Assembly (NCBI GenBank): GCA_963665115.1
Contig: OY762007.1
Coordinates: 1,216,001-1,280,000 of the forward strand
Source of the DNA: an uncultured Rivularia sp.
Lineage (GTDB): Bacteria > Cyanobacteriota > Cyanobacteriia > Cyanobacteriales > Nostocaceae
Length of the DNA stretch: 64,000 nt
Direction of reading: 5' to 3'
Shown: piece after piece, positions 1-64,000 of the stretch
How the letters are laid out: the number at the start of each line of letters is the position of its first letter
How positions within the stretch are numbered: position 1 is the first letter of the stretch
The notes under the pieces: model-generated
Databases searched by the model: none
Seen by the model: the letters and a program-made list of their open reading frames with translations, nothing else
What the model was told of the DNA's origin: nothing
Translations under genes and position numbers: made by a program

Positions 1-1164
1 TCAACGTTACCCTTGGCAGAATTTATTAAAAGTAAGTTATCGGGATATTCATATGTTGCGAAAAAAATTACTTATGCAGGTATAGAGCAACGATGGTTAG
101 TTGTACAGAGCCAAGAAAGAAGGAAATCTGACTTACAGAAATTATCACAGAAACTGTATAAGAATGAAGAAAAAATTAAAAGTGAGTTAAAAAAGTTATC
201 GAAAGAAAAATTCGCTTGTGAGGCTGATGCAATTAAAGAATTATCGAAATTATCTAAAAAGTTCAAATATCATCAAATAAATAAAATTTCTGTAATTGAA
301 CATACACAAAATTCGGGAAAACAAGAAAAGTTTTATCAAGTATCAGCAACAATTATAGAGGATAAAGATAAAATTAATCCCTCAATCTTGAGCGCAGGAA
401 GATTTATAATTGCGACGAATATCTTAGAAGAAGCTGAACTTGATAATACTTCTATGATTTACAAGTATAAAGCACAGCAATCTTGTGAGCGTGGATTTAG
501 CTTTCTTAAAGACCCACTATTTTTTGCTGATAGTATTTACTTAAAAACACCTGAAAGAATTGAAGCATTGGCAATGATAATGGGTTTATGCTTACTAGTT
601 TATAAGCTTGCACAAAGGCAATTAAGGCTTGCTTTGTATGAGTCGCATTTAAAAATCAAAAATCAGTTAGGTAAACCCACAGATTCTCCAACATTAAAAT
701 GGATATTTCAATGTTTTCAATCAATTCATGTTGTTGAATTTAATAATCAAAAGCAAGTTTCTAATTGGAACGAAGAAAGAGATTTTATTCTGAAATTATT
801 ACCTAACCATTGTCTATCTTATTATAGTTTTATTACATAAAAATAAAATAATTTTTACAATTTTATAGCCATACAAGTTATTTCCATGTTTTGTTGATAG
901 CTTATTGATAGTCATGTCTCATTTTATCTTTGAAATCCAGATATATAAGTTATTACCTTGCCAAATACAATTTAATATAGATTTTTATCTATCAGACTCA
1001 AAGATAGATGTTTTTCATCACTATTGTTTGTTATTGAGAATTACTATGATGCCTTTTTCTCAAGATATTCGTGCTATTAAACGACGACAAGTGATTTTTT
1101 ATTCTTTATAGATAGATTTATCTCAGTAATTACCGATTACGACAACTTGGGTGCGGAATGTGGG
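1..1164 (+). mobile_element. IS1634-family insertion sequence, right part (left end outside window)
   Basis: Transposase ORF 13..840 is followed by ~320 bp ending in TGCGGAATGTGGG (1152-1164), resembling cyanobacterial IS1634 terminal repeats. The left IR is not visible. Confidence 0.7.
13..840 (+). CDS. IS1634-family transposase, C-terminal part
   Basis: Motifs GRFIIATN, YKAQQSCERGFSFLKDP and KTPERIEAL. The frame is open to the window start. Confidence 0.85.
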   Translation: MAEFIKSKLSGYSYVAKKITYAGIEQRWLVVQSQERRKSDLQKLSQKLYKNEEKIKSELKKLSKEKFACEADAIKELSKLSKKFKYHQINKISVIEHTQNSGKQEKFYQVSATIIEDKDKINPSILSAGRFIIATNILEEAELDNTSMIYKYKAQQSCERGFSFLKDPLFFADSIYLKTPERIEALAMIMGLCLLVYKLAQRQLRLALYESHLKIKNQLGKPTDSPTLKWIFQCFQSIHVVEFNNQKQVSNWNEERDFILKLLPNHCLSYYSFIT

Positions 1165-1179
1165 CTATAAGATAGTATG

Positions 1180-1212
1180 AATTACCAATTACCAATTACC
1201 AATTACCAATTA
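1180..1212. repeat. Heptamer tandem repeat (AATTACC)n, STRR type
   Basis: aattaccaattaccaattaccaattaccaatta seen directly. Confidence 0.9.
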
Positions 1213-1248
1213 TTAATTAAATATTTGGTGCTAAAGCGCAACTACGAA

Positions 1249-2348
1249 TTAGAATGGCTGATATCTAATTGAAAAGTTAAACCCATTTTCGGATAAAGAA
1301 TTACCATTTTCTCCTCTGCCTACTAATGGAATACCGTAGTCTGCACGCAATCCTAAACCTCTCAAAGGTTGCCATTGCAAGCCTAATCCTAAACTAGCAA
1401 GTGTTTGTGGATCTGGGTTGTCGCTGCGATTGTTCCAACCCGTACCAATATCAAAAAATGGGATTAATTGTAAGGTTTCTACTTCCGATAACAAGGGAAT
1501 TCTCGCTTCTATTCCTCCAACTATGCCGCTGTCGGTAACGATTTGATTTTGACGATAACCGCGTACTGTATCTACTCCGCCGATGCTGATTTTTTCTGCG
1601 GAAAGTAAGGAATCACCTGTAAGTTGAGTGTTAACTTTGGCGAGCATTATAATACGCGGAGATAATCTTTGCACCCATTGGAATTGCCCCACCCAAGCGA
1701 AAAAAAGTCCATCTGTTCCGCTGTCATTGACTGTGGCATCGAAGGCATCGATACCGACACTGAATTGCGATCGCGCTGCTAAAACGCTTTTGGTGTTACG
1801 TCTCAACCAATCTTGGGAAAAGCGAATGACGCTGAGTTTTGATTGTAATTCCTTCGAGTTTCGCCTTCTACAACTTGGATGGTTACAATACCGTCGGCAA
1901 CATTTTGATTGTTGGGAATAAATGCACCGCTGCTGATATAGCCATTTTCAGCGTAGAGTTGGGTGATTTGAGAGCGTAATTGTAATAACTGTTCAAATGC
2001 GATTTTTTTGTTTTCTAAAGGTTGTTTTAACTGGTTAATTTCAGCTTCTAAAATAGAGTTTCCTTTGATTTGAATTTCTTTGACAAAGAAAGTTGTACCG
2101 CTAGGAAAGGTTGTCTCTGGTAAATTTTCCTGTGGTGGTGATGGCAGTATGGGGACAGTTTCCGTAGGTGGTGTAGCTGGTGAAGTTGGTGATGGTTGGG
2201 GAATGGTTTCTTCAACTTTACCGGGTGTACCTAGGGGAATTGTCACTCCCGGTGGAGGTGTCGATTGGGCAAATACGGTTAATGGAGCGATGTTGATGCA
2301 GGAAAGGAATATGATAAAAAAGTTTTGAAATCGTAAGTAAGAATTCAT
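1249..2348 (-). pseudogene. ShlB/FhaC/HecB-family (TpsB) outer-membrane secretion protein with a large internal deletion
   Basis: Signal peptide, Pro-rich linker and first POTRA domain (ITQLYAENGYISSGAFIPN...VVEG) join near 1840 directly to the C-terminal barrel (LSVIRFSQDW...GGVDTVRGYRQN...FSIRYQPF). The total of ~365 codons is well short of the family norm. Confidence 0.75.
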
Positions 2349-2776
2349 TTTGTATGTATGATATGTATGAAAACTATGTCAAAAAATATGATTTTAGATA
2401 TTATTACTCAATGAAAATATCATAATTAGTTTTTTTGGTGATTGCCGAAAACTGCAAAGTTTAACAGAAATGCTGTTGTAGGTGTTTATTTCTGCTAAAT
2501 TTAAATTAAATTTTAAATTATCTATCAAACGCACATCTAATGTATTTTAAATTACTTTTATTCTTTGTCGGGTGTATTACTGCACTAATATGTTGAATAT
2601 TCAATTAGCAATTAACTAAGGCAACATTAGTACCAGATTAATTTTAAAGGGTTCGTAGTAGCGCTTCAGCGCCTCCGAATCCTGATTTATGAGGCGCTAA
2701 AGCGCTACTACAAACCTTGATTACCCCGCAAAACTAATGTGGTGGAGTACTAGATGGATGAATTAAAGACTTTTCT

Positions 2777-5468
2777 ATGAAAACCAAAAATAAGCATTTC
2801 AAATTTTTACAAATTCTATTCTTCGCAACTTTGATAATTTGTATATCTTTTGGACAGGTTGTTACGGCGCAAAATCCTAATATCAATTTATTAGTTGAGA
2901 GGGGAATTAAAGATTACAATACAGGCAATTTTCTTAGTGCAGTTGAAAACTGGCAACAAGCATTAACTGAGTATAAAAATCAAAAGAATCCTTCTGCAAC
3001 GGCTGTCATAAATGAAAATTTAGGACGTGCTTATCAAAAATTAGGAGAAAATCAAGCTGCAATTACATCGCTTTCGGCGGCAATTCGCGACTATCAAGCG
3101 GTTAAAAATGTGCCGCAAGTGGGAAGAATGCGGACGGAATTAGCTCAAGTTTATAGTAATTTGGGACAACCTCAAAAAGCGATCGCTCTATTGTGTGGCA
3201 AAGGGGGGGAAGGCATTGAGCTTGAATGCATTCGGGAAAGTGCCGTACAAATTGCCAGTAAATATAATGACAAAGACGGTAAAGTTGCAGCTTTTGGGGT
3301 TTTGGGTGAAGTATATCGGTTAATCGGAAATTACGATCGAGCAATCGCTTATTTACAAGCAGCCCAAAAGGAAATTCCAGATAACTTTTTAGTTTTAAAT
3401 AGCCTGGGTAATGCTCACATAAATCGCGCTCAATTACGAGAATTGCAGGCAAAATCGGCTGCTAAAATTGGACTTGATGACAAAGAAACCGAATTTAATC
3501 GAAAGTCATCGGCAGATTTTAATCAAGCTAGCGAATATTTTCAGAGTAGTATCAAATTTGCTCGCGATGCAAAACAAAGTTTAGCAGAGATGCGCGGATT
3601 TTTGAATTTAATTAAGTTGGCTTCTCATACAGATAAAACGAAAATTATCGATGATGCGGCGTTTAATAATGCTGTTGGAAATGCTTTAAAGCTGCTCGAA
3701 AATTTACCAGATTCAGAAACAAAGGTTTATGGAGCTATCGATTTAGCATATTTACAACGGAATTCTCCTTTCAATTCACCCTTTACCAATTGTCCCAACT
3801 CAATTAGTTTTACCAGAAAAAGCATTAAGTTTGCTGCAAAAATCTGTTTTAACTAGCAATAATTTAAAAGATAATCGCTTGCAATCCTATGCTAACGGTG
3901 CTTTAGGACATTTTTGGGAATGCCGTCAAAATAGCCAGAAAGCGTTAACGTATACCCAAAATGCAATTGTGGCAGCAGATAGCAAGTTGAGTGCAAAAGA
4001 TAGTTTGTATTTGTGGGAGTGGCAAGCCGGAAGAATTTTAGACGAGCAAAAGCAGAAGAAACAAGCGATAGAATCCTATCAAAGAGCATTTGAAACTTTA
4101 GAAGATATCCGCCAAGATATTTTGACAGCGAAACGAGATGTACAGTTTGACTTCCGCGATGTTGTCCGACCATTGTATCGCACCTTAGCAAAATCACGAT
4201 TGGAATTATTGCAAGCTGGAGCAATTGCAAACAAGCAACGTGACGAAGAATTATCGAAAGTTGTAAAAACCATCGATGCTTTGAAACTGGCAGAATTGCA
4301 AAATTATTTTGGTAACGACTGCGTTTTAAGCGGGTTGAATCCTAAACAGGTGGACGAACTTTTGCAAGATAAAGATAATAGTGCGAAGTTTAAAAATACG
4401 GTGTTTTTAAGTTCAATAATTTTGGATGGCAAAACCGGAATACTATTACAATCAGCCGATAAAGCAACCAAGTTTAAGTGGATTGAAGATTCCCAACAAC
4501 AAGGTACAGATAAAATAGTTAGCAGCAAAAAGTTAGAAATAAAAATTGCCGAATTTCGCCAAGGGTTAGTTAACGGAAGAGTTGCACTTAACTACGATAC
4601 AACAACCGCAGCACAACTTTATGATTGGATAATTCGTCCCTTTGCTGAAGACATCAAAGCAGAGGAAGTTAAAACTTTGGTGTTTATCCAAGATGGATTT
4701 TTACGTAGCGTGCCAATGGCAGCACTTTACGACAGTCAGCAACAAAAATATTTAGTTGAAACCTACGCAATTGCCACAACTCCCAGCTTACGATTGACAG
4801 TTACTAAACCAAACCGCAGCAAACACAAAGCATTAATTTTAGGTTTAACAGAAAAATCGACAATCGACGGAAAGATTTTTCCCGAGCTTGCTTCAGTTGA
4901 AAATGAAATTAGCGCAGTTAAAAAACAACTTCCCAATCATACCGAATTAATCAACGAGAATTTTCTCCCCGAAAACTTCCAGCAAAAACTTCAGCAAACA
5001 ACATATCCCATCGTACACATTGCCAGTCACGCTCAATTCGGAATTATTCCCGAAGACACCTTCATAGTCACGGGTAAAAACAAAAAACTCACCATCAGTC
5101 AATTAGAAAACTCATTGCAAAACCTTAAAAATCGATCGGATAGCGTTGATTTGCTCGCACTTACAGCTTGTCAAACCGCCCTTGGTGACGAGCGAGCCAC
5201 CTTGGGATTAGCTGGAGTAGCATTACAAGTCGGAGTTAAAAGTGCAGTTGCATCGTTATGGAATATCCAAGATATATCAACATCCAAACTGGTAGAAGAA
5301 TTTTACAAAAACTACCGCGAAGGGGGAATGAGTATTGCTCAAGCATTGCAAAAAGCCCAAAGAAAAATGATTAACGCCAAAAAATTACCACCATCAGAAG
5401 ACATTGAAATCAATTATGATAATCCCGCACATTGGGCACCGATGATTGTGATTGGTAATTGGTTGTAA
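2777..5468 (+). CDS. TPR + CHAT (caspase-like) domain protein; one apparent frameshift at ~3795
   Basis: Signal peptide and TPR repeats; CHAT catalytic motifs HIASHAQF and LTACQTA; C-terminal HWAPMIVIGNWL. Removing one C at 3794-3796 fuses the two ORFs (CPTQLVLPEKALSLLQK). Confidence 0.85.
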
Positions 5469-5575
5469 TTGTAGGTTGGGGGCAACAAAAATCGGTTTTA
5501 ATTCAATATTAAACTTTGCCTCGTAACCCAACATCTCGATTATCGGAATTTTATTTATTAATGTTGGGTTAAATT

Positions 5576-5748
5576 TACATCTTGCACCATTCTCAACAAC
5601 CGCCTTGGAATAAATTCCCAGGCTCATAAGCAAAGTCGTCTGAAGACGACTAGATAAGACTTTTAGCGCGTTTTAACTTTGTATATTAACCTTGAAATTC
5701 CCAACCGAGGCGGGTATTTGGGCTAATCGCGAATGGTGCAAGATATCA
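5576..5748. repeat. MITE-like dispersed element with terminal inverted repeats
   Basis: TACATCTTGCACCA ... TGGTGCAAGATAT. A related copy lies at 51881-52145. Confidence 0.6.
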
Positions 5749-5767
5749 TGCTATTAATTACAATTAT

Positions 5768-6496
5768 CTACAAACTATCCCGCGAAATCTTCTCAAGATA
5801 TTCAACTCGTTGTTTAATAATTATGTTACTACTTTCACTTTCTGTCGGCATTTCTGACTCTGCTAATTCTTGCACTAAAACTGACCCAATTTTACCCAAA
5901 TTACCATTTTCTTCTATTTTTAATGCTTCTTCAAGTGCTTCATACCACAATTCATTTTCAGCATAATAATTAACGCTTTCAGGAATGGTAGTAAATTTAT
6001 TTTTCGCCAGCGATTGAGGATTAATAACTGTAAATTCTGCACGCTTGACAATAGGATAGCTTCCGCAGTTAAGTGAAATTTGCCATAAGTATGTTTTACC
6101 CACCGAAAGCTCGGCGTAATCGGTAGGAAGTTTTAATTTATTGATTCCTACTACCGATGGTATTTCTTTAAATTCACCGATTTGTTTAACTTGCGTGGCT
6201 GATTCAAATTCAAAAAGTCGAAATTGCACATTTTTAGTACTCGATGAATACCAAGCCAACATTGGACGTAATGAAGCAGTTTTTCCGATAAATGGTTTAG
6301 GTGCAAGCAGCGTCAAAGGAATACTACCATTACTACCACATCCACGGGAGCCACCACCACGAGAATATCCACTCGCAGGTTTGCGATTCTTCGGCTTATA
6401 TTTAGCGTAGGCTGGAACTGCGGTAATCAAGAAAAGCATTCCAATAATTAAGCTGGCAATGCGACGATTCCGCCAAAACGTTGATTGATTGTTCAC
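5768..6496 (-). CDS. DUF928-domain protein
   Basis: Signal peptide, GGGSRGC, LSVGKTYLWQISL and YYAENELWYEAL. Typical neighbour of CHAT/CHASE2 genes. Confidence 0.8.
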   Translation of the reverse strand: MNNQSTFWRNRRIASLIIGMLFLITAVPAYAKYKPKNRKPASGYSRGGGSRGCGSNGSIPLTLLAPKPFIGKTASLRPMLAWYSSSTKNVQFRLFEFESATQVKQIGEFKEIPSVVGINKLKLPTDYAELSVGKTYLWQISLNCGSYPIVKRAEFTVINPQSLAKNKFTTIPESVNYYAENELWYEALEEALKIEENGNLGKIGSVLVQELAESEMPTESESSNIIIKQRVEYLEKISRDSL

Positions 6497-6608
6497 AATA
6501 ATTACTGTTTACTATATAGCTTTCAAGAAATAGACAAGAAAAATATAGTACAGGTTACAAAAATTTATAAATCTTTAAGAATAGTTTTAATATTTAGGAT
6601 ATCTTAAA

Positions 6609-8481
6609 TTATTTTATCGGTGTCCAACTAAGTTCGCATATTGTGCCTTTCGGGGAAATAGATTCTCGTTTAAACTCTCCTCCTAACTGTTTGGCAAGAA
6701 TTTTACAGTTTTTTGTACCTTTATTTTCCTGCGTAGATTTAATTCCAGTTTCCGTTATCTTTCACCCACAATTTATATTTATGCGGAGAATATTCACCCG
6801 ATGCTTGAACCCGCTTTACCCCTTCGGCGTGTTTGCCAACGTTACACAATGCCTCTTCCAAAAACAAACAGATGCTGCGTTTTTTTTCTCTGTTTAAATA
6901 TTTATCATCAATTGGATCGAAGTTGCGAATTTTAACTCTTAATGTTTGAAAATATTCAAAATCGTTACGTTCCAAAGTACTTGAATAAACTTCGTATAAT
7001 AAATCGTGAAGCGGGCGATTCAAATCTAAAATTAATCCACTTCCCAAACGTAAAACTTCTTCATTTGCTAATGCTTCTAGCTGAAGAAAATCGCCGATGG
7101 CTCTAATTTCTTTGTCAAGCTTTTCAAATTGCTCGACTAGTTTGTCTTGAGGAATATCTTGAGCGCGGATATGCTTTAATCCATAAGCAAGGGTTTGCAA
7201 AGGACCATTATGAATTACAGTGAAAGTATATTTAATCGTGCTGAGACGTTCGTTAATTTGCGAACGCAAAAATTTATCGTGCTGGTAAAATGCAAAAGCA
7301 CTCAAGCTAACTCCATTTAATATCAGTAAATTTGGTACTATGGGAATCCATATACCCCACCACCACAGCATTAGATAACCGAAGCTAAACAAACCAATTC
7401 CTGCTACAGCAACACTAAGTAAATTTGTCCAGACAGATTGGGTAAGTCTTCCCAGGAGAATCGGCACAAAACCCCACATAACAATCCATATGTACTCGCT
7501 TGCATCTCCCCAACTACTTAACATTGGGCGACTATCGATGACAGCACTGAGAATTTCGCTAACGGCATGAGCGTGATAGTCAACTCCATAAATTTGACCT
7601 TTTATTCCTGATATTGGCAAAGCAAATGTATAAAAAATATCGCCAGCGCTCATATTCCGATTGCCTATTAAGATAATGCGATCGCGCAACAATTTCGCAT
7701 CGACTTTATTATTCAAAACATCCCGCAGCGACACAACATGAAAAGGTTTGCGACTGTTGCGAAAGTTGATTAAAGTTGACAATCCACCGTCATCAATATC
7801 AATATATCCGCCAAAATTTTTAGTAATTTGCGGTAATTCCTTTCCACGAATCATGATAGCGTTAGGATCTTTTATTCCGGTTTCCAAATCAGTTCCTTCC
7901 GCACCAAAATACTGAATAACTAATTGCAACCCCAAAGAGAATTTATCTGACTCGATATTTTTCGGGTTAGATGTATACAACAAATAGCGGCGATTTTTAC
8001 TATCCCCATCAATACGTAAATCGGCAAATCCAATTTGTTCGGGTGATAAACTTTTATGCGGAGGAATTTCTCCTGGTGGTAAAATTTTTTCAATACCAAT
8101 AATGTTAGTATTTTTCTTTAATACCCGCGCTAGTTGTTCGCTACCGGGTTCAACCGGAACATTTTTGAACAAATCCAAACCAATTGCTCGCGGTTGATAA
8201 GTTTCCAGCTTGTTGAGTAACTCTGCAATCTTGCCATCGGGAATCGGATATTTACCAACAAATTCAATATCCTGTTCGTCAATTCCCACAATTATTACAC
8301 GCTCATCAACCTTTTCTACCGGACGTAAACGCAACATTGTATCCAAGAGCATCCATTCCAAAGGCTGCATTCCTCCGGTTATGCGGATTAACATCACCAC
8401 AATCAGCACCATCATTCCTGGAGGTGCAGCCCGCAACCATAACTCTAATTCTTTACTAATGCGACTCCAAATTCTCCTCAT
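6609..8481 (-). CDS. CHASE2-domain sensor histidine kinase; apparent frameshift at ~6750
   Basis: CHASE2 (DERVIIVGIDEQDI, PRAIGLD), three TM helices, HNGPLQ H-box, EEALCNVGKHA N-box. Removing one A restores DNGTGI...GTICELSWTPIK with stop at 6609. Confidence 0.85.
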
Positions 8482-8501
8482 CTTGCCGATTAATCCCCGT
8501 A

Positions 8502-9230
8502 TTAATCAATTAAACCTTCTTCGCGGGCACGAATTTCGGTTTGGATTCGCAGATTCTTACCACTTTGCTTGCAGTCTTCAGGGTATACCTCTAAAACATC
8601 CTGAATCTTTGTCCAGTAAGTCCGTACTGCCCGTTCCGATTTATACATTCTTTTGGCAATTTCCTTATCAGTCAAACCTTCTTCAAAAGCGAATCGTAAA
8701 ACATCCACCCATTCCGGTTTTAATTCGATTCCCGTTTTAATATCTTTTGTATGAGTCGCACCGCCAAGCGTCAAATTAACTCGCATTAACATTTCATCTT
8801 CAGGTAATCCTTTGTCTGCGATGGCAAATCCACCTTGATGATTATCAATCTCGTGCTTAATGCGGATTAACGCTTTGACATAACTGGTTTGCACAATAAA
8901 ATTTTGATGGGGATATTCTGCAAGCAAAGTTTGTAAAAGTTGAATTCCCGTTTCAATTTCTGCTCTCTCGCCCAAAGTATTAGGAATCGACAAATCCATT
9001 ACAACTAAATCTAAATAAGAAGATTGAATTAAAGATAATGTCTCCTGTTTTGTTTGAGCCTTAACAATATCCGCTTCCGGATACTTTCGACGTAACACAT
9101 CCAGAGTACCAGTTAAAATTAATTGATGGTCGTCCACAACAAGAATGCCTAGTTTTTTTTCCACTGGCAAGCTCCCATAAACTTGGTGTTCTTTGAAATT
9201 ATAAATTACCATAACTTTATTCTCATTCAT
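8502..9230 (-). CDS. NarL/LuxR-like DNA-binding response regulator
   Basis: REC domain (VVDDH, VVMDLSIP) plus C-terminal HTH (GLTDKEIAKRM...AVRTYWTKIQD). Confidence 0.85.
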   Translation of the reverse strand: MNENKVMVIYNFKEHQVYGSLPVEKKLGILVVDDHQLILTGTLDVLRRKYPEADIVKAQTKQETLSLIQSSYLDLVVMDLSIPNTLGERAEIETGIQLLQTLLAEYPHQNFIVQTSYVKALIRIKHEIDNHQGGFAIADKGLPEDEMLMRVNLTLGGATHTKDIKTGIELKPEWVDVLRFAFEEGLTDKEIAKRMYKSERAVRTYWTKIQDVLEVYPEDCKQSGKNLRIQTEIRAREEGLID

Positions 9231-9808
9231 TAAAAATAAAAACGATGTTTAACTTTTAGCAATCAGCGCTCTCAATACCTATTACATAACAATCTGGTTC
9301 TTCAGTTCTAAGTATGCTGAAAATTACACAAAAATTATTATTACCCTTGCCATTTAAGGGTTAATGCATTTTTAAAACAACATTATATAATATTAACTTC
9401 TTTTTCTTCCGTTCCCTTTTTTCAAATGTTTAATTAGCATAGTAAGTACGATTGAACTAATAATTTTATGCTCTACTATTAACCTTTTTTCACTATTCCC
9501 CCTTGTAATAAGCTGATGTGCAGCTAAATTGAATAATTCGTTAGCGTTCACGCTCCGCGTGCGGCTCAGCGTGTCCGTAGGACATAAATAGTAGTGCGAG
9601 CATCTTGCTCGCTAGTACTATACAAATCAAATGCATAGCAGCTTACTATTTTAATTAACGTGAAATTATGCGGCTATAGCCATAATTTTTTGTACTTTCA
9701 TTTTAATTGCAAGTTTAGATTAAGCCTATGCATAAAAGTGCAAACAGTAGCATCTTCCCTTTTAGATCCTTACCGCCAGGGCAGTTGGATAAGTCCCCAT
9801 CGAACAAA

Positions 9809-9851
9809 TAATTCGGGCGGATGACGACTAACGCCACATCCGCCCGAATTA
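9809..9851 (-). terminator. Hairpin, probable terminator of the leftward FaRLiP transcript
   Basis: taattcgggcggatg-N13-catccgcccgaatta, ~90 bp downstream of psaJ2, with a T-rich tail on the minus strand. Confidence 0.6.
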
Positions 9852-9941
9852 TAAATTACAAATTGTACGTAGCGCTTGACTGTTCCTTAACTATCTAAGA
9901 CAAAATAATTCCGAGTTTAGCCTCCAACTGTAACGATCAAT

Positions 9942-10091
9942 TTATTGAGGTAAAGGATGGAAAAAAGTCCCGTATTGCAATCCAGGGAAAATGTAATTCA
10001 ATCCAACGAAAATTACAAACAGAATAATTACTGCTAAAGTCGCAACAACGGGAACGCTGGAAAGATATTTAAACAAATAACGTGATTCCAC
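9942..10091 (-). CDS. psaJ2: Photosystem I subunit IX, far-red paralog (49 aa; below the ORF-track cutoff)
   Basis: GTG start with AAGGAG upstream. Translation MESRYLFKYLSSVPVVATLAVIILFVIFVGLNYIFPGLQYGTFFHPLPQ. Lies directly after psaF2. Confidence 0.9.
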   Translation of the reverse strand: MESRYLFKYLSSVPVVATLAVIILFVIFVGLNYIFPGLQYGTFFHPLPQ

Positions 10092-10467
10092 GATCAAATT
10101 CTCCTTGTTAAATGATTGGTTTATTTACACCGTACTGTACTAGCGAATAGAAATCGGAATTTCATCATCTTTAGCAACTAATTCCCCACTTAATAATTCT
10201 TTGACAGCTAAAAGTGGCCACATTAAAGCCTTGAGCATACAACTGACGAAAAGTGCTACATCAATAAACAATTCCTTTTCTTCTCCTGCACCTTCTTTTC
10301 TAATTGCTATTAGATAAGAACGTCCGCTCCAACCTATCCAACCTGCAATATATAAGAACATCGTAATCGGAGCCATTACATCAAATGCAAGGTTCAAACG
10401 ATCGAGAACTAAATGTGGTAAACCATCCTCACCACAAAGTAACTGAGAATAAGCCTGAAATGGCTTA

Positions 10468-11639
10468 AGTAGGTCGGCATGAAAAAACCAAAGTATGTAA
10501 AGATAAGTAAATACGGAAAATGCATCTACCGAGGTTATTGAAATATGGGCGCTCGTTTAAGGGTGTTTCTGACTCGTGAGCAAGACAAAGACTTGCTAAA
10601 CCTAAGAACAAAAGACGTACCAAACAAAGTAAAAGACCGAGCAGAAGTAATTAGATTAAATGCACATGGTTGGTATGTTGAAAAAATAGCAGATCATTTC
10701 GGGTGGACTGCACAAACAGTAAGAGACATTTTACATAAATGGCAGAAAGAAGGATATAGCGGACTTTGGGATAAACCCGGCAGGGGAGGTAAGACGAAGT
10801 ATAAAGAAGAAGACATTATATATCTGGAAGAATGCCTCAAAAAAGAACCACGCACATACAATAGTCTTCAATTAGCCCAAAAATTAGAAGGCGATCGCCA
10901 GGTTAAGTTGAGTCCCGATAGATTAAGAAGGGTACTCAAAAAAAGGGGGTCATTTGGAAAAGAACAAGAAAAAGCCACAAAGAAAAGCAAGACCCAATCT
11001 TCAAAGAAATCAAGCAAGCAGACCTAGATATGTTAGAACTATCTGCGGCTGCTGGGGAAATAGATTTAAAGTATTTAGATGAATCTGGTTTCTGTATGTG
11101 GAGTGAACCAAACTACACATATTACCAGATCGGTGAACAGAAGCGCTTAGAGCAAACTAAGCGTCGTGGTCGTAGATTAAGTATTATAGGGCTTTTACAA
11201 CCCCTAGTTAGCTTTGTATATGGTTTAGTTATTGGTGGTGTTAATCGCTTTTCTTACATCCATATGATGGAACAAGAAGCGGCTGAGGCTCAAAGAAGCG
11301 GACGCATGAGAGTTATAGTACAGGACAACGGTCCAATACACCGATGCAAGGAAGTTCAGCAGTTATGGTCTAAGTGGGAAAGTCAAGGTTTGTATATCTT
11401 CTTTTTGCCTAAATATTGTTCTGAGATGAACCCAATTGAATTGGAATGGCAGCATCTCAAGAAAGATGAACTTTCTGGACAAATGTTTGATGACGAATTA
11501 GACCTTGCTTATGCCGTAATAGATGGAGTTCAAGTTAGAGGAGAAAGAGGTAACTACAAGACACAGCGTGTTAGATTTAACTCCAACACGACATCTTAAC
11601 TTTTCGTTACATAGTTATAAATTTCCCCGCCGACCTACT
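10468..11639 (+). mobile_element. IS630-family element (1172 bp)
   Basis: 11-bp perfect terminal IRs AGTAGGTCGGC/GCCGACCTACT. TA target duplication at 10466-10467 and 11640-11641. Confidence 0.95.
10545..11599 (+). CDS. IS630 transposase (OrfA HTH + OrfB DDE), probably joined by a programmed -1 frameshift
   Basis: OrfA 10545..11027. OrfB carries [15 protein letters not shown] and [14 protein letters not shown]. Slippery A7G5 at 10938-10949; the -1 frame reads [10 protein letters not shown] into OrfB. Confidence 0.9.
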
Positions 11640-11827
11640 TAGTAGTGTAATAACTATCAGGCGCATTTTGCATCCGTTCTATAAATGCCGGAGAATCTTT
11701 ACAAGGTACCAGTGTAGTGTTCTCTGCCAATGCAGTAGGAATAAAATTAATCCAGAAAAAGCTTGCAAGTAGTAGTGCGAAAAATATTCTTTTCATAGTT
11801 TTATCCTTTGTTATTAATTGTCAATTT

Positions 11828-12090
11828 ATTTTGGATTTTAGATTTTGCGGAAAGTTGGGGGTTTCGGTTTCCGGAGCCACTGCGTTGCGCGGGTTCCCAA
11901 GGCAGCGCGGTCTTGGGGGTTTCCCCCATGAGCGACTGCCGCCGCGTTGTAGCAAGTGGCGTTCCCCCAAACTTTCCAAGACAGATTTTGGATTGTCTCC
12001 AAGAATAAATTCCCAATTCCCAATTCCCCATTCCCCATTCCCAATTCCCAATTCCCTACTCCCTACTCCCTACTTTCTACTCCCTACTCC
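11828..12090. repeat. Composite intergenic repeat: nested palindromic dispersed elements within GATTTTG heptamers, then TCCCAAT/TCCCCAT/CTCCCTA tandem heptamers
   Basis: Nested IRs such as ggaaagttgggg...ccccaaactttcc. STRR-type heptamers at 12009-12090. Confidence 0.75.
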
Positions 12091-12097
12091 CTCTTAA

Positions 12098-13627
12098 TTA
12101 AACTGTCTGCTTTTTACGAGTACTCATGTCGCCCACTTTCTGGAACACACCAAACTCAACTTGTTCCTCTATATCAGCGTCAATTCCAGCAAAGACATCT
12201 CGGTATAAGGTGCGTGAACCATGCCAGATATGTCCGAAGAACCACAGCAAGCCCCAAACAGTATGAGCAAAAGCAAACCATCCACGGGTACTTGTACGAA
12301 ATATCCCATCGGAATTGAGAGTTTCACTATCAAATTCAAAAATTTCACCCAGTTGAGCGCGACGAGCAAATGGTTTTACATCAATTGGATCTGTAAAAGT
12401 TTGACCGTTAAGTTCGCCACCGTAGAAGCTAACAGTTGTACCAGTCTGCTCAAAGCTGAATTTGGATTCTGCTCGTCGGAAAGGTATATCTGCACGTACA
12501 ACATCATCTTTATCAGTCAACACTACAGGAAAGGTTTCAAAGAAGTTAGGCATCCGTCGTACCGTCAATTCTCTACCTTCTCCGTCTTTAAATACTGGAT
12601 GACCGGACCAACCTTGAGCAATACCATCTCCATTGTTCATTGCTCCTACTCGGAATAAACCACCCTTAGCTGGACTATTACCAACATAGTCGTAAAAAGC
12701 TAACTTATCTGGAATAGTTGACCAAGCTTGTGAAAGTGTTTTACCACTAGCCAAACTGGTTTGCACTTGTCGATTAATCGCATTTTGGAAATAACCGTTG
12801 TCCCATTGGTAACGAGTCGGGCCAAACAGTTCAATCGGAGTTGTGGCGCTACCGTACCACATTGTCCCAGAAACAATAAAAGCTGCAAAAAAGAATGTTG
12901 CTAAAGCGCTGCCAAGAACAGTTTCGATATTACCCATTCTTAAAGCCCTGTAGAGTACCTCCGGAGGACGAAAAGCTATATGGAAAATACCGCCGATAAT
13001 ACCAACAATCCCCGCAGCAATGTGGTGAGCTACAACACCACCAGGATTAAACGGATTAAAACCTTCGGCTCCCCATACAGGAGCCACACCCTGGACATGA
13101 CCAGTTAATCCGTAGGGATCAGAAACCCACATCCCCGGACCAAATACACCTGTTAAATGGAAAGCACCAAAACCAAAACAAAGAAGACCTGCACAGAACA
13201 AATGAATCCCGAATATTCTTGGTAAATCGAGAACTGGTTGATTATTTTTGCTATCTTGAAATAAATCCAAATCCCAATAAACCCAGTGCCAACAAGCTGC
13301 TAAAAATAACAAACCTGACAAAATAATATGAGCAGCCGCGACACTTTCAAAAGTCCACAAGCTAAAATCTGTTACAGGTGCGCCCGTAATACTCCAACCA
13401 CGCCAAGATTCCGTAACACCCAATCGAGCCATGAAAGGCAATACATACATACCCTGTCGCCACATCGGGTCGAAAACTGGGTCGCTAGGGTCAAACTTAG
13501 CTAATTCGTATAAAACCATTGACCCAGCCCAGCCAGCGGTAAGCGCCGTATGCATCAGGTGGACAGCAATAAGCCTTCCTGGGTCATTCAAAACAACTGT
13601 GTGGACGCGATACCAAGGTAGTCCCAT
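12098..13627 (-). CDS. psbB2: Photosystem II CP47, far-red paralog
   Basis: [19 protein letters not shown], 509 aa; FaRLiP context. Confidence 0.95.
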
Positions 13628-13721
13628 AAAATCATGTTCCTTATCAAAAAGTTATGAATTGTAGAGACGTAGCATTGCTACGTCTTTATGGCAGTTATGA
13701 ATTTTTGAGTTTCCTCAATTT

Positions 13722-13901
13722 TTAGAAAAAAAGTTGCAAATATGTGCCTGATATAGAATCAGGAAAAAATCTTTTTAAAAACATCACGGTGACAGAGAAA
13801 AAGGCGATCGCAATATAGCCAATTACAGGAGCAATGATGTGTTCGAGTAAAAAATCCTGAATTCGTACAACCTGAAAATTTTTACGAAACGTAAGAAGCA
13901 T
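13722..13901 (-). CDS. Small single-TM protein, divergent PsaJ-like (59 aa, not in ORF track)
   Basis: ATG with GAGGG 9 nt upstream. Translation MLLTFRKNFQVVRIQDFLLEHIIAPVIGYIAIAFFSVTVMFLKRFFPDSISGTYLQLFF. The APV...RFFPD...GT spacing matches PsaJ/PsaJ2. Confidence 0.65.
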   Translation of the reverse strand: MLLTFRKNFQVVRIQDFLLEHIIAPVIGYIAIAFFSVTVMFLKRFFPDSISGTYLQLFF

Positions 13902-13983
13902 AAACTAAAACCCTCGCAAAAGAGTAAGAATTTACCAGCTACCAGCAATGATTATTCACTGATAACTGATAATTGTTCACCGA

Positions 13984-15381
13984 TCAATCCAATGGTTTCA
14001 TCGATAACACTGGTTCATCTTCCCGTTCGATACCTCTTTCAAAACCCGCAGCAGCAGCTCTTGCGCGACCAGCGTGCCAAAGATGACCGACAAGAAACAG
14101 TAGTGAAAAAATAAAGTGAGCAGAAGCCAGCCAGGTACGAGGCCCAACAAAGTTGAAGGCATTAAGTTCAGTTGCTAGACCACCAACTGAATTTATAGAG
14201 CCGATGGGAGAATGAGTCATGTATTCGGCCGCCCGACGCTTTTGCCAAGGTTGAATATCATTCTTGAGCTTATCTATATCTAGTCCATTAGTTCCTCGTA
14301 ACGGTTCTAACCAAGGAGCTTTGACATCCCAAAAGCGCATTGTTTCAGCCCCAAAGATGATTTCTCCTGTTGGCGATCGCTGTAAATATTTACCTAAACC
14401 AGTCGGACCTTGGGATGTAGATATATTCGCTCCTAAAGCTTGGTCGCGCACTATAAAGTTGAATACTTGAGAATTGGCAGCCTCTGCAACTGTCGGGCCA
14501 TAAAACTCGCTCGGATAAGCAGTATTGTTAAACCAGATAAACATCGCAGCAATAAAAGCTTGTCCGGCTACATTACCCAAACTTTGAGAAAGATAGGCTT
14601 CACCAGACCAAATAAATACTCTATCGGTCCACTTAAAAGGTTTAGTGATAATGTGCCAAATACCACCAAGTATTAGTAAACCACCTACCCAAATATGACC
14701 GCCAACTAAATCCTCTAAGTTATCAACGCTAACAATATTACCAGCACCCCCCGTAAACGGACTAAATATGTAACCAAAAATTATTCTTGGGTCAAGAGTT
14801 GGGCTGGTAACAAGGCGCACATCACCGCCACCCGGTACCCAAGTATCATATAAACCACCCCAAAACATAGCTTTACCGACAAGTACGTAAGCCGCTAGAC
14901 CAAGGGCAATCAAATGATATCCCAGAATACTAGTAACTTTGTCCTTGTCGCTCCAATCAAAATTGAAGAAACCTGCTAGCTTTTCGGGACCTCTAATTGA
15001 GTGATAAATCCCACCAAAACCTAAAACAGCAGAGCCTATTAAATGCGTTACCGCAATAGCAAAAAATGGGAAAGTGTCTACAATTTCACCCCCATATCCT
15101 ACACCAATGCCGAGAGTGGCAATATGAGGCATTAAAATTAAGCCCTGCTCGTACATCGGCTTTTCTGGTATATAGTGAGCAACTTCAAACAACAGCATTG
15201 CTCCAGCCCAGAACGCAATTACTCCAGCATGAGCAACATGAGCGCCTAAAAAGCGACCGGATAAATTGATAAAACGGGCATTACCAGCCCACCATGCATA
15301 TCCAGTAGATGCCTCATCACGACCTTCTCTCTTTTCAGAGTTAACAGTCGTCGTGCTTGATTTTTCAAAAGGTGTTTCCAT
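13984..15381 (-). CDS. psbC2: Photosystem II CP43, far-red paralog
   Basis: [42 protein letters not shown]. Confidence 0.95.
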
Positions 15382-15498
15382 TATTTATTAATTGTTTTGT
15401 ATTGTTTATTTTTGGGGATTGGGGATTGGGCATAGGGCATAGGGCATAGGTAATTTTTAACAACTAACAACCAACAACTAACCACTAACCACTAACCC

Positions 15499-16557
15499 TT
15501 AAAGAGCATTCCCACGAGGTAATACTTCTGGGGGAAATTGGAAGTGTTGATGCGGCTGATCTTCCTGTGCCATCCAAGCTCTAGCTCCTTCATTCAGGAG
15601 AATATTCTTGGTGTAAAAAGTTTCAAATTCGGGGTCTTCGGCTGCTCGTAATTCTTGAGAAACAAAATCATATGCTCGCAAGTTAAAGGCTAAACCCGCC
15701 ATTCCAATTGCACTCATCCACAAGCCAGTTACTGGTACAAACAACATGAAAAAGTGCAACCACCGTTTGTTAGAAAAGGCTACCCCGAAAATCTGCGACC
15801 AAAAGCGATTCGCTGTCACAAAGGAATAGGTTTCTTCTGCTTGAGTTGCGCTAAATGCTCCAAAAGTATTGAAATTCTTACCATCTTTGAACAGAGTATT
15901 TTCTACAGTTGCACCGTGAATAGCACACAGTAAAGCACCACCCAATACACCAGCGACTCCCATCATATGGAAAGGATTGAGCGTATAGTTGTGGAAAGCT
16001 TGGAAGAATAGTAGAAAACGGAAAATAGCAGCTACTCCAAAGCTAGCAGCAAAAAACCAGCTTGATTGACCTAAAGGATAAATCAAGAATACAGAAACAA
16101 AAACAGCAATAGGCGCAGAAAAAGCAATAGCATTATACGGACGAAGACCTACAAGTCGAGCAACTTCAAGTTGCCGGAGCATGAAGCCTATTAATCCGAA
16201 AACACCATGAAAAGCCACAAAATTCCATAAACCTCCAATCTGAAACCAACGGATAAAGTCTCCCTGTGCTTCAGGTCCCCATAATAATAGTAAAGAGTGA
16301 CCCATACTATTGGCGGGAGTGGAAACAGCCGCTGTCAGGAAGTTACAGCCTTCAATGTAAGAACTGACCACACCGTGGGTATACCAAGAAGTTACAAAAG
16401 TTGTCCCAGTAAACCAACCTCCAATAGCCATATAGGCACAGGGGAACAGTAAAAGACCAGACCAACCGATAAAAACAAAGCGATCGCGCTTCAACCAGTC
16501 ATCAAGAACCGTAAACCATTCCCAGCCTGTCCGGCTGCGTTTGATTGCTATAGTCAT
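15499..16557 (-). CDS. psbD3: Photosystem II D2, far-red paralog
   Basis: [17 protein letters not shown] ... EVLPRGNAL, 352 aa. Confidence 0.95.
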
Positions 16558-16648
16558 AGTATTTTTCCTTTTTATTTGTTGGTAGTAAGGGCTTTAGCCC
16601 TCATAAGCAAGGACTAAAGTCCTTACTACGAACTTCAAGTAATAGATT

Positions 16649-17170
16649 TTACCAATCCGAATTCCCATCATTAATAAAGTAAGGAGTCCCCGGTAAAGCA
16701 AGAGCTTGAATGATTTGGTCAAAATAAGGAGTAACCAAAGCTGCATCCTGCGAGCCAAGAGTTACTTCAGCTTGTTCTTTGATGCAGTTTAATGCTTCTA
16801 CCCAATTTGCTAAGGGTATACCCAAAGATTGGTACATTTCTTTCATACCGACGATACCAATTTCTGTTAATGGCTGGTCGTTTCCTGCTAAAACACAGTA
16901 AGCAACTAACCGGATATACCAACCTTGGTCGCGCTGACATGAAGATGTCTTTCGCATATTCCCGCTATTGCTGGGGGTGTTAGGACACCGCTTCCAGAAT
17001 TTATCGCTGGAGATTTCGACTAACCGTCTTTCATTCTTCGCTAAAGTTGTAGCAACCCGAATCCGCTGCGTCCCCGTATGACAAAAGTTTTTAATCATCC
17101 GGATTTCTCCGGGGGTAGGATAACGCAGTTCTTCGTCGGCATTAAGAATCACTTGCTTGACTATACTCAT
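16649..17170 (-). CDS. apcD3: Far-red allophycocyanin alpha-type subunit
   Basis: MSIVKQVILNADEELRYP, CPNTPSNSG, CQRDQGWY, C-terminal extension; position after apcE2. Confidence 0.85.
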   Translation of the reverse strand: MSIVKQVILNADEELRYPTPGEIRMIKNFCHTGTQRIRVATTLAKNERRLVEISSDKFWKRCPNTPSNSGNMRKTSSCQRDQGWYIRLVAYCVLAGNDQPLTEIGIVGMKEMYQSLGIPLANWVEALNCIKEQAEVTLGSQDAALVTPYFDQIIQALALPGTPYFINDGNSDW

Positions 17171-19476
17171 AATTCTCCTCTGTTTGAGTTTCAGTCACTG
17201 GTTCTTGTAACTGCGTCACTGTTTCTACAATTGGCTCTGCTGAATTTGAGTTGTTCAATTCATCTTCAGAGTTTTGCTGTTGTGTATGAGCAAGTTCTGA
17301 CCAGAAAAGCTGTTTTTGCACGTTGCGCTGTTTGGGAATAAACGCATCCAGTTCGGATGGTGATGAAATTGAGGATTTAGCTCTTAAATTTACACCTTCT
17401 ACCGATGCAGAACGGCGCATGGCGAAACCTCTGGGTGTAATATAACGCTCATAAGGAACCGTATTTTCTCCGAAAGCTTCTATGTATTCGGAACTATCAA
17501 TTATTTCGTCAATCAGAGCGTAAAATCCCTTAGTGGCGGAAATATCGTAGTAGCGATTCATTTCTTCCCGTCCATAAGTCGGACGACCTAACAAACGCCG
17601 ATGAATGTATTCAATGGCTTTAGTAATGTAGAGTTTTTCCCAATACATCCTGCGAAACCAATTAGATTTCCCTAATTGACGGATAAACTCCCGCATCGTA
17701 ATTTCGCCACCTTTGAGTTTGATTTCTGGGGTTGTTAAACGTTGACCTTGTAAAAGCTCGCGTCCAAATACCTGTCGATAAGCTCCGTTAATAACTGCTT
17801 CGGGAGAGTGTTTCGCTAAACTTATACTAAGTTCTTGTTGCTTTTTCCCATTCTTCTTTCCATTTGTGCTTTGACCATTTTGCACAGATGTATCAAATTT
17901 CTCTACATGGTCTAGCTTGATGACACCAACCGCAGAACCGCGAACTTGATAATCGCTAGCTTCAGCATGAATCAAAATCCGGCGAGTATCTTTGTTGAAA
18001 AATGCAGGTTCGGGATGAGGATTGCGGGTGTCTTGAGGAAAAACTGCACCAAACTGAATTTCTAATGGGGTCGTTTCCGCAACCGTAAGGATGTTGATTG
18101 GGTAGAGGTTTTTCATATTTACCAAACAGGGTTACAAACTGAGGAACTTTGCGAACGGGAGCGCTATATTTGAATAAATCAATTTGCGGACCCCAGTTGC
18201 GACATTCCTGAGCTTCTTGACCCAAACCGCGCAAATACGGTACTGTTTCCTCACCAAAGTAATCGGAGTATTCCTGAGAATCCACTAAAGTATCTACTAA
18301 TTTAGGTAAACCACCTTTAGTAATAACCGCAAAATATTCTTGGAACTCCGATAAAGAACTCAAACCGCGACCTAGAAAGTGACGCATCGCCAATTCTATA
18401 ACGCGAGCGATTGAATAAGGCTCATAAAAAAGCGTCAGGTAGAGCCGAGATTTACCCAACCTGCGGACAAACTCCTTCATCGAGATTTGTCCACCCTTGA
18501 GCTTCGATTCTATTTCAGTACCGGGAAAAGCATATATTGCAGTAATATCGCGTTCAAAAACTTGACGATAAGCAGCTTTAATTGCGTCTCGCTTTTCTGT
18601 TTCCGATAGCACCGACTTCATCATGAATTTTGGTCGATTTTCGGCCGCGATCGCATAACTCTGAGGTAGCACCAAACCCTGTTGCTCGTTGGAAACCCCA
18701 ATTCTCAGTCTGTCTGAGGGCTTTTCTTCTAAATACTCAGAAATCAATATATCAAAATAATACTTGACAATATTGCTTGCTTCAGTATTATCTTGCAAAA
18801 AGCTCGCCGATTGTCTTCGCATTTCTTTGAGCGCAACAACGGTAGCTTCCGTGACATCTTCTGGAATAACTCCGCGCAATCCTCGGACGTTAACTGTGAG
18901 AATACTAGCATCACCAGCAACAACTGCATAAGTAATATAGCGCAAGAACCAGGATAAGTCCCGCATAGACCTTTTCATTCTTTTTGGTCCGTAGCGAGAG
19001 ATATTGATGAAACGAAAACCTCCCGGAAGTGGATCTCTATCGCTATAAAGGGTTCGGATTTGTTGCCACCAAGCTTTAAAAGGAGCAGAAATCTTAGGAG
19101 CTTGTATTGATTCGAGACGCTCCTTAACAGCAACAACGCGATTTCTTCTTGCCGCAGTCAGATAATCTTCACCAACAAAATATCCCGAACCCGGTAATCC
19201 TAGCAGTTCTTTGGGCTTTTCCAGATAATCCATTGGCGAACCACCAACGAAAATACGGTTTGCTCCAGCAGAGACAATTTCCGAGGCCTTATTAGTTAAA
19301 GTTATTGCAATTTCTAACCGCAACTCACCAGAACTAAAAAACGATCCTAGTTGTTGAAGTTCAGTGTTTCTCAAATAACGGTCTTGTTGTTCCGTCTGAG
19401 AAATAACTGAGGTAGGTAAACTTTGATATTGTTGTGGACGGATAACTGGACTACCACCACTTACTTTTACACTCAT
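17142..19476 (-). CDS. apcE2: Far-red core-membrane linker; apparent frameshift at ~18068
   Basis: Diagnostic VIPEDV motif, and KRSMRD in place of the chromophore-binding Cys; two linker repeats. Removing one base of the G4 run at 18067-18070 restores CGNDPLEIQFG. Confidence 0.92.
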
Positions 19477-19520
19477 ATATTTTATCCTTTGTTACTTATT
19501 CCTCAATGCCTAATGCCCAT

Positions 19521-20000
19521 TCAAGGCATTAATGATTGAATCAAATAATCAAAATAAGGTGCGACTTCAGTAGCATCTTTTGAGGAAAAAAGCTCTAAAG
19601 AAACTTCTTTGAGACAGCGAATAGCTTCCACTAAATTCGGTAGGGGAATTTCCAAAGATTCATACATCTCCTTCACCCCGACAGTGCCAATTTCTGCGAG
19701 AGGTTCTATATCTCCCACCACAAGGGAATAGGTAATTAGACGAACATACCAACCTTGGTCGCGCAAACATGAAGCCCGATAGGTTCTGTTACCACTATTA
19801 CTGGGTGTATCGGGACACCGTTCCCAAAACCTCAAACTAGCTTTTTGGACAATTTTTTGTTCGTTTTCCGCGAGAACTGTCGCCAGCGAGAGCCGAGAAA
19901 CTCCACCTTGATAAAAGTCCCCGATCGTAATTAATTCTCCCGCATTTAGATAACGGGCTTCTCTATCGGCTTGAGCAATTGTTTTTGTAATGATGCTCAT
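19521..20000 (-). CDS. apcD2: Far-red allophycocyanin alpha-type subunit
   Basis: MSIITKTIAQADREARYL, CLRDQGWY; lies between apcB2 and apcE2. Confidence 0.85.
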   Translation of the reverse strand: MSIITKTIAQADREARYLNAGELITIGDFYQGGVSRLSLATVLAENEQKIVQKASLRFWERCPDTPSNSGNRTYRASCLRDQGWYVRLITYSLVVGDIEPLAEIGTVGVKEMYESLEIPLPNLVEAIRCLKEVSLELFSSKDATEVAPYFDYLIQSLMP

Positions 20001-20172
20001 AAAGATCCTGTTTTTGATTGTTAATTAGAACCTCTCTCTTGCAAGGAGAGAGGCTGTTATCTTACTCCTCTTCCCGATGCTCGGAAGGGGCTAGGGGTTA
20101 GCTCTGTATTGGTATTAACCGTGAACTATTAACTGTTACAAACCAATATTTATCAATGAATTAAAACACCTT

Positions 20173-20658
20173 TCAACTTAAACCAGCAGCAATGTGATCA
20201 AAGTAAACACCCATTTCCCTACCTGATTCGTTACCGAGCATACTAGTAACAACTTCCTTCATGGCTTGTACTGCTCGGATAGTTCCACCAATGGGAACTC
20301 CCAATGAATTATAAGTTTCTCTTAAACCATTCAAAATACGCTCATCTAAAATTGAAGCGTCACCAGCTAACATCGCATAAGTTGCATAGCGGAGAAAATA
20401 ATCCAAGTCGCGCACGCAAGCGGCATAGCGACGACAAGTATACATATTGCCACCAGGAGCGGTAATATCTGTGTAAAGTAAAGACTTGGCAACAGTTTGA
20501 GTGACGATATTTTTGGCATTAGCACTTACAGCAGTAGCAGCTTTTGCTCGCATATCGCCGCTATGAAAGTAAGTTTCTAATCTGTCTAAGAAAGTATTAT
20601 CTAGATATTTGCCTTGAACATCAGAGGAATTAATCAAGGCAGTAATTACATCTTGCAT
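20173..20658 (-). CDS. apcB2: Far-red allophycocyanin beta subunit
   Basis: [37 protein letters not shown]. Confidence 0.92.
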
Positions 20659-20866
20659 GATTCAAAGTTTCCTTAAGCTAAGTTTTTATTTTTTGAGTTA
20701 AAGATTAGAATTCATTCGATTTTGGATTTTGCGGAACATCCCCAAGCAGAGGAACTGGCGTTGGGGTGTAGATTCTCTTCCGCCAAAACTAAGCATCGAC
20801 AGATTTTAGATTTTGGATTGATATTGATGTATATTACAATCCTAAAAAACCTGAATCCCGCCATTG

Positions 20867-21343
20867 TTAAGAAAGTGCCTGAATGATGTAGTCGAAATAG
20901 GGCCCGACTTCAACTGCATCTTCTTCACTCATCATAGATACAGCTTCTTCTTTGACGCAGCGCATAGCTTCAACTAAGTTTCTCAATGGAATCTCTAAAT
21001 TGTTGTACATTTCTTTAATGCCAAGAGTGCCAATTTCTTCTAGAGGCTTTTCACTACCAGCCAAAATAGAATAAGCAATTAAGCGCACATACCAACCCTG
21101 ATCGCGTTGACAAGAAGCTGTCTTACGGTCAATACCGCTATTACTTGGGGTATTCGGACAGCGTTCCCAAAATCTCATGCTGCCATTTTGGACGATTTGT
21201 TGCTCATTTTCTGCCAATGTTTTGGCAATGCGAATTCTCTGATCTCCTGTTTTTAGAAAATCTTGAAATATTCTTAATTCTTTAGGAGCAGGATATCTAG
21301 CTTCACTATCAGCGCTAAGAATCAATTCTGTTACAACACTCAT
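20867..21343 (-). CDS. apcD5: Far-red allophycocyanin alpha subunit (ApcD5, also called ApcA2)
   Basis: MSVVTELILSADSEARYPAP, TASCQRDQGWY; first apc gene after psbA3. Confidence 0.85.
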   Translation of the reverse strand: MSVVTELILSADSEARYPAPKELRIFQDFLKTGDQRIRIAKTLAENEQQIVQNGSMRFWERCPNTPSNSGIDRKTASCQRDQGWYVRLIAYSILAGSEKPLEEIGTLGIKEMYNNLEIPLRNLVEAMRCVKEEAVSMMSEEDAVEVGPYFDYIIQALS

Positions 21344-21553
21344 TTATTTCTCCTAGTTATTTGTCATCAACGCTCCACGAGGGAAAGTAATAATTGAAAC
21401 CCTCGCTACAAATGGAATAAACAAATTTTTGTCTTCCCCATTCCCCATTCCCAATTCCCAATTCCCAATTCCCAATTCCCAATTCCCCGTCCCCAATATT
21501 TATTAGGAGTCATTAGTCAGTAACCTCCGACTAATGACTTTAGGTAATCATCC

Positions 21554-22639
21554 TCAAGCAGCTAATGCTGGAGCTTTCAGCGAAATTACCGGAACCGATT
21601 CACCAGATGCAAGATCCAATGGAAAATTGTGAGCATTCCGTTCGTGCATGACTTCAAAACCAAGATTGGCTCGATTTAATACATCTGCCCAGCTAGGAAG
21701 TACCCGACCTTGAGAATCAAGGATGGAATTATTAAAGTTGAATCCGTTGAGGTTAAATGCCATCGTACTAATACCTATGGCCGTACCCCAAATACAAATT
21801 ACAGGCCAAGCTGCAAGGAAGAAATGTAACGAGCGACTATTATTAAAGCTGGCATACTGGAATATTAACCGACCAAAATAACCGTGCGCTGCAACTATGT
21901 TGTATGTCTCTTGTTCTTGCCCAAATTTATAGCCGTAATTCTGAGATTCAGATTCAGTTGTTTCCCGTACAAGACTCGACGTTACTAAAGAACCGTGCAT
22001 GGCACAGAATAAAGAACCTCCAAGGACTCCAGCCACCCCTATCATATGAAAGGGATTCATTAGGATGTTATGTTCGGCTTGGAACACAAACATAAAATTA
22101 AAGGTGCCGCTGATACCCATTGGTAAACCGTCAGAGAAGCTACCTTGTCCGATGGGGTAAATCAAGAATACAGATGTTGTCGCAGCCAGAGGAGCGCTGT
22201 AAGCAACTGCAATCCAAGGACGCATACCCAAACGGTAAGAAAGTTCCCATTCACGTCCCATGTAGCAACAAAGGGCTGGGATGTAGTGGAACGCAATCAT
22301 CTGGTAAGGTCCACCGTTATACAGCCACTCATCTATAGAAGCTGCTTCCCAAATGGGATAGAAGTGCAGCCCAATAGCATTGGAACTGGGGACGACGGCA
22401 GCAGAAATGATATTGTTGCCATAAAGTAATGAACCTGCTATCGGTTCGCGGATGCCGTCAATATCTACGGGTGGAGCCGCGATAAAGGCAATTATAAAGA
22501 CGCAGGTGGAGACTCCTAATAAAGGAATCATTAGAAAACCAAACCAGCCGATATACAGACGGTTTTCGGTACTAGTAATCCAATCGCAGAACCTATCCCA
22601 TAAGGGAAAGCGGGTAGGTTGTTGTGAAACTATAGTCAT
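21554..22639 (-). CDS. psbA3: Photosystem II D1, far-red paralog
   Basis: D1 with intact Mn-cluster ligands ([24 protein letters not shown]) and divergent helices ([12 protein letters not shown]). Confidence 0.95.
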
Positions 22640-23001
22640 AAGCTCGATAGTGCTATGAAGGTTAGTTACTAAAAGATGTGAAAAAAGTTAAATTGCCGTT
22701 TGCGGCTCTAGAATACCTGAAAACTGGCTTATTTCGCTCGACATTAACTGTTAGCTATGAGCTGCAACTACTAGTACCGCTGCGCGGAAGTAAAAAGTCA
22801 AAAGTAAGAAGTAAAAAGTATTATATGATAAGGCTTTCAAACTTTTTAAATGGGTGCTTTATTTACGCCGTACTGTACTAGGTAGGTTTTTTTGTTAAAG
22901 AACCCCCTCATCGCTATCGCTGCTGTAAAAGCATATGCGATGAGGTGGTAACGGCGAGCTAACAAAGATGCAGTTCTCAGAGCTCTTAAGTCGATAAAAG
23001 T

Positions 23002-23062
23002 ACAATAAAAAATAAAAATGAAGAACTAATGAAGTATCTTCTTATCTTTACAAAACTTAATA
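23002..23062 (-). promoter_or_regulatory. Putative far-red-inducible promoter of the psbA3 operon
   Basis: Minus strand: TTTTGTAAA-N12-CTTCA-TTAGTT-CTTCA-N11-TATTGT. Same spacing as upstream of chlF. Confidence 0.7.
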
Positions 23063-23398
23063 ACTGTCTGAAGCACAGATGCGAGAATTTATTTATATTG
23101 AATTTAGAATAAATACTTACTAAATATAAATAAAAGTAAAGAAAATTATTTTTTATTGAAGCTAAGTAACTTTTAGGTAAGAAACTCGTTAATAATTATG
23201 TTGAATAAAAGTGTTTTTGCGGATATTTTTATTTCTAATCTATATAAAGAAATTAGATTTAGATATGGATGTTCGTGCTTGTCAACTGTTAGCATTTATA
23301 TAGAGCAAAAATAATAATTTGTGTGAAAAAAATAGTTCAATTTTTTAGTTAATTAATGTGAAAAAAACTTAGTTTCCAAGTTTAAGAGGTGATTTTAA

Positions 23399-24685
23399 AT
23401 GAGGATTTTAGTAGTTGAGGATGACAAGTGTATTACCAAAGCTTTGGAAAATATTCTTAGCAATCAACACTATGTCGTGGATATTGCCGAGAATGGTTTG
23501 CTTGGCTGGGAGTTTGTGGAGGCTTTCACCTATGACTTAATTTTGTTAGATGTAATTTTACCCGAACTTGATGGCATTGAATTTTGCCAGAAGTTACGAG
23601 AACATAACTATCAAATGCCCGTTTTATTATTAACAGCCCAAAACTCTAGCAATGATAAAGTGTTGGGATTAGATGCTGGAGCGGATGATTATGTTGTTAA
23701 ACCTTTTGAAGTCACTGAATTGTTAGCTCGAATTCGAGTTTTACTGCGTCGGAAAAATACACCAATACAAGCAGTTTTGCAATGGGAGAACCTGCGGCTG
23801 AATCCTGGTAGCACGGAAGTGACTTATAACAGTGATTTACTAAACCTGACTCCCAAGGAGTATCGTTTACTTGAACTTTTTCTTCGTAATAGCAATATTG
23901 TTTTTAGTAGAAGTGAGATTTTAGATCATTTGTGGTCTATGGAAGAAGCACCCAAAGAAGATACAGTTACAGCCCATATTAAAGGTTTACGGCACAAGCT
24001 GACGAGAGCGGGGGCACCGAGCGATTTAATTGAAACTGTTTATGGTTTGGGTTATCGTCTTAAAGAAATTGATCGCGCTAAAGTAAAATCCTCTGAGGAA
24101 AAACCTCGCAAGAAACTAAATAATAAACAAAGTAACAAACAGCAGCAGGCGAAGGAAGCATTGATTAAAACGTGGGAAAAGCTAAAAGCACTAAATATTG
24201 AACGCATCACTATTTTAGAGCAAGCTGTTAGCGCATTGTTAAAGAATAATAAAAGCGAAGAATTAATAGAAAAGGCGCAAAATGTAGCGCACCAATTTGC
24301 TGGAGGGTTAGGCATCTTTGGTTTTACTGAAGGTTCGCATCTAGCCAGAGAAATAGAGCAAATTTTTAAATCGAGAGTTAATTTAGACAGAACTCAAGGA
24401 CTTCATTTGAGAGAATTGGTAAAACTTTTACAGCGGGAAATACAACAGCCTGCGTTTAACAGCGATTGCAAACCCGTACAATGCGATAAATATTCTGTAA
24501 TGCTGGTAATTAATGATGATGTAAAACTAGCGAGGAACATAGTTAAATCTGCTATTGCATCGGGAATACATATAGAATCAGTACAAAATTTATTCGCAGC
24601 AAAAGAAGCATTAAACAAGCCTCAAGTTGATGCAGTATTGGTCAATCCTTCCCTTGATAAGACAACTGAAGAGGTTAAAGGTTAA
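23399..24685 (+). CDS. rfpB: FaRLiP DNA-binding response regulator (REC-winged helix-Hpt-partial REC)
   Basis: MRILVVEDD, LTPKEYRLLELF, IETVYGLGYRL, Hpt-like AHQFAGGLGIFG. First gene of rfpBAC. The C-terminal REC stops in a tandem repeat. Confidence 0.85.
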   Translation: MRILVVEDDKCITKALENILSNQHYVVDIAENGLLGWEFVEAFTYDLILLDVILPELDGIEFCQKLREHNYQMPVLLLTAQNSSNDKVLGLDAGADDYVVKPFEVTELLARIRVLLRRKNTPIQAVLQWENLRLNPGSTEVTYNSDLLNLTPKEYRLLELFLRNSNIVFSRSEILDHLWSMEEAPKEDTVTAHIKGLRHKLTRAGAPSDLIETVYGLGYRLKEIDRAKVKSSEEKPRKKLNNKQSNKQQQAKEALIKTWEKLKALNIERITILEQAVSALLKNNKSEELIEKAQNVAHQFAGGLGIFGFTEGSHLAREIEQIFKSRVNLDRTQGLHLRELVKLLQREIQQPAFNSDCKPVQCDKYSVMLVINDDVKLARNIVKSAIASGIHIESVQNLFAAKEALNKPQVDAVLVNPSLDKTTEEVKG

Positions 24686-24739
24686 AGGTCAAAGGTTAAA
24701 GGTCAAAGGTTAAAGGTCAAAGGTTAAAGGTCAAAGGTT
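24670..24739. repeat. Alternating heptamer tandem repeat (AAAGGTT/AAAGGTC) x ~10
   Basis: Seen directly; it supplies the rfpB stop codon. Confidence 0.9.
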
Positions 24740-24796
24740 AATAAGGCTTGTTTTTAATCTAAAACAAAAATATCCGTTGTTAAAACCCAAAATAGA

Positions 24797-27362
24797 ATGA
24801 CTCAGTTTAATAACCCACATCCGCAAATATCAAATAATTCCTCTATCAATGATGAAAAGCCAATTGCTTCTGTGGAGGTACTTTTACACCGGATGATGAA
24901 TCGGATTCGGCAATCCCTGGAATTACCTGCAATTCTCACCGGAAACTGTGGCAGAAGTCCGTACTTTCTTGGAGACAGACAGAGTTAAGGTTTATCGTTT
25001 TGATGCAGATGGCAGTGGAGAAGTGGTTGCTGAATCTGTTGTCAAAGAGCGCTTACCATCTCTTTTAGGACAACATTTTCCCGCAGAAGATATTCCACCC
25101 GAAGCACGCGAATTATTTATCAAAGCACGTCAGCGTTCAATTGTGAATTTAGCTACACAACAAATTGGCGTGAGTCCTTTGGATTGTCCGGAAACTGGAG
25201 AGTCTTTAGCACAAGATGATATTCGGTTTCGTCCTGTAGATGAATGTCATATCGAATATCTCACCTCAATGGGGGTACAGTCGTCATTAGTGGTGCCGAT
25301 TTTACATCACGACCAACTATGGGGATTATTGGTATCTCATCACAGTTTGCCACGTCAGGTAACAGAGCGAGAATTGCAGATTGTTCAGCTAGTTGCAGAC
25401 CAATTATCAATTGCGATCGCACAAAGTACTTTACTCGAACAAACCCGTGCCCGAGCAGCACAGGAAACTACAATTAATCGAGTCGCCAAGCTGTTGCATT
25501 CGATGACGGAGATGCAGTTACAGCAAGCATTGGAATTAACTGTATCTGGATTGCAAGGGGCGGGTGGTAGAGTTTACATTTTTCCGCAAAATCTCCAAGA
25601 GGAAGCACAATTGTTTGTTTCTGGAGAGTGGGTTAATAAAGATGAAGAAAAATTTGAGGAACATCCGACTTGGCAAGAGTGGTTGGGAAAGCAAGCAACT
25701 GTTGGGAATGGAATTAAAGCTTGGATAATTCCAGATTTGCATCAAGTTGCGCTGCCAGAATATTTAGAATCGGTTTTTTCAAACAGTAATATTCGCAGCT
25801 TGCTAGTTATCGAACTAAAATCTCGTCAGCAGAGCTTAGGTTATTTGAGTATATTTCGTCATGAAATTGAAATTGAAACTTTGTGGGCAAGAAGAGCCGA
25901 TCGCAATGATTCGCGACAACAGCGTCCAATAATATCTTTTGAAACATGGCGAGAATTAAAGCAAGGTCAAGTACAATCATGGATTGAGGCAGAAATTGAA
26001 CTTGCTTTGGCTTTAGGAAGTCACTTTGCCACAGCAATTCATCAATATGAACTGTATCAGCAAGTATACGCTCTCAATATTGACTTAGAACAAGATATCG
26101 AAGAGCGTAAGCAAGCAGAATTCAAAATATCTGCCTTAAATGCCCAATTAGAACAGCGAGTGCAGGAACGAACAGTAGAATTACGACGAGAAATTAACGA
26201 ACGCGAGCAAGCAAAAGCCTCACTCGAACGCCTTAGTCGGCAAAGCGGGTTAATCTTGAACTCCGCAGGAGAGGGAATTTGTGGTTTAAATGCTCAAGGT
26301 AAACTCACTTTTATCAACCCAGCAGCAGCGAGAATGTTGGGATATCGAGTAGAAGAATTGATTGTTTCAATCGCTAATAAGGATTCAGATTCGTACCCAA
26401 AATACATTCTCTCTGAATTTCCGCATCAGTCTGGAGAAAGATTTATGCACGTTATATTAAACCACTCCCAACCAGACGGAAGTCCTTACCCTTGGGAAGA
26501 AAATCCTATTTATGCCACCTTAAAAACTGGAGCAGTGCAACATATTACTGACGATATATTTTACCGTCGAAATAAAACAAAATTTCCTGTAGAGTATGTT
26601 AGTACACCAATTTTAGAAAAGAGTAAGATTGTAGGTGCTGTTGTCATTTTCAAGGATATTACCGAACGACAAATAATAGAGCGAATGAAAAATGAGTTTG
26701 TCTCAGTTGTCAGTCACGAACTGCGGACACCTTTAACTTCAATTCGCAGTGCTTTAGGTTTACTTTCAAAGGGTTCGTTGAATAATCAACCCGCTAAAAG
26801 TCAGCGGATGATGGAAATTGCCTTTGATAATACCAACCGCTTGGTGCGTTTAATTAATGACATTCTTGATATTGAACGCATCAATTCCGGCAAAGTGACG
26901 ATGGAAAAACAACATTGCAATGCTGGACAATTGACGATCCAAGCAGTAGATGAAATGCGAGCAATGGCTGAGAAAGCAGAAATTAAACTTGCTTTGAAAC
27001 CTGTTGAAATCCAATTATGGGCAGATCCAGATAGAATCGTTCAAACATTAACCAATTTACTCAGTAATGCAATTAAATTTTCGCCAGCAAATAGTACAGT
27101 TTCCCTTAGTGGAAAGCTGCAAGATTCTCAAATATTATTTCAAGTAAAAGATCGAGGTAGAGGAATTCCTGAAGATAAACTAGAAACCATTTTTGACCGC
27201 TTTCAACAAGTTGATGCTTCTAATTCTCGAAATCAAGGAGGTACGGGTTTAGGGTTAGCAATTTGTCGCAGCATTGTACAACAGCATGGTGGTAATATTT
27301 GGGTTGAAAGTACTTTGGATCGTGGTAGTACTTTTTACTTTACGTTACCTATTAGTAATTAG
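24797..27362 (+). CDS. rfpA: Knotless phytochrome histidine kinase (GAF-PHY-PAS-HK); apparent frameshift at ~24940
   Basis: FPAEDIPPEAR, RPVDECHIEYLTSMGV (bilin Cys), RPIISFETW, SHELRTPL, GGTGLGL. Removing one base joins 24797..24988 to 24948..27362. Confidence 0.92.
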
Positions 27363-27386
27363 CGATTATTTATTAGAAAAAAACAA

Positions 27387-27759
27387 ATGAGCAAACGCAT
27401 TTTAATAATTGATGACGATAAAGATATCCGAGAAGCCACTCAAATGTGTCTAGAAATTTTAGGCTCATGGGAAGTATTGAGTGCTGGTTTCAGGTAAAGA
27501 AGGTTTAGTTACAGCAGCAGCCGAGGTACCCGATGCTATTCTTTTAGATGTAATGATGCCTGAGATGGACGGTTTGACAACTTTTGAGAAGCTACAAGAG
27601 AATCCTGTTACTAAAAATATTCCTGTGATTTTACTAACAGCAAAAGCTCAACCTGCCGAAAAGCGTCATTTTACTCAACTTCGTGTAGCGGGGGTAATTA
27701 CTAAGCCTTACGATCCGTTTACTTTGGCTGATGAAATTACACAGGTTTTGAAGCGATAG
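27387..27759 (+). CDS. rfpC: CheY-like single-domain response regulator; apparent frameshift at ~27489
   Basis: MSKRILIIDDDKDIREATQMCLE...WEVLSAG then SGKEG...DAILLDVMMP...LLTA...KPYD after removing one T. Confidence 0.88.
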
Positions 27760-27857
27760 TTTTAGCCCGTTAATACTTGTTGTATCGTTTATGTAGAGTA
27801 AGCGATCGCGGTAATAGGAACTAAATGGTACTAATAGCCCGAAAGCATTCGTGACAA

Positions 27858-28901
27858 TTACAAGACAAACTCTTCCGTAACCACAGCATCTTGATAAATG
27901 GCTTCCACTTTAAACTGTTTACCAGCAGCTTCGCTAAATGCTAACTGAATAATTTGGTCGGATTCTCTAGCAATCGCCGATTCACTTTCTGGTTCATCAG
28001 TATTATAATTCAGCGTTACTTTCAGTTGCAAACCTTGTGGTAAACAATATTCATTTTGAGAACGAATTTGTGCAAGTACACCTATCTCTTGATTTTCTTC
28101 AAGTCTCATATTAATTGTTAATGCAAAGCGCTGATTATTTAGTAATAATCCAAAGTCAAATAATTTACCCCTTCTAACTGCAAAATCAGATGACTGAGTA
28201 TTTCTTCTGGTTGCACTTGCATAACTAAGATTAGGCATTTGTGGTGTTAAAATATTTTCAATAGATTGCCAACTTTCTTCAAATAATCCACTCCACCATT
28301 GAGAAAGATTAACAAGGGATTGAGTAACTTTGTGAGGAATATTTTCTGCTGATTTAGGTAAAGGAATAGCTTCTATTTCCAGAAAGCGAATATATAAGAA
28401 TAAATTGTTCACTTCACTATCAAAGCTAGAAAGCGGAATTTTACAAATCTCAGAGTTTTGACTTGGAGATAATTCATCATGTCGTATTATTCCATGAATT
28501 GTTAACTGTTCGGCTTCTTCTAAAATTTCAACTAATACATAGAAGTGAGCAGCAAGTTGTGGTGATATGATATTTTCTTGATGAATAGAAACTAAATTGT
28601 CATAAAGACTATCTACAGTAATTAGTTGAACCTTAAATTCACCAACTTGTAAATTAACGTTCTTCTGTTGAGAATCTGCATCGAGTTGCTTAACTTCGAT
28701 ATCTGGGATTTGTTCTTGTAACCATTCTTCAAAACCGAATAAAGCTAGTTGATTTAAATAAACTCTCCATTGATTTTTCTCACCATCAATATTTTGACTA
28801 ATATTGATAGCTTTCTCATAATGTTCTGGTTCTAAACAAGCAATCCTTGGTTTAATTCGTTGGCTAAAATCTTGTTCTGCTTGTAAGGATAATCTAGTCA
28901 T
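27858..28901 (-). CDS. DUF1822-family protein
   Basis: WRVYLNQLALFGFEEWL, AAHFYVLVEILEE, VNLSQWWSGLFEESWQ, LPQGLQL, EEFVL. Confidence 0.8.
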   Translation of the reverse strand: MTRLSLQAEQDFSQRIKPRIACLEPEHYEKAINISQNIDGEKNQWRVYLNQLALFGFEEWLQEQIPDIEVKQLDADSQQKNVNLQVGEFKVQLITVDSLYDNLVSIHQENIISPQLAAHFYVLVEILEEAEQLTIHGIIRHDELSPSQNSEICKIPLSSFDSEVNNLFLYIRFLEIEAIPLPKSAENIPHKVTQSLVNLSQWWSGLFEESWQSIENILTPQMPNLSYASATRRNTQSSDFAVRRGKLFDFGLLLNNQRFALTINMRLEENQEIGVLAQIRSQNEYCLPQGLQLKVTLNYNTDEPESESAIARESDQIIQLAFSEAAGKQFKVEAIYQDAVVTEEFVL

Positions 28902-28924
28902 GGTGTTTTTATATATGATTATTT

Positions 28925-30496
28925 TTATGCTGCGTTTCTTTTCTGATTGATATACTCTCGCAATCTTTGAGCAAATAAGCTATTTTTATAAAGGCTCCTT
29001 GATGCTGTAATTTCTGCATAAGCTTCTTTAAATGCTATTTCATACAAAAAATTTCTTACCTGTTGTGCTATATCTCGTAAATTATTCGGGTTGCAAGATA
29101 CTTCCTCCGTAAAAAATTTGCTAGCTTTTTCTTGAATTTGTTCTATGAAACTCTTCTCGGAAAAAGACTGAACATTTTCAATTAGTTCGCTCAATTGAAA
29201 TATACGTCTGGCTTTTGCCCAATTTGTTTTCCATAATTGTGCAATTTCTTTCAAACTCAAAGGATTATTTGTTTGGTAATAGAGTTGTAATCCTTGGATA
29301 AATTTTGGAGCATAGGCAGAATAATTCTTTTTTTTAGATAAAAATACCACTCGTTGAGGAATGATTGATGAAATTGCGTTAAATAATATTTTATTTGGTA
29401 ATTTATTCAAAAGTTCTCGTAATTCAATCTCTTCTATATATTCGCAGTTAAGATTTTTAATATAAGACGCATTCGGATTAAAATCAGAATTATTATTATC
29501 TTTATCTATAGAACCAGCTTTAGGACTTCCTATCCTGGTAGAATACTCATCTTGACGTAATATTTCTGCAATTTTTTGAAAACTTTGAATCAACTCATGA
29601 ACAGAACTAAGTATAATGTCTTTATCCTGTAATAAATCAAGCATTTCTTCTAACTGTGGGTGTGTTGGTTCGGAACACCTACCCCTTTGATGAAATTTTC
29701 GTCTATCTCTTCTATAAACTGCATGAAAAACTTTTATTAATTGATGTTCCTTATTAGTGAAATGAGTATCGAGCGATTGAGGGACTTCTCTACATAATAA
29801 AGACCAATCGCTAGAAATCCAAATTCCAAGCTCTAATAAAAATATTTGTAAGTTCTTATTTTGTCTAATACATCTGATACACCAATTATCTAAACTTTCA
29901 CTATTCTTGTTACTAGATAAATTTGGATTGTAAGTTCTTAAAATATCGACACTAAAAAAATTTCCTTCTCTAGGTATTGATTGAGTAGAACCATTTTTAT
30001 TAAAAATTAGTTGAGTTTTATCATCGCAGTCCATAACAATGAAGGTACTACCGTCATCGTTGAGAACGTATGATAACAAGTCTGGTAATAATGTATAATT
30101 ATTGGGACTTTTGTTCGCGAGTATTTGACAACCTTTAATAATAGCGTGAGATAAATAGCATCTTAAACAAAGCCCTGCCTCAGCACGTTTTTTACCATCA
30201 AGATTAACATCATGGAATATTTTCCACAGATGTACTTGAACATATTGATTTTCTGCCTTAGATAAATTTGTTTGACTACTTAATTGTGGTAATTCATCTC
30301 TAAAAAACTCTTTTGCTAAAGTTGATTGTTTCTCTCTATAACAAGAAGTCAGTTTACCATCTTTATCAAAAGGATTAGCGATAATGCACATTGTCCAATA
30401 TCTTGATGTATTTGTATCCATATTTTTGTTGTTCATCGGAATTAGTTCATAAGTTCTCATATTGAGATTTGCGATAAAAACGGGATTGGTAAACAA
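28925..30496 (-). CDS. Large sigma-70-like / HTH protein paired with DUF1822
   Basis: AGLCLRCYLS, SDWSLL, FHAVYRRDR, C-terminal HTH LSLKEIAQLW...ARRI. Paralog at 59703..61175. True start may be an internal ATG. Confidence 0.6.
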   Translation of the reverse strand: MFTNPVFIANLNMRTYELIPMNNKNMDTNTSRYWTMCIIANPFDKDGKLTSCYREKQSTLAKEFFRDELPQLSSQTNLSKAENQYVQVHLWKIFHDVNLDGKKRAEAGLCLRCYLSHAIIKGCQILANKSPNNYTLLPDLLSYVLNDDGSTFIVMDCDDKTQLIFNKNGSTQSIPREGNFFSVDILRTYNPNLSSNKNSESLDNWCIRCIRQNKNLQIFLLELGIWISSDWSLLCREVPQSLDTHFTNKEHQLIKVFHAVYRRDRRKFHQRGRCSEPTHPQLEEMLDLLQDKDIILSSVHELIQSFQKIAEILRQDEYSTRIGSPKAGSIDKDNNNSDFNPNASYIKNLNCEYIEEIELRELLNKLPNKILFNAISSIIPQRVVFLSKKKNYSAYAPKFIQGLQLYYQTNNPLSLKEIAQLWKTNWAKARRIFQLSELIENVQSFSEKSFIEQIQEKASKFFTEEVSCNPNNLRDIAQQVRNFLYEIAFKEAYAEITASRSLYKNSLFAQRLREYINQKRNAA

Positions 30497-30733
30497 AATC
30501 TGTCATGCTTTGTCCAGTCGAGCTTACATCTATATATAGATTGGGGATTTTTTACCTATACATTTTTCTTGGAATCTCCTTGTCATCTATCTAATGGTTG
30601 ATTATTTAACAAAAACTTTCACATAACATTAGGTAACATTTTTTACACAAAAAGTAATATTTTTATGGCACATCAAATAACATCATATAGTCAATAAGGA
30701 TACACAGGATATTACAACCATAAGGAACTGATA

Positions 30734-33700
30734 ATGCAGGTACTGGTGAATCTAAGGTTTCATGATGGTGATTTTCAGCATGGATTTGAGAAAACTACCC
30801 TTAGTGGGATTGTAACTGGTAGTCAAAATTCTACAGAACTAGAAACTCGACTACCCCCTGCACCTTTAATCCCTGGTTTGTATCAAAGTTGGCAGGAGAA
30901 ATACTGTGAGTTAGTGGAAACTCGCGTCAGAAAAATTGTACCCAAAGAACTGATAACCACAAGAGGTTTTAGTAAACAACAATCTACTAATTTCTCTTAT
31001 TACGAGTGTCAGCAGAATTGCAATCAATATGCTGAAGATTTGCGTACTCAAATTAATCAATGGCTGGCTGCAATTAAGTCACAATTAGAAACTGATTTTA
31101 AGTTAGATACAAATTCAGAAATTTTATTAACTATCAATACTGAAAATATTACATCCCAATTTACAAAGGATATTTTACATCGTTTACCTTGGCGGGAATG
31201 GGATTATTTTAATCGTTGTTCTGGTTTTGAAATCGCTTTGTGCTTGAGCAAATTTCAGTCAAATTCCACCAAAATTGTTGACGATGGGATATTTAGAAGA
31301 GTTAGGATTACTAGTATATTTGGTGATAGCACAGATATCGATATTGCTGGCGATCGCCAATTAATCGCAAAACTCCAAAAGCGGGGAGCAGAATTAATAA
31401 ATCTTGAGCAACCACAACGTCAAGATTTTATTAAATTATGGGATGAACCTTGCGATATTTTATTTTATAGCGGTCATAGTGAAAGTAGTATTGATGGTAC
31501 TCTTGGTTCGCTACAAATTAGTAGTACGGAAAGTTTAAGTTTACAGGAAATTAGAAATACTTTTCAAGAAGCTATTAGAAAAGGTTTAAAGTTAGCGATA
31601 TTTAATTCCTGCGATGGTTTGGGTTTAGCTAAGCAATTAGCAGATTTACATTTGCCTTATATTATAGTTTGGCGCGAACCCGTACCAGATAAAATAGCTC
31701 AAAAGTTTCTGGAGTATTTTCTCAGTTCTTATGCTGAAGGTAAATCTTTATTTAACTCGGTGCGAGATGCCAGAATTAAGCTGGTTGAATTAACAAATAG
31801 TGCTGAAAAAGAAAATCTTATTCCGGGATTGGAATGGTTGCCGATTATCTGTAAAAATACAACTGATGCTCCTCCGACTTGGGAAGATTTGGGAGGACTT
31901 ACGGGTAAACTTCCTGACTGCCCTTATCAGGGTTTATCCGCATTTAGGGAAGAAGATAAGGAATTCTTTTTTGGTCGGGATGATGTAATTGCAGACTTAG
32001 TAGAAGTTGTTAATAGTAAATCTTTTATTCCCGTTATTGGTGCTTCTGGTAGTGGGAAATCTTCTGTGGTATTCGCGGGATTGGTTCCGCAATTGAGGAA
32101 TGTTGGTAACGTACAGATTGTATCCTTTCGTCCGGGAAAGAATCCTTTTGATGCTTTGACTGTAGCATTAAGTCGAATTCAAAATGTTGAACTAAACAAT
32201 AACCGATTGCAAGAATTGGAATTAGAAATCAACTTGGAACATGATGAGAAAGCATTATGCGAGTTGATTGAACACTTGAATGACCTAACCCCCCAGCCCC
32301 CTTCCCTGCGAGGGAAGGGGGAGAAATTAAAGCCCCTCTCCTCACAGGAGAGAGGTTTGGAGAGAGGTTTCCCCCCAACGCTTCGTACTAATAGCCGACC
32401 AATTTGAAGAACTTTACACCTTAACTGAAGATTCCCTGCGTCAATCTTTCCTTGATTTATTACTTTATACAGTACAGAATACTCCCCTCTTTAGTTTGGT
32501 ATTGACGCTCAGGGCTGATTTTATGGGGAAAGTGCTGGATTATCAACCGATGGGTGAAGCTTTTCAAAAGTATCCCCCGGTGTTGCTGACTCCCATGAAA
32601 CCCGAAGAATTACAAGCAGCGATCGCACAACCAGCAGCGAAATTGAAGGTGGAGTTAGAGCAGGGGTTGACAAGTAAGTTAATTGATGATTTAGGCAATC
32701 AACCCGGACGTTTACCTTTATTAGAGTTTACCTTGTCGCTGCTGTGGGAGAAACACGATAAATGGTATCTTACACACAAGGCTTATGCAGAAATTGGTGG
32801 TTTAGAAAAGGCTTTAGCGAAATATGCGGATGGTGTTTTGAATCCGTTATCCGCTGTTGATAAAGAAAAAGCCGAACGCATATTTATTCAGCTAATTCGT
32901 CCGGGGGAAGGTACGGAAGATACTAAGCGTAAAGCTACCTGTGGAGAAGTTGGGGAAGATAATTGGGATTTGGTGGAGTTTTTAGCGAATAAGCGTTTGG
33001 TGGTGACTGGTTGGGATGAAAGCAGTCAACAGCAAACGGTAGAGATTGTTCACGAAGCTTTGATTCGGGAATGGGGAATGTTGCGGGAGTGGATACACAG
33101 CAATCGTAGGTTCCGGATTTGGCAGGAGCGATTACAATTTGAATTAGTGAAATGGGAAGACAAGAAGCGCGATCGCGATTATTTATTAAACGGTGGTGGT
33201 TTAGGTGAAGCGGAAGCTTGGTTAAATGATCGTAAATATCGGAAGTATTTGAGTGATTCGCAACGGGAGTTTATTCGGGAGAGTTTGGAGAAGCAGGATA
33301 AGGAAGAAAAGGAAAAAGTAAGGTTACAAAGACGTGCGATTAAATGGCTTTCTGGTGGTTTGGTTGCAGCTTCCTTGGCTACTGGGTTTGCTGGTTGGAA
33401 TTGGGTGAAAGCAGAGGTAAGCGCGACAACAAGCAAAATTAATAGTTTCAAAGTGAATTCAGAATATCTTTTTGGTTCGCAGCAGTATGAAAGTGCATTA
33501 ATAGAAGGTATAAAAGGGAATGAATTATTAGAAAATACCTGGTTGCAAAGATGGATACCAAATGATTCAAAAAGGGAAGTTAAATTAGCTCTGTATAATG
33601 CTATTCATAATTCTATATTAGAAAAAAGCACTATTACTACTGGAAAGAAACCCGTTATAAGCTTGGAATATAGTCCGAATGGTAATATTATTGCTTTCAC

Positions 33701-36700
33701 GTCAGAGAATACAATCAAATTATGGTCTGCTGAAAATGGTCAATTACTTCATACTTTATCTGGACATAAAGATAGGGTTTTAACTGTAAAATTTAGCCCA
33801 GATGGAAAAACTATTGCTACCGCATCATTTGATGGAACAGCTAAATTATGGTCTGCTGAAAATGGTCAATTACTTCATACTTTATCTGGACATAAAGATA
33901 AGGTTTTAAATGTAAAATTTAGCCCAGATGGAAAAACTATTGCTACCGCATCAGAGGATAATACAGTCAAAGTGTGGTCATTTGATGGTAAGTTAGTAGA
34001 TACTTTATCTGAACATAAAGATGGAGTTTTAAATGTAGAATTTAGCCCAGATGGTACAACTATTGCTACCGCATCATTTGATGGAACAGCTAAATTATGG
34101 TCTGCTGAAAATGGTCAATTACTTCATACTTTATCTGGACATAAAGATAAGGTTTTAAATATAGAATTTAGCCCAGATGGTACAACTATTGCTACCGCAT
34201 CAGAGGATAATACAGTCAAAGTGTGGTCAATTAATCGTAGATTACTCTACACTCTATCAGGGAATAACGTGAAGTTTAGCCCGGATAGTAAAATTATTGC
34301 TACTGCTTCAAGAGATGATGGAACAGCCAAATTATGGTCAATTAATGATGGTAAATTACTCCACACTTTATCTGGACGTAGCGTAGAATTTAATCCGGTT
34401 GGTAAAACTATTGCTACCAGATCATTTGATAATACAGTGAAATTGTGGTCATTTGATGGCAAGTTACTGCATACTTGGTCTGGATATAACGTCAAATTTA
34501 GCCCAAATGGTAAAACTATTGCTACTGCTTCACTAGATGATGGAACAGCCAAATTATGGTCAATTAATGATGGTAAATTACTCCACACTTTATCAGGAGA
34601 TAGGGTTAAATTCAGCCCAAATGGTAAAACTATTGCTACCGTATCATTTGATAATACAGTATTGTGGCTAAGAAAATTATCGTCAATAAAATTATGGTCA
34701 ATCGATGGTAGATTACTCCACACTTTACCAGGAAATAGCGTAGAATTTAGCCCCGATAGTAAAACTATTGCCACAATTTCAAGGGATAATAGAATTAATA
34801 AAACTACAGTGAAATTGTGGTCAATCGATGGTAAATTACTCCACACTTTACCAGGAAATAACCATACTTTACCAGGAAATAATGTTACATTTAGCCCCGA
34901 TAGTAAAACTATTGCCACAATTTCAAGCGATTATGGAATCAATAACCATACAGTGAAATTATGGTCAATCAATGGTAGATTACTTCACACCTTATCAGGA
35001 AATAATGTTAATTTTAGCCCTGATAGTAAAACTATTGCTTCTTCAAAAGATGGAAAAGTAGAATTTTGGTCAATTGATGGTCAATTTCTCTACACTTTAT
35101 CAGGATATAATGTTAAATTTAGCCCGGATAGTAAAACTATTGCTACCACATCATCTAGTAAAATAAATTTGTGGTCAATTGATGGTAAATTTCTCCATAC
35201 TCTATTAGGGAATTCATCAAGAAATGATGTTAAATTTAGCCCGGATAGTAAAACTATTGCTACCATTTCAAGGAATAACGATATATTCAGTAATACAGTG
35301 AAATTATGGTCTATTAATGGTAGATTTCTCTACAAGTTATCCGCAAATAGCGTGGAATTTAGCCCAGACAGTAAAACTATTGCTACTTCATCATTTAGTA
35401 AAATAAAATTGTGGTCAATCGATGGTAGATTACTCAACACTTTATCAGGAAATGGCGGAGAATTTAGCCCTGATAGTAAAACTATTGCTACAATTTCAAG
35501 CGATAATAGAATTAATAAAACTACAGTTAAATTGTGGTCAATTGATGGTAAATTCCTCCAAGATTTATCAGGGAATACCGTAGAATTTAGCCCGGATGGT
35601 AAAACTATTGCTTCCGTTTCAGACAATCATATAGTAAAATTATGGAATTGGAATTTTGATAATTTACTAAGTCAAGGTTGTAAGAAACTTGAAGGTTACT
35701 TAATTAACCGTCCAGATAAACTTAAAGAACTTAAAGTTTGTCAAAACCCAGAAATATTAATCGCAGCTGCTTCTACTTTAGTAAGACAAGGTGAGGATTT
35801 AGCTAAAAATGGTGATTCTGCAAGAGTTGTGGCGATGTTTCGTCAAGCTCAAGAATGGAATCCTAAATTAAATATTAACCCAGAGATAAAAGCAAAGGCA
35901 CGATATTTGGTTACTTTAGGTAGAGATTTGGCGAGAAATGGCGATTTTGAAGATGCAATAGAAAAGTTGGAAAAAGCAAAGCAGCTTGATGTTAATATTG
36001 ACCTTGATCCACAAACTGAAGAATTAGATAATAACCCCTCGTCAGTAGCAGGAGAGCTTACAGCCCGATATTTAGTTAGTCAAAGTAGATTTGCGAGAAA
36101 TGGCAATTTTGAAGATATGCTAAAAAAGTTAGAAAAAGCAAAGCAGCTTGATGCAAATATTGACCTTAATCCATTCACTAAAAAATTAGATAACAACCCT
36201 TCTTCAGTAGTAAGAGAGCTTAGAGCAGCATTTATGGTTCGCGAAGGATTAGATTTAATACAAAAAGGTGATTTTAAAGCTGCTATCGCAAAGTTAGAAA
36301 AAGCACAACAGCTTGATGCAAATATCGACTTTAATCCACAAACTAGAGAATTAGATAATAGTCCCCCTGAAGCATTAGTAAAAGAGTTTAAAGCAGCATC
36401 TATTGTTCGCGAAGGAGGAGCATTAATACAAAAGGATAATTTAAAAGGTGCTATAGAAAAGTTTAAAGAAGCACAACAATTTTATCCAGATATTGACCTC
36501 AATCCATTAACTAAAAAATTAGATAACAATCCGAAACTAGCAGCTAGAGAACTTACAGCAATATTTCTTGTCCGCAAAGGAGAACAATTAGTTAGAAAAG
36601 GTGATTTAGAAGGTGCTGTAGAAAAATTTAAAAAAGCACAGCAATTCGATGTAAATATTGATCTAAATCCACGAACTAAAGAATTGGATACTAATCCTGA

Positions 36701-36803
36701 TACAACAGTTCTAGAATTTTTTAAAAATGGACAAAGATTAACGCCACCAATCTCAAACGACTCGTTAATTCCACCACCGCCACCATTGCTACCATCTTTT
36801 TAA
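30734..36803 (+). CDS. CHAT - STAND (nSTAND1-type) NTPase - TM - WD40 - TPR-like protein; apparent frameshift at ~32373
   Basis: FYSGHS and FNSCDGLG (CHAT dyad); CPYQGLSAF; Walker A GASGSGKSS. Walker B VLIADQFEELY is restored by removing one C. LPLLEF, many WD40 repeats and five ~60-aa C-terminal repeats follow. Confidence 0.85.
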
Positions 36804-37201
36804 TAAGGGTTTGAACGCCAAAACCATAAAAAAGCTAAAGATGTTAGTAAAAAAGGTTTATTTTGCTTATACAGCATATGTTACAAGTTTTAGGCGATGA
36901 CTTTTAGCATAGTAAGTACTGAAGAGCCACTAATTTAGTTAATAGCGCTGTAATGCTTCTATATGGTGTTTAAAGCGTTTTCTCTATCGTGAAAGGATTT
37001 TAATTGATAAGCAACTATGATTTATCTCCAATAAGTCATTACCCACACCACAAGTTCATAAAATTGTATAGGTAAATTTATCCAAAACTATTAACTATCA
37101 GAAGCATTACAACTGGTGCTTTATTGATGGAATGAAGACTTAATTATTATGACTTTGTTCCCGTAGTTAAAGTAAAAAATATACTAAATTACTAGCAGTT
37201 T

Positions 37202-38341
37202 ATGAGTTCTTTTAAACAAGAAGATGAATATCAACTAGGAGGAAGTCTACCCGAAGAAGCTCCTAGTTACGTAGTAAGAAAAGCCGATTTTGACTTTTAT
37301 CAAGGTTTAAAAGAGCGAATGCTTTGCTACGTATTGAATTCCCGACAAATGGGAAAATCTAGTTTACAGGTGCGAACAATGTCAAAGCTTGAAAGAGAAG
37401 GTTTTGCTTGCGTTGCATTTGATATGACGGAGCTTTGCGTTAATCAAGTCACTGAAGATGAATTCTATAGTGGATTTGTTAGTCATTTAGCGAGCGAATT
37501 AAATTTAGATATTGATTTACAAAACTGGTGGTACGAACACAGCTTTATTCAACCATCTTTACGGTTAAGTAAATTTGTTGAAGAAGTGCTATTACAACTT
37601 CCACAAGATATTGTCATATTTATAGATGAAATTGATATCCTTCTAAATTTCAACTTTAAAAATGATTTTATGGCTTTTATTCGCTCTTGCTATCACAAAA
37701 GGATTGAAAAACGCTCCCTAAATCGTCTTACTTTCGCTCTATTGGGAACTGCAACTCTAGAAGAGTTATTTCAAGATAAAAATTATATAAATGATACATA
37801 TTTTCAGATCCAACATCGAGCGATAGAATTAACGGGTTTTCAGCTTCATGAAGTAGAGCCATTACAAAAATCATTAACTACAGTAGCCGATAATCCATCA
37901 CTGGTAATGCAAGAAATCCTTTTATGGACGGGAGGACAGGCGTTTTTAACTCAATGGGTTTGTCAGCTAATTTCTACTTCCGGGTTGCGGATATTTGAAG
38001 GGGAAGAAGCGAAAAGTGTTTCTTGGATTGTGCGATCGCGCATTATCGAAAATTGGTTATTACAGGATAATCAACAACATTTTTATACTATTAAAGACCG
38101 CATTATCAACAATAAAATACCTGCTTATAAATTATTGCAGCTGTATCAAAAAATTTTGCACTATGGAAATATTTCTGCTGATGATAGTCCTGAAGTTTTG
38201 CAATTATACTTGTCGGGTTTGGTGAAAGAGCATGATGGTAAGTTAGAAATTTATAACCGCATTTATAAATCGGTTTTTGATGATACTTGGGTAGCGAAAG
38301 AGCTACAGGTTTTATATCAGAGTGTAGAAAGTTTTTTTTGA
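37202..38341 (+). CDS. AAA-like (AAA_35) domain protein, stand-alone
   Basis: YQLGGSL...YVVRKAD, NSRQMGKSSL, IFIDEID, WTGGQAFLTQ, NRIYKSVFD. Confidence 0.8.
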   Translation: MSSFKQEDEYQLGGSLPEEAPSYVVRKADFDFYQGLKERMLCYVLNSRQMGKSSLQVRTMSKLEREGFACVAFDMTELCVNQVTEDEFYSGFVSHLASELNLDIDLQNWWYEHSFIQPSLRLSKFVEEVLLQLPQDIVIFIDEIDILLNFNFKNDFMAFIRSCYHKRIEKRSLNRLTFALLGTATLEELFQDKNYINDTYFQIQHRAIELTGFQLHEVEPLQKSLTTVADNPSLVMQEILLWTGGQAFLTQWVCQLISTSGLRIFEGEEAKSVSWIVRSRIIENWLLQDNQQHFYTIKDRIINNKIPAYKLLQLYQKILHYGNISADDSPEVLQLYLSGLVKEHDGKLEIYNRIYKSVFDDTWVAKELQVLYQSVESFF

Positions 38342-38476
38342 GAGAAATTTGATATTAACCGATTAAAGCTTCATCTACTCACAACATCCGAAATTATCAA
38401 AATTAAAAATAATAAAAATTAGTTTGTAGTAAGCGCTTACTACAAACTAATCAATTTTACGTTGGCTTATCTAATC

Positions 38477-39233
38477 TTAGTTATTCCAAGGAATCGCATT
38501 CGGTTGGTCGTTAATATTGACCCCAATAGCGAGGGGGGTTTAAATTACCTTCGACTTCTGCCCAAAAACTCCATCCTGCGTTTCTACCGTTGCCATCATG
38601 GAATTCTGCCATACGAAAGCCTCTTTTACCATAAGTTCTGAGTCCTACTCGGTTACACATTCTATCTGCAACTGCTTGAGACGTTAATTTCCTACCTTGA
38701 ACATTTGGAATTGTAAACACCGTACCACCAGACCAAGAATTTTTAGTTGCACCACCAGGTGTTATTTGAGATGGTGGTAGACCTGCTGGTGCTGGAGCGC
38801 CAGTCTTTCTGATACATAATAAAGAGCGATATGCATTTATACTAGTATCGCCAGTGTAAGGGTTGGTACTACCAGGCTTTCCATAATCTGCACCAAATAA
38901 AACGTAGGTTTTGGAGCCGAGAGTTAAAGGGCTTCCTTTGATTGTCCAAGTCATAGCCTTACCGTTGCCTGAAATAGGACGTGGAGGAATAGGAATAGGG
39001 CGTGGAGGAATGCCAGGGTAGGTCGGTCTTATTCTACGGCTATCAGTATTTTGAGCAAGTATAACTTTATTTGACATCAGTGCATCTGTCTTATTCAACC
39101 TAGATAAACTTTGAGAAGTTTGTGCTTTGCTTGGAGTCGCAGCAATAGTTGAATTAGCACCAATAAATGGTGTTAAAACGGTACCAAATGCAAATAATGC
39201 GATTAATTTTGATTTGATTGAAGATGCAAACAT
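38477..39233 (-). CDS. Secreted hypothetical protein; apparent frameshift at ~38522
   Basis: Signal peptide, Pro-rich linker, NPYTGDT, RMAEFHDG. Removing one base gives YWVNINDQPNAIPWNN stop. Confidence 0.7.
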
Positions 39234-39362
39234 ATTAATTGTCCTTGTTGTTAGGGTGTGAAATTGTACATAAATATCCAGCTAGATAAAAGTTAGGTCA
39301 TGTTATTTAACTCTTATCTAGCGTTAAGATGAAGGCTAGTTTTGACTCTTATTGAATTGTTT

Positions 39363-39950
39363 TTAAAAGAAAATTGTAAGAGTTTTAATTACACCTTGTC
39401 CTTGTGGAGAACTTATCCAATCCAAGACTCTGCCTCTGGGAGTATGTTCTTGAACTATCGCATAGCCGCCGATTCTACTAAGAATCTCTGGTGGAACTTT
39501 TGCTTGCCAGTTTACAGTACGATTACTTTTTCCAATCCATTTACCATCTACACCATATCGCTGTTGCTGGGTACTCCAGATAGCATTTCCAGATTTATCA
39601 GTAAATGCGATTAAAACTCCACCAGTAAAACCACTTGTTTTCCGACTAGTCCAGGTTTTAGTTCTAGCATTTAGGTTTCCATTTGAGTCTAAGTCGAATA
39701 AGGTTTCCATATATCCTCTTCTGACTACTTTATTTTTTCGCGTTCCTTGTATGGGGAAAGTTACGTTTTGTGCTTGTGCTATAGTTATGCTTTTTTCCGG
39801 AGTTGATGAAAGAATTGAAGCATGATTTACTTCAGACTTCGACAGAGCGTTAGCGGGCATAATAGTTGCTGCAAATGGCATAGCCGAACTTAACAAAACA
39901 GTAGCGATAGCTAAATTATTGGCGATTGTCTTTTTAAGATTAGTTGTCAT
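39363..39950 (-). CDS. Secreted hypothetical protein
   Basis: Signal peptide ending PANA, beta-rich domain, 195 aa. Confidence 0.7.
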   Translation of the reverse strand: MTTNLKKTIANNLAIATVLLSSAMPFAATIMPANALSKSEVNHASILSSTPEKSITIAQAQNVTFPIQGTRKNKVVRRGYMETLFDLDSNGNLNARTKTWTSRKTSGFTGGVLIAFTDKSGNAIWSTQQQRYGVDGKWIGKSNRTVNWQAKVPPEILSRIGGYAIVQEHTPRGRVLDWISSPQGQGVIKTLTIFF

Positions 39951-40259
39951 TTTATTTTCTTGTTTGTTTGACTTTAATTTGTGTTTTGATGAAAGCGTTT
40001 CGTTTGATTCGCTTTCCTCTTCATGTACCTATACTCACAGATTATTTATTAATAGTCAGCCGGAAAAAAACAGGTTATTGATTTGTATTTCAAAAAACAA
40101 TTTATGATGATAAAACCGGAAAAAATCGGCAACAAATAAAGTTCCGGAAAAAATCCGGTTTTTTCCAGTTATTTATCCAGATGTCTATGGTGGGTGCGAT
40201 AATAATGTTAATAATTTATTGTAAGAACAGGGAACATTCGTTCTTATATTTGTTGGGAG

Positions 40260-41616
40260 TTGCTAAGATCCATGAAATCCGAATCAGAATTAACCTGGAA
40301 GCAAACACAAAATCTAGTAGATGATTTAGTTTTCCAAGTCACCAAAAAACACCTTGGTGCTTCAGAAGTACAGGTACTGCATGGAGCCTGGTATGGGAAA
40401 ACTTATGAAACTATTGCATCCGAATCTTTTCTCGCGGTTAAGTATATTGGTGAAGTTGGTGGCAGATTATGGAGTAACCTTTCTGAAGCATTAGGAGAAG
40501 AAGTTAAAAAAACTAATTTTCGTCAAGCACTACAGCGACAATGGGAAAAACAAGCGGAGCATAACGGGAATACACCCAAAATCTCAGAAATACAACCATT
40601 AATAAACGAATTTACTGAAGAAACCATTAATTGAACGTCCGAACATTGAATCTTACTGTTATGAGCAAATATCCAAACCGGGTGTATTGCTGCGAATTCA
40701 TGCACCATTGCAGTTTGGAAAAACAGAACTAATGTCACGAGTAGTGAAACATAGCGTAAAACTTCAATACCGCACGGTAGTTTTAAATCTGCGAGATGCA
40801 GTAACTGAAGATTTTCAGAGTTTGGATAACTTTTTGCAGTGGTTGATTATTAGTATTAGCGAAATCTTAGAGATAGAGCAATCTGTGGAAGAACATTGGG
40901 CTAAAAGCTTGGGTAACTGTAAGATAAAAAGCCGAACTTACTTTGAAAAGTATATTTTACCTGGTGATAGTCCTATTACTATTACTTTAGATGAAGTAGA
41001 TAAATTATTTCCACATGAAGAAATAGCAGGAGATTTTTTAGGAACGCTACGAACTTGGCATGAATACGCAAAAACTAAACCTCTTTGGCAGCAATTACGA
41101 TTATTAATATTACATAGACAAGTTTATAATCAAATAAATATTAATCAATCACCCTTTAATACCGGAACCGAAATTAAATTAATAGATTTTACTAGCGAAC
41201 AAGTGGAATCTTTAGCAAAGAAATATAAATTAAACTGGGGAAACACTCAAGTTGAACAGCTAATGGCAATGGTGGGAGGACATCCATATTTAATAAAAAA
41301 AGCCATAGAGGTAATATCGCGCCAGGATATAACTTTAGAAAACTTATTGAAGTCTGCACCTACAGCTTCTGGGTTTTATCGGACTCATTTAGAAAGACAT
41401 TTACGTTACTTACAATCAAATACTGCACTCTTAGATATTTTTAAAGAAATTGTATTGTCAGATAGTCCCATTCAAATCAATACAGATATCTCATTAGATG
41501 ATGCAGTCAAATTATATGATTGTGGATTAGTAGAGCTTTCAAATAATAGTGTAGCGCCACGCTATCAAATTTATAGTTTATATTTTCAAGAAAGGTTAGC
41601 GAGTTGCCATTCTTGA
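40260..41616 (+). CDS. N-terminal HTH + AAA_35 protein; apparent frameshift at ~40622
   Basis: VLHGAWYGKTYETIA...LWSNLSEALGEEVKKTNFR HTH. Removing one A gives EPLIERPNIESYCYEQISKPGVLLRIHAPLQFGKT; also LDEVD and GGHPYL. Confidence 0.8.
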
Positions 41617-41967
41617 ATTAACGGAGCTTGCGATCGCCATTTTATAGAACTTCTGCTGGTATTTTTATCAAAAAAATGAAGAATTAAATCTTGTAAAATA
41701 GCGTATTGTTGGGTACAGCCACAACCGAATTCATGCGGTGCGAGACATTGCCATAACCCCTGTTATACTCCGCTCACGCAAGAAAGCGCCGAAGGAATTT
41801 CTTAATTTTTGCAAGTTTTTTTAGGTGGGCAAACCTCTACCGTAATTGCATACCTCATTAAATAGATATAGCAGCTGAGTTTCTAGAAGTTTAATAACGG
41901 GACTTAGTATCGGTTACGACCAAAACCTTCATAGTTCGCCTCGGTGAATCAATTGCAATTTTACTTT

Positions 41968-42000
41968 CTTCATGGGTTATTCACAATGTTTACCTACCCT
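41968..42000 (+). promoter_or_regulatory. Third copy of the putative far-red promoter, upstream of the RfpC-like gene
   Basis: CTTCA-TGGGTT-ATTCA-N11-TACCCT. Confidence 0.55.
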
Positions 42001-42064
42001 ACAAGAGAAAGCTGGCTTGCAAAACATAGCCAGCCCAAACTTGTTAGTAAGGTAAATGTAAATT

Positions 42065-42451
42065 GTGAACCACCGACGTATTTTACTTATTATTGAGAAT
42101 GAAGATGCTCTACAGGAAGTGACTCAGCTTTGCTTAGAGACAACAGCAGGTTGGGAAGTTGTAACAACAGGGTCGGTAAATGAAGCTATTGTCAAAGCTA
42201 CAACTAAACGGGTTGATGCAATTCTTCTCAATTTGAATGAAATTACATTTGATTTTGACTGGAATAGTATATTGCAATTGCACAATAACCCGACAACTCA
42301 GCAAATCCCGATAATTTTATTAACTTCTACAGAGCAGTATAAACAATTGCCTCAATTAAGTAAAGTTGGAGTAACCGCAGCGATTATCAAGCCTTTTGAT
42401 TTGTCAACTATTACTAGAGAAATCGCGGCTGTATTAGGCTGGGAATATTAA
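42065..42451 (+). CDS. RfpC-like pseudo-receiver protein
   Basis: CheY fold similar to rfpC (TQLCLE..GWEV, NPTTQQIPIILLT, KPFD) but ENE replaces DDD and DAILLN replaces DAILLD. Confidence 0.8.
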   Translation: MNHRRILLIIENEDALQEVTQLCLETTAGWEVVTTGSVNEAIVKATTKRVDAILLNLNEITFDFDWNSILQLHNNPTTQQIPIILLTSTEQYKQLPQLSKVGVTAAIIKPFDLSTITREIAAVLGWEY

Positions 42452-42452
42452 A

Positions 42453-42515
42453 ATTGTAAGCTTTTGTAAATATAACCTTCCTCTTCATAAGTTCTTCAGA
42501 ACTTTTTTTTATTCT
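42453..42515 (+). promoter_or_regulatory. Putative chlF far-red promoter with an upstream HLR1-like site
   Basis: TTTTGTAAA-N12-CTTCA-TAAGTT-CTTCA-N11-TATTCT. Reverse strand 42453-42470 reads TTTACAAA-AG-CTTACAAT. Confidence 0.7.
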
Positions 42516-42740
42516 CCATTTAGAGCAACTAAGTTAATGAGTTACACAATTAGAGATTTTGAAGTTTATCCCATTGGTAACTCTGAAATAGATGCGAAAG
42601 CTGATTGATTTATATGGAGTCGATAATAAAATTTGATGATGTTGATAGGAGATATATTTTCTCAATTTTTTGATTACATTTGCAACAAATTTCAATACTC
42701 CCTGCGGAACTCTACCTTTGACTAAGGAGCCATTAATTAA

Positions 42741-43832
42741 ATGGTACAGTCTGAATTACAACGTACAATTACGACCTCAACCGATAGCGATTTGGTTGTT
42801 AAACCCACCTCTCAAAGTAATGTTGTAGAAAGAAGCGATTATTCCCAGGTATGGGAAAGATTCTGTCAATGGGTAACTAGTACCGATAATCGTCTTTATA
42901 TTGGCTGGTTTGGACTGGTGATGATACCTACTCTTTCCATAGCAGCTATCGTTTTTATAATTGCCTTTATTGCTGCTCCTCCCGTAGATATGGGTGGTTT
43001 GGGAGAACCAATTTCTGGTTCTTTACTTGATGGTAATAATATTATTACTGCTGCTGTTGTTCCCACTTCGGCGGCGATTGGACTGCACTTCTATCCGATT
43101 TGGGCAGCGGCTTCTTTTGATGAATGGCTGTGCAACGGAGGTCCATATCAGCTGATTGTGCTGCATTTTTTGATTGGTATTTATTGCTATCAAGATAGAG
43201 AATGGGAGTTAAGCTATCGTTTGGGGATGCGTCCTTGGATTAGTTTAGCTTTCTCTGCTCCAGTCAGTGCCACAGCCGCAGTACTATTAGTTTATCCAAT
43301 TGGACAAGGAGGTTTTTGTGAGGGAATGCCTTTAGGAATTTCGGGGACTTTCTATTTCATGCTGAAGCTACAAGCCGAACATAATTTTCTGATGAATCCA
43401 TTTCACATGATTGGAGTAGTTGGAGTTTTGGGAGGAGCATTCTTGAGCGCTATGCATGGTTCCTTGGTAACTTCGACTCTGATTCACAAATCCAGCAAAC
43501 ATGGTCATAAAAAACAAGCTTACGATTTTATGGCAGTTCACAATTATTTGGGAAGACTTGCGTGGTATCGCTTGAGTTTCACAAATAAGCGTAATTTGCA
43601 CTTGTTATTAGCAGTTGTGCCGGTGGTAGGGATTTGGTCTGCTGCCTTGGGTGTCGTCTCTATGGCATTCAACATTAATGGCTTGAATTTTAATCGGCAT
43701 ATACACGATAACCAAGAGTACGTAATTAATACCTGGGCAGACTCGATTAGCTGGGCCGACTTAGGAATAAAAGTAATGAACGAAGGCAAAATTCACTCTT
43801 TTCCCTTAGATTTATCATCTGGTAATTGGTAA
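42741..43832 (+). CDS. chlF: Chlorophyll f synthase (super-rogue D1, PsbA4)
   Basis: D1 homolog with the QD signature (YQDREWEL) and altered Mn-cluster region ([24 protein letters not shown]). DE loop is 9 aa shorter than in PsbA3. Confidence 0.93.
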
Positions 43833-43887
43833 TTGGTAGTTGGGCATTGGGGATGGGTAATTGGGCATCGGGAATTAGGAATATTAT

Positions 43888-43977
43888 CTACCCCTTCTAC
43901 CCCCTCTACCCCCTCTACCCCTTCTACCCCCTCTACCCCCTCTACCCCCTCTACCCCCTCTACCCCTTCTACCCCCT
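43888..43977. repeat. 9-bp tandem repeat CTACCCC(C/T)T x ~10, flanked by heptamer repeats
   Basis: Seen directly between chlF and psaA2. Confidence 0.9.
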
Positions 43978-44035
43978 CTCTCCTTGTCCCAATTCCCAAT
44001 CCCCCTTGCCATATTTGAAAAAGGAGATAATTATA

Positions 44036-46404
44036 ATGACAATAACTCCAGAGCGAGAGCAAAAAGTAAAGGTAGTAGTTGACAAAGATCCGGTGCCTAC
44101 TTCTTTTGAGAAGTGGTCGAAACCAGGACACTTCGATCGCTCTCTTACTAGAGGTCCTAAAACCACAACTTGGATTTGGAATCTGCACGCCCTGGCTCAT
44201 GATTTCGATACTCATACCAGTGACTTGGAAGATGTATCTCGCAAAATCTTCGCTGCTCACTTTGGACATTTAGCAGTGATTTTCATCTGGTTGAGCGGGA
44301 TGTATTATCACGGGGCAAGGTTTTCCAATTTTGAATCTTGGATGACTAACCCCACTGGAATTAAACCAAGCGCTCAAATAGTCTGGCCAATATTTGGTCA
44401 AGATATTTTGAATGCCGATATGGGTGATGGCTTCCACGGTATTCAAATTACTTCTGGACTTTTCCAATTGTGGCGGGGTGCTGGATTTACTAATACTTTC
44501 CAGCTTTACTGCACGGCAATTGGAGCGTTAGTAATGGCAGCACTAATGCTGTTTGCTGGCTGGTTCCACTATCACAAACGCGCTCCTAAACTGGAATGGT
44601 TTCAGAATGTGGAGTCGATGTTAAATCACCACTTAGCTGGACTTCTAGGTTTAGGTTCGTTGGGTTGGTGCGGACACCTGATTCATGTTTCTTTACCCAC
44701 TAACAAGCTGTTGGATGCTGGGGTGGCTCTTAAGGATATTCCTTTACCTCACGAGTTCATTTTGAATTCCAGTTTAATGGGAAGATTATATCCCAGTGTT
44801 AATTGGGGTTTTATGAGTGGAGTAGTACCATTTTTTACTCTGAATTGGGATCGATACAAAGACTTTCTGACATTCAACGGCGGTCTAAACCCTACTACTG
44901 GTGGCTTGTGGTTAACAGATATAGCGCACCATCACCTAGCTATAGCTGTAATGTTTATTTTTGCGGGTCATATGTACCGCACTAACTGGGGCATTGGTCA
45001 TAACATCAAGCTTATGCTCGATGACCTGAGAAGTCCTAATATGCTGCCATTTTTGAGCTTTATTGGTCCTAGAGGTCATAAAGGTCTTTATGAAGTCCTG
45101 ACAACTTCCTGGCACGCTCAACTATCAGTCAATTTGGCGATGATGGGTTCTCTGAGTATGATCGTTGCCCATCATATGTATGCAATGCCGCCCTATCCTT
45201 ACCTGGCAACAGACTATGCCACAGTTTTATCTTTGTTCACTCACCATATATGGATTGGAGGTTTTCTGATAGTCGGTGCTGCGGCTCATGGTGCGATTTA
45301 TATGGTGCGCGACTACGACCCAGAAGTTAATTATAATAACGTACTCGATCGCGTAATTCGACACCGAGACGCAATTGTTTCTCACCTAGCTTGGGTGTGT
45401 CAATTCCTCGGCTTTCACAGCTTTGCAATGTATTGTCACAACGACACAATGCGGGCTTTTGGTCGTCCCCAGGATATGTTTTCGGATACGGGAATTCAAT
45501 TACAGCCCGTTTTTGCTCAGTGGATACAGCATATTCACACAATGGCAATTGGAAATCTAGGATTGCAAGCGGCTACACCTTTAGGCAATATGTTTGGGGG
45601 CTTAAGCAATTTACAAACCTCTGGACTGGGAATGACGGCTCCAAGTTTACACGAGCCTGTTAGCTATGCCTTTGGAGGCGGTATTCTTGCAGTGGCTGGT
45701 AAAGTGGCAATGATGCCTATTCCTCTGGGAACGGCTGATTTCTTAATTCACCACATCCATGCTTTTACAATTCACGTCACGGTACTAGTTCTGCTCAAGG
45801 GTGTACTATTTGCTCGCAGTTCCCGCTTAATTCCAGATAAAGCAAACCTCGGTTTCCGCTTCCCTTGCGATGGGGCCCTGGTCGTGGCGGTACTTGTCAG
45901 GTATCTGCTTGGGACCATGTATTCTTAGGACTGTTCTGGATGTATAATTCCCTGTCGATGGTAATTTTCCACTTCTTTTGGAAGATGCAGTCGGATGTCT
46001 GGGGGACGGTTGATGGTAATGGGGTAGTTACTCACATTACTGGTGGAAACTTTGCGATGTCATCGATTACGAATAACGGCTGGTTGCGGGACTTTCTCTG
46101 GGCGCAATCTTCCCAAGTAATCAATTCCTACAATAGTGCGCTTTCTGGATACGGGTTAATGTTCTTAGCCGGACACTTCGTTTTTGGCTTCAGTTTGATG
46201 TTCCTATTTAGCGGTCGTGGCTACTGGCAAGAACTGATTGAATCCATTGTTTGGGCGCACAACAAGTTAAAAATTACCACAGCGATTCAGCCCCGTGCTT
46301 TGAGCATTGTTCAAGGTCGGGCTGTGGGTGCTGCTCACTATCTCTTGGGAGGAATTGTTACTACTTGGGCATTCTTCCTAGCACGAATGAGCGCACTTGG
46401 TTGA
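44036..46404 (+). CDS. psaA2: Photosystem I PsaA, far-red paralog; apparent frameshift at ~45873
   Basis: Start MTITPERE after AAGGAG; lumenal insertion [14 protein letters not shown].... The FX motif [12 protein letters not shown] is restored by removing two bases in GGGGCCC. Confidence 0.93.
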
Positions 46405-46453
46405 AGAAACATCAAAACTCTTGTTCGACTCTCGTACTCTCACTCTCGTGACT

Positions 46454-46558
46454 CTCGTTACTAGGCAGAGCCTAGTAATGGATAAAGGGAGGCTCTGCCT
46501 CCTGAGATGGAAGGCAGAGCCTTTAGATATGCATTCCCTGGCAGAGCCAGGGAACGAG
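46454..46558. repeat. Dispersed palindromic element
   Basis: ctcgttactaggcagagcctagtaatg ... gcattccctggcagagccagggaacgag, with three GGCAGAGCC cores on the + strand and one inverted. Confidence 0.7.
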
Positions 46559-46625
46559 GAGCGCAAAAACGAAAAAACCAACCTAGAATTCATAATTTTC
46601 CCTTACTCAAAAACAATGAAAGTTT

Positions 46626-48848
46626 ATGGCAACTAAATTTCCTAAATTTAGCCAAGACTTGGCACAAGATCCGACAACTCGTCGCGTTTGGTATGCGATC
46701 GCAACTGCTCACGATTTTGAAAGTCACGACGAAATGACGGAGGAAAATCTTTATCAAAGGATTTTTGCTTCTCACTTTGGTCATTTGGCGATTATCTTCC
46801 TGTGGGCTTCGGGTATTCTGTTCCACGTTGCTTGGCAAGGTAACTTTGAAGTTTGGATTAAAGATCCACTCCACGTACATCCAATTGCCCACGCGATTTG
46901 GGATGCTCAATTTGGACCACCAGCGATTGAGGCTTTTACTCAAGCTGGAGCGCATAATCCCGTAGATATCTGCTACTCTGGCGTTTACCATTGGTGGTAC
47001 ACCATCGGTATGCGGGCAAATAATGAACTTTATGGTGGTTCGTTGTTTCTTTTACTACTTGCGGCTGTATTCTTATTTGCAGGATGGCTGCACCTCAAGC
47101 CGAAGTTTCGTCCGGGACTTGCTTGGTTTAAAAACAACGAATCTCGTCTAAATCATCACCTAGCTGGTTTATTCGGTATTAGCTCTTTGGCTTGGGCTGG
47201 ACATTTGATCCATGTCGCAATCCCCGAATCTCGCGGTATTCATGTTGGCTGGAATAACTTTCTAGCTGTGGCTCCACACCCCAGTGGATTGTTACCGTTT
47301 TTCACGGGTAACTGGGGTGTTTACGCACAAAATCCGGATACGGCCAATCATGTATTTAGTTCTTCTGAAGGTGCGGGGACGGCAATTCTCACCTTTTTAG
47401 GTGGCTTCCACCCGCAAACAGAATCGCTGTGGCTAACAGATATGGCGCATCACCACTTGGCGATCGCAGTGATTTTCATTGTTGCGGGTCATATGTACCG
47501 TACCAATTGGAGTATCGGTCACAGCATGAAGGAAATGCTCAATGCTAAGAACTTTTTTGGGCAGAAGGTGGAAGGGCAGTTCAATTTACCTCACCAAGGA
47601 CTGTACGATACAATCAACAACTCTTTACATTTTCAACTGTCTTTAGCGCTAGCTTGTTTGGGTGTAGCGAGTTCTTTGGTGGCACAGCATATGTATTCGA
47701 TGCCGCCTTATGCTTTCATAGCTCGCGATTTTACTACAATGTCAGCGCTTTATACCCATCACCAATACATAGCCGGATTTTTGATGGTAGGGGCATTTTC
47801 TCACGCTGCGATTTTCTGGATTAAAGACTATGACTCAGAATTGAACAAGGGTAATGTCCTAGAAAGAGTTTTGCAGCACAAAGAAGCGATTATTGCTCAC
47901 CTGAGTTGGGTATCTCTATTCCTTGGCTTTCACACTTTGGGATTGTACGTTCACAATGACGTAGAGGTTGCTTTTGGTGCAGCGGATAAACAAGTCCTAA
48001 TTGAGCCAGTATTTGCTCAGTTTATCCAGTCGGCTCACGGAAAAGTACTCTACGGATTTAACACTTTGCTGTCGAACTCCGATAGTATTGCTTCGACAGC
48101 ATGGCCGAACCACGCTAACGTTTGGCTGCCCGGTTGGCTCGATGCAGTTAACAGTGGTGCGAACTCCTTATTTTTGACAATTGGTCCTGGTGACTTTTTG
48201 GTTCACCACGCGATCGCCTTGGGCTTGCACGTTACCACCTTGGTTTTAGTTAAAGGTGCGTTGGATGCTCGTGGTTCCAAACTAATGCCAGATAAGAAAG
48301 ACTTTGGTTACTCTTTCCCTTGTGATGGTCCCGGACGTGGCGGTACCTGCGATATCTCTGCTTGGGATGCTTCTTATCTAGGTGTATTCTGGATGCTCAA
48401 TAGCCTTGGTTGGATAACATTCTACTGGCACTGGAAGCATTTAGCTATTTGGTCTGGAAATGTCGCCCAATTCAATGAAAATTCTACTTATTTGATGGGC
48501 TGGTTCCGAGACTACTTGTGGAACTATTCAGCATCACTGATTAACGGTTACAATCCTTACGGTACCAATAACCTAGCTGTTTGGACTTGGATGTTCCTCC
48601 TCGGACATTTAGCTTGGGCTGTGAGTTTCATGTTCTTAATTACTTGGCGGGGTTACTGGCAAGAGTTGATTGAAACTCTCGCTTGGGCACACGAACAAAC
48701 ACCACTATCTTTTGGTTACTGGAAAGATAAGCCTGTTGCTTTGTCTATTGTTCAGGCTCGTTTAGTTGGCTTAACTCACTTCACCGTTGGTTATATTGCC
48801 ACCTATGGGGCATTTCTAATTGCTTCGACGGCAAGTCGATTTGGTTGA
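46626..48848 (+). CDS. psaB2: Photosystem I PsaB, far-red paralog
   Basis: [38 protein letters not shown], 740 aa. Confidence 0.95.
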
Positions 48849-49140
48849 CGATTTTCACAATATGTAAAGACGTAGCAATGCTACGTCTCTGCATTCAATA
48901 AAAAAACCTATTTTTTACTACTATTATTAAAGCTGAGAAAACTTATTTTTGAGCTTTACAAATTTGTCATTCGACCTCCTCTGACATGAGAGCCAAAGCC
49001 TATTTGTTAGAGGTTTTTTTTATGCTTAATTAATTGAAAAAGTATTGATTTTTGTGACAATTAAATATAAAAAAGTACATTCATTTATAAAATTAAGATA
49101 AGAGGATTTTCATAAGTAATAAAATAAAGAATAGGGAACT

Positions 49141-49653
49141 ATGGCTAATACCGATACAGAAATTATAAAACCATATCAAGGCAACCCCTTTGTTGCAAAT
49201 TTATCTACACCTATCAACGATTCTCCCCTAGCAAAAGCCTTTATTAATAATTTACCTGCTTATCGTCAAGGCTTAACTCCTTTTATGCGAGGTTTAGAAA
49301 TTGGTATGGCTCACGGTTACTTTCTAGTAGGACCAGAAGTTGTAGTTGGACCACTCCGAGAAACTGCACATGGGGCTAATTTAAGTGGATTAATTACCGC
49401 TATTTTTATCACTGTATCAGCCTGTTTGGGCATATCTATTTTTGCCTTGGCTACTTTTCAAGGAAATCCTCGCGGGGCTTATAACTCCTACTGCAAAGAT
49501 CCTTTAAGACCATTGCGAACTCGTGAAGAATGGAATCAACTTAATGGGGGAATATTTATTGGTTCAATGGGTGGAGCCGTGTTTGCTTACTTGCTATTAG
49601 AAAATTTTGATGCTTTAGATGCCATGCTTCGCGGTGCAGTTAATGTTGGCTGA
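49141..49653 (+). CDS. psaL2: Photosystem I subunit XI, far-red paralog
   Basis: LSTPINDS, NNLPAYR, GLEIGMAHGYFLVGP. Confidence 0.92.
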   Translation: MANTDTEIIKPYQGNPFVANLSTPINDSPLAKAFINNLPAYRQGLTPFMRGLEIGMAHGYFLVGPEVVVGPLRETAHGANLSGLITAIFITVSACLGISIFALATFQGNPRGAYNSYCKDPLRPLRTREEWNQLNGGIFIGSMGGAVFAYLLLENFDALDAMLRGAVNVG

Positions 49654-49716
49654 TGTTTGATTTTTGGGCTTAAATTTTCAATAGCTATTTACTTCTATCT
49701 AAGCAGGAGAATAATC

Positions 49717-49914
49717 ATGGTAGATATCACACAACTGACAGGAGAATATGCGGCTTCCTGGTTGCCTTGGATAATGATTCCTTTAATTTTTTATATCCTA
49801 CCTTTCCCCATTTTCGCTATCCTTTTTCTTTGGATTGAAAAAGAAGATATTGAAGAAGAAAGAACGGATATTCCAGTAAATCAAATGATGGGTAATGTCA
49901 CAAATATGGACTAA
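49717..49914 (+). CDS. psaI2: Photosystem I subunit VIII, far-red paralog
   Basis: ATG after AGGAG; MVDITQLTGEYAASWLPWIMIPLIFYILPFPIFAILFLWIEKE. Confidence 0.9.
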   Translation: MVDITQLTGEYAASWLPWIMIPLIFYILPFPIFAILFLWIEKEDIEEERTDIPVNQMMGNVTNMD

Positions 49915-50156
49915 TTTTTCAAGTTTTATTGATTGGCAGTGAGTGTGTGACAAGTAATAATTAGTAAGTAAAAAGTAATAAGTAACACCTCTCCCGCTAA
50001 TGGTAGAGGATTCAAGTAATAAATGCAGGTTTTTATTCGTCTTTAAAAGACGAGGCTTTGTACCATACTTCGGGCAATATTTATTACTTTTTACTTCTTA
50101 CTTCTTACTTAAGCCCGAAGGGCTTTGGTCAAAGCTGGCAATGATAAAGTAATGCT

Positions 50157-51197
50157 TTGTCGATCGCCGTAATTTCTATGTCCCTTTTATCGCTCCCCCA
50201 ATCGCTTCATCCAGATTTACCCCTCACTGCTCTTGCGCCGATGCAGGATGTAACAAACCTCTGGTTTATGAAGATTATTGCCGATTACGGCAGCCCTGAC
50301 TACTTTTTTACCGAATATTTTCGCGTGCGGGATGATTCGCGGCTCAATCCAAAAATTCTGGCTTCAATCACCGAAAATGATACCAATCGCCCCGTTTTTG
50401 CTCAAATGATTGGCGAAAGTATCCCAGATTTAGTCAGAACAGCGCGAGAACTTTGTCGCTACAATATTGCTGGAATTGACTTGAATCTAGGTTGTCCGGC
50501 ACCTAGAGTTTATCGTAAAAATGTTGGCGGTGGATTGCTGCGAGAACCGGAAAAAGTGGATCGGATTTTAGCAGAATTGCGTTCAGCTGTGAACGATCGC
50601 CCTTTAACAGTTAAGATGCGCGTCGGTTTTGACAACACAGATAATTTTTACCCGATTTTAGATACGATTAATCGCCACAGCATTGATTTACTGAGTTTGC
50701 ACGGCCGCACGGTGAAAGAGATGTACCACGGTGAAGTAAAATACGATTTGATTGCTCAAGCAGTCAAAAGGGTGGATTGTCCGGTGCTTGCAAATGGTAA
50801 TATCAACTCAGCTGCAACTGCCCTCAAAGTGCTTTCTCAAACTGGTGCGGCAGGTGTGATGGTGGGACGCTGGGCGATCGCCAATCCTTGGATTTTTAAT
50901 CAAATTCGGCAGGCATTGCAGTTTGAGCCGATTTCGCCGGTTCCCTTGGTTGAAGTACGTAAATATATAGATAGTTTACGGCAAACCCCCGAAGCAATAA
51001 AAACACCGGAGCGAGCGCGTGCGGGACACCTTAAAATGTACCTCAACTACATCGCACTCTTAGTTGACACCGAAGGTCATTTTCTGCGGCTAATGCGAAA
51101 GACACAAACCGAGGTAGAACTGCTTAAACTTTGCGATCGGGTTCTCCTTGCCGATAGTAACCAAAACTTAGCCCTAGCACCTTACTCAAGCAATTAA
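50157..51197 (+). CDS. tRNA-dihydrouridine synthase family protein
   Basis: LAPMQDVT, IDLNLGCP, TVKMRVG, HGRT, ANGNI, GVMVGR. Confidence 0.9.
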   Translation: MSIAVISMSLLSLPQSLHPDLPLTALAPMQDVTNLWFMKIIADYGSPDYFFTEYFRVRDDSRLNPKILASITENDTNRPVFAQMIGESIPDLVRTARELCRYNIAGIDLNLGCPAPRVYRKNVGGGLLREPEKVDRILAELRSAVNDRPLTVKMRVGFDNTDNFYPILDTINRHSIDLLSLHGRTVKEMYHGEVKYDLIAQAVKRVDCPVLANGNINSAATALKVLSQTGAAGVMVGRWAIANPWIFNQIRQALQFEPISPVPLVEVRKYIDSLRQTPEAIKTPERARAGHLKMYLNYIALLVDTEGHFLRLMRKTQTEVELLKLCDRVLLADSNQNLALAPYSSN

Positions 51198-51353
51198 TTT
51201 GTTACGTGCAAGCAATCCGATGTTAATTAAATATTCGTTAAAAAGCTTTGCTGGTTTGCAGTAGATAGAATCTTAGTTTTTTCAAAGCTGGGAGATGTCA
51301 AAAACCGATAAAATACTTATATAAATAATACTGAATAAAAAAATACAAAGGGA

Positions 51354-51767
51354 TTGAAGCACGTAGTGGAAAAATTAAAAAGTTTGTTGTCATTGACTCT
51401 TGATGAACTTACAGAATACAGCACCGATGCTCGTAAAATAGAAAAATTGCGACGGAAGATTTGTTTAGCCGTACCAATGGCAGAACAAAGAAAGGTAAAA
51501 GAAGAATTATTGACGCAGATGCCTGCTGGTGAAATAAATAAAATTATCGAAGAACAACGGCAAACAGTAGCTTTACCGTTTTGGGGAATTGGTGGTTTAG
51601 GTTTGTTGCTTGGAATTTCACTTCATCAACCCATCGGCTTGTTAGCTGCAATCGGCGGTACTTTTGCTGCCATTAAAATTCAGAAATTAGGTTGGGAAAT
51701 GCAAGCCAAGCGACTTTTACTGCAAACACTTGAAGATATTGAAGTTCGTTCTAAGCAACCGAATTAA
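51354..51767 (+). CDS. Hypothetical membrane protein
   Basis: 137-aa ORF with two hydrophobic helices. Confidence 0.65.
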   Translation: MKHVVEKLKSLLSLTLDELTEYSTDARKIEKLRRKICLAVPMAEQRKVKEELLTQMPAGEINKIIEEQRQTVALPFWGIGGLGLLLGISLHQPIGLLAAIGGTFAAIKIQKLGWEMQAKRLLLQTLEDIEVRSKQPN

Positions 51768-51880
51768 AATGCATCTTCTATAGTTTGAGCAGAAAATAGA
51801 TGTCGCCAAACCTGCGGAATAATGCTTTCACGATTAGAAACCGGGAATCTAGCTATTGGTACAAGATGTGCATTTTAACT

Positions 51881-52145
51881 TACATCTTGCACCAGTTGTA
51901 ATAACTGCCTTGGAATTTATTCCAAGGCTTATACACAAAGTCCGATCAATCAGACTGAGCAAAGATTCCAGTAGGTTTTAATGTACTATGGCGTTCCACT
52001 ACGCCCTCGCCGCACCTGCGGTGAACGCTAACGTATATTAGCCGCATCAATTGATTTCTCTACGTTCACGCGGAGCGTGCGGGCTAGAAAGCCTCCGGCT
52101 TACAAGGTGGTTGTGAAGGCTGAACGAAAATGGTGCAATATGTCA
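51881..52145. repeat. MITE-like element with nested inserts
   Basis: TACATCTTGCACCA ... TGGTGCAATATGT; internal similarity to 5576-5748. Confidence 0.6.
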
Positions 52146-52315
52146 GTTTTAACGTACTTGCTTTGTTAGCCTGGGAATTGATTTGGAGGCGGATTTAAAG
52201 CTAGTGGATAATGTTGAAAATGTCATGTTTTACATTTTGTACCATTATCAAAACCGCCGGGTAATCTAATTTAAATACCTACGCAATGTTACTTCTAAGA
52301 GGATGTTTTAAAAGT

Positions 52316-52597
52316 CTAATTTAATACTTTACTTGTTGCTGAATCACATATGCCCCCAATATATGATGTGTTTTTTAATGTACATAGTGGCTCGTTAGGA
52401 TTACATTTATCAATCTCGTCTTCCAAAAACTTGAGATTAGATACCGCAGAGTTTAGAAACTGTCGAACTTCAAACTCCTTATTATCTTTGGAGATCAAAT
52501 TGGGGACAATTGCAGATCCGATCGCCCCAAGCATTCCCAATAAAGCAACCACAACTGGAATGGTATTTTGACCCGATTTGTTGCCTTTTGAACTCAT
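52316..52597 (-). CDS. Hypothetical protein, probable second cassette gene (possibly truncated)
   Basis: Begins 48 bp after the GTTAGAC core site; N-terminal TM helix. Confidence 0.5.
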   Translation of the reverse strand: MSSKGNKSGQNTIPVVVALLGMLGAIGSAIVPNLISKDNKEFEVRQFLNSAVSNLKFLEDEIDKCNPNEPLCTLKNTSYIGGICDSATSKVLN

Positions 52598-52644
52598 GAC
52601 TGATGTACTGGATTGATTTTATCTTCACTGTTATGACCGAAGCG

Positions 52645-52717
52645 GTCTAACGCTTCGCATCAGCGGTAGACAAAGCGCGTAGCGGTTTGGCGATCCGGCT
52701 GCATACGCTTGTTATAT
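52645..52717 (-). other. Integron attC-like recombination site (73 bp)
   Basis: Minus strand: ATATAAC-AAGCGTATGCAGCCGG...CCGCTGATGCGAAGC-GTTAGAC. R'' overlaps the methyltransferase stop codon; R' matches GTTRRRY. Confidence 0.8.
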
Positions 52718-53359
52718 TTTGTGTAATTTCTTTGCTGCAACAAAATAGCTAGATGCTCCTTTGAATATTTCTTCGGACTCAATGGCCTCGAGTTCCCCTT
52801 TTGCTAACAAAATGTCTATGTCACTACTTTTTATTCTTCTAATTGGAATGGGAATTACTCCAAACTTACACAATATCCGAACCAGCTGTATCTGGAGATT
52901 AACTAAAAATGACATCTTTTGCCCTAAGCAAGGCGTTACAGAAATAAATATGCCGTCAGGCTTTAACAGGTCATTTATTCGATACACAACATTTTGCGGA
53001 TTGGGTACTGTGTGCAACATGTTGAAAGCTAGAATCATATCAAATGATTCATTTTGAAATTTATCTTCAAATAAGTCCGCCTTTTCGAAGTGTACATTAT
53101 CAATTTTACTAACAACTGCTTTCTCTTTTGCTATCCGAATCATCTCAGATGAGATATCGATACCTTGTATTTCTTTCACCTGACTGGAAAACTCACAGGA
53201 TGCTGTGCCGGTTCCGCATCCATAATCCATAACGATATAACTATCTTTGAGGTGCTTTTTGGTGTTCTCCCTTGCCTTTTTATGGATGTATTCAAAACGC
53301 TTTTCTGTCTTGTCATAATTTTTTGAAGCCTTATTCCAAAAATCTTCCGACTTATTCAT
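52712..53359 (-). CDS. Class I SAM-dependent methyltransferase (gene cassette)
   Basis: VMDYGCGTG, GIDISSEMI, LLKPDGIFISVTPC; AAGGAG RBS; only ~20 bp of leader after a GTTATGT core site. Confidence 0.9.
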   Translation of the reverse strand: MNKSEDFWNKASKNYDKTEKRFEYIHKKARENTKKHLKDSYIVMDYGCGTGTASCEFSSQVKEIQGIDISSEMIRIAKEKAVVSKIDNVHFEKADLFEDKFQNESFDMILAFNMLHTVPNPQNVVYRINDLLKPDGIFISVTPCLGQKMSFLVNLQIQLVRILCKFGVIPIPIRRIKSSDIDILLAKGELEAIESEEIFKGASSYFVAAKKLHKI

Positions 53360-53379
53360 TGTTTATAGCTCCTTGAAAA

Positions 53380-53479
53380 ACATAACGCTCAGCTAAATGG
53401 CGAAGTAATGTTGGCGACTTTTGTGCGTTTCTTTGCACAAAAGGTGCCAATATTACAAAGAGCGAAGTTAATCCAAACT
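53380..53479 (-). other. Truncated attC-like site
   Basis: R' GTTATGT (53380-53386), L'-like TTTAGCT and a long inner hairpin (53405-53456). The R''/L'' arm is absent, replaced by the CRISPR repeat. Confidence 0.6.
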
Positions 53480-53656
53480 CCCCACCGATTGGGTTAATTC
53501 GGATTAGTTGGAAACGCCCCCGGTTGTGACTCCACCTGTACCTCCAACCCCCACCGATTGGGTTAATTCGGATTAGTTGGAAACCCTTATGTATCCAGTT
53601 TACAGCAATGTTCACTTCTTCCCCACCGATTGGGTTAATTCGGATTAGTCGAAAAC
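53480..53656 (+). CRISPR. Orphan mini CRISPR array: 3 repeats, 2 spacers
   Basis: 36-bp repeat CCCCACCGATTGGGTTAATTCGGATTAGTTGGAAAC at 53480, 53549 and 53621 (last degenerate, ending TCGAAAAC). Spacers are 33 and 36 bp. No cas genes in the window. Confidence 0.88.
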
Positions 53657-53711
53657 TTGTAGAGACGTAGCACTGCTACGTCTCCCAACCCGTTGAAAAA
53701 AAACTCGTCAA

Positions 53712-56507
53712 TTAAAGCCAATTCCCAACTAAGACATAAGGTGCCCAAATCAACGGCGGTTCACTATTCTTTAAAAGTTTAATTTGGGCTTGCTGTAAAG
53801 CTTTTGCTTTGTTCGATTTATGCTGTTGTAATTCTCGGTAAAATTGACTCATCAATTGAGCAGTAGATTTATCTTCAACAGCCCATAAGCTAGCTAAAGT
53901 ACTCCTGGCACCCGCACTAATAGCAATCCCAGAAAGCCCTAAAGTTGCTCTTTTATCTCCATTAGCGGTTTCGCAAGCACTAAGTACTAATAACTCAATA
54001 GCTTGAGAATCTGCATTTTTATTAATCTGAAATAATTTATCGAAGTCTTCAAGTTTTAATAGTTTGTTCCACGTCAAAATATAGGTTTCTTCTGAGTTTG
54101 AACTAAAATTACCGTGGGTAGCAATATGAACTATGGTATATTTGGCTGAATCAATTTGCTTTTCTAAGTTGACATCGGTGAAGGATCGATCGATCAGTTT
54201 TTTACTTTTAGGTATTTGTAACCTAATTGTATCCAACTCAAGCTGCACGTTATTGAGAGGATTAAATTCTTGATTATTAATTATTCGCTTTTCGGTGACT
54301 CCAGCCATCAGAATATTTAATTCTTTTCTTTTTAACGGTTTTGGCTCCAGCATTTGCAAACCTGGAGTTAAAACAATGGCATATTTTTCGATTAAATATT
54401 TTGGCTGTTTTTCTTGCGCTTTACTATCGTATAATACCGCCATTGGAATATTTCTTAAGTTGCCATCTAAGACAAATACCAATGTTTCTATTTTGTTTTG
54501 TTCTAAATCAGCTTCTAATGGTTGAATTAACCAACTATATATCTTTCCAGAGATTTGATTTACTTTCTTAATTTGTTCTGGTTGTCTGAGACTGTATTGT
54601 AGTTTTTCTAAGGTGTTTTCAAGTTCATTCGCTTTAAGAAAAGTGGTGTAACGATTAAATTTATCTTGATTGGGAAGTTTGAGAATTATTTCGAGACGGT
54701 TTTGTAAAATAATTGGGTAAATAACTGCTGCTGCGGTATCAGTGTTATCAACTACTGTATCAATAATTTCAGGTTTAGCCTGCAAGCAAACTTCCTGAAA
54801 GTAATTTTCTATTTCCCTTAATTGTAGAGCTTCAATCACATCGCGGGCTTTTTTTAAGTTGTTGCTAACTAAGTTTTGTTTACTCAAACTTTTTGTAGTT
54901 ACATTCTGAGATGGTGACTGTAAAAGTAAATCAACGAGTTGTCTATAAACTGGCTCTACTTTATCTCGAAATGAATATTGTATATCTGAATTGAGTACGA
55001 GCAAATCACCACGCAAATCGTTTAAATTCTCTACCGCTTGAGAATAATATTCTATTGCTGAGGTAGTGTTTTGTTCAAGTTTGAATATATATCCTAATTG
55101 CCATTGCCAAAGATAAGCTATATCTTGAGCTTCTATTCTCAAGGCTAAGTCAACAGCTTTTTTAGTTAGTTTACCAGCGGAATTCAAATTTTGGGTTTGT
55201 AAGTATACGCTACCAAGAGTACCCATTGCATAAGATTGCAATCTTGTATCTTCCAAGGTTTCCGCTTGTTTAATCGATAAAGCTAAAATTTTGGCTATCT
55301 TTTCCCATTCCGGTACATTGCTCGGACTTACTTGTTTTAATAATAATAGATTTTGTGCTAAATTAATCCGAGCCTTAAGTGATGTGTTAGATACGGGCAA
55401 TGTATTGATAGTTGGTTGCAATTCAGAGAATAATTTGCCAGCTTTGGAAAATTCTTCAAGTTCTATTAATACACTAAATTTATTTAATTGGGCTTTAACT
55501 TTGATTGCGGGTGATGTCGATACAGCTACAGTTTTATCGTAGTTTTCTAAGGCTTGCTGATATAATTTTCTTGTTTCTTCAGATATCGGTTTACTCACAT
55601 AAACTAACGGCGAAGTTTGCTCAAATATTGTTGCGTTTTGTAAAAGCGACTGCTCTTTATTTCCCTTTGCACGTTGAGCGTTACCCAAACTCAGCAAAGT
55701 TTGAGCGATTTGAGGATTAGATTTAATTTCTTGAGCGGTTTGATAGCTTTGCTGTAAAATTTTTAAGGAGGCTTCAATTTCCCCTAAATGTAATTGAACG
55801 TCACCAAAACTGCGTAATGCTGTTACTTTAAGAACGGAGGCTGGCTGTTGATTTAATTCGGGAAGCACTTGTTCTAAAGTTTTCAGAGCTAGGTGATAAC
55901 GTCCTAAAGCTTGTAATGCCAGACTTTGATTGATTAAACTCCGAATTTTTGCATTATTGAAATCACCTCGTTCGTAGATAGCAGTAGCTTTTTTCCAGTT
56001 TTCTAGAGCTAATAAGGGTTTTCCTAACGTTAACTGGATGTTAGCTTGAATATCTAAAACTTGAGCAAATACTTTTAATCTTTCCTTGTCATCATCAATA
56101 TTTAATTTATTTTCTAATAATTGACGGCTTTGGATAATGTACTTCAGAGCTTGCTGATATTCACTAATTTGCTTGTAAGCGTTGGAAATATTGCTGAGTG
56201 CGATCGCCTGTTTAATTGGATTACTTTGATTTTGAAAAGTTAGCGCTGCTTGCTCTAAAATAGATATCGCTTCTGAAAACCTTTGTGCATCATAAAGTTT
56301 TTTACCTTTTTCCAATAAATCTTCTGTATTTATCTGATTTTGACTAATTTGAGCCAGATAAGCTGGATTAAAATTACTTTGTGTGAAATTATTTTGAGCA
56401 TCAGCTTTCGGTAGCGAAACAGGAATTAAAATTGATTCGCAAACAAAAGTGAATATACCTGCTAAAACAAATAAAATTATTTTTGAAAGCCATCTTTTAT
56501 ATTGCAT
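53712..56507 (-). CDS. TPR + CHAT domain protein
   Basis: Signal peptide, TPRs, HIATHGNFS, LSACETA, WAPYVLVGNWL. Confidence 0.9.
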   Translation of the reverse strand: MQYKRWLSKIILFVLAGIFTFVCESILIPVSLPKADAQNNFTQSNFNPAYLAQISQNQINTEDLLEKGKKLYDAQRFSEAISILEQAALTFQNQSNPIKQAIALSNISNAYKQISEYQQALKYIIQSRQLLENKLNIDDDKERLKVFAQVLDIQANIQLTLGKPLLALENWKKATAIYERGDFNNAKIRSLINQSLALQALGRYHLALKTLEQVLPELNQQPASVLKVTALRSFGDVQLHLGEIEASLKILQQSYQTAQEIKSNPQIAQTLLSLGNAQRAKGNKEQSLLQNATIFEQTSPLVYVSKPISEETRKLYQQALENYDKTVAVSTSPAIKVKAQLNKFSVLIELEEFSKAGKLFSELQPTINTLPVSNTSLKARINLAQNLLLLKQVSPSNVPEWEKIAKILALSIKQAETLEDTRLQSYAMGTLGSVYLQTQNLNSAGKLTKKAVDLALRIEAQDIAYLWQWQLGYIFKLEQNTTSAIEYYSQAVENLNDLRGDLLVLNSDIQYSFRDKVEPVYRQLVDLLLQSPSQNVTTKSLSKQNLVSNNLKKARDVIEALQLREIENYFQEVCLQAKPEIIDTVVDNTDTAAAVIYPIILQNRLEIILKLPNQDKFNRYTTFLKANELENTLEKLQYSLRQPEQIKKVNQISGKIYSWLIQPLEADLEQNKIETLVFVLDGNLRNIPMAVLYDSKAQEKQPKYLIEKYAIVLTPGLQMLEPKPLKRKELNILMAGVTEKRIINNQEFNPLNNVQLELDTIRLQIPKSKKLIDRSFTDVNLEKQIDSAKYTIVHIATHGNFSSNSEETYILTWNKLLKLEDFDKLFQINKNADSQAIELLVLSACETANGDKRATLGLSGIAISAGARSTLASLWAVEDKSTAQLMSQFYRELQQHKSNKAKALQQAQIKLLKNSEPPLIWAPYVLVGNWL

Positions 56508-56707
56508 ATTTTTTTACTGAACAACACTTAAATTATTAAAATTGTATTGCTAAAATTTGCACGCTTTCATATTGCTTGAGACGTAGTAATGCTACGTCTC
56601 TACATTTGATATTATGTTTACCGCAAAATTAATTGGCTTGACTCACCGAAGCAACTTGAGATTTTTGCTTTATTGTTTCAATTTATTTAAATACTATTTA
56701 GCATAGC

Positions 56708-56926
56708 TTAAAAACGTCTGTGGGGACAAAAGATAGTAAAATAAATCGATGGTTCAACCCAATCTGTGATATGAATGTATTCATTTTCATCTATAAATCT
56801 ATCCGTTTCAGGTGATTCTAGAAATTGAATATTATTAGTTGTCTCTCGCTCAAGAAGATGTTTGAACCCAGTTAAACGATTTAACCTGGACAATATATAA
56901 GAGAAAGGATTTTGTAAATATTTCAT
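56708..56926 (-). CDS. Small hypothetical protein
   Basis: 72-aa ORF preceded by the CTGCATAA-N17-CTAT motif. Confidence 0.55.
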   Translation of the reverse strand: MKYLQNPFSYILSRLNRLTGFKHLLERETTNNIQFLESPETDRFIDENEYIHITDWVEPSIYFTIFCPHRRF

Positions 56927-57421
56927 AATGAGTGTTTATATCTAACGCTTAAAGTTTGACTACGAATATATAGGAGCCAGTTCGATCTAATTATGCAGTT
57001 TGGATCGAAATGCTAATAATTAACTTTCTAACAATCGGTATATCACGAACTGTACTTATTAATTGCGATTAGGAACTTGATTACAAATCTTAATGAATAA
57101 ATGTTAATAAAACAGATAATTTTTGGATAATCTGCATAAATTAGCAAAAGCTTCCCCTATAGGATAAATAGAATAAACTCGCACCTTTTAACGGGAGGTA
57201 GAAGTCAAAAAAATTTATGCATTATCAATTAAAAATTCAAAATTACCATTACCTAAAGTTTGAGGCTTGAAGCAAGGAATATGCTTTTATCTTTTTCTCC
57301 TCAATTAAACAATTAAAAAATAATTATTTTTTAATTTTTAATGCGGGCATTTTTAATTTTGAATTAAAAAAATGGTCAAATGCACCATATTATGTACTGA
57401 AGAATAAAAATTAACTTCCGA

Positions 57422-57739
57422 TTGTTTACAACTAGAGATTTACTTACCATGCGAAATATCAATAATCAAAAACTCGATAAAGAAGCAATAAATATTTTGT
57501 ACGGTAACGATCGGGGATGTTTTTCTAATATGTGGAAATATGATATAGATAGTCTTGATTTACACGATAATAAAACAAAATTAAAAACTAAACATTTAGG
57601 TAACGAAATCTTTGCAATTTGCTTGATTGCAACTCTTTTTTCGATCGGCTTTGGAGGTAGTCATTTAATTAAAAGTAGGACTAAGGGGCAATTGATTTAT
57701 CATCCAGTTCCACAAACATCTAGTACTATTCGTCAATGA
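57422..57739 (+). CDS. Small single-TM hypothetical protein (likely ATG at 57449)
   Basis: Hydrophobic segment IFAICLIATLFSIGFGG. Confidence 0.5.
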   Translation: MFTTRDLLTMRNINNQKLDKEAINILYGNDRGCFSNMWKYDIDSLDLHDNKTKLKTKHLGNEIFAICLIATLFSIGFGGSHLIKSRTKGQLIYHPVPQTSSTIRQ

Positions 57740-57821
57740 AAAATAGTTTAAGCAAAGCTAAACTGACATGAATAAACCAGGATAATAACAAATCAAATCA
57801 TATTCAAATAGAATTTATCTG

Positions 57822-58055
57822 ATGGCACATTCTAAAAATAGTGTTGTTCCGCTAAAACCGGAATTTAGGCAATATGTTCGCTCAAGTGTGGTAGAAAATA
57901 AATCTGAATCTACAGCTAAATCAGGTTTGATATATGTAATAGTAATAATTATTTGGTGTTTTGGAATGCTGCTGTTAGCTAAAGCTAGCCATAAGTTTTT
58001 ACAAGAGATTTGTCTTAATTCAGTTCAAAAAATACATTTGAAAGTGAAGTATTAG
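57822..58055 (+). CDS. Small single-TM hypothetical protein
   Basis: Hydrophobic segment LIYVIVIIIWCFGMLLL. Confidence 0.5.
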   Translation: MAHSKNSVVPLKPEFRQYVRSSVVENKSESTAKSGLIYVIVIIIWCFGMLLLAKASHKFLQEICLNSVQKIHLKVKY

Positions 58056-58124
58056 TAGTCAACCGCATTAATTTTGCAGGGTAAATTATTCGTAGTGGGA
58101 GCGTCTCGCTCCCTGGTTGTCCTT

Positions 58125-58438
58125 CTAATCTAATTGTTGCATTTCCCGTTTCAATATCCCATAATCTAACTAATTTTACCGCGTTACCATCGCTTCCCGT
58201 AGCTAAATTTTGCCGTCATGGCTTAAAGCAACTGCAAGTAGCCAATTAATCGGAATTATGACTTTCAAGTGTATGCAATTGTCTTGCAGAGTCAACTTCC
58301 CATAAATATATTTGATCGTCAATGGCTGTAGCGAATAAGTTGTTTGTTGGACTGAATTTTGCCGCAAAAATACTACTTAAAGTGTTGGTAAATATTGATT
58401 TACTTAAATCGGAATTAGCAAAGTTTGTTTGTACCCAT
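58125..58438 (-). pseudogene. Remnant of a pentapeptide/WD40 (NB-ARC-WD40-type) gene
   Basis: Broken frames read TNFANSDLSKSIFTNTLSSIFAAKFSP...YLWEV...HTLESH and WLLAVALSHDG..LATGSD...LWDIETG. Confidence 0.7.
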
Positions 58439-58454
58439 TTCTAAGCATTATTTT

Positions 58455-59514
58455 TTACAATTCAAAATTTTCCTTAATAATCACATTTCCCAAACTAATT
58501 TGTATACTAAATTTTTTCCCTGGTTTCCCCTTGAAAGGTTTCAATTGAATGTAATTATCTTGAATTCTAGACGTAACTTCTTGGAGGGTTTTACCAGCTT
58601 TAGAAATTAACAGCAACTTGATATTCTGCGGTAAATATTTTTCGCTATTCATGGGATATAGCTGAGCTAAAACGTTAATTTTATCTTCACTAATTTCATC
58701 TTGACTGTCAGCAGATTTATCAGGAGATATATTAACTAGCAGCGCAACTTTTCTATTACCCAAATCTATGCCTAAATCAATAATTTTCGCTTTTTTAGTA
58801 GCTTTATCAAGATTTCTGGTACTAAAAGCTAAATTTAATTCTGGATTGGAAATGGAATCTATTGTTTGCCAAGCTTCATCAATTACTCCTTGCAACCATT
58901 GACTTAACTTAGTGGTAGTTGTGTTTACAAGTTTGGATAAACTTTGATTCGCAACGGGTAGAGCAAATTCGGATGCTTGCAAGTAACGCTGATACACTAA
59001 TAAATGGCTTGGTTCCATATCAAATAGAGACAGGGGTAGTTGATAACAACCTTCATCTACAGATAATTTCAAACTACTTTTAATCTCTATCAATTGATTG
59101 TAAGGTAAAAAGCCTCTAATTATAACTTCTTCCTCTTCTTCCAATACCTCTAAAAGCACATAATAATGGGCTGTTAATTCCGGCTTTTCGATTACCGCTT
59201 GTGGTATTTTGACAACTTCATCTAACAAATGCTCGGTGGCGATCGCACAAAATTTGAAGTCATCAATTTTGAGATTTCCAACAGTTTCAATAAAGCTGGT
59301 ATCTCTGGATACTACTTTATTTGGTAAGCGCTCGCATAACCATTCCTCAAATGCAAGTAGTGCTAATGCATTAAGATAGGCTTGCCAAGAATCGTTAGGA
59401 TTAGTGGTATCTAAAGAACTGATTTTTTGTGCTAACAAGAAATGTTCGGGTTTCTAACCAGACGGTTTCTCGTAGCAAAAGCCTTAACTCTTGAGAATAA
59501 GTTGAATTTGGCAT
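58455..59514 (-). CDS. DUF1822-family protein; apparent frameshift at ~59452
   Basis: MPNSTYSQELRLLLRETVWLE then PEHFLLAQ; WQAYLNALALLAFEEWL, AHYYVLLEVLEE, LSQWLQG, ENFEL. Confidence 0.82.
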
Positions 59515-59702
59515 GATCTTACCTAGTGTATAAAGGTAAATAGTTGTGAGCCGGAAAAGCTTATGCAGTTTATTATATGACTCTATGGACTTATGGTAAG
59601 ATTTTTAATTAAGGATATAAGCCTCATACTTTAGGCTAAGTTAATTTTGAATTTTGAATTTTGAATTTTGAATTGTTTTGACTATTGCTTACCTATCTGT
59701 TT

Positions 59703-61175
59703 CTAGCATAATTTAGCTTCTTGCCCCTGTAGAGATTGTTGAATATAACAACGAAGTTCCTTAGCATATGGACTATTCATCGTCCGATTTTTACCCGCTC
59801 TAATTTCTTCGGCAGCTTGTTGAAATATTTCTCCATCAACATAGGATTCAATTTGTTCGGTTAAAGTTAGAAGATAATTTGCTTCGGGTGGAATTTTAGT
59901 TAAACCTTTCTCTGCGGCTTTTTTCAAAATACTGTCCAACATCTGCTCAACCGTTTTAGTACGCACTTTTAATAAAAGTTCTCCGGGATTCAAAATTCGT
60001 CTTGCTTGATCCCAACTAGTCATTCCTAATTGAGGTGCAATCTCTTTTAAAGACATTGCTGATTCGTAATACAAATGCAATCCCTGAATGTATTTTTGAG
60101 CAAAAGACTGATACCTTTTACTTTTTTGTAATTTTTGAATATTAACTTCTACTTCTTGCTTAATTGTTTGGGACAAAGTTGCTTGAAGTGAGTCATGCAA
60201 AAACTTTAAAAAATCTTGCTGCTCTAAATCCGCTTCATTAAGTGATGAACTAGGTAAATCGCGTCTCGCTACATATGTACCGCTTTCACTATCGTATATA
60301 TCTAAAGATTCTCTAGAATTCCAAACATCGTACCTTCTTAACTGTAGAGCAATTTGTTTGAGTTCTTTAATTAACTGAACTTGAGTATTAATTTGAATTT
60401 GATGGTGCTGTAAATAAGATAGCATTTCTTCTAATTGAGCAGTAGTTGGATCGGGACATTTCTTGTTCCCTTTATTTTTTTGTTGCTGCCTGTCTCGACG
60501 ATAAACAGCGTGAAAAGCTTCGACAACGTAGTATTCTTGCGGTGATAAACGTTCAAGTTGTTTTTTTCTAGTTCTATTTAACAGTGCCCAGTCACTCGAA
60601 TGCTGAAAACCAAACTCCGATAAGAACTTTTTCAATTCGGGATTTTGTTTTGTTTGCAAATATGCCCAATTATCCAGACTCATCCGAGATTGTAATTCGG
60701 AGTTGAATGTTTGTAAAACCTTGACAGAAAAGAAGTTATACTCCGAAGCGCGAGTTTTAGAACTGTCATCTACCATTAGTTGAGTTTTCCCATCTCTGTC
60801 TAAAACAATTAATTTTTCTCCATCATCATTGAGAACAAACGGTAATAAATCCCGATAACTAAACTGTTTTTCACCACTAAATAAAGAATCCAATTTTTTG
60901 CATTCTCGCAAAATTGGCTCAGAAACATAGCATCTAAGACAAAGACCTGCCTTAGCGCAATTAATCGTATCTTCTCCACCATTTTCACCTTTAAAACGCG
61001 ATAATAGAATATTTTGTTCGTTACTATCTTCTACATCGAAGACTTGACTATTTGTAAATTCTTGAGCAACGGTAACATGAAATTGTTTATACCCGGATTT
61101 TTCCGCAGCAGGGTTAATCCGCCAAATTTTCCAATATCTTGAAGAAGTATTCATAGTCAATGTATCACTCGTCAA
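59703..61175 (-). CDS. Large sigma-70-like / HTH protein paired with DUF1822
   Basis: AGLCLRCYVS, SDWALLN, FHAVYRRDR, HTH MSLKEIAPQLG...ARRI. Paralog of 28925..30496. Confidence 0.6.
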   Translation of the reverse strand: MTSDTLTMNTSSRYWKIWRINPAAEKSGYKQFHVTVAQEFTNSQVFDVEDSNEQNILLSRFKGENGGEDTINCAKAGLCLRCYVSEPILRECKKLDSLFSGEKQFSYRDLLPFVLNDDGEKLIVLDRDGKTQLMVDDSSKTRASEYNFFSVKVLQTFNSELQSRMSLDNWAYLQTKQNPELKKFLSEFGFQHSSDWALLNRTRKKQLERLSPQEYYVVEAFHAVYRRDRQQQKNKGNKKCPDPTTAQLEEMLSYLQHHQIQINTQVQLIKELKQIALQLRRYDVWNSRESLDIYDSESGTYVARRDLPSSSLNEADLEQQDFLKFLHDSLQATLSQTIKQEVEVNIQKLQKSKRYQSFAQKYIQGLHLYYESAMSLKEIAPQLGMTSWDQARRILNPGELLLKVRTKTVEQMLDSILKKAAEKGLTKIPPEANYLLTLTEQIESYVDGEIFQQAAEEIRAGKNRTMNSPYAKELRCYIQQSLQGQEAKLC

Positions 61176-61592
61176 ACAAATATTTATACAACACTCTTAC
61201 CATGTATATGGATGTTAGTAGATAGGAATTATGCAGGATATACAGCAGATTTCATTTAAGTGAGGTACACATCGTTTCTAGAGGAAGTAGTGAGTAGGGA
61301 GTAGTGAGTAGGGAGTAGGGAAATGTACCTCATATACCTGCAAAGTGCTGTAGGTGTAGGTTGTTGAAATAATTTATTTAAGATACATGAGGCATTCCTT
61401 GAGTTAAGTCTTCAATAAGTTTAATTTTCATCGGTTTTTATGTTTCAATAAATCTCTATTTTAAAAGATGGGGCAATTTTTCGGCAAACCTACTAAGCTA
61501 CCCCACGCAGTTTGATATTTTTTATTTTGAATTCAAAAAATTGTCATAGATAATGAGCTTGATACAATAATGCAATAAATAATAGCTAATAA

Positions 61593-62369
61593 CTAAATCG
61601 CTCTCAAAGGGCAAATTTGTTTACCAACAACTGTATCCATCACAACAACTTCTAAACCAAAAACTTGTCGAATATTTTCTGGATTCATCACAAGATTAGT
61701 TTCTCCATCCACCAAAATCTCACCGTTAAATAGCATTGCTAATCTATTACTGTATCTAGCGGCTAAATTCAGTTCGTGTAATACGGTGATAATTGTTAAT
61801 CCTTGTTCTAAGTTTAATTTTTTGAGTAAGTCTAATAGCTGTAGCTGATAGCGTAAGTCTAAATATGTAGTGGGTTCATCTAATAGTAACACCTGCGGAT
61901 TTTGCGCTAAAGCTAAAGCAAGAAAAGCTCTTTGTCGCTCTCCACCCGATAATCTTTCTACCGGACGATTTCTAAACTTTTCAATTCCCACAGCATGAAT
62001 TGCTGACTCTACCTTATCCCTATCTTGAGCATCTAATTCCCATTGCCACCAACTTTGATGGGGATTGCGTCCCAAACTTACTAACTGATAAACGCTTAAA
62101 CCCGCAGGTACAGTTTGCTGTTGCGGCAATAATGCCATTTTTTGCGCTACTTCTACAGCACTTTGATTGTGAATTGCTTTTCCATCTAACAATATTCTCC
62201 CCTTTTGCGGTGAAAGTATCCTGCTAATAAGTTTGAGTAAAGTGGATTTACCAGAGCCATTCGCACCGACTAAACTCAACCACTCACCGCTAGCAATATC
62301 AAGGTTGATATTACGAACAATTGGCTTCTTAGAATAACCACCAGTAAGACGATTAACATTTAATGACAT
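61593..62369 (-). CDS. Iron-chelate/cobalamin ABC transporter ATP-binding protein (FecE-like)
   Basis: GANGSGKST, LSGGERQR, LLLDEPT, HELNLAARY. Confidence 0.92.
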   Translation of the reverse strand: MSLNVNRLTGGYSKKPIVRNINLDIASGEWLSLVGANGSGKSTLLKLISRILSPQKGRILLDGKAIHNQSAVEVAQKMALLPQQQTVPAGLSVYQLVSLGRNPHQSWWQWELDAQDRDKVESAIHAVGIEKFRNRPVERLSGGERQRAFLALALAQNPQVLLLDEPTTYLDLRYQLQLLDLLKKLNLEQGLTIITVLHELNLAARYSNRLAMLFNGEILVDGETNLVMNPENIRQVFGLEVVVMDTVVGKQICPLRAI

Positions 62370-62423
62370 AATATTTAGTTGTTAGTTGATAACTCATAAC
62401 TGATAACTGATAACTGATAACTG

Positions 62424-63435
62424 TTAACTGTTCATCGTTCCGGAGCCGCGATACAGTAACCAAATAAATAGAGGAGAAACCGAGTAATGCTGTTACCGCA
62501 CCAACGGGTAATTCCACTGCTCCCAATCGAGAAAGTAAATCTGCAAAGGTTAATAACCATGCACCCCCAAGGGCTGAAAGCGGTAAGCACAAACGATAAT
62601 CGGTACCAACAAGTAAGCGTACTCCGTGAGGAACTACCAAACCAACGAACCCGATTAATCCAGCGATACTTACTGCACCTGCTGCCAAAAGTGTGGCTAC
62701 AGCACCAATTAATATCCGACTGCGTACTAAAGAAACTCCCAAACCTACAGCCAAATCATCTCCTAAAGCCAGTACGTTTACCCATCTTGCGAGCAAACAT
62801 CCTGCAACTAATGCTACCAACATATAGGGAGCAGCCACTTTGACTTCATTCCAACCCCGTCCGTTTAAGCTACCAATAAGCCAATTTAATGCTTGCTGTA
62901 CTCTACCGTCTTCCGCTAAAAGCAATAATGTACTCTGGAGCGCACCTAAAAGCGAACTGACTGCAACTCCTCCTAGTATCAATTTTTCAACGCGGATTCC
63001 TCCTTGTCCGCGACCGAGAAAAATGACTGTAATTGCAGTTAAAATAGCTCCCAACCATGCTGCAAAAGGAATCCATGCCGTCCATAATTCCAGAACAATC
63101 ATTGCTACAGTAACTAATCCTGCACCAGAAGAAATACCCAGAATAAAGGGACTCGCAAGACTGTTTCGTAACATTCCCTGCAATAATGCTCCCGACATTC
63201 CCAAAGCCGCACCTACTAGCATAGATGCAATAATGCGCGGTATTCGTAAATCCCAGACAATTGTTTGTTTCAGAGGGTCGCCTTTATGCAATAATGCTTG
63301 CCAGATATCTGACAAACTCATAGGCACCGCACCTTGAGATATAGATAATCCCAAGGTGAAAATAAGGGCAACACTCAGTATTGCAACAGCTATAAGCAAG
63401 CGACTACTAATTATATTTTGATTAGCTTTGTACAT
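62424..63435 (-). CDS. FecCD-family ABC permease; apparent frameshift at ~62478
   Basis: LRIPR, RNSLASPFILGISSGA, IGFVGLVVPH, ELPVG. Removing one T gives LGSPLFIWLLYRGSGTMNS with stop at 62424. Confidence 0.9.
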
Positions 63436-64000
63436 TTTTTCTGGGAACTTTATTGATTCAGGGAATATAGCAGTCCCTCAATACAATGACTTAGGAGCGA
63501 GCATCCCAAATATTTTTCAACAATTGGGATGCCCCCGATTCAGGATTGCTATACAGCAAATTAACTTTTAGGGGAAAACGATATAGGTTTAATCCTTTAA
63601 ATAAACTTCCACCGTTTCCACCAAGAACGTTTATTCACCCAAAAAATGGCTGGTGTCATTATCGTAGTTATAATATTTCTTATTTAATAGCCTATCACTA
63701 ACTATTCTCAACTACTGATAAATAAATCACCAACTTCAAGATAATACTCTAAAAAAATATTAATTATTCACCTTCAGTCAAGCCTGAATGGATTAAAAAT
63801 CCAAAAAACACTTTACTAGAAACTAATCACGGAAAATATTCGAGTTGCTAAGTCAATGAAAAAACAATTGACAAAATATATCAACTAATTTATTCTGATT
63901 ATTTATACATCAGGATGTCAGTTTTTGACAAAGAATTGTGCTCATACCAGCCATAAGCACATATTCTTCACTCATCTCATGCCGAGTGTTTACGTTTTGT

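Follow-up and report, generated by a model that had tools for sequence, protein, structure and literature searches.

Gene X and its place in the far-red cluster

The window, by which we mean the whole stretch of 64,000 nucleotides that was analysed, carries a far-red light photoacclimation (FaRLiP) cluster in which psbA3, five apc genes, psbD3, psbC2, psbB2, psaF2 and psaJ2 lie on the minus strand and rfpBAC on the plus strand, with chlF-psaA2-psaB2-psaL2-psaI2 farther along (gene names are assignments by sequence and synteny). A first-pass annotation had reported a 59-codon minus-strand ORF between psbC2 and psbB2, with a GAGGG ribosome-binding site, that aligns without gaps to the PsaJ2 of the window. 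The frame, here called gene X, was confirmed at 13722-13901 (Table 1), the motif is present 9 nt ahead of its ATG, and in the ungapped alignment PV, FP and GT are all in register at a low identity of 9/46 positions. The ancestral X protein has 46 residues; its ATG has become ATT in this strain (codon 14, window position 13862), and translation would start at an ATG 13 codons upstream, which is common to the genus.

Table 1. Positions of gene X, its parts and its neighbours in the window.
Feature	Position	Strand	Remarks
Gene X, putative PsaJ2-related small membrane protein	13722-13901	-	59 codons plus stop in this strain
GAGGG, ribosome-binding-site-like	13911-13915	-	9 nt upstream of the X ATG
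Conserved 46-codon core of X	13725-13862	-	first codon ATT; ATG in many orthologs
Hydrophobic stretch of X, predicted single transmembrane helix	13767-13838	-	ends ahead of FFP; from sequence
ISGTY of X	13740-13754	-	aligns in register with QYGTF, the far-red insertion of five residues in PsaJ2; Ser replaces Tyr40
psbC2, upstream neighbour of X	13984-15381	-	
psbB2, downstream neighbour of X	12098-13627	-	
psaJ2, sister paralog of X	9942-10097	-	
psaF2, split by an insertion element	10140-11796	-	halves 11635-11796 and 10140-10463

No plus-strand ORF of at least 30 amino acids runs across the X locus; the antisense in-register frame of X also gives a low dN/dS, its third positions being in common with those of X. 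Scanning 13500-14100 for promoters and terminators returned one site of each kind, not above shuffles. The far-red cluster of the window strain itself looks damaged, with X intact in it, and the functional case for X rests on relatives, not on the window strain.

Conservation and purifying selection

A search for X in 301 genomes of the host's family gave 50 matches at E ≤ 0.1, and the 30 with E ≤ 0.003 were examined. The 20 family-genome matches with E > 0.01 were dismissed as noise, as were eight matches in small genomes, most of them lying in long unrelated frames or carrying stops. X orthologs are thus present in 30 of the 301 genomes, within the order psbC2-X-psbB2 in 26 of the loci and directly ahead of psaF2 in four. 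A scan of named genomes, overlapping partly with the 301-genome set, yielded 27 X loci, with Fischerella thermalis PCC 7521, Chlorogloeopsis fritschii PCC 6912, Mastigocoleus, Rivularia, Calothrix, Nostoc and Aulosira among the carriers; in all 27, X stands ahead of psbB2 or psaF2 and a separate psaJ2 follows psaF2. Wherever databases name the protein, it is called "hypothetical".

A motif survey covered 47 X loci, one per genome, of which 46 match the tail motif. The full frame and start are present in 44 of these 46 (two Fischerella-type copies are frameshifted), and the stop falls exactly 12 residues past the Pro in 43. The proposal of a second PsaJ-like gene had been made to depend, among other things, on a conserved open frame in relatives, and the frame is indeed kept, with a pairwise dN/dS of 0.09-0.27 in seven groupings against at least 0.70 for shifted-frame controls; one set of three full Nostoc loci, with very few changes, gave 1.18. 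Codon changes are concentrated at third positions. The tail is the best-conserved part of the protein, with residues invariant across four families, whereas the helix is variable and has lost four residues in five copies. Judged by these patterns, X is a real conserved gene in four cyanobacterial lineages.

Relationship to PsaJ2

The sole Pfam match of the window X is PSI_PsaJ (PF01701; E 5.5e-4), at 20.8 bits against a cut-off of 22.4. In the host genome X ranks third of nine matches to the PsaJ model, after psaJ1 and psaJ2 and ahead of the next at 14.7 bits; the ortholog in G675 reaches 23.5 bits, above the cut-off, and 10 of 25 aligned X members match PF01701 at E ≤ 0.01, with no matches to other families. 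Comparison of the X and PsaJ2 profiles gave a probability of 95.8% (E 6.6e-9, 42 columns). When the X profile was compared with the PDB, chains J of 7S3D, 6PNJ/7LX0 and 9EYS/9I9L ranked as the best three matches; each carries a PsaJ2 tail of the GLQYGT type, and this search returned no PDB chain that is X itself. In a tree calculated from 25 X, 18 PsaJ2 and 11 white-light PsaJ sequences, aligned over 46 columns with anchors set by hand, X forms one clade (85/98) that joins PsaJ2 (92/96) against the white-light proteins, and with the X model PsaJ2 reaches a median of 26 bits and PsaJ1 one of 7 bits.

Because the tree is short and rooted on the divergent PsaJ1, a shared insertion is the better evidence of ancestry. 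Residues 39-43 of PsaJ2 are an insertion specific to the far-red form (available text of PMC10694217), and X has an insertion of the same five-residue length, with the Pro+12 tail in 43/46 loci and GT[YH] in register; in the alignment the tail measures Pro+12 in 23/25 X sequences, Pro+12-13 in PsaJ2 and Pro+6-8 in PsaJ1. X has one predicted membrane helix ending in F/Y-P, with a PV motif 22 residues earlier in ungapped register, and an AlphaFold model of a Fischerella ortholog places a helix at residues 2-32 (mean pLDDT 75), followed by a short C-terminal helix of low confidence.

Tyr40 of PsaJ2 donates a hydrogen bond to the formyl group of chlorophyll f B30, and Glu28 and His39 are the chlorophyll ligands of white-light PsaJ (as given in the available text of PMC10694217 and PMC7002129 for the former and of PMC7002129 for the latter). 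At the Tyr40 position Tyr occurs in 0/46 X loci, and the residue there is polar and small throughout (S 30, D 11, Q 2, T 2, N 1); the Glu28 and His39 columns hold neither Glu nor His in all 25 aligned X sequences. The terminal His is missing from X, as had been noted before. The His that had been pointed out ahead of the helix fared worse: just 3 of the 44 loci of scorable length have it, which rules it out as a conserved ligand. It was rejected as a pigment contact, and X shows neither a conserved His nor any other evident pigment ligand.

PsaJ2 of far-red PSI resembles X in several ways: both belong to the FaRLiP gene set and have 46-48 residues, one helix that terminates in FP, an insertion of five residues, GT[FY] and a stop 12 residues past the Pro. 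X differs in having only about 27% mean identity to PsaJ2, in lacking Tyr40 and His45, in lying ahead of psbB2 and not after psaF2, in coexisting with an intact psaJ2 and in not having been detected in the searched genomes of other orders. White-light PsaJ (PsaJ1; PF01701) is in register with X between the N-terminal PV and FP, and X matches its Pfam family weakly, but it shares about 20% identity with X, which has the far-red insertion and not the Glu28 and His39 ligands. Conservation, dN/dS, profile matches and the tree all agree with the first-pass proposal of a further PsaJ paralog, divergent and located within the far-red operon, and they support X as a diverged sister of PsaJ2 that derives from the PsaJ2 lineage specifically.

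The recently described subunit PsbH2' was rejected as an identity for X on position and sequence. It lies right after psbH2 and never occurs without it (available text of PMC13396731); the window has no psbH2, and the single psbH match of the host genome is elsewhere. Both X and PsbH2' are present as separate ORFs in G871, and the X profile misses the ORFs after psbB2. Like X, PsbH2' and the optional genes psbH2, psbF2, psbO2, psbV2 and rfpD are small, lineage-restricted members of the cluster that were long hypothetical (available text of bioRxiv 2024.05.15.594131 and PMC9325196), but X precedes psbB2 and occurs in genomes without psbH2. An Fst/PepA1 toxin was likewise rejected (NF033608, 13.9 bits against a cut-off of 26, E 0.037), since the match covers the hydrophobic stretch only. 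Foldseek with the single-helix model gave no match and the ESM Atlas no usable one, and neither outcome is informative.

The published FaRLiP inventory counts 19 core genes and six optional ones, psbH2, psbH2', psbO2, psbV2, psbF2 and rfpD (available text of bioRxiv 2024.05.15.594131). A second psaJ-like gene of these clusters is not described in the available portions of the literature, including PMC4390838, PMC6424891, PMC10694217, PMC7002129, PMC8689207, PMC8827656, PMC9325196, PMC11424453, PMC12924786 and bioRxiv 2024.08.06.606606, and a term search of three supplementary files of PMC13396731 gave no match; the supplements of bioRxiv 2024.05.15.594131, the main supplement of PMC13396731, figures and subscription papers might still mark the ORF as hypothetical. 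X is thus apparently an undescribed sister gene of psaJ2, which adds a seemingly overlooked member to a heavily studied cluster with published inventories, and strains that have served for far-red structures and transcriptomes carry it.

Distribution and origin

Within the 301 family genomes psaJ2 is present in 34, including 29 of the 30 X carriers, and the thirtieth carrier has a split psaJ2; of the five genomes with psaJ2 only, two run into contig edges and the clusters of the other three are decayed. In the Pleurocapsales family 14 of 61 genomes match, 12 of them with X and two (G681 and G657) through psaJ2 only. All 12 of these loci have the order psbD3-X-psbB2 (psbC2 and psbD3 being swapped), and most have a clear GGAG/AGAGG ribosome site ahead of the orthologous ATG. 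X was found in one of 41 genomes of a further family (f2) and, between psbC2 and psbB2, in four of the five matching genomes among 28 of another (f5), where one X protein has the same sequence as a Chroococcidiopsis cubana protein annotated as hypothetical. X lies directly ahead of psbB2 in 4/4 Chroococcidiopsis-type loci and in G382. Five genomes of other orders that carry psaJ2 gave no X, and in four of them the psbC2-psbB2 spacer, of 49-208 nt, does not contain it. An exhaustive search with the X profile returned 14 representatives, of which the four previously unseen ones are X-like and none belongs to another family, and a metagenome scan with one distant X member added one locus. We infer from this distribution that X arose once, after the branching of the earliest FaRLiP lineages, the sample outside the order being small.

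Gene loss and rearrangement

X is directly ahead of psaF2-psaJ2, with no psbB2 between, in 7 of the 27 named loci (Nostoc, Aulosira), and a chlF-type D1 paralog lies just upstream in six of these seven reduced loci, that is, in every one with visible upstream DNA. Three genomes that are 99-100% complete (G211, G004, G284) keep psaB2 (88-89%), have no psbC2 and only one psbB, whereas the full-cluster control genome has both psbC2 and a second psbB; G284 carries frameshifts in psaB2 and psaJ2. A single dead apcA2 remnant is common to four reduced loci and has diverged among them by 3-11%, with gaps, and X in the same four loci shows 0-1 non-synonymous change in about 92 sites. For the most distant of these pairs about 6.5 changes would be expected in X (P about 0.01).

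A second line of evidence is the split cluster of G026, in which the PSII half has a 104-nt psbC2-psbB2 spacer with no X, and X lies just ahead of psaF2 in the PSI half, together with psaF2-psaJ2, chlF and psaA2/B2. Four assessable genomes with psaJ2 and no X (G272, G186, G298, G882) have no intact psaB2, their clusters being decayed overall. Intact clusters hold X ahead of psbB2 even where psaF2-psaJ2 is over 1 Mb away (G871).

Since PSI-only clusters keep X and X moved with the PSI half in G026, X is likely tied to PSI despite its address in a PSII operon. The first-pass annotation had left the choice between a PSI and a PSII role open, and the gene-loss patterns favour the former and speak against the latter. 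The reduced clusters are close kin with about two origins, the whole gene-loss case amounts to roughly three events, and retention with PSI does not single out PSI because the reduced clusters also keep chlF and rfp genes.

Expression and published far-red structures

The X ortholog of Chlorogloeopsis lies under RNA-library contigs in three of four runs of unspecified light regime; contigs by themselves are no proof of a transcript. In X3 and X4 one contig each spans X and psbB2 (depth 1667 and 605), in X1 the cover of X is thin, and X19 has none. Translation of X is suggested by selection only.

Far-red PSI of F. thermalis PCC 7521, which carries X (L062), has been modelled with PsaJ2 (available text of PMC7002129), and the paper on far-red PSII structure, with the X-encoding strain Calothrix NIES-3974 (P0020) among its subjects, names in its available text only PsbH2' as a new subunit (PMC13396731). 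PsaJ2 itself was missed in proteomics for want of tryptic peptides (available text of PMC8827656), so that non-detection of X by this means would be uninformative. In Leptolyngbya-like strains PsaF2/PsaJ2 is loosely bound, and likewise in white light (available text of PMC8689207); this fits the apparent lack of X in that lineage and was not counted, given the looseness in white light.

Possible role of gene X

The reading that we put first, with about even confidence, is that the X product binds at the PsaJ site of far-red PSI, or next to it, as a temporary or minority partner and holds the PsaF2/PsaB2 edge without gripping chlorophyll f B30. X would have originated by duplication of psaJ2 after the earliest FaRLiP lineages had split, and would be translated from the apc-psb transcript in far-red light; its lumenal tail would be the working part and its helix mainly an anchor, and it would act while PSI is assembled or loaded with chlorophyll f, before PsaJ2 takes over the site. 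A transient or minority partner is favoured from the modelling of PCC 7521 PSI with PsaJ2 and from PsbH2' being the only new subunit named in far-red PSII. Against the PSI reading stand the intact clusters with X ahead of psbB2 and the FaRLiP clusters of other orders that do without it.

More tentatively, X may be a dedicated assembly factor of far-red PSI, a mimic of PsaJ2 that keeps the B30 site open for chlorophyll f to be loaded and is then swapped for PsaJ2. If this is true, no factor for inserting chlorophyll f at a specific site would have been named before X, and the engineering of far-red PSI would gain a part that it now lacks. A sister of PsaJ2 that lacks exactly the residue contacting chlorophyll f is a cheap and direct knockout target in Chlorogloeopsis or Fischerella; X may also matter for the transfer of far-red photosynthesis to other hosts.

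Somewhat less probable is a role of X in chlorophyll f supply, either as an accessory of the ChlF synthase complex or as a shuttle between ChlF/CP47 modules and the photosystems. There is a CP47-containing chlorophyll f synthase complex, with which the fixed place of X ahead of psbB2 (CP47) would fit, and the chlF-type paralog upstream in six of seven reduced loci and the common half of chlF and X in G026 point the same way; such a role would explain why X is absent from purified photosystems. Yet X keeps the length, register and GT[YF] tail of PsaJ2, which points to a PSI-type binding site, is without a conserved His or any comparable candidate for a pigment ligand, and is missing from lineages that carry FaRLiP clusters. 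The supply role keeps its share of probability because the gene-loss case is roughly three events among kin and chlF was retained with X.

Recruitment of X to far-red PSII, as a subunit or assembly factor of the CP47 (PsbB2) module, we regard as unlikely. It would account for the position directly ahead of psbB2 in 26/30 family, 12/12 Pleurocapsales and 4/4 Chroococcidiopsis-type loci and in G382, and for RNA-library contigs that span both genes, but X is intact where psbB2 and psbC2 are gone, has left the PSII half in G026 and is not among the new subunits named in the available text of PMC13396731, even though Calothrix NIES-3974 encodes it. More doubtful again is that X serves as an alternative, stably bound PsaJ and so distinguishes a subpopulation of PSI that has chlorophyll a, not f, at B30, tuning far-red absorption in mixed light: the small and polar residue in 46/46 loci at the position of Tyr40, which bonds chlorophyll f B30 (available text of PMC10694217 and PMC7002129), speaks for it, but the far-red PSI literature, in its available portions, reports no second J-site population, and the helix is strongly divergent, with four residues lost in five copies. 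Finally, the short gene, its variable start, two frameshifted copies and the want of protein evidence would suit a leftover psaJ2 duplicate with an inert peptide, a mere translational coupler or RNA element for psbB2, which the low dN/dS with changes concentrated at third positions, the tail residues invariant across four families and the retention of X without psbB2 make very improbable.

Further observations on far-red clusters

Many Pleurocapsa-type X orthologs (L104-L111; P0038-P0079) have 68-71 residues and a conserved MSNLFKYK start, with an acidic linker inserted ahead of the helix. The PSI-only far-red clusters of Nostoc and Aulosira (L045, L047, L049, L053, L055, L056; G211:C215, G004:C27) consist of psaA2/B2/L2/I2, rfpABC, chlF, X and psaF2/J2, without far-red PSII or allophycocyanin genes, and so form the counterpart of the PSI-reduced cluster of Chroococcidiopsis CCMEE 010, in which psaF2/J2 are kept and psaA2/B2/L2/I2 are lacking (available text of PMC11424453); FaRLiP clusters that are only partial are mentioned in the available text of an evolution preprint (bioRxiv 2024.05.15.594131). 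In G871 (C1:2503000-2512000) and G882 (C8:243000-252000) psaF2-psaJ2 directly follows a psaB of white-light-level identity, far from the main cluster, and G882 keeps this psaB-psaF2-psaJ2 unit without psbC2, psaB2 or X. The cluster of G272:C3 (L094), of the same genus as the window, is collapsing: psbD3 is gone, and one deletion apparently runs from just past the X start to the last 19 codons of psbB2. A divergent white-light-type psaJ without the far-red insertion is present in G073:C1:5108401-5108508 (L127), besides psaJ1, psaJ2 and X.

In the window itself psbH2 is missing from the cluster. The insertion in psaF2 (10140-11796) is a single-copy element, which we take to be of the IS630 type, with two transposase-like ORFs (10545-11027, 11030-11599), and a stop codon comes after the insertion point. 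Both apcE2 (about 18022-18068) and psaA2 (about 45865-45928) run in two reading frames, through either sequencing errors or decay of the strain's far-red cluster. Between rfpC and chlF the cluster is interrupted by about 15 kb of unrelated genes (27858-36803), presumably WD40/TPR-type and AAA-like ORFs, and a paralogous block resembling them recurs near 53.7-61.2 kb (53712-61175).

Follow-up and report, generated by a model that had tools for sequence, protein, structure and literature searches.

A conserved tandem-repeat promoter element ahead of FaRLiP operons: a putative RfpB site with a candidate RpaB site upstream

The repeat CTTCA-N6-CTTCA, followed 11 nt downstream by a -10 hexamer, is, judged by its conservation, a promoter element that heads FaRLiP operons, and direct binding of the repeat by RfpB is very probable. 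At chlF and psbA3 in the window (the whole stretch of 64,000 nucleotides analysed, from an uncultured Rivularia sp.), the repeat is preceded by a second element that resembles a reversed HLR1, the site of RpaB. The joint explanation, RfpB on the repeat and RpaB on the upstream element, is the one we consider likely. An activated RfpB dimer would lie head-to-tail on the repeat in place of a -35 box and, as inferred from PhoB, would recruit RNA polymerase; RpaB, 12 nt upstream of the repeat at chlF and psbA3, would add low-light/redox tuning. A broader reading is offered tentatively: the main FaRLiP promoters would be two-input switches in which RfpB reads colour and the essential regulator RpaB reads low light/redox, tying chlorophyll f synthesis to the general light-intensity network across all lineages sampled, and Ala or Ser in RfpB would decide the reading of CTCCA.

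Before chlF (42741 to 43832, plus strand; a divergent D1, chlorophyll f synthase), the repeat CTTCA-TAAGTT-CTTCA, of 11-bp period, lies at 42483 to 42498 (plus), likely bound by an RfpB dimer across the -35 region, with the hexamer TATTCT at 42510 to 42515 (plus). The psbA3 gene (21554 to 22639, minus) is preceded by CTTCA-TTAGTT-CTTCA at 23019 to 23034 and TATTGT at 23002 to 23007, both on the minus strand. A third repeat, CTTCA-TGGGTT-ATTCA at 41968 to 41983 with TACCCT at 41995 to 42000 (both plus), is of the 'short' type without an HLR1-like element and precedes a lone CheY-like receiver, probably rfpD (42065 to 42451, plus). Letters and coordinates of these 33-bp sites (42483 to 42515, plus; 23002 to 23034, minus; 41968 to 42000, plus) were as originally predicted. 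Predicted transcription starts lie 7 nt past the hexamers, near 42522, 22995 and 42007. The boxes lie 225 nt (chlF), 362 nt (psbA3) and 64 nt (rfpD) upstream of their genes; within the window they were found at operon heads only, with none before rfpBAC, and just three window matches exceeded 5 bits.

The pattern CTTCA-N6-(C/A)TTCA-N11-TANNNT occurred three times in the window, compared with a mean of 0.04 in 100 dinucleotide shuffles, none of which reached three. Because this pattern had been fitted to the same three sites, independent tests were run. Genome-wide, the pattern of the original prediction had six matches, three of them in this window, and when the T..GTT spacer that it had noted at all sites was added, 3/3 matches were here. 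A matrix whose 93 training sites came from other organisms, close relatives among them, scored the three sites at 40.7, 38.3 and 31.7 bits, ranks 1 to 3 in the 8.7-Mb genome (next site, 24.0). The box and its spacing are conserved: in 50 FaRLiP loci, 69 of 81 boxes, which are related by kinship and not independent, were followed by TANNNT precisely 11 nt away (7/81 at the second most frequent spacing), whereas in 82 other (non-FaRLiP) loci the count at that spacing was 0/15 boxes. Both sets of loci were chosen by protein, and the box search did not require a -10 hexamer. Among 39 loci from a ChlF search, the strict motif was upstream in 17 and a one-mismatch variant in L016; neither was upstream in the remaining 21, mostly ordinary psbA. 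A ChlF search of 401 genomes was swamped by ordinary psbA and was uninformative.

RfpB (23399 to 24685, plus) has receiver, winged-helix and Hpt domains. Its winged-helix (Trans_reg_C) domain is of the OmpR/PhoB type and matches PhoB structures at E ~3e-13. The statement that such regulators bind ~11-bp tandem repeats over the -35 region agrees with PhoB, which is reported to bind a 22-bp double repeat in place of that region (PMC4971064). Deletion of rfpB is reported not to derepress the cluster (PMC4658448); RfpB is therefore taken as an activator, as had been stated. In E. coli, RfpABC is reported to give >230-fold control (Sun et al. 2025, as described in the review PMC13107560). The RfpB operator was still called unknown in 2023 (PMC10127269). 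The OmpR/PhoB-type domain, the activator role, the inducible reporter fragment, the operon-head placement and covariation with the recognition helix make RfpB the best-supported reader of the box.

Thr194 and Val197 of PhoB are reported to contact thymines (PMC3973317). By alignment to PhoB, the recognition helix of RfpB has Ala at the Val197-equivalent position and Gly at the Arg201 position. CTCCA half-sites were present in 10/11 genomes with Ser at the Val197-equivalent position and in 0/26 with Ala or Val; in one Ser genome (G583) the single box counted had no C variant. Ser occupies two separate, well-supported positions in the tree, each with an Ala sister. This Ala-to-Ser and CTTCA-to-CTCCA covariation, resting on two independent events, supports direct read-out by RfpB.

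Of ten published reporter fragments, one, from upstream of chlF, was far-red inducible, and by our reading by eye of Table S1 it carries the box CTCCA-N6-CTTCA-N11-TACGCT as well as the HLR1-like element (PMC10127269). By the same reading, the proximal half of the box is CTCCA in three uninduced Syn7335 fragments, and no box was seen by eye in the six other uninduced fragments. The inducible fragment, from JSC-1, has a distal CTCCA yet is active in a heterocystous host, an observation that may count against the covariation rule.

The upstream element was compared with the HLR1 consensus (G/T)TTACA(T/A)(T/A)-N2-(G/T)TTACA(T/A)(T/A) from PMC6525291. The chlF element (42453 to 42470, minus; reversed relative to chlF) has one mismatch and spans -69 to -52 from the predicted start, 39 nt ahead of the -10 hexamer and 12 nt upstream of the repeat; if the start is 7 nt past the hexamer, its centre is at ~-60. 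The psbA3 element (23047 to 23064, plus; reversed relative to psbA3) has three mismatches at the same offset. In this genome, intergenic positions carry matches with at most one mismatch at a frequency of 1.9e-5; the 82 such matches formed no clear regulon by eye, with neighbouring proteins judged without library annotation. Over 39 chlF sites, the best fit was at a single offset and orientation, with a mean of 3.26 mismatches versus 9.64 for background (at most four in 34/39, at most three in 26/39). Only 0/5000 and 1/5000 column-permuted motifs fitted as well. The fit was weak at apcD5 sites, where 134/5000 and 380/5000 permuted motifs reached it; the element was missing at 9/20 psbA3 sites, was found with at most five mismatches at 0/12 rfpD sites, and outside Nostocales has a degenerate proximal half. 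The genome encodes an RpaB ortholog (396 bits versus a family cut-off of 330), and in the E. coli genome, used as a control, no RpaB scored above the cut-off. White-light psaA of this genome carries an HLR1 without any mismatch, likewise 39 nt from a TANNNT hexamer, in the orientation opposite to that of the chlF element. It is the only one of four white-light PSI promoters tested with this geometry, and at psaD and psaE no HLR1 with three or fewer mismatches was found. An NtcA site (GTA-N8-TAC) was rejected for the 5' element, as its last position is A in 37/39 sites and C in none.

Compared with the activating class of HLR1 in the RpaB regulon, known from PSI promoters of Synechocystis (Riediger et al. 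2019, PMC6525291), the element likewise pairs two 8-nt repeats separated by 2 nt and, counted from the predicted start, would have its centre near -60. Its strand and its predicted position are shared with the predicted activating HLR1 reported for Synechocystis psaE (-69 to -52, minus); that of psaL is at -67 to -50 (PMC6525291). Here, a second regulator's box lies between the element and the -10 hexamer, the proximal half is often degenerate, and the site is a candidate by sequence. We lean towards binding of the upstream element by RpaB. If RpaB does bind, co-activation as opposed to repression is slightly short of an even chance in our estimate, and RpaB is probably not a strict requirement, RfpABC being reported to function in E. 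coli (review PMC13107560). The output of PchlF in filtered far-red light saturates with intensity and does not fall (PMC10127269), so the inverse intensity effect may reflect red-light leakage and not RpaB.

The strongest rival, which we consider possible but unlikely, is that RfpB acts alone, the upstream element serving the polymerase alpha subunit as an AT-rich UP-type element or RfpB as a weak second site, with its HLR1 likeness due to chance. In its favour, the A/T content of the region is high and its distance suits an UP element, 'short' promoters have no upstream element, and RfpABC is reportedly functional in E. coli (PMC13107560, a review). Against this, specific positions of the element are conserved (G in 32/39, C in 25/39), the permuted motifs of equal composition failed to fit, and the upstream repeat has a period of 10, like HLR1, versus 11 in the box. 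A second copy of the RfpB box is disfavoured by that difference in period and by its different core.

It is improbable that RpaB on the upstream element is instead a brake that competes with or opposes RfpB and keeps far-red genes off in dim visible light. Such a role would suit two sites just 12 nt apart, an element reversed relative to the psaA site of this genome, and FaRLiP transcripts that are nearly undetectable in white light (PMC10127269). However, HLR1 centred at -66 to -45 goes with activation, whereas repressing sites lie close to the start (PMC6525291), and the reported absence of derepression on rfpB deletion makes an extra repressor unneeded (PMC4658448).

Slightly less probable still is that another OmpR-family regulator, an RfpB paralog or downstream factor, reads the repeat and RfpB acts indirectly. 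The genome has two RfpB paralogs with winged-helix domains 66-67% identical and sister boxes of 15-24 bits elsewhere; in other genomes, similar boxes precede non-FaRLiP genes; sister boxes are not confined to FaRLiP clusters. Against a paralog as reader, these sister boxes differ: most have CCTCA/CTCCA around a CAAGTT-type spacer, and several are close to where the paralogs are encoded (6.21 and 7.44 Mb); the box variant follows the cluster's own RfpB, and RfpABC is reportedly enough in E. coli (review PMC13107560). Neither the upstream HLR1-like element nor the sister boxes near the RfpB paralogs figured in the original prediction. Chance matches in T-rich intergenic DNA can be dismissed: although the initial pattern was a post hoc fit and G+C is ~35% in the intergenic DNA, fixed-spacing conservation across lineages refutes this, and the motif was described independently in a 2024 preprint, as its main text records (bioRxiv 10.1101/2024.05.15.594131).

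That preprint (Antonaru et al.) describes, in its main text, FaRLiP intergenic motifs of the types 'chlF' (~61 bp), 'long' (~59-60 bp) and 'short' (33 bp) as probable RfpB sites; the box motif and the RfpB hypothesis are thus already known. The genes (chlF, psbA3, rfpD, psa and apc, with none before rfpABC) and the lengths (a 33-bp core, or ~61 bp where a 5' part precedes it across a ~12-bp gap) agree with ours. All three sites have the 33-bp 3' region and stand no more than 440 bp ahead of chlF, psbA3 or rfpD; at chlF and psbA3, but not at rfpD, there is also an 18-bp 5' element, set off by 12 nt. Both traits are as in the classes of the preprint. Its main text calls the motif T-rich and its role unknown, and section 9 does not split it into a direct repeat and a -10 hexamer. 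The terms 'RpaB' and 'HLR1' have 0 occurrences in the main text; Figure 5, the supplements or any journal version may say more. Our literature search by title and abstract start returned nothing linking FaRLiP promoters to HLR1 or RpaB and nothing on RfpB-DNA binding, and term look-up in PMC6416890, PMC6424891 and PMC4658448 found no motif or promoter analysis in the text reached by those terms. The CcaR G-box and RcaC L-box of chromatic acclimation, likened here by their description in PMC5737509, are similar in that a response regulator under photoreceptor control switches on antenna genes from a promoter motif to which it binds; the regulators and target genes differ. With PhoB, the system shares 11-bp-period tandem repeats replacing the -35 box and a winged-helix reader that aligns to PhoB. 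The pho-box core is TGTCA, whereas the half-site here is CTTCA, and RfpB differs in the Gly at the Arg201 position and in its Hpt domain.

The box alone adds little, since an RfpB operator was proposed from conservation in 2024. The HLR1 match of the 5' element and the Ala/Ser covariation were not in the literature found, which includes the main text of Antonaru et al. Should RpaB prove to read the upstream element, a known regulator would bring light intensity together with light colour in the control of FaRLiP. This would put a name to the 5' half of a motif to which the preprint assigned no role, and would help in building promoters inducible by far-red light and in moving chlorophyll f genes into other hosts. 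Under the Ala/Ser rule, a single mutation would test direct read-out, and the promoter-regulator pairs that work across strains could be predicted; if true, the rule would explain the failure of Syn7335 promoters in Chlorogloeopsis.

Two long co-transcribed units are predicted: chlF-psaA2-psaB2-psaL2-psaI2, headed by chlF and reaching ~49914, and a minus-strand unit headed by psbA3 (psbA3-apc-psbD3-psbC2-psbB2-...-psaF2) reaching ~10140. A generic sigma-70 scan gave 19 promoters versus 30.4 in shuffled sequence and 27 versus 20.0, and a terminator scan gave 14 versus 12.1 and 9 versus 8.6; with counts near shuffled levels, the scans neither support nor oppose two long operons. The rfpA and rfpC genes (24797 to 27759, plus; rfpA encodes a GAF-PHY-PAS-histidine kinase) follow rfpB. 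The gene at 42065 to 42451, at first called RfpC-like, is instead a second lone receiver, RfpC proper being at ~27387 to 27759; by position and motif it probably fits the optional rfpD described in the main text of Antonaru et al. Its phosphoacceptor position is Asn, versus Asp in 9/9 orthologs whose alignment spans the position. The apparent frameshifts in rfpA/rfpC (24943 and 27488) each come from one extra base that short-read contigs lack. An apparent break in psaA2 lies near 45850 to 45874. The idea of a decaying cluster was rejected, as three apparent frameshifts are assembly errors and a 423-aa RfpB was found in L011 too.

All three sites of the original prediction, CTTCA-N6-(C/A)TTCA-N11-TANNNT upstream of psbA3 (23002-23034, minus strand), the rfpD-like receiver gene (41968-42000, plus strand) and chlF (42483-42515, plus strand), were confirmed exactly in letters and position. 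The window held 3 matches to the predicted pattern, versus a mean of 0.04 in shuffled sequence. Because the pattern had been derived from these same sites, independent tests were sought. The whole 8.69-Mb genome contained 6 matches, 3 of them inside the window, and all 3 genome matches that also had the T..GTT spacer lay there. A scoring matrix trained on 93 sites in other organisms, close relatives among them, placed the window sites at ranks 1-3 in the genome (40.7, 38.3 and 31.7 bits), the next best scoring 24.0. No further site in the window exceeded 5 bits, and thus no box precedes rfpBAC, apcD5 or psaA2. This distribution fits two long, putatively co-transcribed units beginning at psbA3 and chlF, on which terminator scans of the window were uninformative.

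Of the 51 loci returned by a ChlF search, those examined were the 39 in which the match was nearly full or upstream DNA was present. The strict motif was found upstream of the match in 17 of the 39 (one of them, L015, is psbA3), and L016 carried a variant with one mismatch; the 21 loci without the motif were mostly ordinary psbA, one offering just 112 nt upstream. The spacing from box to -10 element is kept across far-red-light photosynthesis (FaRLiP) loci: when the repeat alone was searched for in protein-selected loci, TANNNT stood at the exact 11-nt gap in 69 of 81 distinct boxes from 50 FaRLiP loci, and at the next best gap in 7 of 81. The corresponding value in 82 non-FaRLiP comparison loci was 0 of 15 boxes. 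Boxes within genes (4 in FaRLiP and 2 in other loci) were excluded from these counts.

The box also occurs outside FaRLiP clusters. Searching 401 cyanobacterial genomes with a relaxed pattern gave matches in 64 of them, 86 in total versus 13 for a reversed control (hand count), and many of the matches examined were upstream of non-FaRLiP genes. Sister boxes of 15-24 bits in the genome of the window (contig C1: 6277565-6277597, 6239015, 6223862, 6210373, 7443348 and 8424006) map mainly to 6.21-6.28 Mb and 7.44 Mb, several of them close to two RfpB paralogs. The pattern is compatible with each paralog of RfpB, the OmpR/PhoB-type regulator of FaRLiP, recognising its own variant, with a small chance of cross-talk. 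The sister boxes precede a 72-aa ORF, a small heat-shock-like ORF and others.

A preprint by Antonaru et al. (bioRxiv 10.1101/2024.05.15.594131) reports a 'short' motif of 33 bp upstream of psbA3, rfpD and psbO, together with 'long' and 'chlF' motifs of 59-61 bp that have an added 5' region beyond a gap of ~12 bp; the authors see no motif upstream of rfpABC, and suggest RfpB as the binder. The 33-bp element described here shares the length and location of the short motif. The RfpB reading of the box is probably right, and is already published as a hypothesis. Beyond the literature found, we infer two additions: that the motif's 5' half is an HLR1 element, and an Ala/Ser covariation in RfpB.

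RfpB has an OmpR-type winged helix alignable with that of PhoB, whose site is a 22-bp double repeat, usually in place of the -35 region (PMC4971064), and whose Thr194 and Val197 touch thymines (PMC3973317). In Zhao et al. (PMC4658448), deletion of rfpB caused no derepression and RfpB is termed an activator. The RfpB residue equivalent to Val197 is Ala, Ser or Val. RfpB could be compared with boxes in 37 genomes or loci. CTCCA half-sites were present in 10 of the 11 that have Ser, in none of the 25 that have Ala and not in the single one that has Val; this count left out two rows with an RfpB stretch identical to counted ones, L007 and L056 (which repeat L006 and L010), loci lacking RfpB, and genomes with a best match outside the RfpB clade. 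The Ser exception, G583, entered with its apcD5 box alone; its CTCCA/CTCCA box, 7 kb from rfpB and upstream of a non-FaRLiP gene, was kept out. Ser occurs in two places in the tree, both with starred support, namely a 10-row clade (sister G619, Ala) and L016 (sister L013, Ala); two such events are suggestive of covariation, not significant. Two genomes (G620 and G556; L163 and L164) each carry two divergently arranged rfpB-like genes, the G556 pair having Ala in one and Val in the other at the base-contact position, and the cluster-linked rfpB copy of G503 (L168) is of the Val type.

Liu et al. (PMC10127269) assayed ten fragments in Chlorogloeopsis, and JSC-1 PchlF alone was induced (30-fold). 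By eye, this fragment contains CTCCA-TCAGTT-CTTCA-N11-TACGCT, as does L016. In the uninduced Syn7335 chlF, apcD5 and psbA3 fragments, CTCCA forms the proximal half of the box, and TANNNT is missing as well from the psbA3 box; no box was seen by eye in the remaining six. All Nostocales RfpB rows in this comparison have Ala, and the Chlorogloeopsis host RfpB presumably does too.

The chlF box is preceded, at a distance of 12 nt, by an 18-mer whose reverse complement matches, with 1 mismatch, the consensus (PMC6525291) of HLR1, the binding site of the general light regulator RpaB, which this genome encodes. An HLR1 match with 3 mismatches occurs at the identical offset at psbA3, and none at that offset at rfpD. 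Per intergenic position of this genome, matches with at most 1 and at most 3 mismatches have frequencies of 1.9e-5 and 8e-4. When all offsets from -125 to -11 were tested in both orientations on 39 distinct chlF sites, which are kin, the best fit was the observed offset and orientation (mean 3.26 mismatches versus a background of 9.64, sd 0.86), with at most 2 mismatches in 13, at most 3 in 26 and at most 4 in 34 sites. This fit was equalled by 0 of 5000 column-permuted motifs and by 1 of 5000 repeat-preserving permutations, the latter, with a value equal to that observed, probably being the unpermuted order. The psbA3 sites had at most 3 mismatches in 11 of 20 and at least 7 in 9 of 20 (permutations 3 and 5 of 5000). 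The signal was weak at apcD5 (134 and 380 of 5000) and absent at rfpD sites and at 42 other sites.

If transcription begins where predicted, 7 nt past the hexamer, the element would occupy -69..-52 and fall within the activating HLR1 window (centre -66 to -45; PMC6525291). In the supplement of that study, the predicted activating HLR1 of Synechocystis psaE has the identical position and strand, and that of psaL lies at -67..-50 (file 4). At white-light psaA of this genome, a perfect, forward-oriented HLR1 is separated from a TANNNT hexamer by 39 nt, as at chlF, and psaF has a site with 2 mismatches and a 45-nt gap; across 600 nt, no site with 3 or fewer mismatches was present at psaD or psaE.

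Liu et al. (PMC10127269) observed stronger induction at lower far-red intensity, which seemed to support a role for RpaB, but with red light filtered out PchlF output saturates and does not fall with intensity. Short promoters function without the HLR1-like element. An RfpABC sensor built in E. coli reportedly reached a >230-fold range (Sun et al. 2025, cited through the review PMC13107560), which implies that RpaB is not needed for activation. The upstream element may instead be AT-rich DNA with UP-type function.

The psbA3 element sits in the divergent psbA3-rfpB gap (22640-23398), forward relative to rfpB and ~350 nt upstream of it, and could therefore affect rfpBAC too. Four loci of one genus (L141-L144; G056, G005, G062 and G119) have a perfect CTTCA-TAAGTT-CTTCA-N11-TANNNT box upstream of a hydrophobic ORF of 72 aa. 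Their HLR1-like element, which has 2 mismatches in three of the loci and 4 in the fourth, is displaced by one base from the FaRLiP offset; the two-part layout here stands in front of a non-FaRLiP gene. A perfect HLR1 also lies upstream of a pyruvate-formate-lyase-like gene, identified by eye, that begins near 6272800 in the genome of the window.

FaRLiP paralogs in the window were named by similarity, gene order and nomenclature. On the minus strand are psbA3, apc, psbD3, psbC2, psbB2 and psaF2, and on the plus strand rfpB, rfpA and rfpC; the lone receiver, chlF, psaA2, psaB2, psaL2 and psaI2 follow after ~14 kb of unrelated genes (27760-41960: DUF1822, CHAT/nSTAND1, WD40 and two AAA_35 proteins) between rfpC and the rfpD box. 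In close relatives rfpC adjoins rfpD. Antonaru et al. (bioRxiv 10.1101/2024.05.15.594131) note that insertions are concentrated downstream of rfp genes. Across 4 runs of one study, short-read contigs lacked the single extra base at 18067 (apcE2) in 3 runs, that at 24943 (rfpA) in 3 and that at 27488 (rfpC) in all 4, so these frameshifts are assembly errors. A fourth apparent frameshift is in psaA2 (45850-45874), and at 2.10 Mb the white-light psaA/psaB region likewise shows a split, which hints at further assembly indels. psaF2 is interrupted by an IS630-type transposase element (10467-11637; two ORFs, 10545-11599), which contigs from three runs cover and which is missing in the run of a related strain. 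The end of this element contains a near-perfect HLR1-like 18-mer (at 10494) that is found again next to a similar transposase at position 8005168 of the genome.

RfpB here (region 23399-24740) has 428 aa, terminating at a 7-nt tandem repeat. The RfpB proteins of L004 and L052 (622 aa) have a second receiver domain, most of which is absent both here and from the 423-aa RfpB of L011. The rfpD-like receiver (42065-42451) has Asn at the phosphoacceptor position, where 9 orthologs covering it have Asp, and so may be a pseudo-receiver in this strain.

Follow-up and report, generated by a model that had tools for sequence, protein, structure and literature searches.

Two short sequences in the window analysed here, a 64,000-nucleotide stretch from an uncultured Rivularia sp., raise the question of how a locus built around a divergent sigma-like gene is switched on, and whether a paralogous module in the same window uses a signal of its own. 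The initial annotation had noted a 12-bp exact match followed by CTAT at equal distance at two positions, and this is exact in the sequence: read directly, site 1 is TGTATAGGTAAA-AAATCCCCAAT-CTAT on the minus strand and site 2 is TGTATAGGTAAA-TTTATCCAAAA-CTAT on the plus strand. Both sites are intergenic, site 1 facing the ORF of the sigma-like protein A and site 2 facing the AAA_35 ORF (Table 1), with predicted transcription starts near 30527 and near 37100. A housekeeping-sigma promoter was rejected for these A-type sites because both are absent from a TTGACA/TATAAT scan.

Table 1. Features of the A and B modules, in positions of the window.
Feature	Position	Strand	Remarks
DUF1822 protein	27858..28901	-	Pfam PF08852 E 3e-46; 23 bp downstream of sigma-like gene
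Sigma-like protein A	28925..30496	-	523-codon ORF, its likely start being ATG 30460
A-type site 1	30536..30562	-	TGTATAG-N16-CTAT; predicted -35/-10 self-promoter of sigma-like gene and DUF1822
Divergent CHAT-STAND gene	30734..36803	+	N-terminal domain, CHAT, nSTAND1, WD40
A-type site 2	37065..37091	+	TGTATAG-N16-CTAT; predicted promoter of AAA_35 gene
AAA_35 (STAND-type NTPase) gene	37202..38341	+	Pfam PF14516 E 6e-21; predicted target of site 2
B-type site	56970..56997	-	TGCATAA-N17-CTAT; upstream of TPR-CHAT gene 53712-56507; B 28.1 bits, A -4.7
B-type site, weaker match	57133..57160	+	TGCATAA-N17-CTAT; B score 6.4
DUF1822 partner of paralog B	58455..59438	-	
B-type site	59540..59567	-	TGCATAA-N17-CTAT; between sigma B and its DUF1822; B 27.7 bits, A 0.1
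Sigma-like paralog B	59703..61175	-	Helix S-W-D-Q-A-R-R
Predicted self-promoter of sigma B	61208..61235	-	TGCATAA-N17-CCAT variant; B score 11.7

The 16-base match within the window, taken alone, is not significant and could have arisen by chance; the significance of the pair comes from conservation, the position of site 1 upstream of the sigma-like orthologue being kept in 8/8 loci of the subclade, and from a weight-matrix test. Training of the matrix used 26 sites taken from 7 relatives, with the host genome excluded. In the 8.7-Mb genome only sites 1 and 2 score strongly (40.4 and 40.1 bits), the next score being 19.0 bits, and a 19-bit threshold yields two A sites, compared to none in each of three shuffles. 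The equivalent of site 2 precedes the orthologous AAA_35 gene in loci L002 and L003, and within orthologous loci the motif is kept before non-homologous genes. Five orthologous genomes contain 32 A-pattern matches, 28 of which are found within 15 kb of the sigma-like gene (a reversed control gave 2); five of these 28 fall outside the 10-kb flanks from which the pattern was derived. In tandem intergenic regions 23 A sites, self-promoters included, point in the sense direction and 2 in the antisense direction, against an equal background, and only 1 of 66 A sites is inside an ORF. Under the strict pattern no self site is found at 16 of 54 A loci. When 151 genomes of the host's family are scanned, the strict pattern matches six times, in 5 genomes of which 4 have the A gene, and not at all in the control; a loose pattern, which matched 59 of the 151 and was swamped by background, does not separate the genomes by presence of the A gene.

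The initial annotation had further proposed that each factor is insulated to its own locus. This holds for the A motif, which is confined to its locus, but not for the B motif, which has 19 strong intergenic sites spread over the host genome. Relatives have up to 38 B-pattern matches. In the 151-genome set, 54 genomes with the B gene contain 616 matches (at least three in 43 of them, none in 2), and 96 genomes without the gene contain 25, none having three or more. B sites in tandem intergenic regions are again oriented (28 sense versus 2 antisense, self-promoters included, with equal background), 1 of 48 is inside an ORF, and the strict pattern detects no self site at 20 of 43 B loci. Factor B likely reads the TGCATAA version at many positions in the genome; this motif is probably shared by another B-type paralog, which is 59% identical.

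The spacer shorter by 1 bp, noted earlier for the A motif, proved not to be a class trait: non-self A sites have a spacer of 16 in 19 cases and of 17 in 38, and spacer length was dropped as a specificity rule. The upstream box does differ by clade, as had been claimed, the non-self sites beside clade A genes having TGT in 51 of 57 cases and those beside clade B genes TGC in 47 of 52, although the A/B contrast is a single branch of the tree and the site counts therefore overstate independence. Covariation between helix-turn-helix residues and the motif had been proposed as a check: the third base goes with the presence or absence of Asp in the recognition helix, 42 of 43 B proteins and 0 of 54 A proteins having Asp at position 427. 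Within clade A, proteins with Pro at 425 form a subgroup in which 7 of 8 sites have A at the seventh base, compared to G in 40 of 44 sites of the other subgroups. Two further clades, D and E, retain TGCAT and have an altered downstream box (GA[GA][TC]TAA-like; AGAAAT-like), a change that is accompanied by one in the residues at the end of sigma2. Self-promoters follow the code loosely: TGC occurs in 10 of 44 A self-promoters, including 9 of 20 in the largest A subgroup despite a helix without Asp. Locus L089 has a TGTATAG site alongside a quite different helix, and clade E combines TGC with Tyr at 427, where the clade D paralog of the genome has Phe. Taken together, these sequence patterns suggest that A and B may recognize paralog-specific promoters.

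The two sigma-like proteins are 34% identical over 513 columns and share CLRCY.S, SDW.LL, FHAVYRRDR and SLKEIA, as originally noted, and fold searches, hhalign and Atlas clusters support the view that they look like sigma70-type factors. The AlphaFold model of protein A (residues 1–512, pLDDT 85.6) consists of a sigma2-like domain (~28–226), a sigma3-like domain (228–325, its end aligning to sigma3 and the sigma3.2 segment), a flexible linker (325–349), and a sigma4-like domain (~363–453) with the recognition helix N425-W-A-K-A-R-R431, followed by C-terminal helices. A sigma4 helix-turn-helix near the C-terminus is found in the sigma-like family. RNA-polymerase or sigma entries make up 41 of 44 among the Foldseek matches listed, none at E 0.001 (best 0.035), and sigma chains are found in 16 of 50 among the VIA matches listed, where no Z reaches 8. 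The latter include domain 2 of SigA (4x8k) against residues 83–224 (Z 6.6, 2.8 A, 97 residues; below Z 8), several other sigma2 structures (Z 5–6.3, likewise below 8), and sigma-H at 363–453 (Z 5.3, 3.0 A, 74 residues). Pfam Sigma70_r2 has no match in the sigma-like protein; among the weak Pfam matches Sigma70_r4 comes up most often (in 8 of 40 members, at best with E 0.022), and 7 of 10 Atlas clusters among those listed carry it on 12–87% of members. By hhalign the family aligns to the group 1/2 sigmas of the genome (65%, E 6e-5, spanning sigma3–sigma4) and to a DUF1822-linked protein (84%, E 7e-6), a distant relative that passes the TIGR02937 cut-off (101 vs 42.9 bits). Protein A does not pass it, and no NCBIfam model matches it at E 1 or better. 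Protein A is thus predicted to be a sigma2-sigma3-sigma4 factor, with scores that are only moderate.

A DUF1822 gene lies directly 3' of the sigma-like gene in 77 of 84 loci, with three of the seven misses at contig ends, and this linkage makes DUF1822 a candidate anti-sigma factor. Its model has a restriction-endonuclease-like N domain (Z 8.5 and 8.1 against restriction-endonuclease folds) and a beta-sandwich C domain; a Foldseek search returned nothing at E 0.001, inspection of the consensus by eye found no clear (D/E)xK motif, and assignment as a TPR protein was rejected because that fold is not seen in the model. The CHAT domain of the adjoining gene is caspase-like, with His and Cys motifs at residues 245–249 and 291–295, and is preceded by an unassigned region of ~200 residues. 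A one-base frameshift near 32368 divides this gene into ORFs 30734–32407 and 32496–36803. The gene is a single ORF (1311–1792 aa) in 4 orthologous loci, and two of three near-identical DNA runs have one base fewer at 32368. Contrary to its proposed place in the A regulon, no A site precedes the adjoining CHAT-STAND gene in the host genome; such a site is found before the gene in 3 more distant orthologous loci.

The reading we prefer, and hold with good confidence, is that the A-type sites are -35/-10 promoters read by the neighbouring protein of ~500 residues, a predicted divergent sigma70-type factor, and that the sister factor B likely reads TGCATAA genome-wide. The boxes start 23–24 bases apart, are intergenic, point to the gene that follows them, and accompany this gene family across genomes; a bipartite directional promoter with a spacer of ~17 bp is a sigma70 feature. 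In the predicted factor the sigma2, sigma3 and sigma4 domains follow in order. Sigma4 would read TGYATAR and sigma2 the CTAT box, while the third base would be set by the residue that follows Trp in the helix (A427 in A, D389 in B), Asp in B giving C and non-Asp in A giving T. The targets activated by factor A would be its own gene, that of its DUF1822 partner, and AAA_35. Co-transcribed DUF1822 might keep the factor inactive, a weaker proposal that would provide negative feedback, and, more speculatively and with rather low probability, the adjoining caspase-like CHAT-STAND protein could free the factor via proteolysis. We regard as tentative the broader proposal that these proteins form a new group of ~500-residue cyanobacterial sigma70 factors, with an Asp-to-C and non-Asp-to-T code at -35 and a swapped -10 box in other clades, a dedicated DUF1822 anti-sigma, release by a caspase-like STAND protein, an island regulon for A, and a genome-wide one for B.

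The motifs could also be promoters of the sigma family that A and B cross-read, or B could drive A in a cascade, the base differences being drift within each island. The motifs differ at only two of the first seven bases and have CTAT in common, some A self-promoters have the TGC form, and genomes with the A gene mostly carry a B gene as well, only 3 of 20 being A-only. We nevertheless consider cross-reading unlikely, given the clade-specific third base of the non-self sites, the single B-pattern match in each of the three A-only genomes, and the near absence of TGTATAG sites outside the A locus. Less probable still is an operator bound by a dimeric protein, which would be either DUF1822 or the sigma-like protein in the role of an ordinary regulator. 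This possibility is raised by the imperfect inverted repeat that TGTATAG makes with CTATAYA, CTATACA being the reverse complement of TGTATAG, and the sites of L022 and L030 can be read in either direction; the nuclease-like fold matches of DUF1822 count in its favour, and the motif co-occurs equally closely with DUF1822 and with the sigma gene. However, an operator does not account well for the marked orientation of sites toward the downstream gene or for clades D and E, where the downstream box is non-palindromic and the upstream box is kept, and the 16–17 spacer together with the domain order matches a sigma factor; the lack of a clear (D/E)xK motif also weighs against it.

The remaining reading, that the two sites match by chance or are a functionless remnant of local duplication, is very improbable and is largely refuted by the matrix, co-occurrence and proximity results. 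In shuffled sequence some 12+4 gapped pair is expected ~0.5–1 times per 18 kb, and the 12-mer occurs four more times in the genome, in each case lacking CTAT at equal distance. Yet the boxes are fixed while the spacers differ between copies, the motif persists before non-homologous genes in orthologous loci, and it tracks the gene over 151 genomes.

Among known systems, group 3 sigmas (FliA/sigma28, SigB/SigF type) have the same sigma2-sigma3-sigma4 order without region 1.1. FliA 79–220 gives a weak profile match (E 0.24), and SigB matches 84–445 in VIA with different domain placement (Z 6.5, rmsd 16.9 A, 156 residues); protein A, however, is about twice as long, with a beta-hairpin insert in sigma2 and N- and C-terminal extensions, and none of the curated group 3 models match it. 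ECF (group 4) sigmas consist of sigma2 and sigma4 only, joined by a short linker, and are ~200 aa long. ECF sigma/anti-sigma pairs resemble the module as predicted here in that the promoter is autoregulated, the partner is co-transcribed, the regulon is small and local, and the many paralogs have distinct promoters, but the partner here is a soluble protein for which the searches done showed no relation to known anti-sigmas, and ECF membership of protein A was rejected given its ~500 aa and the folded 100-residue helical domain at 228–325.

The gene neighbourhood itself was catalogued by Kaur 2021 (eLife, PMC8195603) as a sigma-like gene and DUF1822 beside a caspase/CHAT gene with a constant N-terminal domain; the promoter code is the new part, within the literature searched. 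The same order of sigma-like gene and DUF1822 is found here, as is a neighbouring gene with variable C-terminal domains (CHAT, nSTAND1 and WD40), and the supplement of that paper lists EACC2+CASPASE+nSTAND1+beta-propeller, matching the architecture of 30734–36803. The portions of the paper covered give no promoter, regulon or paralog specificity; by comparison with the description there, the factor here is ~500 aa, includes a sigma3-like domain and does not pass the ECF-type profile, and its DUF1822 models as nuclease-like plus beta-sandwich, not TPR. A search of 12 of its 13 supplement files, one of them covered in part, turned up none of three accessions from a related plasmid locus. In the literature searched, which takes in few subscription journals, listings and abstract openings gave no description of the promoter motif or code, and no tests of the caspase/sigma/DUF1822 systems predicted in 2021 were found; three motif strings are absent from 3 supplement files of PMC3610870, the part of that source covered.

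Sigma-HetZ (Hu et al. 2026, PNAS, PMC13342950), described with PatU3, is a cyanobacterial sigma long missed by annotation. According to the portions of that paper covered, it too is enlarged by extra domains, has two promoter boxes 16–17 bp apart and a likely anti-sigma that is co-transcribed, and differs in its promoter, TCCGGA / TGnA; the E. coli reconstitution assay used there could be reused here. Membership of the HetZ family was rejected (NF037963 and NF037965 match only three other genes of the host genome; hhalign of protein A vs HetZ gives 0.4%), as was homology of DUF1822 to the gene after hetZ (hhalign 1.2%).

For a family annotated as hypothetical protein this provides a concrete candidate promoter, a list of targets and a rule for specificity, and a predicted signalling system becomes directly testable, a promoter-reporter being the missing readout for signal discovery and for a test of the protease step. 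Natural paralogs with near-identical yet distinct promoters offer a model for divergence of sigma specificity and, possibly, orthogonal switches for cyanobacterial engineering. A clade D-like member accompanied by the motif is found on a named plasmid of Nostoc punctiforme, where the motif lies upstream of NPUN_RS34160, near position 107928 of NC_010631.1. The sigma-like family is present in 78 of the 151 genomes of the host's family and in 24 of 201 genomes sampled across the phylum.

Both gapped sites described in the initial annotation, before the sigma-like gene (encoding protein A, or factor A) and the AAA_35 gene, are present, each consisting of TGTATAGGTAAA, 11 bases and CTAT, and the 11 intervening bases differ between them. 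Both are intergenic and directed outward from the CHAT-STAND-WD40 gene, site 1 facing the sigma-like ORF and its DUF1822 gene and site 2 the AAA_35 gene. Taken alone, the in-window match is weak; some gapped pair of 12 plus 4 bases arises about 0.5–1 times per 18 kb of shuffled sequence (30 shuffles), and the 12-mer has four further copies in the genome, without CTAT at the distance found at the sites. TGTATAGGTAAA is seen in three copies of a repeat with ~300-bp spacing (C1:1186135, 1186429 and 1186732 in G000, the window's genome), with no CTAT at 16. In a housekeeping consensus scan, neither A site fits.

Features of the window (bare coordinates are window positions)
Feature	Position	Strand	Remark
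A-type site 1, TGTATAGGTAAA-N11-CTAT	30562-30536	-	direct sequence reading
A-type site 2, TGTATAGGTAAA-N11-CTAT	37065-37091	+	direct sequence reading
Sigma-like ORF (protein A)	28925-30496	-	likely start ATG 30460
DUF1822 gene	27858-28901
Phytochrome kinase	24948-27362		in photosynthesis cluster
Response regulator	23399-24685		in photosynthesis cluster; seemingly split or shortened
Response regulator	42065-42451		in photosynthesis cluster
Phycobilisome linker	17142-19476		seemingly split or shortened
ORF before AAA_35	40260-41616		seemingly split or shortened
psaA-like gene	43826-45928		seemingly split or shortened

Of 324 confirmed loci in public genomes, the best 80 were compared, together with 40 further stretches from searched genomes. 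A FastTree tree of 122 proteins separates clade A (factor A; support 1.0), clade B (the window paralog; 0.98) and the distant clades D and E; the site and residue counts exclude duplicates (L035, L038, L097, L098) and unplaced proteins (L090, L109, L120). Within factor A's own subclade, TGTATAG-N16-[CT]TAT is found upstream of the gene in 8/8 loci and at 16 further intergenic sites, which precede AAA_35, CHAT-STAND and small proteins whose N-termini resemble signal peptides. With a weight matrix trained on 26 distinct sites from seven relatives, the window's genome excluded, the window sites score 40.4 and 40.1 bits and the next site in the 8.7-Mb genome 19.0, while three shuffled genomes contain none at 19 bits. 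A pattern search of five orthologous genomes gave 32 matches, 28 of them at most 15 kb from the gene (reversed control, 2); because the pattern was derived from those same loci, the informative counts are the 4 matches found elsewhere (in ~43 Mb) and the 5 that appear anew immediately outside the flanks used for training. Subclade conservation, the matrix test and the five-genome search together indicate that the A motif is real and local.

Since TGTATAG and CTATAYA form an imperfect inverted repeat, we considered whether the motif could instead be the operator of a dimeric DNA-binding protein. However, tandem intergenic sites, self-promoters included, face the downstream gene in 23 vs 2 cases at A loci, in 28 vs 2 at B loci and in 9 vs 2 in the window's genome, against an even background, and clades D and E retain TGCAT with different, non-palindromic downstream boxes. 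Both observations argue against a dimeric binder.

Two public loci contain tandem arrays of promoter-like copies, namely five copies 72 bp apart in L019 (between -848 and -560 relative to the gene) and six copies 97 bp apart in L058 (-4350 to -3865). In L022 and L030, one site ~205 bp ahead of the gene matches the motif in both orientations (TGTATGG...CTATACA) and might act as a bidirectional promoter. Clades D and E (L101-L119, L161:5967-6000, G000 C1:1608898) have upstream motifs of their own that are conserved, one TGCATAW-N14-GA[GA][TC]TAA-like (TGCATA box in 7/9 loci) and the other TGCAT[AG]A-N~14-AGAAAT-like (first box in 12/12 loci).

The initial annotation had further proposed that each paralogous factor is insulated to its own locus, which agrees with the A motif but does not extend to the B motif. 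TGCATAA-N17-CTAT occurs 20 times in the window's genome, 19 of them intergenic (other spacings, 1–11 each), and a weight matrix built from B loci of other genomes finds 19 sites of at least 19 bits, all intergenic, compared with one per shuffle. Pfam recognises 14 of the 19 downstream genes scanned; among these are two TPS-secretion proteins, CHAT-AAA_35, DUF928, iSTAND and a kinase, together with genes for transport and metabolism, which may be false targets. Across 151 family genomes, one partial-match genome being left out, the B pattern has 616 matches in the 54 genomes carrying a B-type gene (median 9.5; at least 3 in 43/54; none in 2) and 25 in the 96 without one (maximum 2; reversed control 10). 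Gene presence was called by E-value band, and all 11 such hits placed on the tree are B. The contrast holds within several genera too, related genomes not being independent. Nor is a spacer 1 bp shorter a class difference, as had been suggested: non-self A sites (those before genes other than the sigma-like gene) have a spacer of 16 in 19 cases and 17 in 38, so spacer length is not a specificity rule.

The two classes differ instead in base 3 of the TGYATAR box, which at non-self sites is T in 51/57 (A loci) and C in 47/52 (B loci), a contrast that amounts to a single tree branch. Position 427 (protein A numbering) directly follows the Trp of the recognition helix, and profile alignment places it opposite the Glu of the sigma70 'RERxRQ' helix, which contacts a -35 base; Asp occupies this position in 42/43 B proteins and 0/54 A proteins. 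The covariation between HTH residues and upstream motifs that had been put forward as a check is partly seen: Asp427 tracks C3 in B and non-Asp residues track T3 in A, with exceptions in the looser self-promoters (10/44 A self sites are TGC), in clade E, where TGC is read alongside Tyr427-Glu428, and in L089, which keeps TGTATAG despite a different helix. Within A, base 7 is A in 7/8 sites of the Pro425 subgroup and G in 40/44 sites of the two other main subgroups.

Protein A is matched neither by Pfam at E 0.01 nor by NCBIfam at E 1. Along its AlphaFold model (residues 1-512 of 523; 101 sequences; pLDDT 85.6), the predicted order is a sigma2-like part (~28-226), a domain resembling a helix-turn-helix (228-325), a disordered linker and a sigma4-like part (~363-453). 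RNA-polymerase/sigma entries account for 41/44 among the Foldseek matches listed, none at E 0.001, and sigma chains for 16/50 rows of a VIA search (best Z 6.7, none at 8). The family aligns by profile to the genome's eight group 1/2 sigmas over sigma3, the sigma3.2 segment and sigma4 (65%, E 6e-5), and weakly to FliA 79-220 (E 0.24). Four of the genome's 12 DUF1822 genes lie behind members of this family; of the other eight, five follow a TIGR02937-matching gene (E 1e-5 or better) and three follow a weak sigma match, an HTH-only protein and a protein without a match. One DUF1822-linked protein both passes the TIGR02937 cut-off and aligns to protein A's family (84%, E 7e-6), and Atlas neighbours likewise indicate a sigma70-type factor. 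Each line of evidence is moderate; combined, they make protein A a likely sigma70-type factor, which, unlike ECF sigmas, has a sigma3-like domain. Before another DUF1822 gene, a sigma70-like gene is split into two ORFs (G000 C1:1170288-1171494).

We consider it quite probable that factor A drives its own gene, DUF1822 and the AAA_35 gene from the predicted promoters at sites 1 and 2. DUF1822 lies directly behind the sigma-like gene in 77/84 loci, its best match sorts with the sigma clade, and both B-type paralogs of the window's genome have a B site directly before DUF1822. To judge from gene order, this layout is that expected of an anti-sigma feedback loop, with DUF1822 as the putative anti-sigma. 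The DUF1822 model combines a beta-sandwich with an N domain that resembles restriction endonucleases (Z 8.5, 3.2 Å, 117 residues), and it does not show the TPR structure described for DUF1822 in PMC8195603. His and Cys motifs are present in the CHAT protein, so that, speculatively, it might release the factor by proteolysis. The A matrix scan of the window's genome finds no A site in front of the CHAT-STAND gene. This gene is split by one base in a multicopy repeat (32283-32370). At 32368, one base is absent from the near-identical DNA runs X2 and X3 but present in X1 (missing in 2/3), so the frameshift reflects either strain variation or a slip in the assembly.

Kaur et al. 2021 (PMC8195603) report gene neighbourhoods that combine EACC2-caspase with an ECF sigma and DUF1822, and matching supplement entries list the window's architecture; its passages and supplement matches give no promoter. 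Hu et al. 2026 (PMC13342950) show HetZ to be a sigma of enlarged size, accompanied by a likely anti-sigma, and a HetZ identity for protein A's family was rejected by profile and alignment comparisons. DUF1822 variants are merely listed in the relevant part of PMC9679502. No description of the motif was found in the literature searched.

PSII, phycobiliprotein and PSI genes form a photosynthesis cluster (12098-27362 and 42065-49653), which we take to resemble the far-red acclimation cluster. The sigma A island lies within it, between the phytochrome kinase and a lone receiver gene, and orthologous islands are flanked otherwise, which suggests an insertion. The four split or shortened genes look like frameshifts or assembly errors; the start of the ORF before AAA_35 is a single ORF in L003, another public locus. 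At 2777-9230 and 10545-11599 lie a TPR, CHAT, DUF928 and CHASE2 group, part of a third sigma/DUF1822 locus immediately to the left of the window, and a two-ORF DDE transposase.

Follow-up and report, generated by a model that had tools for sequence, protein, structure and literature searches.

The 64-kb window, by which we mean the whole stretch of DNA that was analyzed, carries a small methyltransferase gene packaged in the manner of an integron gene cassette, and yet a search with the TIGR02249 profile found no integron integrase in the genome, which is 99.93% complete. How did such a gene come to rest in a cyanobacterial chromosome? A preliminary description, made from the letters alone, had proposed the capture of a fragment of a foreign, probably proteobacterial, cassette array. 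The features needed to judge this proposal are as follows (window coordinates).

51802 to 53711, no strand: lineage-specific patch between two syntenic host genes, delimited by comparison with genome G003
52299 to 52333, plus strand: dispersed cyanobacterial repeat, one end only, sharing a 4-bp microhomology (52330-52333) with the cassette DNA that it abuts
52316 to 52597, minus strand: ORF2, 93 aa, co-oriented with the methyltransferase gene, starting at 52597; 89 cassette codons, then four codons and the stop from the host repeat
52330 to 52650, minus strand: truncated second cassette without an attC of its own; identity with the copy in genome G016 stops at 52330
52645 to 52717, minus strand: intact attC of the methyltransferase cassette, matched by a covariance model, with R'' over the stop codon, L boxes and R' GTTAGAC
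52651 to 53385, minus strand: complete mobile cassette, 735 bp from crossover to crossover, delimited by the boundaries of similarity in near-identical loci
52712 to 53359, minus strand: class I SAM-dependent methyltransferase, 215 aa, an open frame with a DYGCGTG motif
53380 to 53456, minus strand: remainder of an upstream attC, 77 bp (inner stem, L' and R' GTTATGT); identity with G016 stops at 53456
53457 to 53479, plus strand: 19 bp without a matched source, then AACT, which probably represents the final 4 bp of a CRISPR leader now lost
53480 to 53656, plus strand: leaderless CRISPR mini-array, with three 36-bp repeats (the last degenerate) and two spacers of 33 and 36 bp

The methyltransferase gene and its attC constitute a genuine integron gene cassette. 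The 73 bp that begin with ATATAAC end in GTTAGAC (52651-52645), and their R''-L''...L'-R' boxes pair on the bottom strand according to our own covariance model, which was built from 33 attC-like sites taken by rule from fetched loci and given a hand-set structure. The training sites were at most 63% identical to the window attC, and the cassette's own site and its close family were excluded. The model matched 52645-52717 with 39.5 bits (E = 4.7e-7), the next best score in the 64-kb window being 11.4 bits, and this was its sole match in the genome among the 150 of 752 candidates that were scored. The attC architecture read in the preliminary description is borne out by this match, and a separate whole-genome attC scan placed the same site at the top of six candidates (43.5 versus 25.6). 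A plain rule-based scan, unspecific by itself, gave seven candidates in the window; the plain hairpin energy of the site is modest (z = −2.2 on the bottom strand, with 4/200 shuffles as good), and an Rfam scan of the window returned nothing at the cassette locus. Compared to the shared allele, the window attC carries three substitutions, at 52716, 52705 and 52668 (in R'', L'' and the inner stem, respectively), and the attC of the same cassette scores 46.6 and 50.6 bits in the G016 and L029 alleles versus 39.5 bits here. The covariance-model scan was also run genus-wide with 150 candidates scored per genome, at which depth it missed known sites in G007 and its zeros are uninformative.

The gene organization on the minus strand of the window, where the methyltransferase cassette and ORF2 both lie, is equally typical of a cassette. 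The core GTTATGT (53386-53380) is followed by exactly 20 nt containing an AAGGAG ribosome site and then by the ATG at 53359, and ATATAAC (52717-52711) overlaps the TAA stop of the gene; hence there is a single ORF with minimal flanks and with R'' at its stop codon, complementary to the cassette's own core. Everything in the layout previously described (a start about 20 bp after GTTATGT, ATATAAC over the stop, 73 bp to GTTAGAC and a co-oriented second ORF) is present in the sequence; the half attC, the CRISPR mini-array and the host-repeat origin of the final codons of ORF2 are additions to that description. The complementarity between R'' and the core was also counted correctly as 6/7 in the window allele; the allele common to L024, L027 and L049 has ACATAAC, which is complementary at 7/7 positions, and the lower count is thus due to a substitution in the window lineage.

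The encoded protein matches Pfam Methyltransf_31 (E = 2.4e-25), and none of the 25 matches listed for NCBIfam lies above its family cut-off. Its predicted model (pLDDT 78) resembles many small-molecule methyltransferases at 14-24% identity, and comparison with PDB sequences and folds for a substrate gave matches that were all distant; the enzyme most likely acts on a small molecule. The gene retains its ribosome site and frame, and its expression is predicted to need read-through or a chance promoter: a promoter scan found two sites at the locus versus 5.0 expected, and no terminator was found there. A 931-aa TPR-CHAT gene on the same strand as the cassettes (window 53712-56507) ends just upstream of the mini-array and the cassettes and is a possible source of read-through. 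Relative to the shared allele, the window methyltransferase has three amino-acid changes and zero silent changes; close alleles elsewhere likewise differ mainly by amino-acid changes, and relaxed selection specific to the window copy is therefore not shown. For ORF2, no family match was found in Pfam or NCBIfam and no homologue beyond its own 4-member cluster; its best Atlas feature score was 0.80 and its structure matches were below threshold, which we take as leads only.

Searching for the methyltransferase protein, we obtained 1089 homologues among 1193 candidates. In 9 of 22 genome loci the identity is at least 90% (six cyanobacteria, Desulfobacula, Thiohalocapsa and a Thiotrichales bin), and the other 13, at 69-84% identity, are all labelled Gammaproteobacteria, several of the 22 loci being bins, some apparently from one project, in a search that favors close relatives. 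A near-identical cassette is common to three phyla. Among 12 near-identical loci (L027, L029-L032, L035 and L049-L054), the stretch similar to the window begins at 53386-53388 in 11 loci and has its other boundary at 52645-52651, again in 11, as is characteristic of a unit moving between GTT crossovers; L033, L034 and L055 were left outside this count because of a differing attC or a contig end. Eight different sequences follow the downstream core of the cassette across loci. In L049-L052 the cassette resides in a complete metagenomic integron with an IntI above the TIGR02249 cut-off, and the L049 copy differs from that in the window at five positions in about 740 bp. In the loci L027, L029, L032, L033 and L054, the cassette is located directly behind an attI-like sequence, which in L033 stands beside a near-complete intI with one premature stop. 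The cassette is mobile elsewhere, being bounded by GTT cores in many settings, one of them a complete integron.

Where the cassette came from is answered differently for the wider family and for the immediate donor. The earlier, tentative attribution to Proteobacteria stands for the wider family, in which 13 of 13 loci at 69-84% identity are labelled Gammaproteobacteria. It does not extend to the immediate donor, since six of the nine loci at 90% identity or more are cyanobacterial and several cyanobacteria have attI-like sites before the cassette. Further, in a methyltransferase tree that left out L038 and, for its aberrant end, L065, the 10 closest sequences form a star without resolution, and therefore no donor can be named.

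Several other settings of this gene deserve mention. In the cyanobacterial loci L027, L029, L033 and L034, the cassette lies amid ZnuB/AztB-like and CobW/ZigA-like genes, suggesting from gene content a zinc-starvation island; a similar attI-like region recurs in L027, L029 and L033, and of these only L033 has intI next to it. A third genus member, G007, has an independently acquired cassette with an 81%-identical methyltransferase (L025:7413-8235), whose upstream attC is intact and whose downstream attC is without a GTT core. Another cyanobacterium (L122, G653:C301) carries a 65%-identical homologue with two internal stops and a degenerate core before it.

The absence of an integrase, as first described, was confirmed by more than the profile search. 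With the L049 IntI as a query, tblastn gave no match in the genome, and with two open cyanobacterial IntI proteins it gave weak matches only (best E = 0.018); the 12 generic tyrosine recombinase matches in the genome are also weak (best E = 3e-15). Neither an intI gene nor a remnant of one was found. The attI sites of integrons are poorly conserved, and six cyanobacterial attI-side regions gave no convincing match at the cassette locus, a result that leaves room for a divergent attI elsewhere; the first core at the locus belongs to an attC, and no attI precedes the first cassette. In the phylum, IntI above the cut-off was found in 22 of 401 genomes. Within the genus, attC cassettes of a different sequence type occur in G550:C651, C397, G009:C3, G012:C38 and G008:C92 (L108-L112), and in G550:C651 two of these stand beside an intI fragment.

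What surrounds the whole cassette is cut on both sides. The upstream attC has lost its first 27 bp, with R'' and L'', and gives no covariance-model match in the window. Another genome of the genus, G016, contains both cassettes with 98.9% identity over window 53456-52330 (12 differences in 1127 bp), in a copy located at an unrelated site between two broken host genes, which we take to be the start of a glycoside hydrolase-like gene and the end of a kinase-like gene. This copy has kept the upstream attC in full (104 bp, 41.7 bits), preceded by part of a third cassette, and its ORF2 is 123 aa long; since it lies on a MAG contig and its ORF2 too has no attC after it, it may not be the original form. 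The proposed capture of an array fragment is thus supported by a whole cassette with a truncated attC on one side and a truncated second cassette on the other. Its designation as a CALIN holds in part: the genome is without an integrase, but the window has one intact attC, its upstream site being cut and giving no score, whereas two or more sites, the number set for a CALIN in the cited part of PMC9024848, are present in G016.

The two junctions bear on how the piece was joined, or later trimmed. At the left, cassette DNA meets the dispersed repeat end, presumably that of a MITE-like element, which supplies the last four codons and the stop of ORF2. A 17-bp end of this repeat has 15 matches in the genome, with the same continuation in relatives; one such end is present at the locus, with no paired terminal inverted repeats around a cargo as in a composite MITE. 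In a family-wide DNA search, 87 of 150 family genomes contained the short repeat end only, and none of the 150 contained the cassettes. At the right, the 23 bp before the first CRISPR repeat had no exact match in viral contigs, none in 26 other genus genomes and none among 513 spacers. Microhomology is seen at the left junction only. IntI joins DNA at the GTT crossover, and both ends of the piece are cut through elements instead; since no integrase crossover coincides with either junction, the piece was likely captured or trimmed independently of integrase.

The piece is part of a patch that also contains further dispersed repeats, at about 51870-52200 and 53657-53690 according to repeat copy counts. 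The piece was not inherited vertically: in G003, the same two flanking genes are separated by about 390 unrelated bp and the cassettes are absent, and the methyltransferase gene was found in 3 of 301 order genomes, the window genome included. Elsewhere in the window, a psaA-psaB-like pair is followed by psaL- and psaI-like ORFs (45865-49914), which from their translations are possibly an alternative photosystem I gene set, and Rfam matches the IsrR antisense RNA at 14769-14955 with 141 bits.

Contigs from sequencing runs indicate that the locus is real and that the piece is likely decaying in place. In run X9, which may be the source sample and then would not be independent, one contig spans 52091-53493 without differences, at a depth of 212 versus 203 in the flanks. 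X12, from the same study, holds a distinct allele whose contigs (52303-52760 and 53135-53505) cross both junctions; the right junction is also covered in X4, of another study, up to 53473, and the left one in X6, of a third. In X1 and X6, from two studies, an allele occurs from which 52332-52653, that is, ORF2 and the attC core, is missing and the methyltransferase side is kept.

The mini-array next door raises the matter of CRISPR involvement. Its repeat is identical to that of a 90-repeat array beside cas2/cas1 and a reverse transcriptase about 430 kb away, and the cassettes lie on its leader side. Searching with a profile of 26 leaders gave no match at the cassette and mini-array locus. The AACT before the first repeat is likely the last 4 bp of the lost leader, judging from other arrays: 26 of 27 array starts end in GAACT, a proportion inflated by the fact that most were fetched by a pattern containing this motif, and all five cas-linked leaders, chosen without it, show the conserved leader end; among 647 spacers, two end in AACT. 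Neither spacer of the mini-array had an exact match in viral contigs. Two further candidates were rejected: the cassettes as a giant CRISPR spacer, as there is no repeat (nor leader) on the far side, and 52000-52315 as a leader, as the same profile does not match it and much of it is dispersed repeat. Beside the 90-repeat array (G000:C1:1706078-1709166), cas2, an ORF resembling a four-helix bundle, cas1 and a separately encoded reverse transcriptase of group II-like type follow one another. At the edge of a cmr-like cluster (G000:C1:1685218-1685330), one diverged CRISPR repeat is accompanied by a spacer and part of a second repeat, which we assume may be a regulatory mini-array. The leader profile matches G000:C1:738779-738973 and 89371-89543 (E = 7e-22 and 2e-17, respectively), with no repeat of the mini-array type beside them.

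Taking these observations together, we consider it probable that a 1.1-kb scrap of a cassette array was joined to the chromosome by integrase-independent recombination of a microhomology type and is now decaying in an integrase-free genome. The order of half-attC, methyltransferase and ORF2 would have been assembled by IntI in another organism, and natural transformation would be the likely route of entry, the source being either the original array or a co-occurring relative; G016 would be such a relative, as its longer piece includes the whole of the window piece. The genome has comEC and dprA, although competence genes do not prove transformability. Joining, or later trimming, may have proceeded by illegitimate recombination, with erosion since, and the ends of the piece may have been set on insertion or by later deletions. 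In Acinetobacter, cassettes are reported to be taken up by transformation without an integrase, but the cases in the cited portion of that work are homologous recombination and transposition rather than microhomology joining (PMC3410848). As it stands, the cassette is predicted to be unable to excise, lacking an IntI and having just one whole attC; were an IntI to arrive, the most it could do would be to insert DNA at the attC that is left.

The main rival is a decayed native cyanobacterial integron, in which IntI loaded the cassettes at attI, and intI, attI and the two array ends were then deleted, for the platform could indeed have been lost through deletions; we judge this possible but rather unlikely. 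Short-piece capture and the trimming of a longer, IntI-loaded array leave identical ends. The frequency of IntI in the phylum (22/401), the attI-like sequences before the same cassette in L027, L029, L032, L033 and L054, with intI in L033, the cassettes beside an intI fragment in G550 of the same genus, and the deletion ongoing at the locus in the X1 and X6 alleles are all in keeping with such a history. However, the genome holds no trace of intI, the locus has no attI-side match, G003 is without an integron at this site, G016 carries this pair of cassettes at another site, and the attC sites of G550, G009, G012 and G008 differ in sequence (by eye) from the one here.

It is very improbable that the CRISPR adaptation machinery helped, with Cas1-Cas2 attaching a long foreign DNA by one end close to the leader-repeat junction, and with repair then fixing its other end and displacing the leader. 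On the leader side, the foreign DNA does stop 23 bp short of the first repeat, the leader is missing, and elsewhere in the genome an array of the mini-array repeat has cas1-cas2 and their neighboring reverse transcriptase next to it; on the other hand, there is no repeat at the other end, 19 bp in between are unexplained, and the 4 bp immediately preceding the repeat agree with the leader end, whereas a precise joint at the repeat would not have kept them. This is also one case only. That the leader-repeat junction is an entry point for kilobase-sized foreign DNA, Cas1-Cas2 having opened the chromosome and the array piece having replaced the leader, strikes us as very doubtful; if true, it would be an integrase-free cyanobacterial route into the marine cassette pool, which together with native docking sites would put one methyltransferase into many benthic cyanobacteria. 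Among the papers listed by literature searches, none concerned cassettes at CRISPR leaders, although supplements may list the locus. An assembly chimera, in which contaminant cassette DNA was joined to a cyanobacterial chromosome through repeats, might be suspected from the 3.31% contamination listed for the genome and from repeats at both junctions; with an unchanged contig at flank-level depth in X9, both junctions crossed in X12, the right one in X4 and the left one in X6, it is extremely improbable.

How does the captured array scrap compare to known systems? Like the CALINs and single attC sites of Cury et al. (2016, PMC4889954) and Neron et al. (2022, PMC9024848), as far as the cited parts describe them, it has an attC-bounded cassette in a genome without intI, a situation reported in the first of these for half of 279 CALINs. 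It differs in its single intact attC, below the default threshold of two in the cited part (reached by the G016 copy), and in having its ends cut in the middle of elements, against a repeat end and a CRISPR array. The CALIN origins named in these parts (secondary-site insertion, intI loss and rearrangement) do not include a junction of this type. Integrons do occur in Cyanobacteria according to PMC4889954, where clusters of degenerate attC sites are also seen as a stage on the way to fixation of a gene, and a cyanobacterial attC model exists (PMC8352920). Native cyanobacterial integrons and their integrase-less remains, such as L033, have the same cassette docked at attI-like sites, whereas the window has neither an attI-like site nor an intI stump and its cassette follows another attC. 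Marine arrays are also related: L049 carries the cassette, and L063 has attC sites up to 91% identical to the window attC. Yet L049-L053 and L063 are multi-cassette arrays, with IntI in L049-L052, and the window holds a stranded piece. Leaderless orphan CRISPR arrays are short, far from cas genes and end in a degenerate repeat; the mini-array is alike, but its leader side is occupied by integron cassette DNA. Cassettes with cyanobacterial-type attC sites have been described from macroalgal (seaweed) biofilms in the cited part of PMC10963911.

The locus is a clear but rather ordinary case of a known kind of gene capture and not a new system. Its value lies in the detail: the junctions, resolved to the base, show how a gene from the integron pool may be fixed without an integrase, and the longer copy in a relative, together with alleles that have eroded to different degrees, supports the view, already published, that integrase-less cassettes are a stage on the way to stabilization of a gene. 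As the methyltransferase recurs in marine cyanobacteria, testing its function would be reasonable.

Follow-up and report, generated by a model that had tools for sequence, protein, structure and literature searches.

How did three CRISPR repeats come to lie against a broken integron recombination site in a cyanobacterial chromosome? The locus is part of a 64,000-nt stretch of DNA, hereafter the window, which corresponds to C1:1216001-1280000 of the host genome (G000) and belongs to a single contig of 8.69 Mb. A preliminary description of this DNA, made from its letters, proposed two origins for the fusion: aberrant Cas1-Cas2-type joining of cassette DNA at a repeat boundary, which it favoured, or a deletion or recombination that fused two mobile scars. 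The elements of the locus, in window coordinates, are listed below.

51354..51767 (+): left flanking host gene, 137 aa; in G003, next to the CHAT gene
52299..52332 (+): leftmost 34 bp of a MITE of the host, from a 120-210 bp family with TWA-flanked inverted repeats; left joint of the cassette block
52330..52650 (-): second gene cassette, truncated; ORF start at 52597; matches neither a Pfam nor an NCBIfam family
52645..52717 (-): attC of the methyltransferase cassette, full length (73 nt), with three private substitutions
52712..53359 (-): SAM-dependent methyltransferase gene cassette, 215 aa, ORF intact (Pfam Methyltransf_31, E 2e-25)
53380..53456 (-): truncated attC; R', L' and terminal hairpin present, L'' + R'' arm (27 nt) gone
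53457..53479 (no strand): filler, 23 nt; AACT at 53476-53479 equals the conserved leader end
53480..53515 (+): repeat 1, identical to the repeat of the III-B array
53516..53548 (+): spacer 1, 33 nt; no target found
53549..53584 (+): repeat 2, identical to the repeat of the III-B array
53585..53620 (+): spacer 2, 36 nt; no target found
53621..53656 (+): repeat 3, terminal and degenerate, with two mismatches
53658..53684 (no strand): palindromic repeat, abundant in the host, right behind the array (a 50-nt bin here contains the starts of 583 BLAST hits)
53712..56507 (-): right flanking host TPR-CHAT gene

An Rfam search returned no family at the stub and cassette locus. The MITE family is one that we take to be IS5/IS1031-like.

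The CRISPR stub and its cognate type III-B locus

The three 36-nt repeats start at 53480, 53549 and 53621, and their 33- and 36-nt spacers fall inside the 28-46 nt range of 932 cognate spacers. With its near-identical direct repeats and unique spacers of regular length, the stub is a CRISPR array. The repeat core has exactly three matches in the window, as compared to none in 100 shuffles. The preliminary description had thus correctly reported three 36-bp repeats, a degenerate copy on the right, and no further repeat in the window. Across the host genome, a scan allowing up to 11 mismatches identified 94 copies: the three of the stub, 90 at C1:1699382-1705858 and one variant at C1:1685218.

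The 90-repeat array lies 430 kb away and its repeat is identical to that of the stub. It comes after cas2, cas1 and a separate reverse transcriptase (RT) gene, beside Cmr2-Cmr6, Csx3, CARF-RelE and a WYL gene, which assigns the cognate region (C1:1.685-1.712 Mb) to type III-B. Hence, the same repeat does stand beside a cas operon, as it had been suggested to look for, and the type III affiliation first guessed from recall becomes III-B with an RT. The large array, with its leader after cas2, also backs the plus orientation of the stub and a leader side on the left. On that side, no leader precedes repeat 1, as had been remarked: only the last 4 nt match, and the identity of the 23 nt to leaders (7-10 of 23) stays inside the spread of spacer ends.

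RT, cas1 and cas2 look intact at the cognate locus. The cas10/cmr2 gene (C1:1690871-1692575, L096) forms two ORFs in this assembly, the split consisting of a deletion between short direct repeats together with a frame change, with a net length 71-74 bp shorter than in G016 and G166; the frameshift may be partly a sequencing error. Three cas6 genes sit away from the III-B locus, as expected for a III-Bv-like system, a label that we use by analogy with the available text of PMC12464536. As described there, the CRISPR3 III-Bv locus of Synechocystis likewise combines Cmr2-Cmr6 with Csx3, a 36-nt repeat and no cas6 in the locus; unlike it, the present locus has a separate RT gene by cas1 and a cas10 that is split in this assembly. 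The ORFs of RT and cas1 are adjacent but separate (C1:1707035-1709166, L097), and in tblastn searches they also match as separate neighbouring stretches in 11 related loci.

Other CRISPR-like elements are present in the host genome, which carries several further arrays. A degenerate repeat-spacer-repeat unit (C1:1685218-1685330) lies downstream of the CARF-RelE gene and faces the cas operon; it presumably resembles regulatory mini-arrays, and its spacer has no match over 12 nt in the cas region. At C1:8685195-8685226, a copy of the same MITE family as in the window is found inside the terminal repeat of another array, and the two arrays of that region are separated by a gene pair that we assume to be RelE/HigA-like.

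The stub spacers have nothing in common with the 89 spacers of the main array or with 932 collected spacers, no spacer is shared among 388 family genomes, and spacer 2 occurs in none of 26 other genus genomes. Exact 20-mers of both spacers gave no match in viral contigs, nor did those of spacer 2 in metagenome contigs. Scans with half-spacers against viral contigs returned 31 and 4 matches, the best of which have 9 and 14 mismatches across the full spacer. BLAST against phages and plasmids produced no match covering 80%, and self-targets in the host genome are not better than in three shuffles. Overall, the search of phage, plasmid and host DNA that had been proposed gave no target for either spacer, a common outcome that says little. 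We also considered the stub as a severed trailer of the main array but found no support for it: the last repeat of the main array is intact and is followed by the trailer also present in G016, and the stub's trailer matches only the host palindrome.

The cassette block and its attC sites

The DNA between 52330 and 53456 is foreign and single-copy in the host genome. The methyltransferase cassette has 22 related loci with varied neighbours, in one of which (L027) the gene is directly behind an integron integrase; it is an integron cassette. The closest six copies, 96-99% identical at the protein level, document its movement among cyanobacteria, a Desulfobacula and a Thiohalocapsa. Out of 60 relatives, only G016 has the same block, in another host context and also without intI, with 99% identity over 52330-53456 and a homology that begins at 52330.

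In G016, the upstream attC is intact (104 nt, full bottom-strand hairpin, 7/7 R pairs and 6/7 L pairs), whereas the window keeps 77 of the 104 nt. The site at 53380-53456 is therefore correctly called a truncated attC: without L'' and R'', it lacks the bottom-strand pairing of R''/R' and L''/L' arms with extrahelical bases that the G016 copy shows. The hairpin left of repeat 1 folds far better than shuffles (z = -5.6), and the earlier view of an attC-like hairpin cut mid-site holds. Among 350 genomes of the class to which G413 belongs, 5 have related sites.

The second site in the window, the attC of the methyltransferase cassette, is mutated at 52668, 52705 and 52716, and its bottom-strand fold has -14.5 kcal/mol as compared to -20.6 in G016. 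Relative to the six closest copies, the host cassette carries five private substitutions, three of them in the 73-nt attC, and three codon changes, all non-synonymous; these counts are small. CALIN elements have at least two attC sites; in the window, a heuristic, distinct from IntegronFinder's model, called neither the full-length site nor the truncated one. The ORF of the second cassette encodes 123 aa in G016; in the window the break comes after about 89 codons, and the frame continues into the MITE.

No TIGR02249 match, and hence no integron integrase, is found in the host genome; within the genus, a single genome out of 27 exceeds the cut-off for intI. The CRISPR repeat is absent from 65 loci (some of them duplicates), among them all 22 cassette loci, which were searched together with as much as 3 kb of flank, so that the pairing does not recur with the methyltransferase cassette.

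Several observations concern the wider distribution of this DNA. In L021 and L023, the methyltransferase cassette is behind an attI-like region without an intI ORF, and in L025, L026 and L029 it occupies apparent secondary GTT sites. Another genus member, G007, has an 81% homologue with an attC-like site among insertion-sequence remnants (G007:C1:3815493-3816174, L063). Identity between G016 and the host genome is about 83-89% for ordinary genes but reaches 99% within the cassette block and 98% over the 1.5 kb that follow the III-B array (G016:C189, G016:C702). This contrast in sequence identity suggests recent DNA exchange between the two lineages.

The joint, the filler and the surrounding gap

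The truncated attC is homologous to G016 only as far as 53456, which leaves 23 nt before repeat 1, and 53457-53479 lies outside that attC. The preliminary description had placed the junction at the repeat edge (53479) and drawn from it the argument for Cas1-Cas2 joining; with the cassette homology ending 23 nt earlier, this argument fails. Breaks are visible at -23 and possibly at -4, not at 0.

The last 4 nt of the filler, AACT (53476-53479), are those of the conserved leader end. Among 26 repeat groups, all 19 recognisable leaders end in GAACT, and two more seen later end alike; the other seven groups are at contig ends, behind insertions, or consist of single degenerate repeats. Only 2 of 932 unique spacers end in AACT, and the genome background is 0.66%. 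Judging from these letters, a leader stub may survive at the end of the filler. The filler would be either 4 nt of leader behind 19 nt of other DNA or a cut spacer that ends in AACT by chance. Exact matches to it in JGI metagenome contigs amount to zero, it was not found in the host genome and the stored loci, it is absent from related attC sites (one further genome was left unscored), and the upstream cassette piece of G016 does not contain it. Five 17-mer matches were obtained in viral contigs, the best at 21/23, which by our estimate is about chance for a collection of this size. A derivation from the repeat was rejected, as the 10/15 likeness is equalled by 45 of 400 spacer ends.

The joint at 53456/57 is bridged in all four runs of study P1, by contigs free of differences that extend 37-49 letters on the short side. 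Runs X1-X3 may be the assembly's own source, and X4 looks like a sister strain, with 1-1.5% differences in nearby pieces and other substitutions. In an independent study, a microbial-mat run (X9) gives a 338-nt contig over 53163-53500 with one difference and 44 letters on the short side of the same joint. The join is real and common to related strains. On the other hand, the junction abuts a repeat, and the contigs enter repeat 1 by only 14-26 letters, less than the 31-letter rule for the joint 53479/80. A misassembly, named beforehand as one of the cases that would overturn the fusion, is largely refuted by the bridging of 53456/57 in contigs of two studies, and we regard an assembly chimera as extremely improbable.

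Further runs show variants of the locus. In a sediment run (X5), a contig ends exactly at 53456, in what would be a branch between intact and fused forms; the X5 form is also without a further 322 bp from the same MITE point, its joint skipping 52332-52653. Run X20, a small-share run, contained only methyltransferase homologues. The region 53135-53505 shows no difference in X4 despite 1-1.5% elsewhere; together with the near-identity of 53163-53500 in X9, this could be a faint hint of conservation.

The surroundings of the fusion were compared with those in relatives. In G003, whose flanks are 97-99% identical, the convergent flanking genes are about 0.39 kb apart, separated by unrelated DNA with no cassette and no array, and the G003 genome contains no copy of the stub repeat. 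The host gap measures 1.9 kb and is composed of host repeats, the MITE end, the cassette block, the stub and the palindrome. At its left end, the block breaks off inside the 123-aa ORF and shares 3 nt of microhomology with the MITE (52330-52332), and other MITE copies diverge from the window after 52332. A composite element bounded by MITEs was rejected, no MITE pair being listed at the locus. No relative with a leader and array at this position, that is, an intermediate state, was found. Elsewhere, G018 (C396, L156; genome 83% complete) has an orphan two-repeat stub with the same repeat and a full leader, each repeat being truncated at its 3' end and joined there to host repeats; in addition, leaderless sub-arrays that follow insertions occur in 2 of the 26 repeat groups (G004 and G166). 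These forms are plausible precursors of the stub.

Origin and fate of the fusion

At this locus, a leaderless III-B stub is joined, via the 23-nt filler, to a broken piece of foreign integron cassette DNA, and we consider it likely that this came about by illegitimate recombination in a junk-filled gap between two convergent genes. A small orphan array with its leader, or a severed piece of array, would have landed in the gap, and a cassette block from a congeneric donor would have landed there too. A later deletion may then have cost the leader most of its length and the attC 27 nt. We infer this order of events; the recombination itself could have proceeded by deletion or insertion at short microhomologies.

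Several findings argue for such an origin. The attC homology does not extend past 53456, the block is also broken at its opposite end, mid-ORF and at a MITE microhomology, and X5 carries a further deletion. The gap is full of host repeats, as compared to about 0.39 kb in G003, and neither the host genome nor the G016 block has an intI. In addition, the cassette carries private substitutions, the repeat is absent at 65 loci, and relatives show both precursors. Of the two options of the preliminary description, the fusion of two mobile scars by deletion or recombination thus fits best, given the two broken block ends; Cas1-Cas2 joining loses ground, since homology ends 23 nt before the repeat and the last 4 nt match the leader end. 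Counting against the scar origin, searches gave no source for the other 19 nt, no intermediate relative was found, and X4 and X9 give their weak hint of conservation. Besides, the AACT end brings the break unusually near the leader-repeat junction; the action of a site-directed enzyme would account for this as well.

It is worth asking whether the conserved leader end was an enzyme-chosen landing site for kb-scale foreign DNA, either for an integron integrase at GTT or for RT-Cas1-Cas2 joining the end of a long DNA; taken as a whole, we judge this rather unlikely. In the integrase version, which is unlikely by itself, a transient enzyme would have put cassettes at the GTT of the leader end (bottom strand, 1-4 nt from repeat 1), and most of the first cassette, together with the displaced leader, would have been lost through later deletions. 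On the cassette strand, the kept AACT corresponds to AG^TT and is correctly oriented, IntI uses GWT genome sites according to the available text of 10.1101/2022.09.11.507474, several cassette copies start right after a non-attC GTT (e.g. L025, L026, L029), and one genus genome has an intI over the cut-off. However, the bases after this GTT do not fit RRRY: the implied cassette start, GTTTGGA, violates the GTTRRRY core given in the available text of PMC8876359, and no cassette start examined by eye begins with GTTT. Moreover, two further deletions are required, no leader remainder is left at the distal end of the block, and the upstream cassette piece of G016 is without the filler.

The version with Cas1-Cas2, very improbable in our view, has the enzymes and their RT join the end of a long foreign DNA, to which cassette and filler were already attached, to the leader-side edge of repeat 1. 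RT, cas1 and cas2 do look intact at the cognate locus, one joint would fall exactly at the repeat edge if all 23 nt were foreign, and off-target integration has been reported in E. coli (as cited in the available text of 10.1101/148544). Yet a product of these enzymes should have its joint at the repeat edge and duplicated repeats, and here the cassette breaks 23 nt away and the far end of the block has no second repeat; a half-site event on DNA to which the filler was attached beforehand keeps a small probability. It would also need AACT by chance (0.2-0.7%) and a cassette-filler join made before capture, which is absent from the JGI metagenome collection and from 388 family genomes. A different proposal concerns function: the stub would be co-opted, and its two crRNAs, made by read-through or from a cassette-internal promoter, would serve the III-B complex in trans. 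The sequence of the cognate repeat is reproduced exactly in repeats 1 and 2, the join is kept in related strains, one extended -10-like site is found at 53291-53319 (+ strand), and X9, which has a contig across the join, is an RNA library. We nevertheless find co-option improbable, as the promoter scan gave 2 sites against 4.4 expected by chance, contigs from RNA libraries do not show transcription, self-targets are not above shuffled controls, viral or plasmid targets are lacking, and cas10/cmr2 is split by a frameshift in this assembly.

Both parts of the fusion are of known kinds, an orphan array and integrase-less cassettes. Orphan (isolated) CRISPR arrays are ordinary and can be served in trans. 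The stub resembles them in its repeat, identical to that of a cas-linked array in the same replicon, its unique spacers and its degenerate terminal repeat; it differs in that at most 4 nt of leader are left, which makes its own transcription and spacer uptake doubtful. Neo-CRISPR arrays, made by off-target Cas1-Cas2 (Nivala 2018, as cited in the available text of 10.1101/148544), are also short and far from cas genes; here, in contrast, repeats 1 and 2 match the native repeat at 36/36 positions, which duplication of a chance site would presumably not give. Integrase-less attC clusters are common, and half of them are in genomes without intI, according to the available text of PMC4889954. Similarly to the CALIN and SALIN elements described in the available texts of PMC4889954 and 10.1101/2022.09.11.507474, the block consists of a few real cassettes with attC, is chromosomal, and has no intI nearby or elsewhere in the genome. 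It differs from them by having one full-length, decaying attC and one truncated attC, both block ends broken at non-att positions, and an adjoining CRISPR stub. A search of the literature, covering mostly the main texts of non-subscription papers, retrieved no published description of an attC-CRISPR fusion; in the available text of 10.64898/2026.07.20.739571, attC is named only as a compositional analogy.

The truncated attC is predicted to be beyond recombination, and the stub to be frozen and devoid of a promoter of its own. Any crRNA arising from the stub by read-through would be predicted to depend on the Cmr complex encoded far away, and the cas10 of that complex carries a frameshift in this assembly. 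Overall, the fusion is real and inherited, and probably accidental. As a scar it matters little, being a resolved example of how orphan stubs and integrase-less cassettes arise and erode in cyanobacterial chromosomes, with the caution that a join seemingly flush with a repeat should be compared with an intact reference before it is ascribed to a Cas1 mechanism. If an enzyme had directed the event, leader ends would be landing sites for integrons, or long DNA would be a substrate for Cas1-Cas2. This would amount to direct cross-talk between two bacterial systems for capturing foreign DNA, with the array silenced and cassettes parked there.

Two other features of the window lie outside the locus. 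An Rfam match at 14769-14955 corresponds to the IsrR antisense RNA. At 42741-49914, inspection of the translations by eye indicates a second photosystem gene cluster with divergent psbA-like, psaA, psaB, psaL-like and psaI-like genes, which we take to resemble a far-red-light cluster; its psaA is split at 45865-45928 by an apparent frameshift.

Follow-up and report, generated by a model that had tools for sequence, protein, structure and literature searches.

Organization of the locus

The window, by which we mean the whole stretch of 64,000 nucleotides analysed, holds on its minus strand a gene (59703..61175, with ATG 61154 as the likely start) for a 490-aa divergent protein of the sigma70 type, as judged from its structural model (pLDDT 82), fold searches and a profile link. 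The next gene on the same strand (58455..59514) belongs to DUF1822 (PF08852, E 9e-63) and encodes the predicted sigma-binding partner; in this assembly it is frameshifted near codon 21. Comparison with orthologues shows that ATG 59514, proposed in the first-pass annotation, is the true start, although the remainder of the gene is read in another frame; at 59451-59453 the T-run has one base more than its counterparts in the related loci L001 and L004. Should the frameshift prove genuine, this strain would carry a constitutively active sigma. Each of the 12 DUF1822 genes in the genome lies directly behind an ORF of this general sigma-like kind.

On the plus strand lie two small genes without family, coding for a 96-aa protein with one weakly hydrophobic helix (57449..57739, hydropathy 1.8) and for a 77-aa single-helix membrane protein (57822..58055, hydropathy 2.7). 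Syntenic homologues of the former were found in 3 of 31 related loci, and homologues of the latter in 3 of the 31 loci and in 5 of 151 family genomes, the Rivularia genome included. Searches of Pfam, NCBIfam, family genomes and the Atlas gave no assignment for either; the 96-aa protein had no Pfam or NCBIfam match, and its Atlas matches were all under 0.9. Back on the minus strand, a 72-aa ORF (56708..56926) is a doubtful gene, with no family above the cut-off and a single syntenic partial match (42% over 45 aa, in L019) among the 31 loci. It is followed by a caspase-like TPR-CHAT protease (53712..56507; CHAT E 3.5e-59, plus TPR families) in which the HG and SAC motifs are intact, including H798 and C845, presumably the catalytic dyad. 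The N-terminal hydrophobic stretch of this protease suggests that it is exported, which makes it more likely an output than a trigger.

Copies and genomic distribution of the two-box motif

Four copies of the motif CTGCATAA-N17-CYAT, reported in the first-pass annotation, were recovered as exact matches with the same coordinates and strands. The copy at 61208..61236 (minus) is likely the self-promoter of the sigma-like gene and that at 59540..59568 (minus) the own promoter of DUF1822. The copy at 57132..57160 (plus) precedes the two small membrane-protein genes, and is also found ahead of the same genes in L014 and L015. The copy at 56970..56998 (minus) faces the 72-aa ORF and, at a distance of 463 nt from its start, the TPR-CHAT gene. 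It is the weakest and least conserved site, with the CHAT side unmatched at threshold in L014 and L015 and degenerate in L019. The spacing is exact in all four. A fifth exact copy, absent from the annotation, lies antisense within an nSTAND1-WD40 reading frame (32762-32790, minus). Being intragenic and antisense, it was not counted to the regulon. In shuffled-sequence controls, a match of any kind appeared in 0 of 100 shuffles.

Throughout the genome, CTGCATAA with CYAT is found 15 times when the spacer is 17; the 21 other spacers between 8 and 29 average 2.9 (maximum 8). The leading C is merely preferred (36 of 55 sites). For TGCATAA with CYATW, intergenic DNA contains 21 sites at N17 and 10 at N16, whereas 25 other spacers average 2.3 (maximum 6), and coding sequence shows no excess genome-wide (3 at N17). 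The motif is thus above, and not at, the genomic background rate. A sense gene follows 17 of the 21 sites, in line with the proposal that the motif points at genes, but this feature is not discriminating, as the same holds for 14 of 17 control-spacer sites. Computation supports a self-promoter site and a promoter-like geometry that is retained in relatives. The suggested regulon would comprise about 20-30 sites genome-wide and not the four local ones.

Conservation in relatives and clade-specific second boxes

Motif discovery upstream of orthologous loci, a check put forward with the first annotation, revealed that the two-box geometry is conserved. Across 31 related loci, a second box lies 17 nt after 57 of 135 first boxes, and at any other spacing it occurs at most once. 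Genomes of the same genus (27/27) gave 643 motif matches against 83 for a reversed-pattern control. When box 1 alone served as the anchor (42 matches before 51 clade-A genes), columns of the second box were 81-86% conserved and spacer columns 1-15 only 40-67%. In 21 of 27 orthologous loci the motif lies no more than 200 nt from the DUF1822 start, mostly at 53-55 nt, and a motif-led CHAT gene lies downstream in seven related loci.

The sigma-like family is divided into two clades, A and B, defined by the protein tree alone, which have box 1 in common and differ in their second boxes. Upstream of clade-A genes, YYAY (CYAT-type) is present at N17 in 40 of 51 and GAnnTA in none, the motif being positioned mostly 77-83 nt ahead of the profile start. 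Upstream of clade-B genes, GAnnTA is present at N14-15 in 42 of 69 and YYAY in 3. For both clades, shuffles gave at most 5. Among loci fetched after the rule had been fixed, the clade's own box was found in 11 of 12 for clade A (the other box in 0) and in 31 of 53 for clade B (the other box in 1). The clade-B paralogue of the Rivularia genome also fits the rule, with its clade-B box 105 nt upstream. The switch represents a single evolutionary split and therefore counts as one independent contrast. Because the two clades have box 1 in common and R393 in the helix hardly varies, we infer from these alignments that sigma4 reads TGCATAA; the clustering of clade-diagnostic residues at 169-178 similarly suggests that the sigma2.3-2.4 helix would read the second box.

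In two genomes (G314 and G340), the sole exact TGCATAA-type site directly precedes the clade-A gene. The upstream motif is absent from four loci with close relatives carrying the same recognition helix (L039-L041 and L158), and three of these genomes have no exact site at all. A phylum-wide count in 201 genomes was too noisy to tie the number of motifs to gene presence; among nine other genomes with a strong match (E<1e-130), only one has 10 sites and four have none. The part of the primary-transcriptome table accessible in the supplement of PMC5580265 contains seven first-box matches, none with a second box of either type at the right spacing, and the first box was not found in the primary-transcriptome supplements of PMC4143802 and PMC8155712.

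Candidate readers of the motif

The genome also encodes a 509-aa DUF1822-linked sigma-like protein (G000:C1:1208394-1209923), and in all 12 loci of the 509 type the motif precedes that gene. Since this lineage carries it too, the motif is not creditable to the 490-aa protein alone. The related 509-aa sigma likely reads the same promoter class, and the regulon is then probably shared. In a more exclusive version, the motif would be a promoter read by the 509-aa-type sigma, with the 490-aa gene as a downstream step of the cascade that has another promoter. This would account for genome G135 (99% complete), which has zero matches to the 490-aa family and keeps the motif at its 509-type pair and a DUF928-like gene, and for G531, in which the 509 type is present, a clade-A match is lacking and 18 sites stand against 8 controls. 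However, the second box tracks the clade of the neighbouring 490-family gene. Moreover, G304 combines a clade-A gene and a one-mismatch site with no match to the 509-aa query, and in G535 clade A is accompanied by no more than a distant 509-like match (E 1e-31) and by 18 sites vs 0. We therefore consider the exclusive version unlikely, and prefer a promoter read by the 490-aa protein.

DUF1822 and its predicted complex

Pfam scanning of the DUF1822 protein returned PF08852 only. The model of an orthologue (pLDDT 74.5) combines a mixed alpha/beta nuclease-like fold with an all-beta C-domain (beta-sandwich). Together, the scan and the model speak against a TPR protein. The modelled N-domain has a PD-(D/E)XK-like fold and aligns with D212 (Z 8.7, rmsd 4.0, 135 residues), I-Ssp6803I (Z 7.8) and Hjc (Z 6.9). 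Catalytic residues of such nucleases form the D...(D/E)xK motif. In an alignment at the sequence level, five DUF1822 paralogues next to short sigmas keep D...EC (ECR in four), and the copy studied here has N/G and C-A-I in this stretch.

The first-pass annotation regarded DUF1822 as a partner or anti-sigma, and co-folding agrees with the former in predicting that the two proteins bind. With L001 orthologues and custom alignments as input, the pair scored 0.85 and the best of three controls 0.01; the mark is reached by 116 of 157 solved pairs and by 2 of 215 mismatched pairs. The runs agreed in at least 71% of their contacts, and the partner pLDDT was at least 73. In the predicted interface, the nuclease-like N-terminal domain touches sigma2, the middle domain, the end of sigma4 and the tail.

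As the predicted complex is silent on affinity and on the sign of the effect, sigma and promoter could both be right and DUF1822 still be a co-activator, chaperone or DNA-binding helper. The N-domain fold, which is one that binds nucleic acids, and the lack of a membrane segment would suit such a role. The simultaneous coverage of four sigma regions speaks for inhibition instead, as does the comparison with PatU3, which was cross-linked to three domains of HetZ and is inhibitory (PMC13342950), while negative feedback would be a natural fit for a partner gene under a sigma-dependent promoter of its own. A helper role thus seems rather improbable, and DUF1822 is treated below as a likely inhibitor.

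Fold and homology of the 490-aa protein

In the model, sigma2 (residues ~50-189, with a beta-hairpin insert at ~119-147) is followed by a helical HTH-like segment (~190-290), sigma4 (~329-410) and a helical tail. Sigma2 (residues ~42-189) aligns with sigma2 of WhiG, SigA and RpoS over 96-99 residues (Z 5.9-6.5, rmsd 3.1-3.2), the best alignment having Z 6.5, rmsd 3.1 and 97 residues, and sigma4 (329-410) aligns with SigE region 4 over 68/69 residues (Z 4.9, rmsd 2.7). Every one of the 50 fold matches listed is a sigma factor or an RNA polymerase complex that contains one, and most are colinear with whole sigma chains over residues 22-414. Colinear matches to group 1-3 sigmas include residues 190-290, yet this segment also matches generic HTH/SANT domains. 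Scores are moderate, with no match at Z 8 and a best Foldseek E of 1.7e-3. Structure prediction and Foldseek, proposed as a check on the suggestion of a large sigma, support a sigma70-type fold by computation. ECF (group 4) sigmas are compact sigma2+sigma4 proteins of about 200 aa that have no sigma3 domain. Likeness to them extends to the self-promoter motif and the adjacent partner gene whose product is predicted to bind, but the protein, at 490 aa and with both a tail and a helical middle domain of 100 residues, lacks their compactness and is no plain two-domain ECF.

Pfam and NCBIfam gave no sigma family match for the protein, and only 18 of 102 relatives match TIGR02937 at E<=0.01. The family, which bears no label, comprises 595 representatives at E<=0.001. 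Its profile matches a 395-aa paralogue (E 1.6e-10; hhalign probability 96.6%) that itself scores 101.6 bits on TIGR02937 (cut-off 42.9), and by this indirect route the sequences point to homology with recognised sigma70 members. Direct profile comparison with canonical sigma2 domains of the same genome gave a probability of 3%, and a sequence search of solved structures with the protein gave no match and found no sigma2.

Sequence and fold scores for sigma2 are weak enough for an ordinary activator or repressor with two HTH domains, derived from a sigma, to be considered; the motif would then be a bipartite operator and the housekeeping sigma would start transcription. The DLxQE helix motif of sigmas binds the polymerase beta' coiled coil. 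In a profile alignment it reads DLLPF in the 490-aa protein, and the nearest solved-structure sequences to the family profile are repressor HTH domains (SigF region 4 follows at E 0.016). An operator is, however, at odds with a non-palindromic site that has one exact spacer and lies 25-55 nt ahead of the sigma and DUF1822 start codons, as well as with the colinear alignment of whole sigma chains. In addition, HetZ offers a cyanobacterial example of a true sigma that is just as hard to recognise (PMC13342950). We judge a two-HTH regulator to be improbable, and retain the sigma assignment.

Proposed regulatory circuit

Chance or remnants of mobile repeats have a negligible probability as the origin of the motif, for although CTGCATAA alone is scarcely enriched in the window (8 sites, a number reached in 3 of 100 shuffles) and about 50 intergenic TGCATAA genome-wide are part of an unrelated repeat, the boxes and the distance between them persist across genera despite differing spacers, Rfam has no match in 56400-61600, and the spacer spectrum (57 vs at most 1) refutes this origin.

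Taken as a whole, the data make it fairly probable that TGCATAA-N17-CYAT is a promoter read by the adjacent predicted 490-aa sigma, which is predicted to be bound, and likely held inactive, by DUF1822. The two boxes would act as -35 and -10, and transcription of the sigma gene itself, of DUF1822 and of protease and signalling genes would depend on this sigma. The self-promoter would provide positive feedback and the separate DUF1822 promoter negative feedback. The weakest step, which we put forward with considerable doubt, is that a CHAT/caspase sensor located in the cytoplasm and encoded at another locus frees the sigma. This would perhaps proceed by cutting the low-confidence DUF1822 linker (~residues 188-243), whose alignment columns show no evident conserved protease cut site.

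On a broader scale, and only tentatively, these proteins may belong to a large unrecognised cyanobacterial class of insertion-bearing sigmas with a modular code, consisting of a shared -35 (TGCATAA) and a clade-specific -10 (CYAT or GAnnTA). Their soluble anti-sigma would be of a new kind, joining a dead restriction-nuclease fold to an Ig-like sensor domain, and caspase-like proteases would release the sigma onto protease, kinase and secretion genes, with paralogues running parallel, partly insulated circuits.

CHAT/caspase genes and DUF1822 pairs of untested function are numerous in cyanobacterial genomes, and a defined promoter makes a protease-linked gene switch testable by reporter, start-site and box-swap experiments. 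If correct, the model would give a job to an unlabelled protein family of several hundred clusters and to DUF1822, whose TPR label would be corrected. The two clades, alike in their -35 and unlike in their -10 boxes, offer a natural experiment on how sigma2 determines specificity and might supply orthogonal promoters. A cyanobacterial polymerase system reconstituted in E. coli is available (PMC13342950).

Comparison with known systems

In the open-licence literature searched, we found no experimental study of the sigma/DUF1822 pair, and none of the titles examined there concerned a TGCATAA promoter in cyanobacteria. A computational survey (PMC8195603, 2021) noted the sigma-like/DUF1822 gene pair among cyanobacterial caspase/CHAT genes and proposed a protease-to-transcription step. 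Its EACC2-caspase/sigma/DUF1822 neighbourhoods resemble the present locus in placing the sigma-like gene beside DUF1822. The relevant section of that survey contains no promoter, binding model or experiment. In the model, DUF1822 is nuclease-like alpha/beta plus beta-sandwich instead of TPR, and the neighbour, judged by its TPR and CHAT family matches, is a likely exported TPR-CHAT instead of a sensor-caspase.

Sigma-HetZ/PatU3 of Anabaena PCC 7120 (Hu et al. 2026, PMC13342950) comprises a large insertion-bearing sigma, its private promoter of two boxes 16-17 bp apart, and a downstream soluble inhibitor, PatU3, which contacts several sigma domains. By prediction, the present pair shares the large sigma with its insertions, the private promoter with two boxes at this spacing and the downstream soluble partner in contact with several sigma domains. 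The promoters differ (TGCATAA/CYAT here, TCCGGA/TGnA for the DIF1 promoter of HetZ), as do the partners (DUF1822, PF08852, and PatU). Identity of the 490-aa protein with HetZ was rejected, as it does not match NF037963, the profile probability is 3.8%, and HetZ is encoded elsewhere in the genome.

Modules of CHAT protease, anti-sigma and sigma are also associated with type III CRISPR, namely TPR-CHAT, Csx30 and CASP-sigma, and CalpL, CalpT and CalpS (10.1101/2023.06.23.546230). Family scans showed no link to CRISPR or cyclic oligonucleotides here; unlike in those modules, the adjacent CHAT is likely exported, and cleavage of DUF1822 is only proposed. As far as they are described in that source, the CRISPR modules nevertheless offer a precedent for a CHAT or related protease that frees a sigma from its bound partner.

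Two-box motif in the window and in the genome

All four copies of the two-box motif, in which TGCATAA (box 1) is followed after a 17-nt spacer (N17) by CYAT, are present where the first-pass annotation had placed them, at 61208-61236, 59540-59568, 56970-56998 and 57132-57160. A fifth copy (32762-32790) lies antisense within a reading frame, and none of 100 shuffles of the window matched the motif. Box 1 by itself is barely enriched in the window, so the signal resides in the pairing of the boxes.

The genome is a single cyanobacterial contig of 8.69 Mb with photosystem genes and HetZ. Genome-wide, 15 pairs of CTGCATAA and CYAT are separated by a 17-nt spacer, and other spacers average 2.9. Of the 492 intergenic TGCATAA sites, 21 are paired with CYATW at N17 and 10 at N16 (mean at other spacers 2.3); coding sites show no excess. 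About half of the genome sites (16/31) fall in 1.0-1.62 Mb. The motif had been described as always intergenic and pointing at a gene; gene-facing orientation did not distinguish real from control spacers (17/21 and 14/17, respectively). We are nearly certain that this is a real promoter-like motif.

The ten intergenic sites with a 16-nt spacer include positions 1166221, 1171703, 1435924, 5003725 and 8112287 of the same contig, and two N16 sites flank a frameshifted sigma-like gene (1170288-1171494). They are possibly the code of another paralogue. A dispersed repeat, with about 50 intergenic copies in which TGCATAA precedes a fixed sequence, is unrelated to the promoter motif. Between the 57132 motif and the 96-aa gene, the window carries ~200 bases more than related loci L014 and L015 (57190-57450), including a 17-codon ORF at 57218.

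Conservation in relatives

In 31 related loci (480 kb), CYAT follows 57 of 135 TGCATAA sequences after a spacer of exactly 17 nt; no other spacer between 8 and 29 accounts for more than one. Sites lie ~77-83 nt upstream of the point where the profile begins in the sigma-like gene, and precede the DUF1822 start in 21/27 loci, mostly by 53-55 nt. When sequences were anchored on box 1 alone, conservation reached 81-86% in second-box columns and 40-67% in spacer columns 1-15. All 27 same-genus genomes carry sites, 8-45 each (643 in total, 83 in controls), counts that are not independent because the genomes are kin. Beyond the genus, sites are often few or absent. Loci L003 (6090-7233) and L030 (6045-7221) contain tandem copies of a family-less 84-90-aa gene immediately upstream of the sigma gene, each preceded by its own motif copy. 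In genome G382 (C4:498579-504331), six motif copies occur in 6 kb, 13-19 kb away from a clade-A gene.

Shared box 1 and switched second box

Distant relatives keep box 1, while their second box is GAnnTA. The protein tree was used to sort 147 distinct family members: 51, including the 490-aa protein, fall in clade A (node support 0.96) and 69 in clade B (node without a printed support value). YYAY at N17 was found in 40/51 clade A members and GAnnTA in 0/51, whereas in clade B GAnnTA at N14-15 was found in 42/69 and YYAY in 3/69, the switch being one split and therefore one contrast. The 27 members outside both clades, excluded from the contrast, gave 5 and 3, and the shuffle maximum was 5. 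Among loci fetched after the rule was fixed, 11/12 in clade A had their own type and none the other; in clade B, 31/53 had their own and one the other. The clade-B paralogue in the window's genome is preceded, at 105 nt, by a box of the clade-B type. Residues that tell the clades apart concentrate at 169-178 and within the hairpin insert (125-136). As judged from sequence comparison, the second box is tied to the neighbouring protein by this single clade contrast. A Nostoc punctiforme plasmid (NC_010631.1:107962-110765) carries a clade-B sigma with a GAnnTA-type site, together with DUF1822, CHAT, CHASE2 and DUF928 genes; the host is a laboratory strain for which a start-site map is published.

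Candidate readers of the motif

Each of the 12 DUF1822 genes in the genome lies directly behind an ORF of the same general sigma-like kind, and 4 of these ORFs belong to the 490-aa family. The 509-aa type, a second DUF1822-linked lineage, has the same CYAT motif in 12/12 loci. Genome G135 has sites at a 509-type pair and no match to the 490-aa family. Conversely, G304, G314 and G340 have a clade-A gene with a site, and G535 a clade-A gene and 18 sites genome-wide, with no close 509-type match to the 509-aa query in any of the four. G443 has neither close form and the fewest sites in the genus (8). The simplest reading is a promoter class used by both lineages. Four close relatives with small genomes are without the upstream motif, so self-activation is not universal. 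Overall, the motif is very probably the promoter of DUF1822-linked sigma-type factors, and the 490-aa protein itself is a likely reader.

A second DUF1822 gene with a 523-aa paralogue (34% identical) occupies 27858-30496 (minus strand), divergent to a split CHAT-nSTAND1-WD40 gene (30734-36803, plus strand). No matching two-box site was found upstream of this paralogue, which may therefore use another promoter code.

The 490-aa protein as a predicted sigma70-type factor

The 490-aa protein (59703..61175, minus strand) had been proposed as an unusual large sigma factor. Family scans gave no direct match to any sigma family, but fold and indirect homology speak in favour of the proposal. Its Atlas neighbourhood consists of hypothetical cyanobacterial proteins that merge gradually into sigma70-region-4 clusters. 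When the structural model (pLDDT 82, pTM 0.52) was searched with Foldseek, sigma chains filled most of the first 50 rows, with weak E-values of which the best was 1.7e-3. After re-alignment, each of the 50 listed rows was a sigma factor or a polymerase complex containing one, the majority colinear over residues 22-414, and sigma2 by itself gave Z 6.5 (rmsd 3.1). In a wide fold search, residues ~50-189 corresponded to sigma2, 190-290 to an HTH-like domain and 329-410 to sigma4, each with Z < 8. The family profile matched a 395-aa DUF1822-linked paralogue (E 1.6e-10; hhalign 96.6%), which scores above the TIGR02937 cut-off. In direct comparison with canonical sigma2 domains, residues 154-190 are in register with region 2.3-2.4, but the probability is only 3%. 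The protein is thus predicted to be of sigma70 type. HetZ identity was ruled out by HetZ search and profile comparison.

DUF1822 and the predicted complex

The window DUF1822 gene (58455..59514, minus strand) carries a single additional base close to codon 21. Frameshift-split spots occur at 1249-2348, 2777-5468, 17142-19476 (apcE-like), 30734-36803, 43826-46404 (psaA-like) and 59451-59453, suggesting indel errors of assembly. Because other genes are split too, the DUF1822 frameshift may be such an error. The orthologue in locus L001 is intact and 87% identical, and its model shows an alpha/beta N-domain joined to a beta-sandwich by a low-confidence linker. In fold comparisons, PD-(D/E)XK nucleases matched the N-domain (Z 8.7 and 7.8) and Ig-like folds matched the C-domain (Z about 6); Foldseek gave no match below E 1e-3. 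Five paralogues next to short sigmas seem to retain catalytic-like residues, which the window copy appears to lack.

Co-folding of the L001 pair predicted binding, with a score of 0.85 in three runs and 0.01 for the best control; this mark was reached by 116/157 solved and 2/215 mismatched pairs. At least 71% of contacts were common to the runs, with partner pLDDT of at least 73. The confident part of the interface involves only the N-domain of DUF1822, which contacts sigma2, the middle domain, the sigma4 end and the tail. A sequence search of solved structures found no relative of the pair for the sigma, which makes it less likely that the pair passed by memorisation. By analogy with PatU3 (PMC13342950), DUF1822 would, on balance, be inhibitory to the sigma.

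Candidate outputs

Outside the window, 20 first-downstream genes were scanned (13 N17, 6 N16 and one clade-B). They include a TPS/haemagglutinin protein, histidine kinase, Ser/Thr kinase, iSTAND, CHAT-AAA35, DUF928 and a C14 caspase. MFS, GMC oxidoreductase, P450, symporter, CpeS and SpoIIAA-like genes also occur among them, however, and 7/20 are without family. A few of these sites are expected to be chance matches. In relatives, 7/14 scanned motif-led genes encode CHAT proteins, in addition to one astacin and one CAP protein. In the local TPR-CHAT (53712..56507, minus strand), the HG and SAC motifs are intact; an N-terminal hydrophobic segment makes export likely, and with it a role as output. 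Release of the sigma by a protease is a tentative idea that we consider rather doubtful.

A further module with the same gene kit (secretion-pore-like gene, TPR-CHAT, DUF928, CHASE2, response regulator) lies at 1249-9230. Extra psbB/C/D/A, apc and psaA/B/L/I genes are clustered at 12098-22639, 23399-27759 and 42741-49914, accompanied by a response regulator and a GAF histidine kinase, in what looks like a far-red-light acclimation cluster. The sigma/DUF1822/CHAT block sits inside it.

Comparison with known systems

The gene neighbourhood has been known since 2021, when an ECF sigma with DUF1822 was noted beside EACC2-caspase genes (Kaur et al. 2021, PMC8195603); section 9 of that paper gives neither promoter nor experiment for the pair. 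CRISPR-linked CHAT/anti-sigma/sigma modules offer a precedent for protease release (10.1101/2023.06.23.546230), and HetZ-PatU3 (PMC13342950) is an experimentally tested analogue of the pair. Our search of an open-licence literature library listed no paper describing a TGCATAA/CYAT promoter. New here are the rule of a common putative -35 (box 1) and switched putative -10 (second box), the predicted sigma-DUF1822 complex, a DUF1822 model whose fold is not TPR, and the evidence of two reader lineages.
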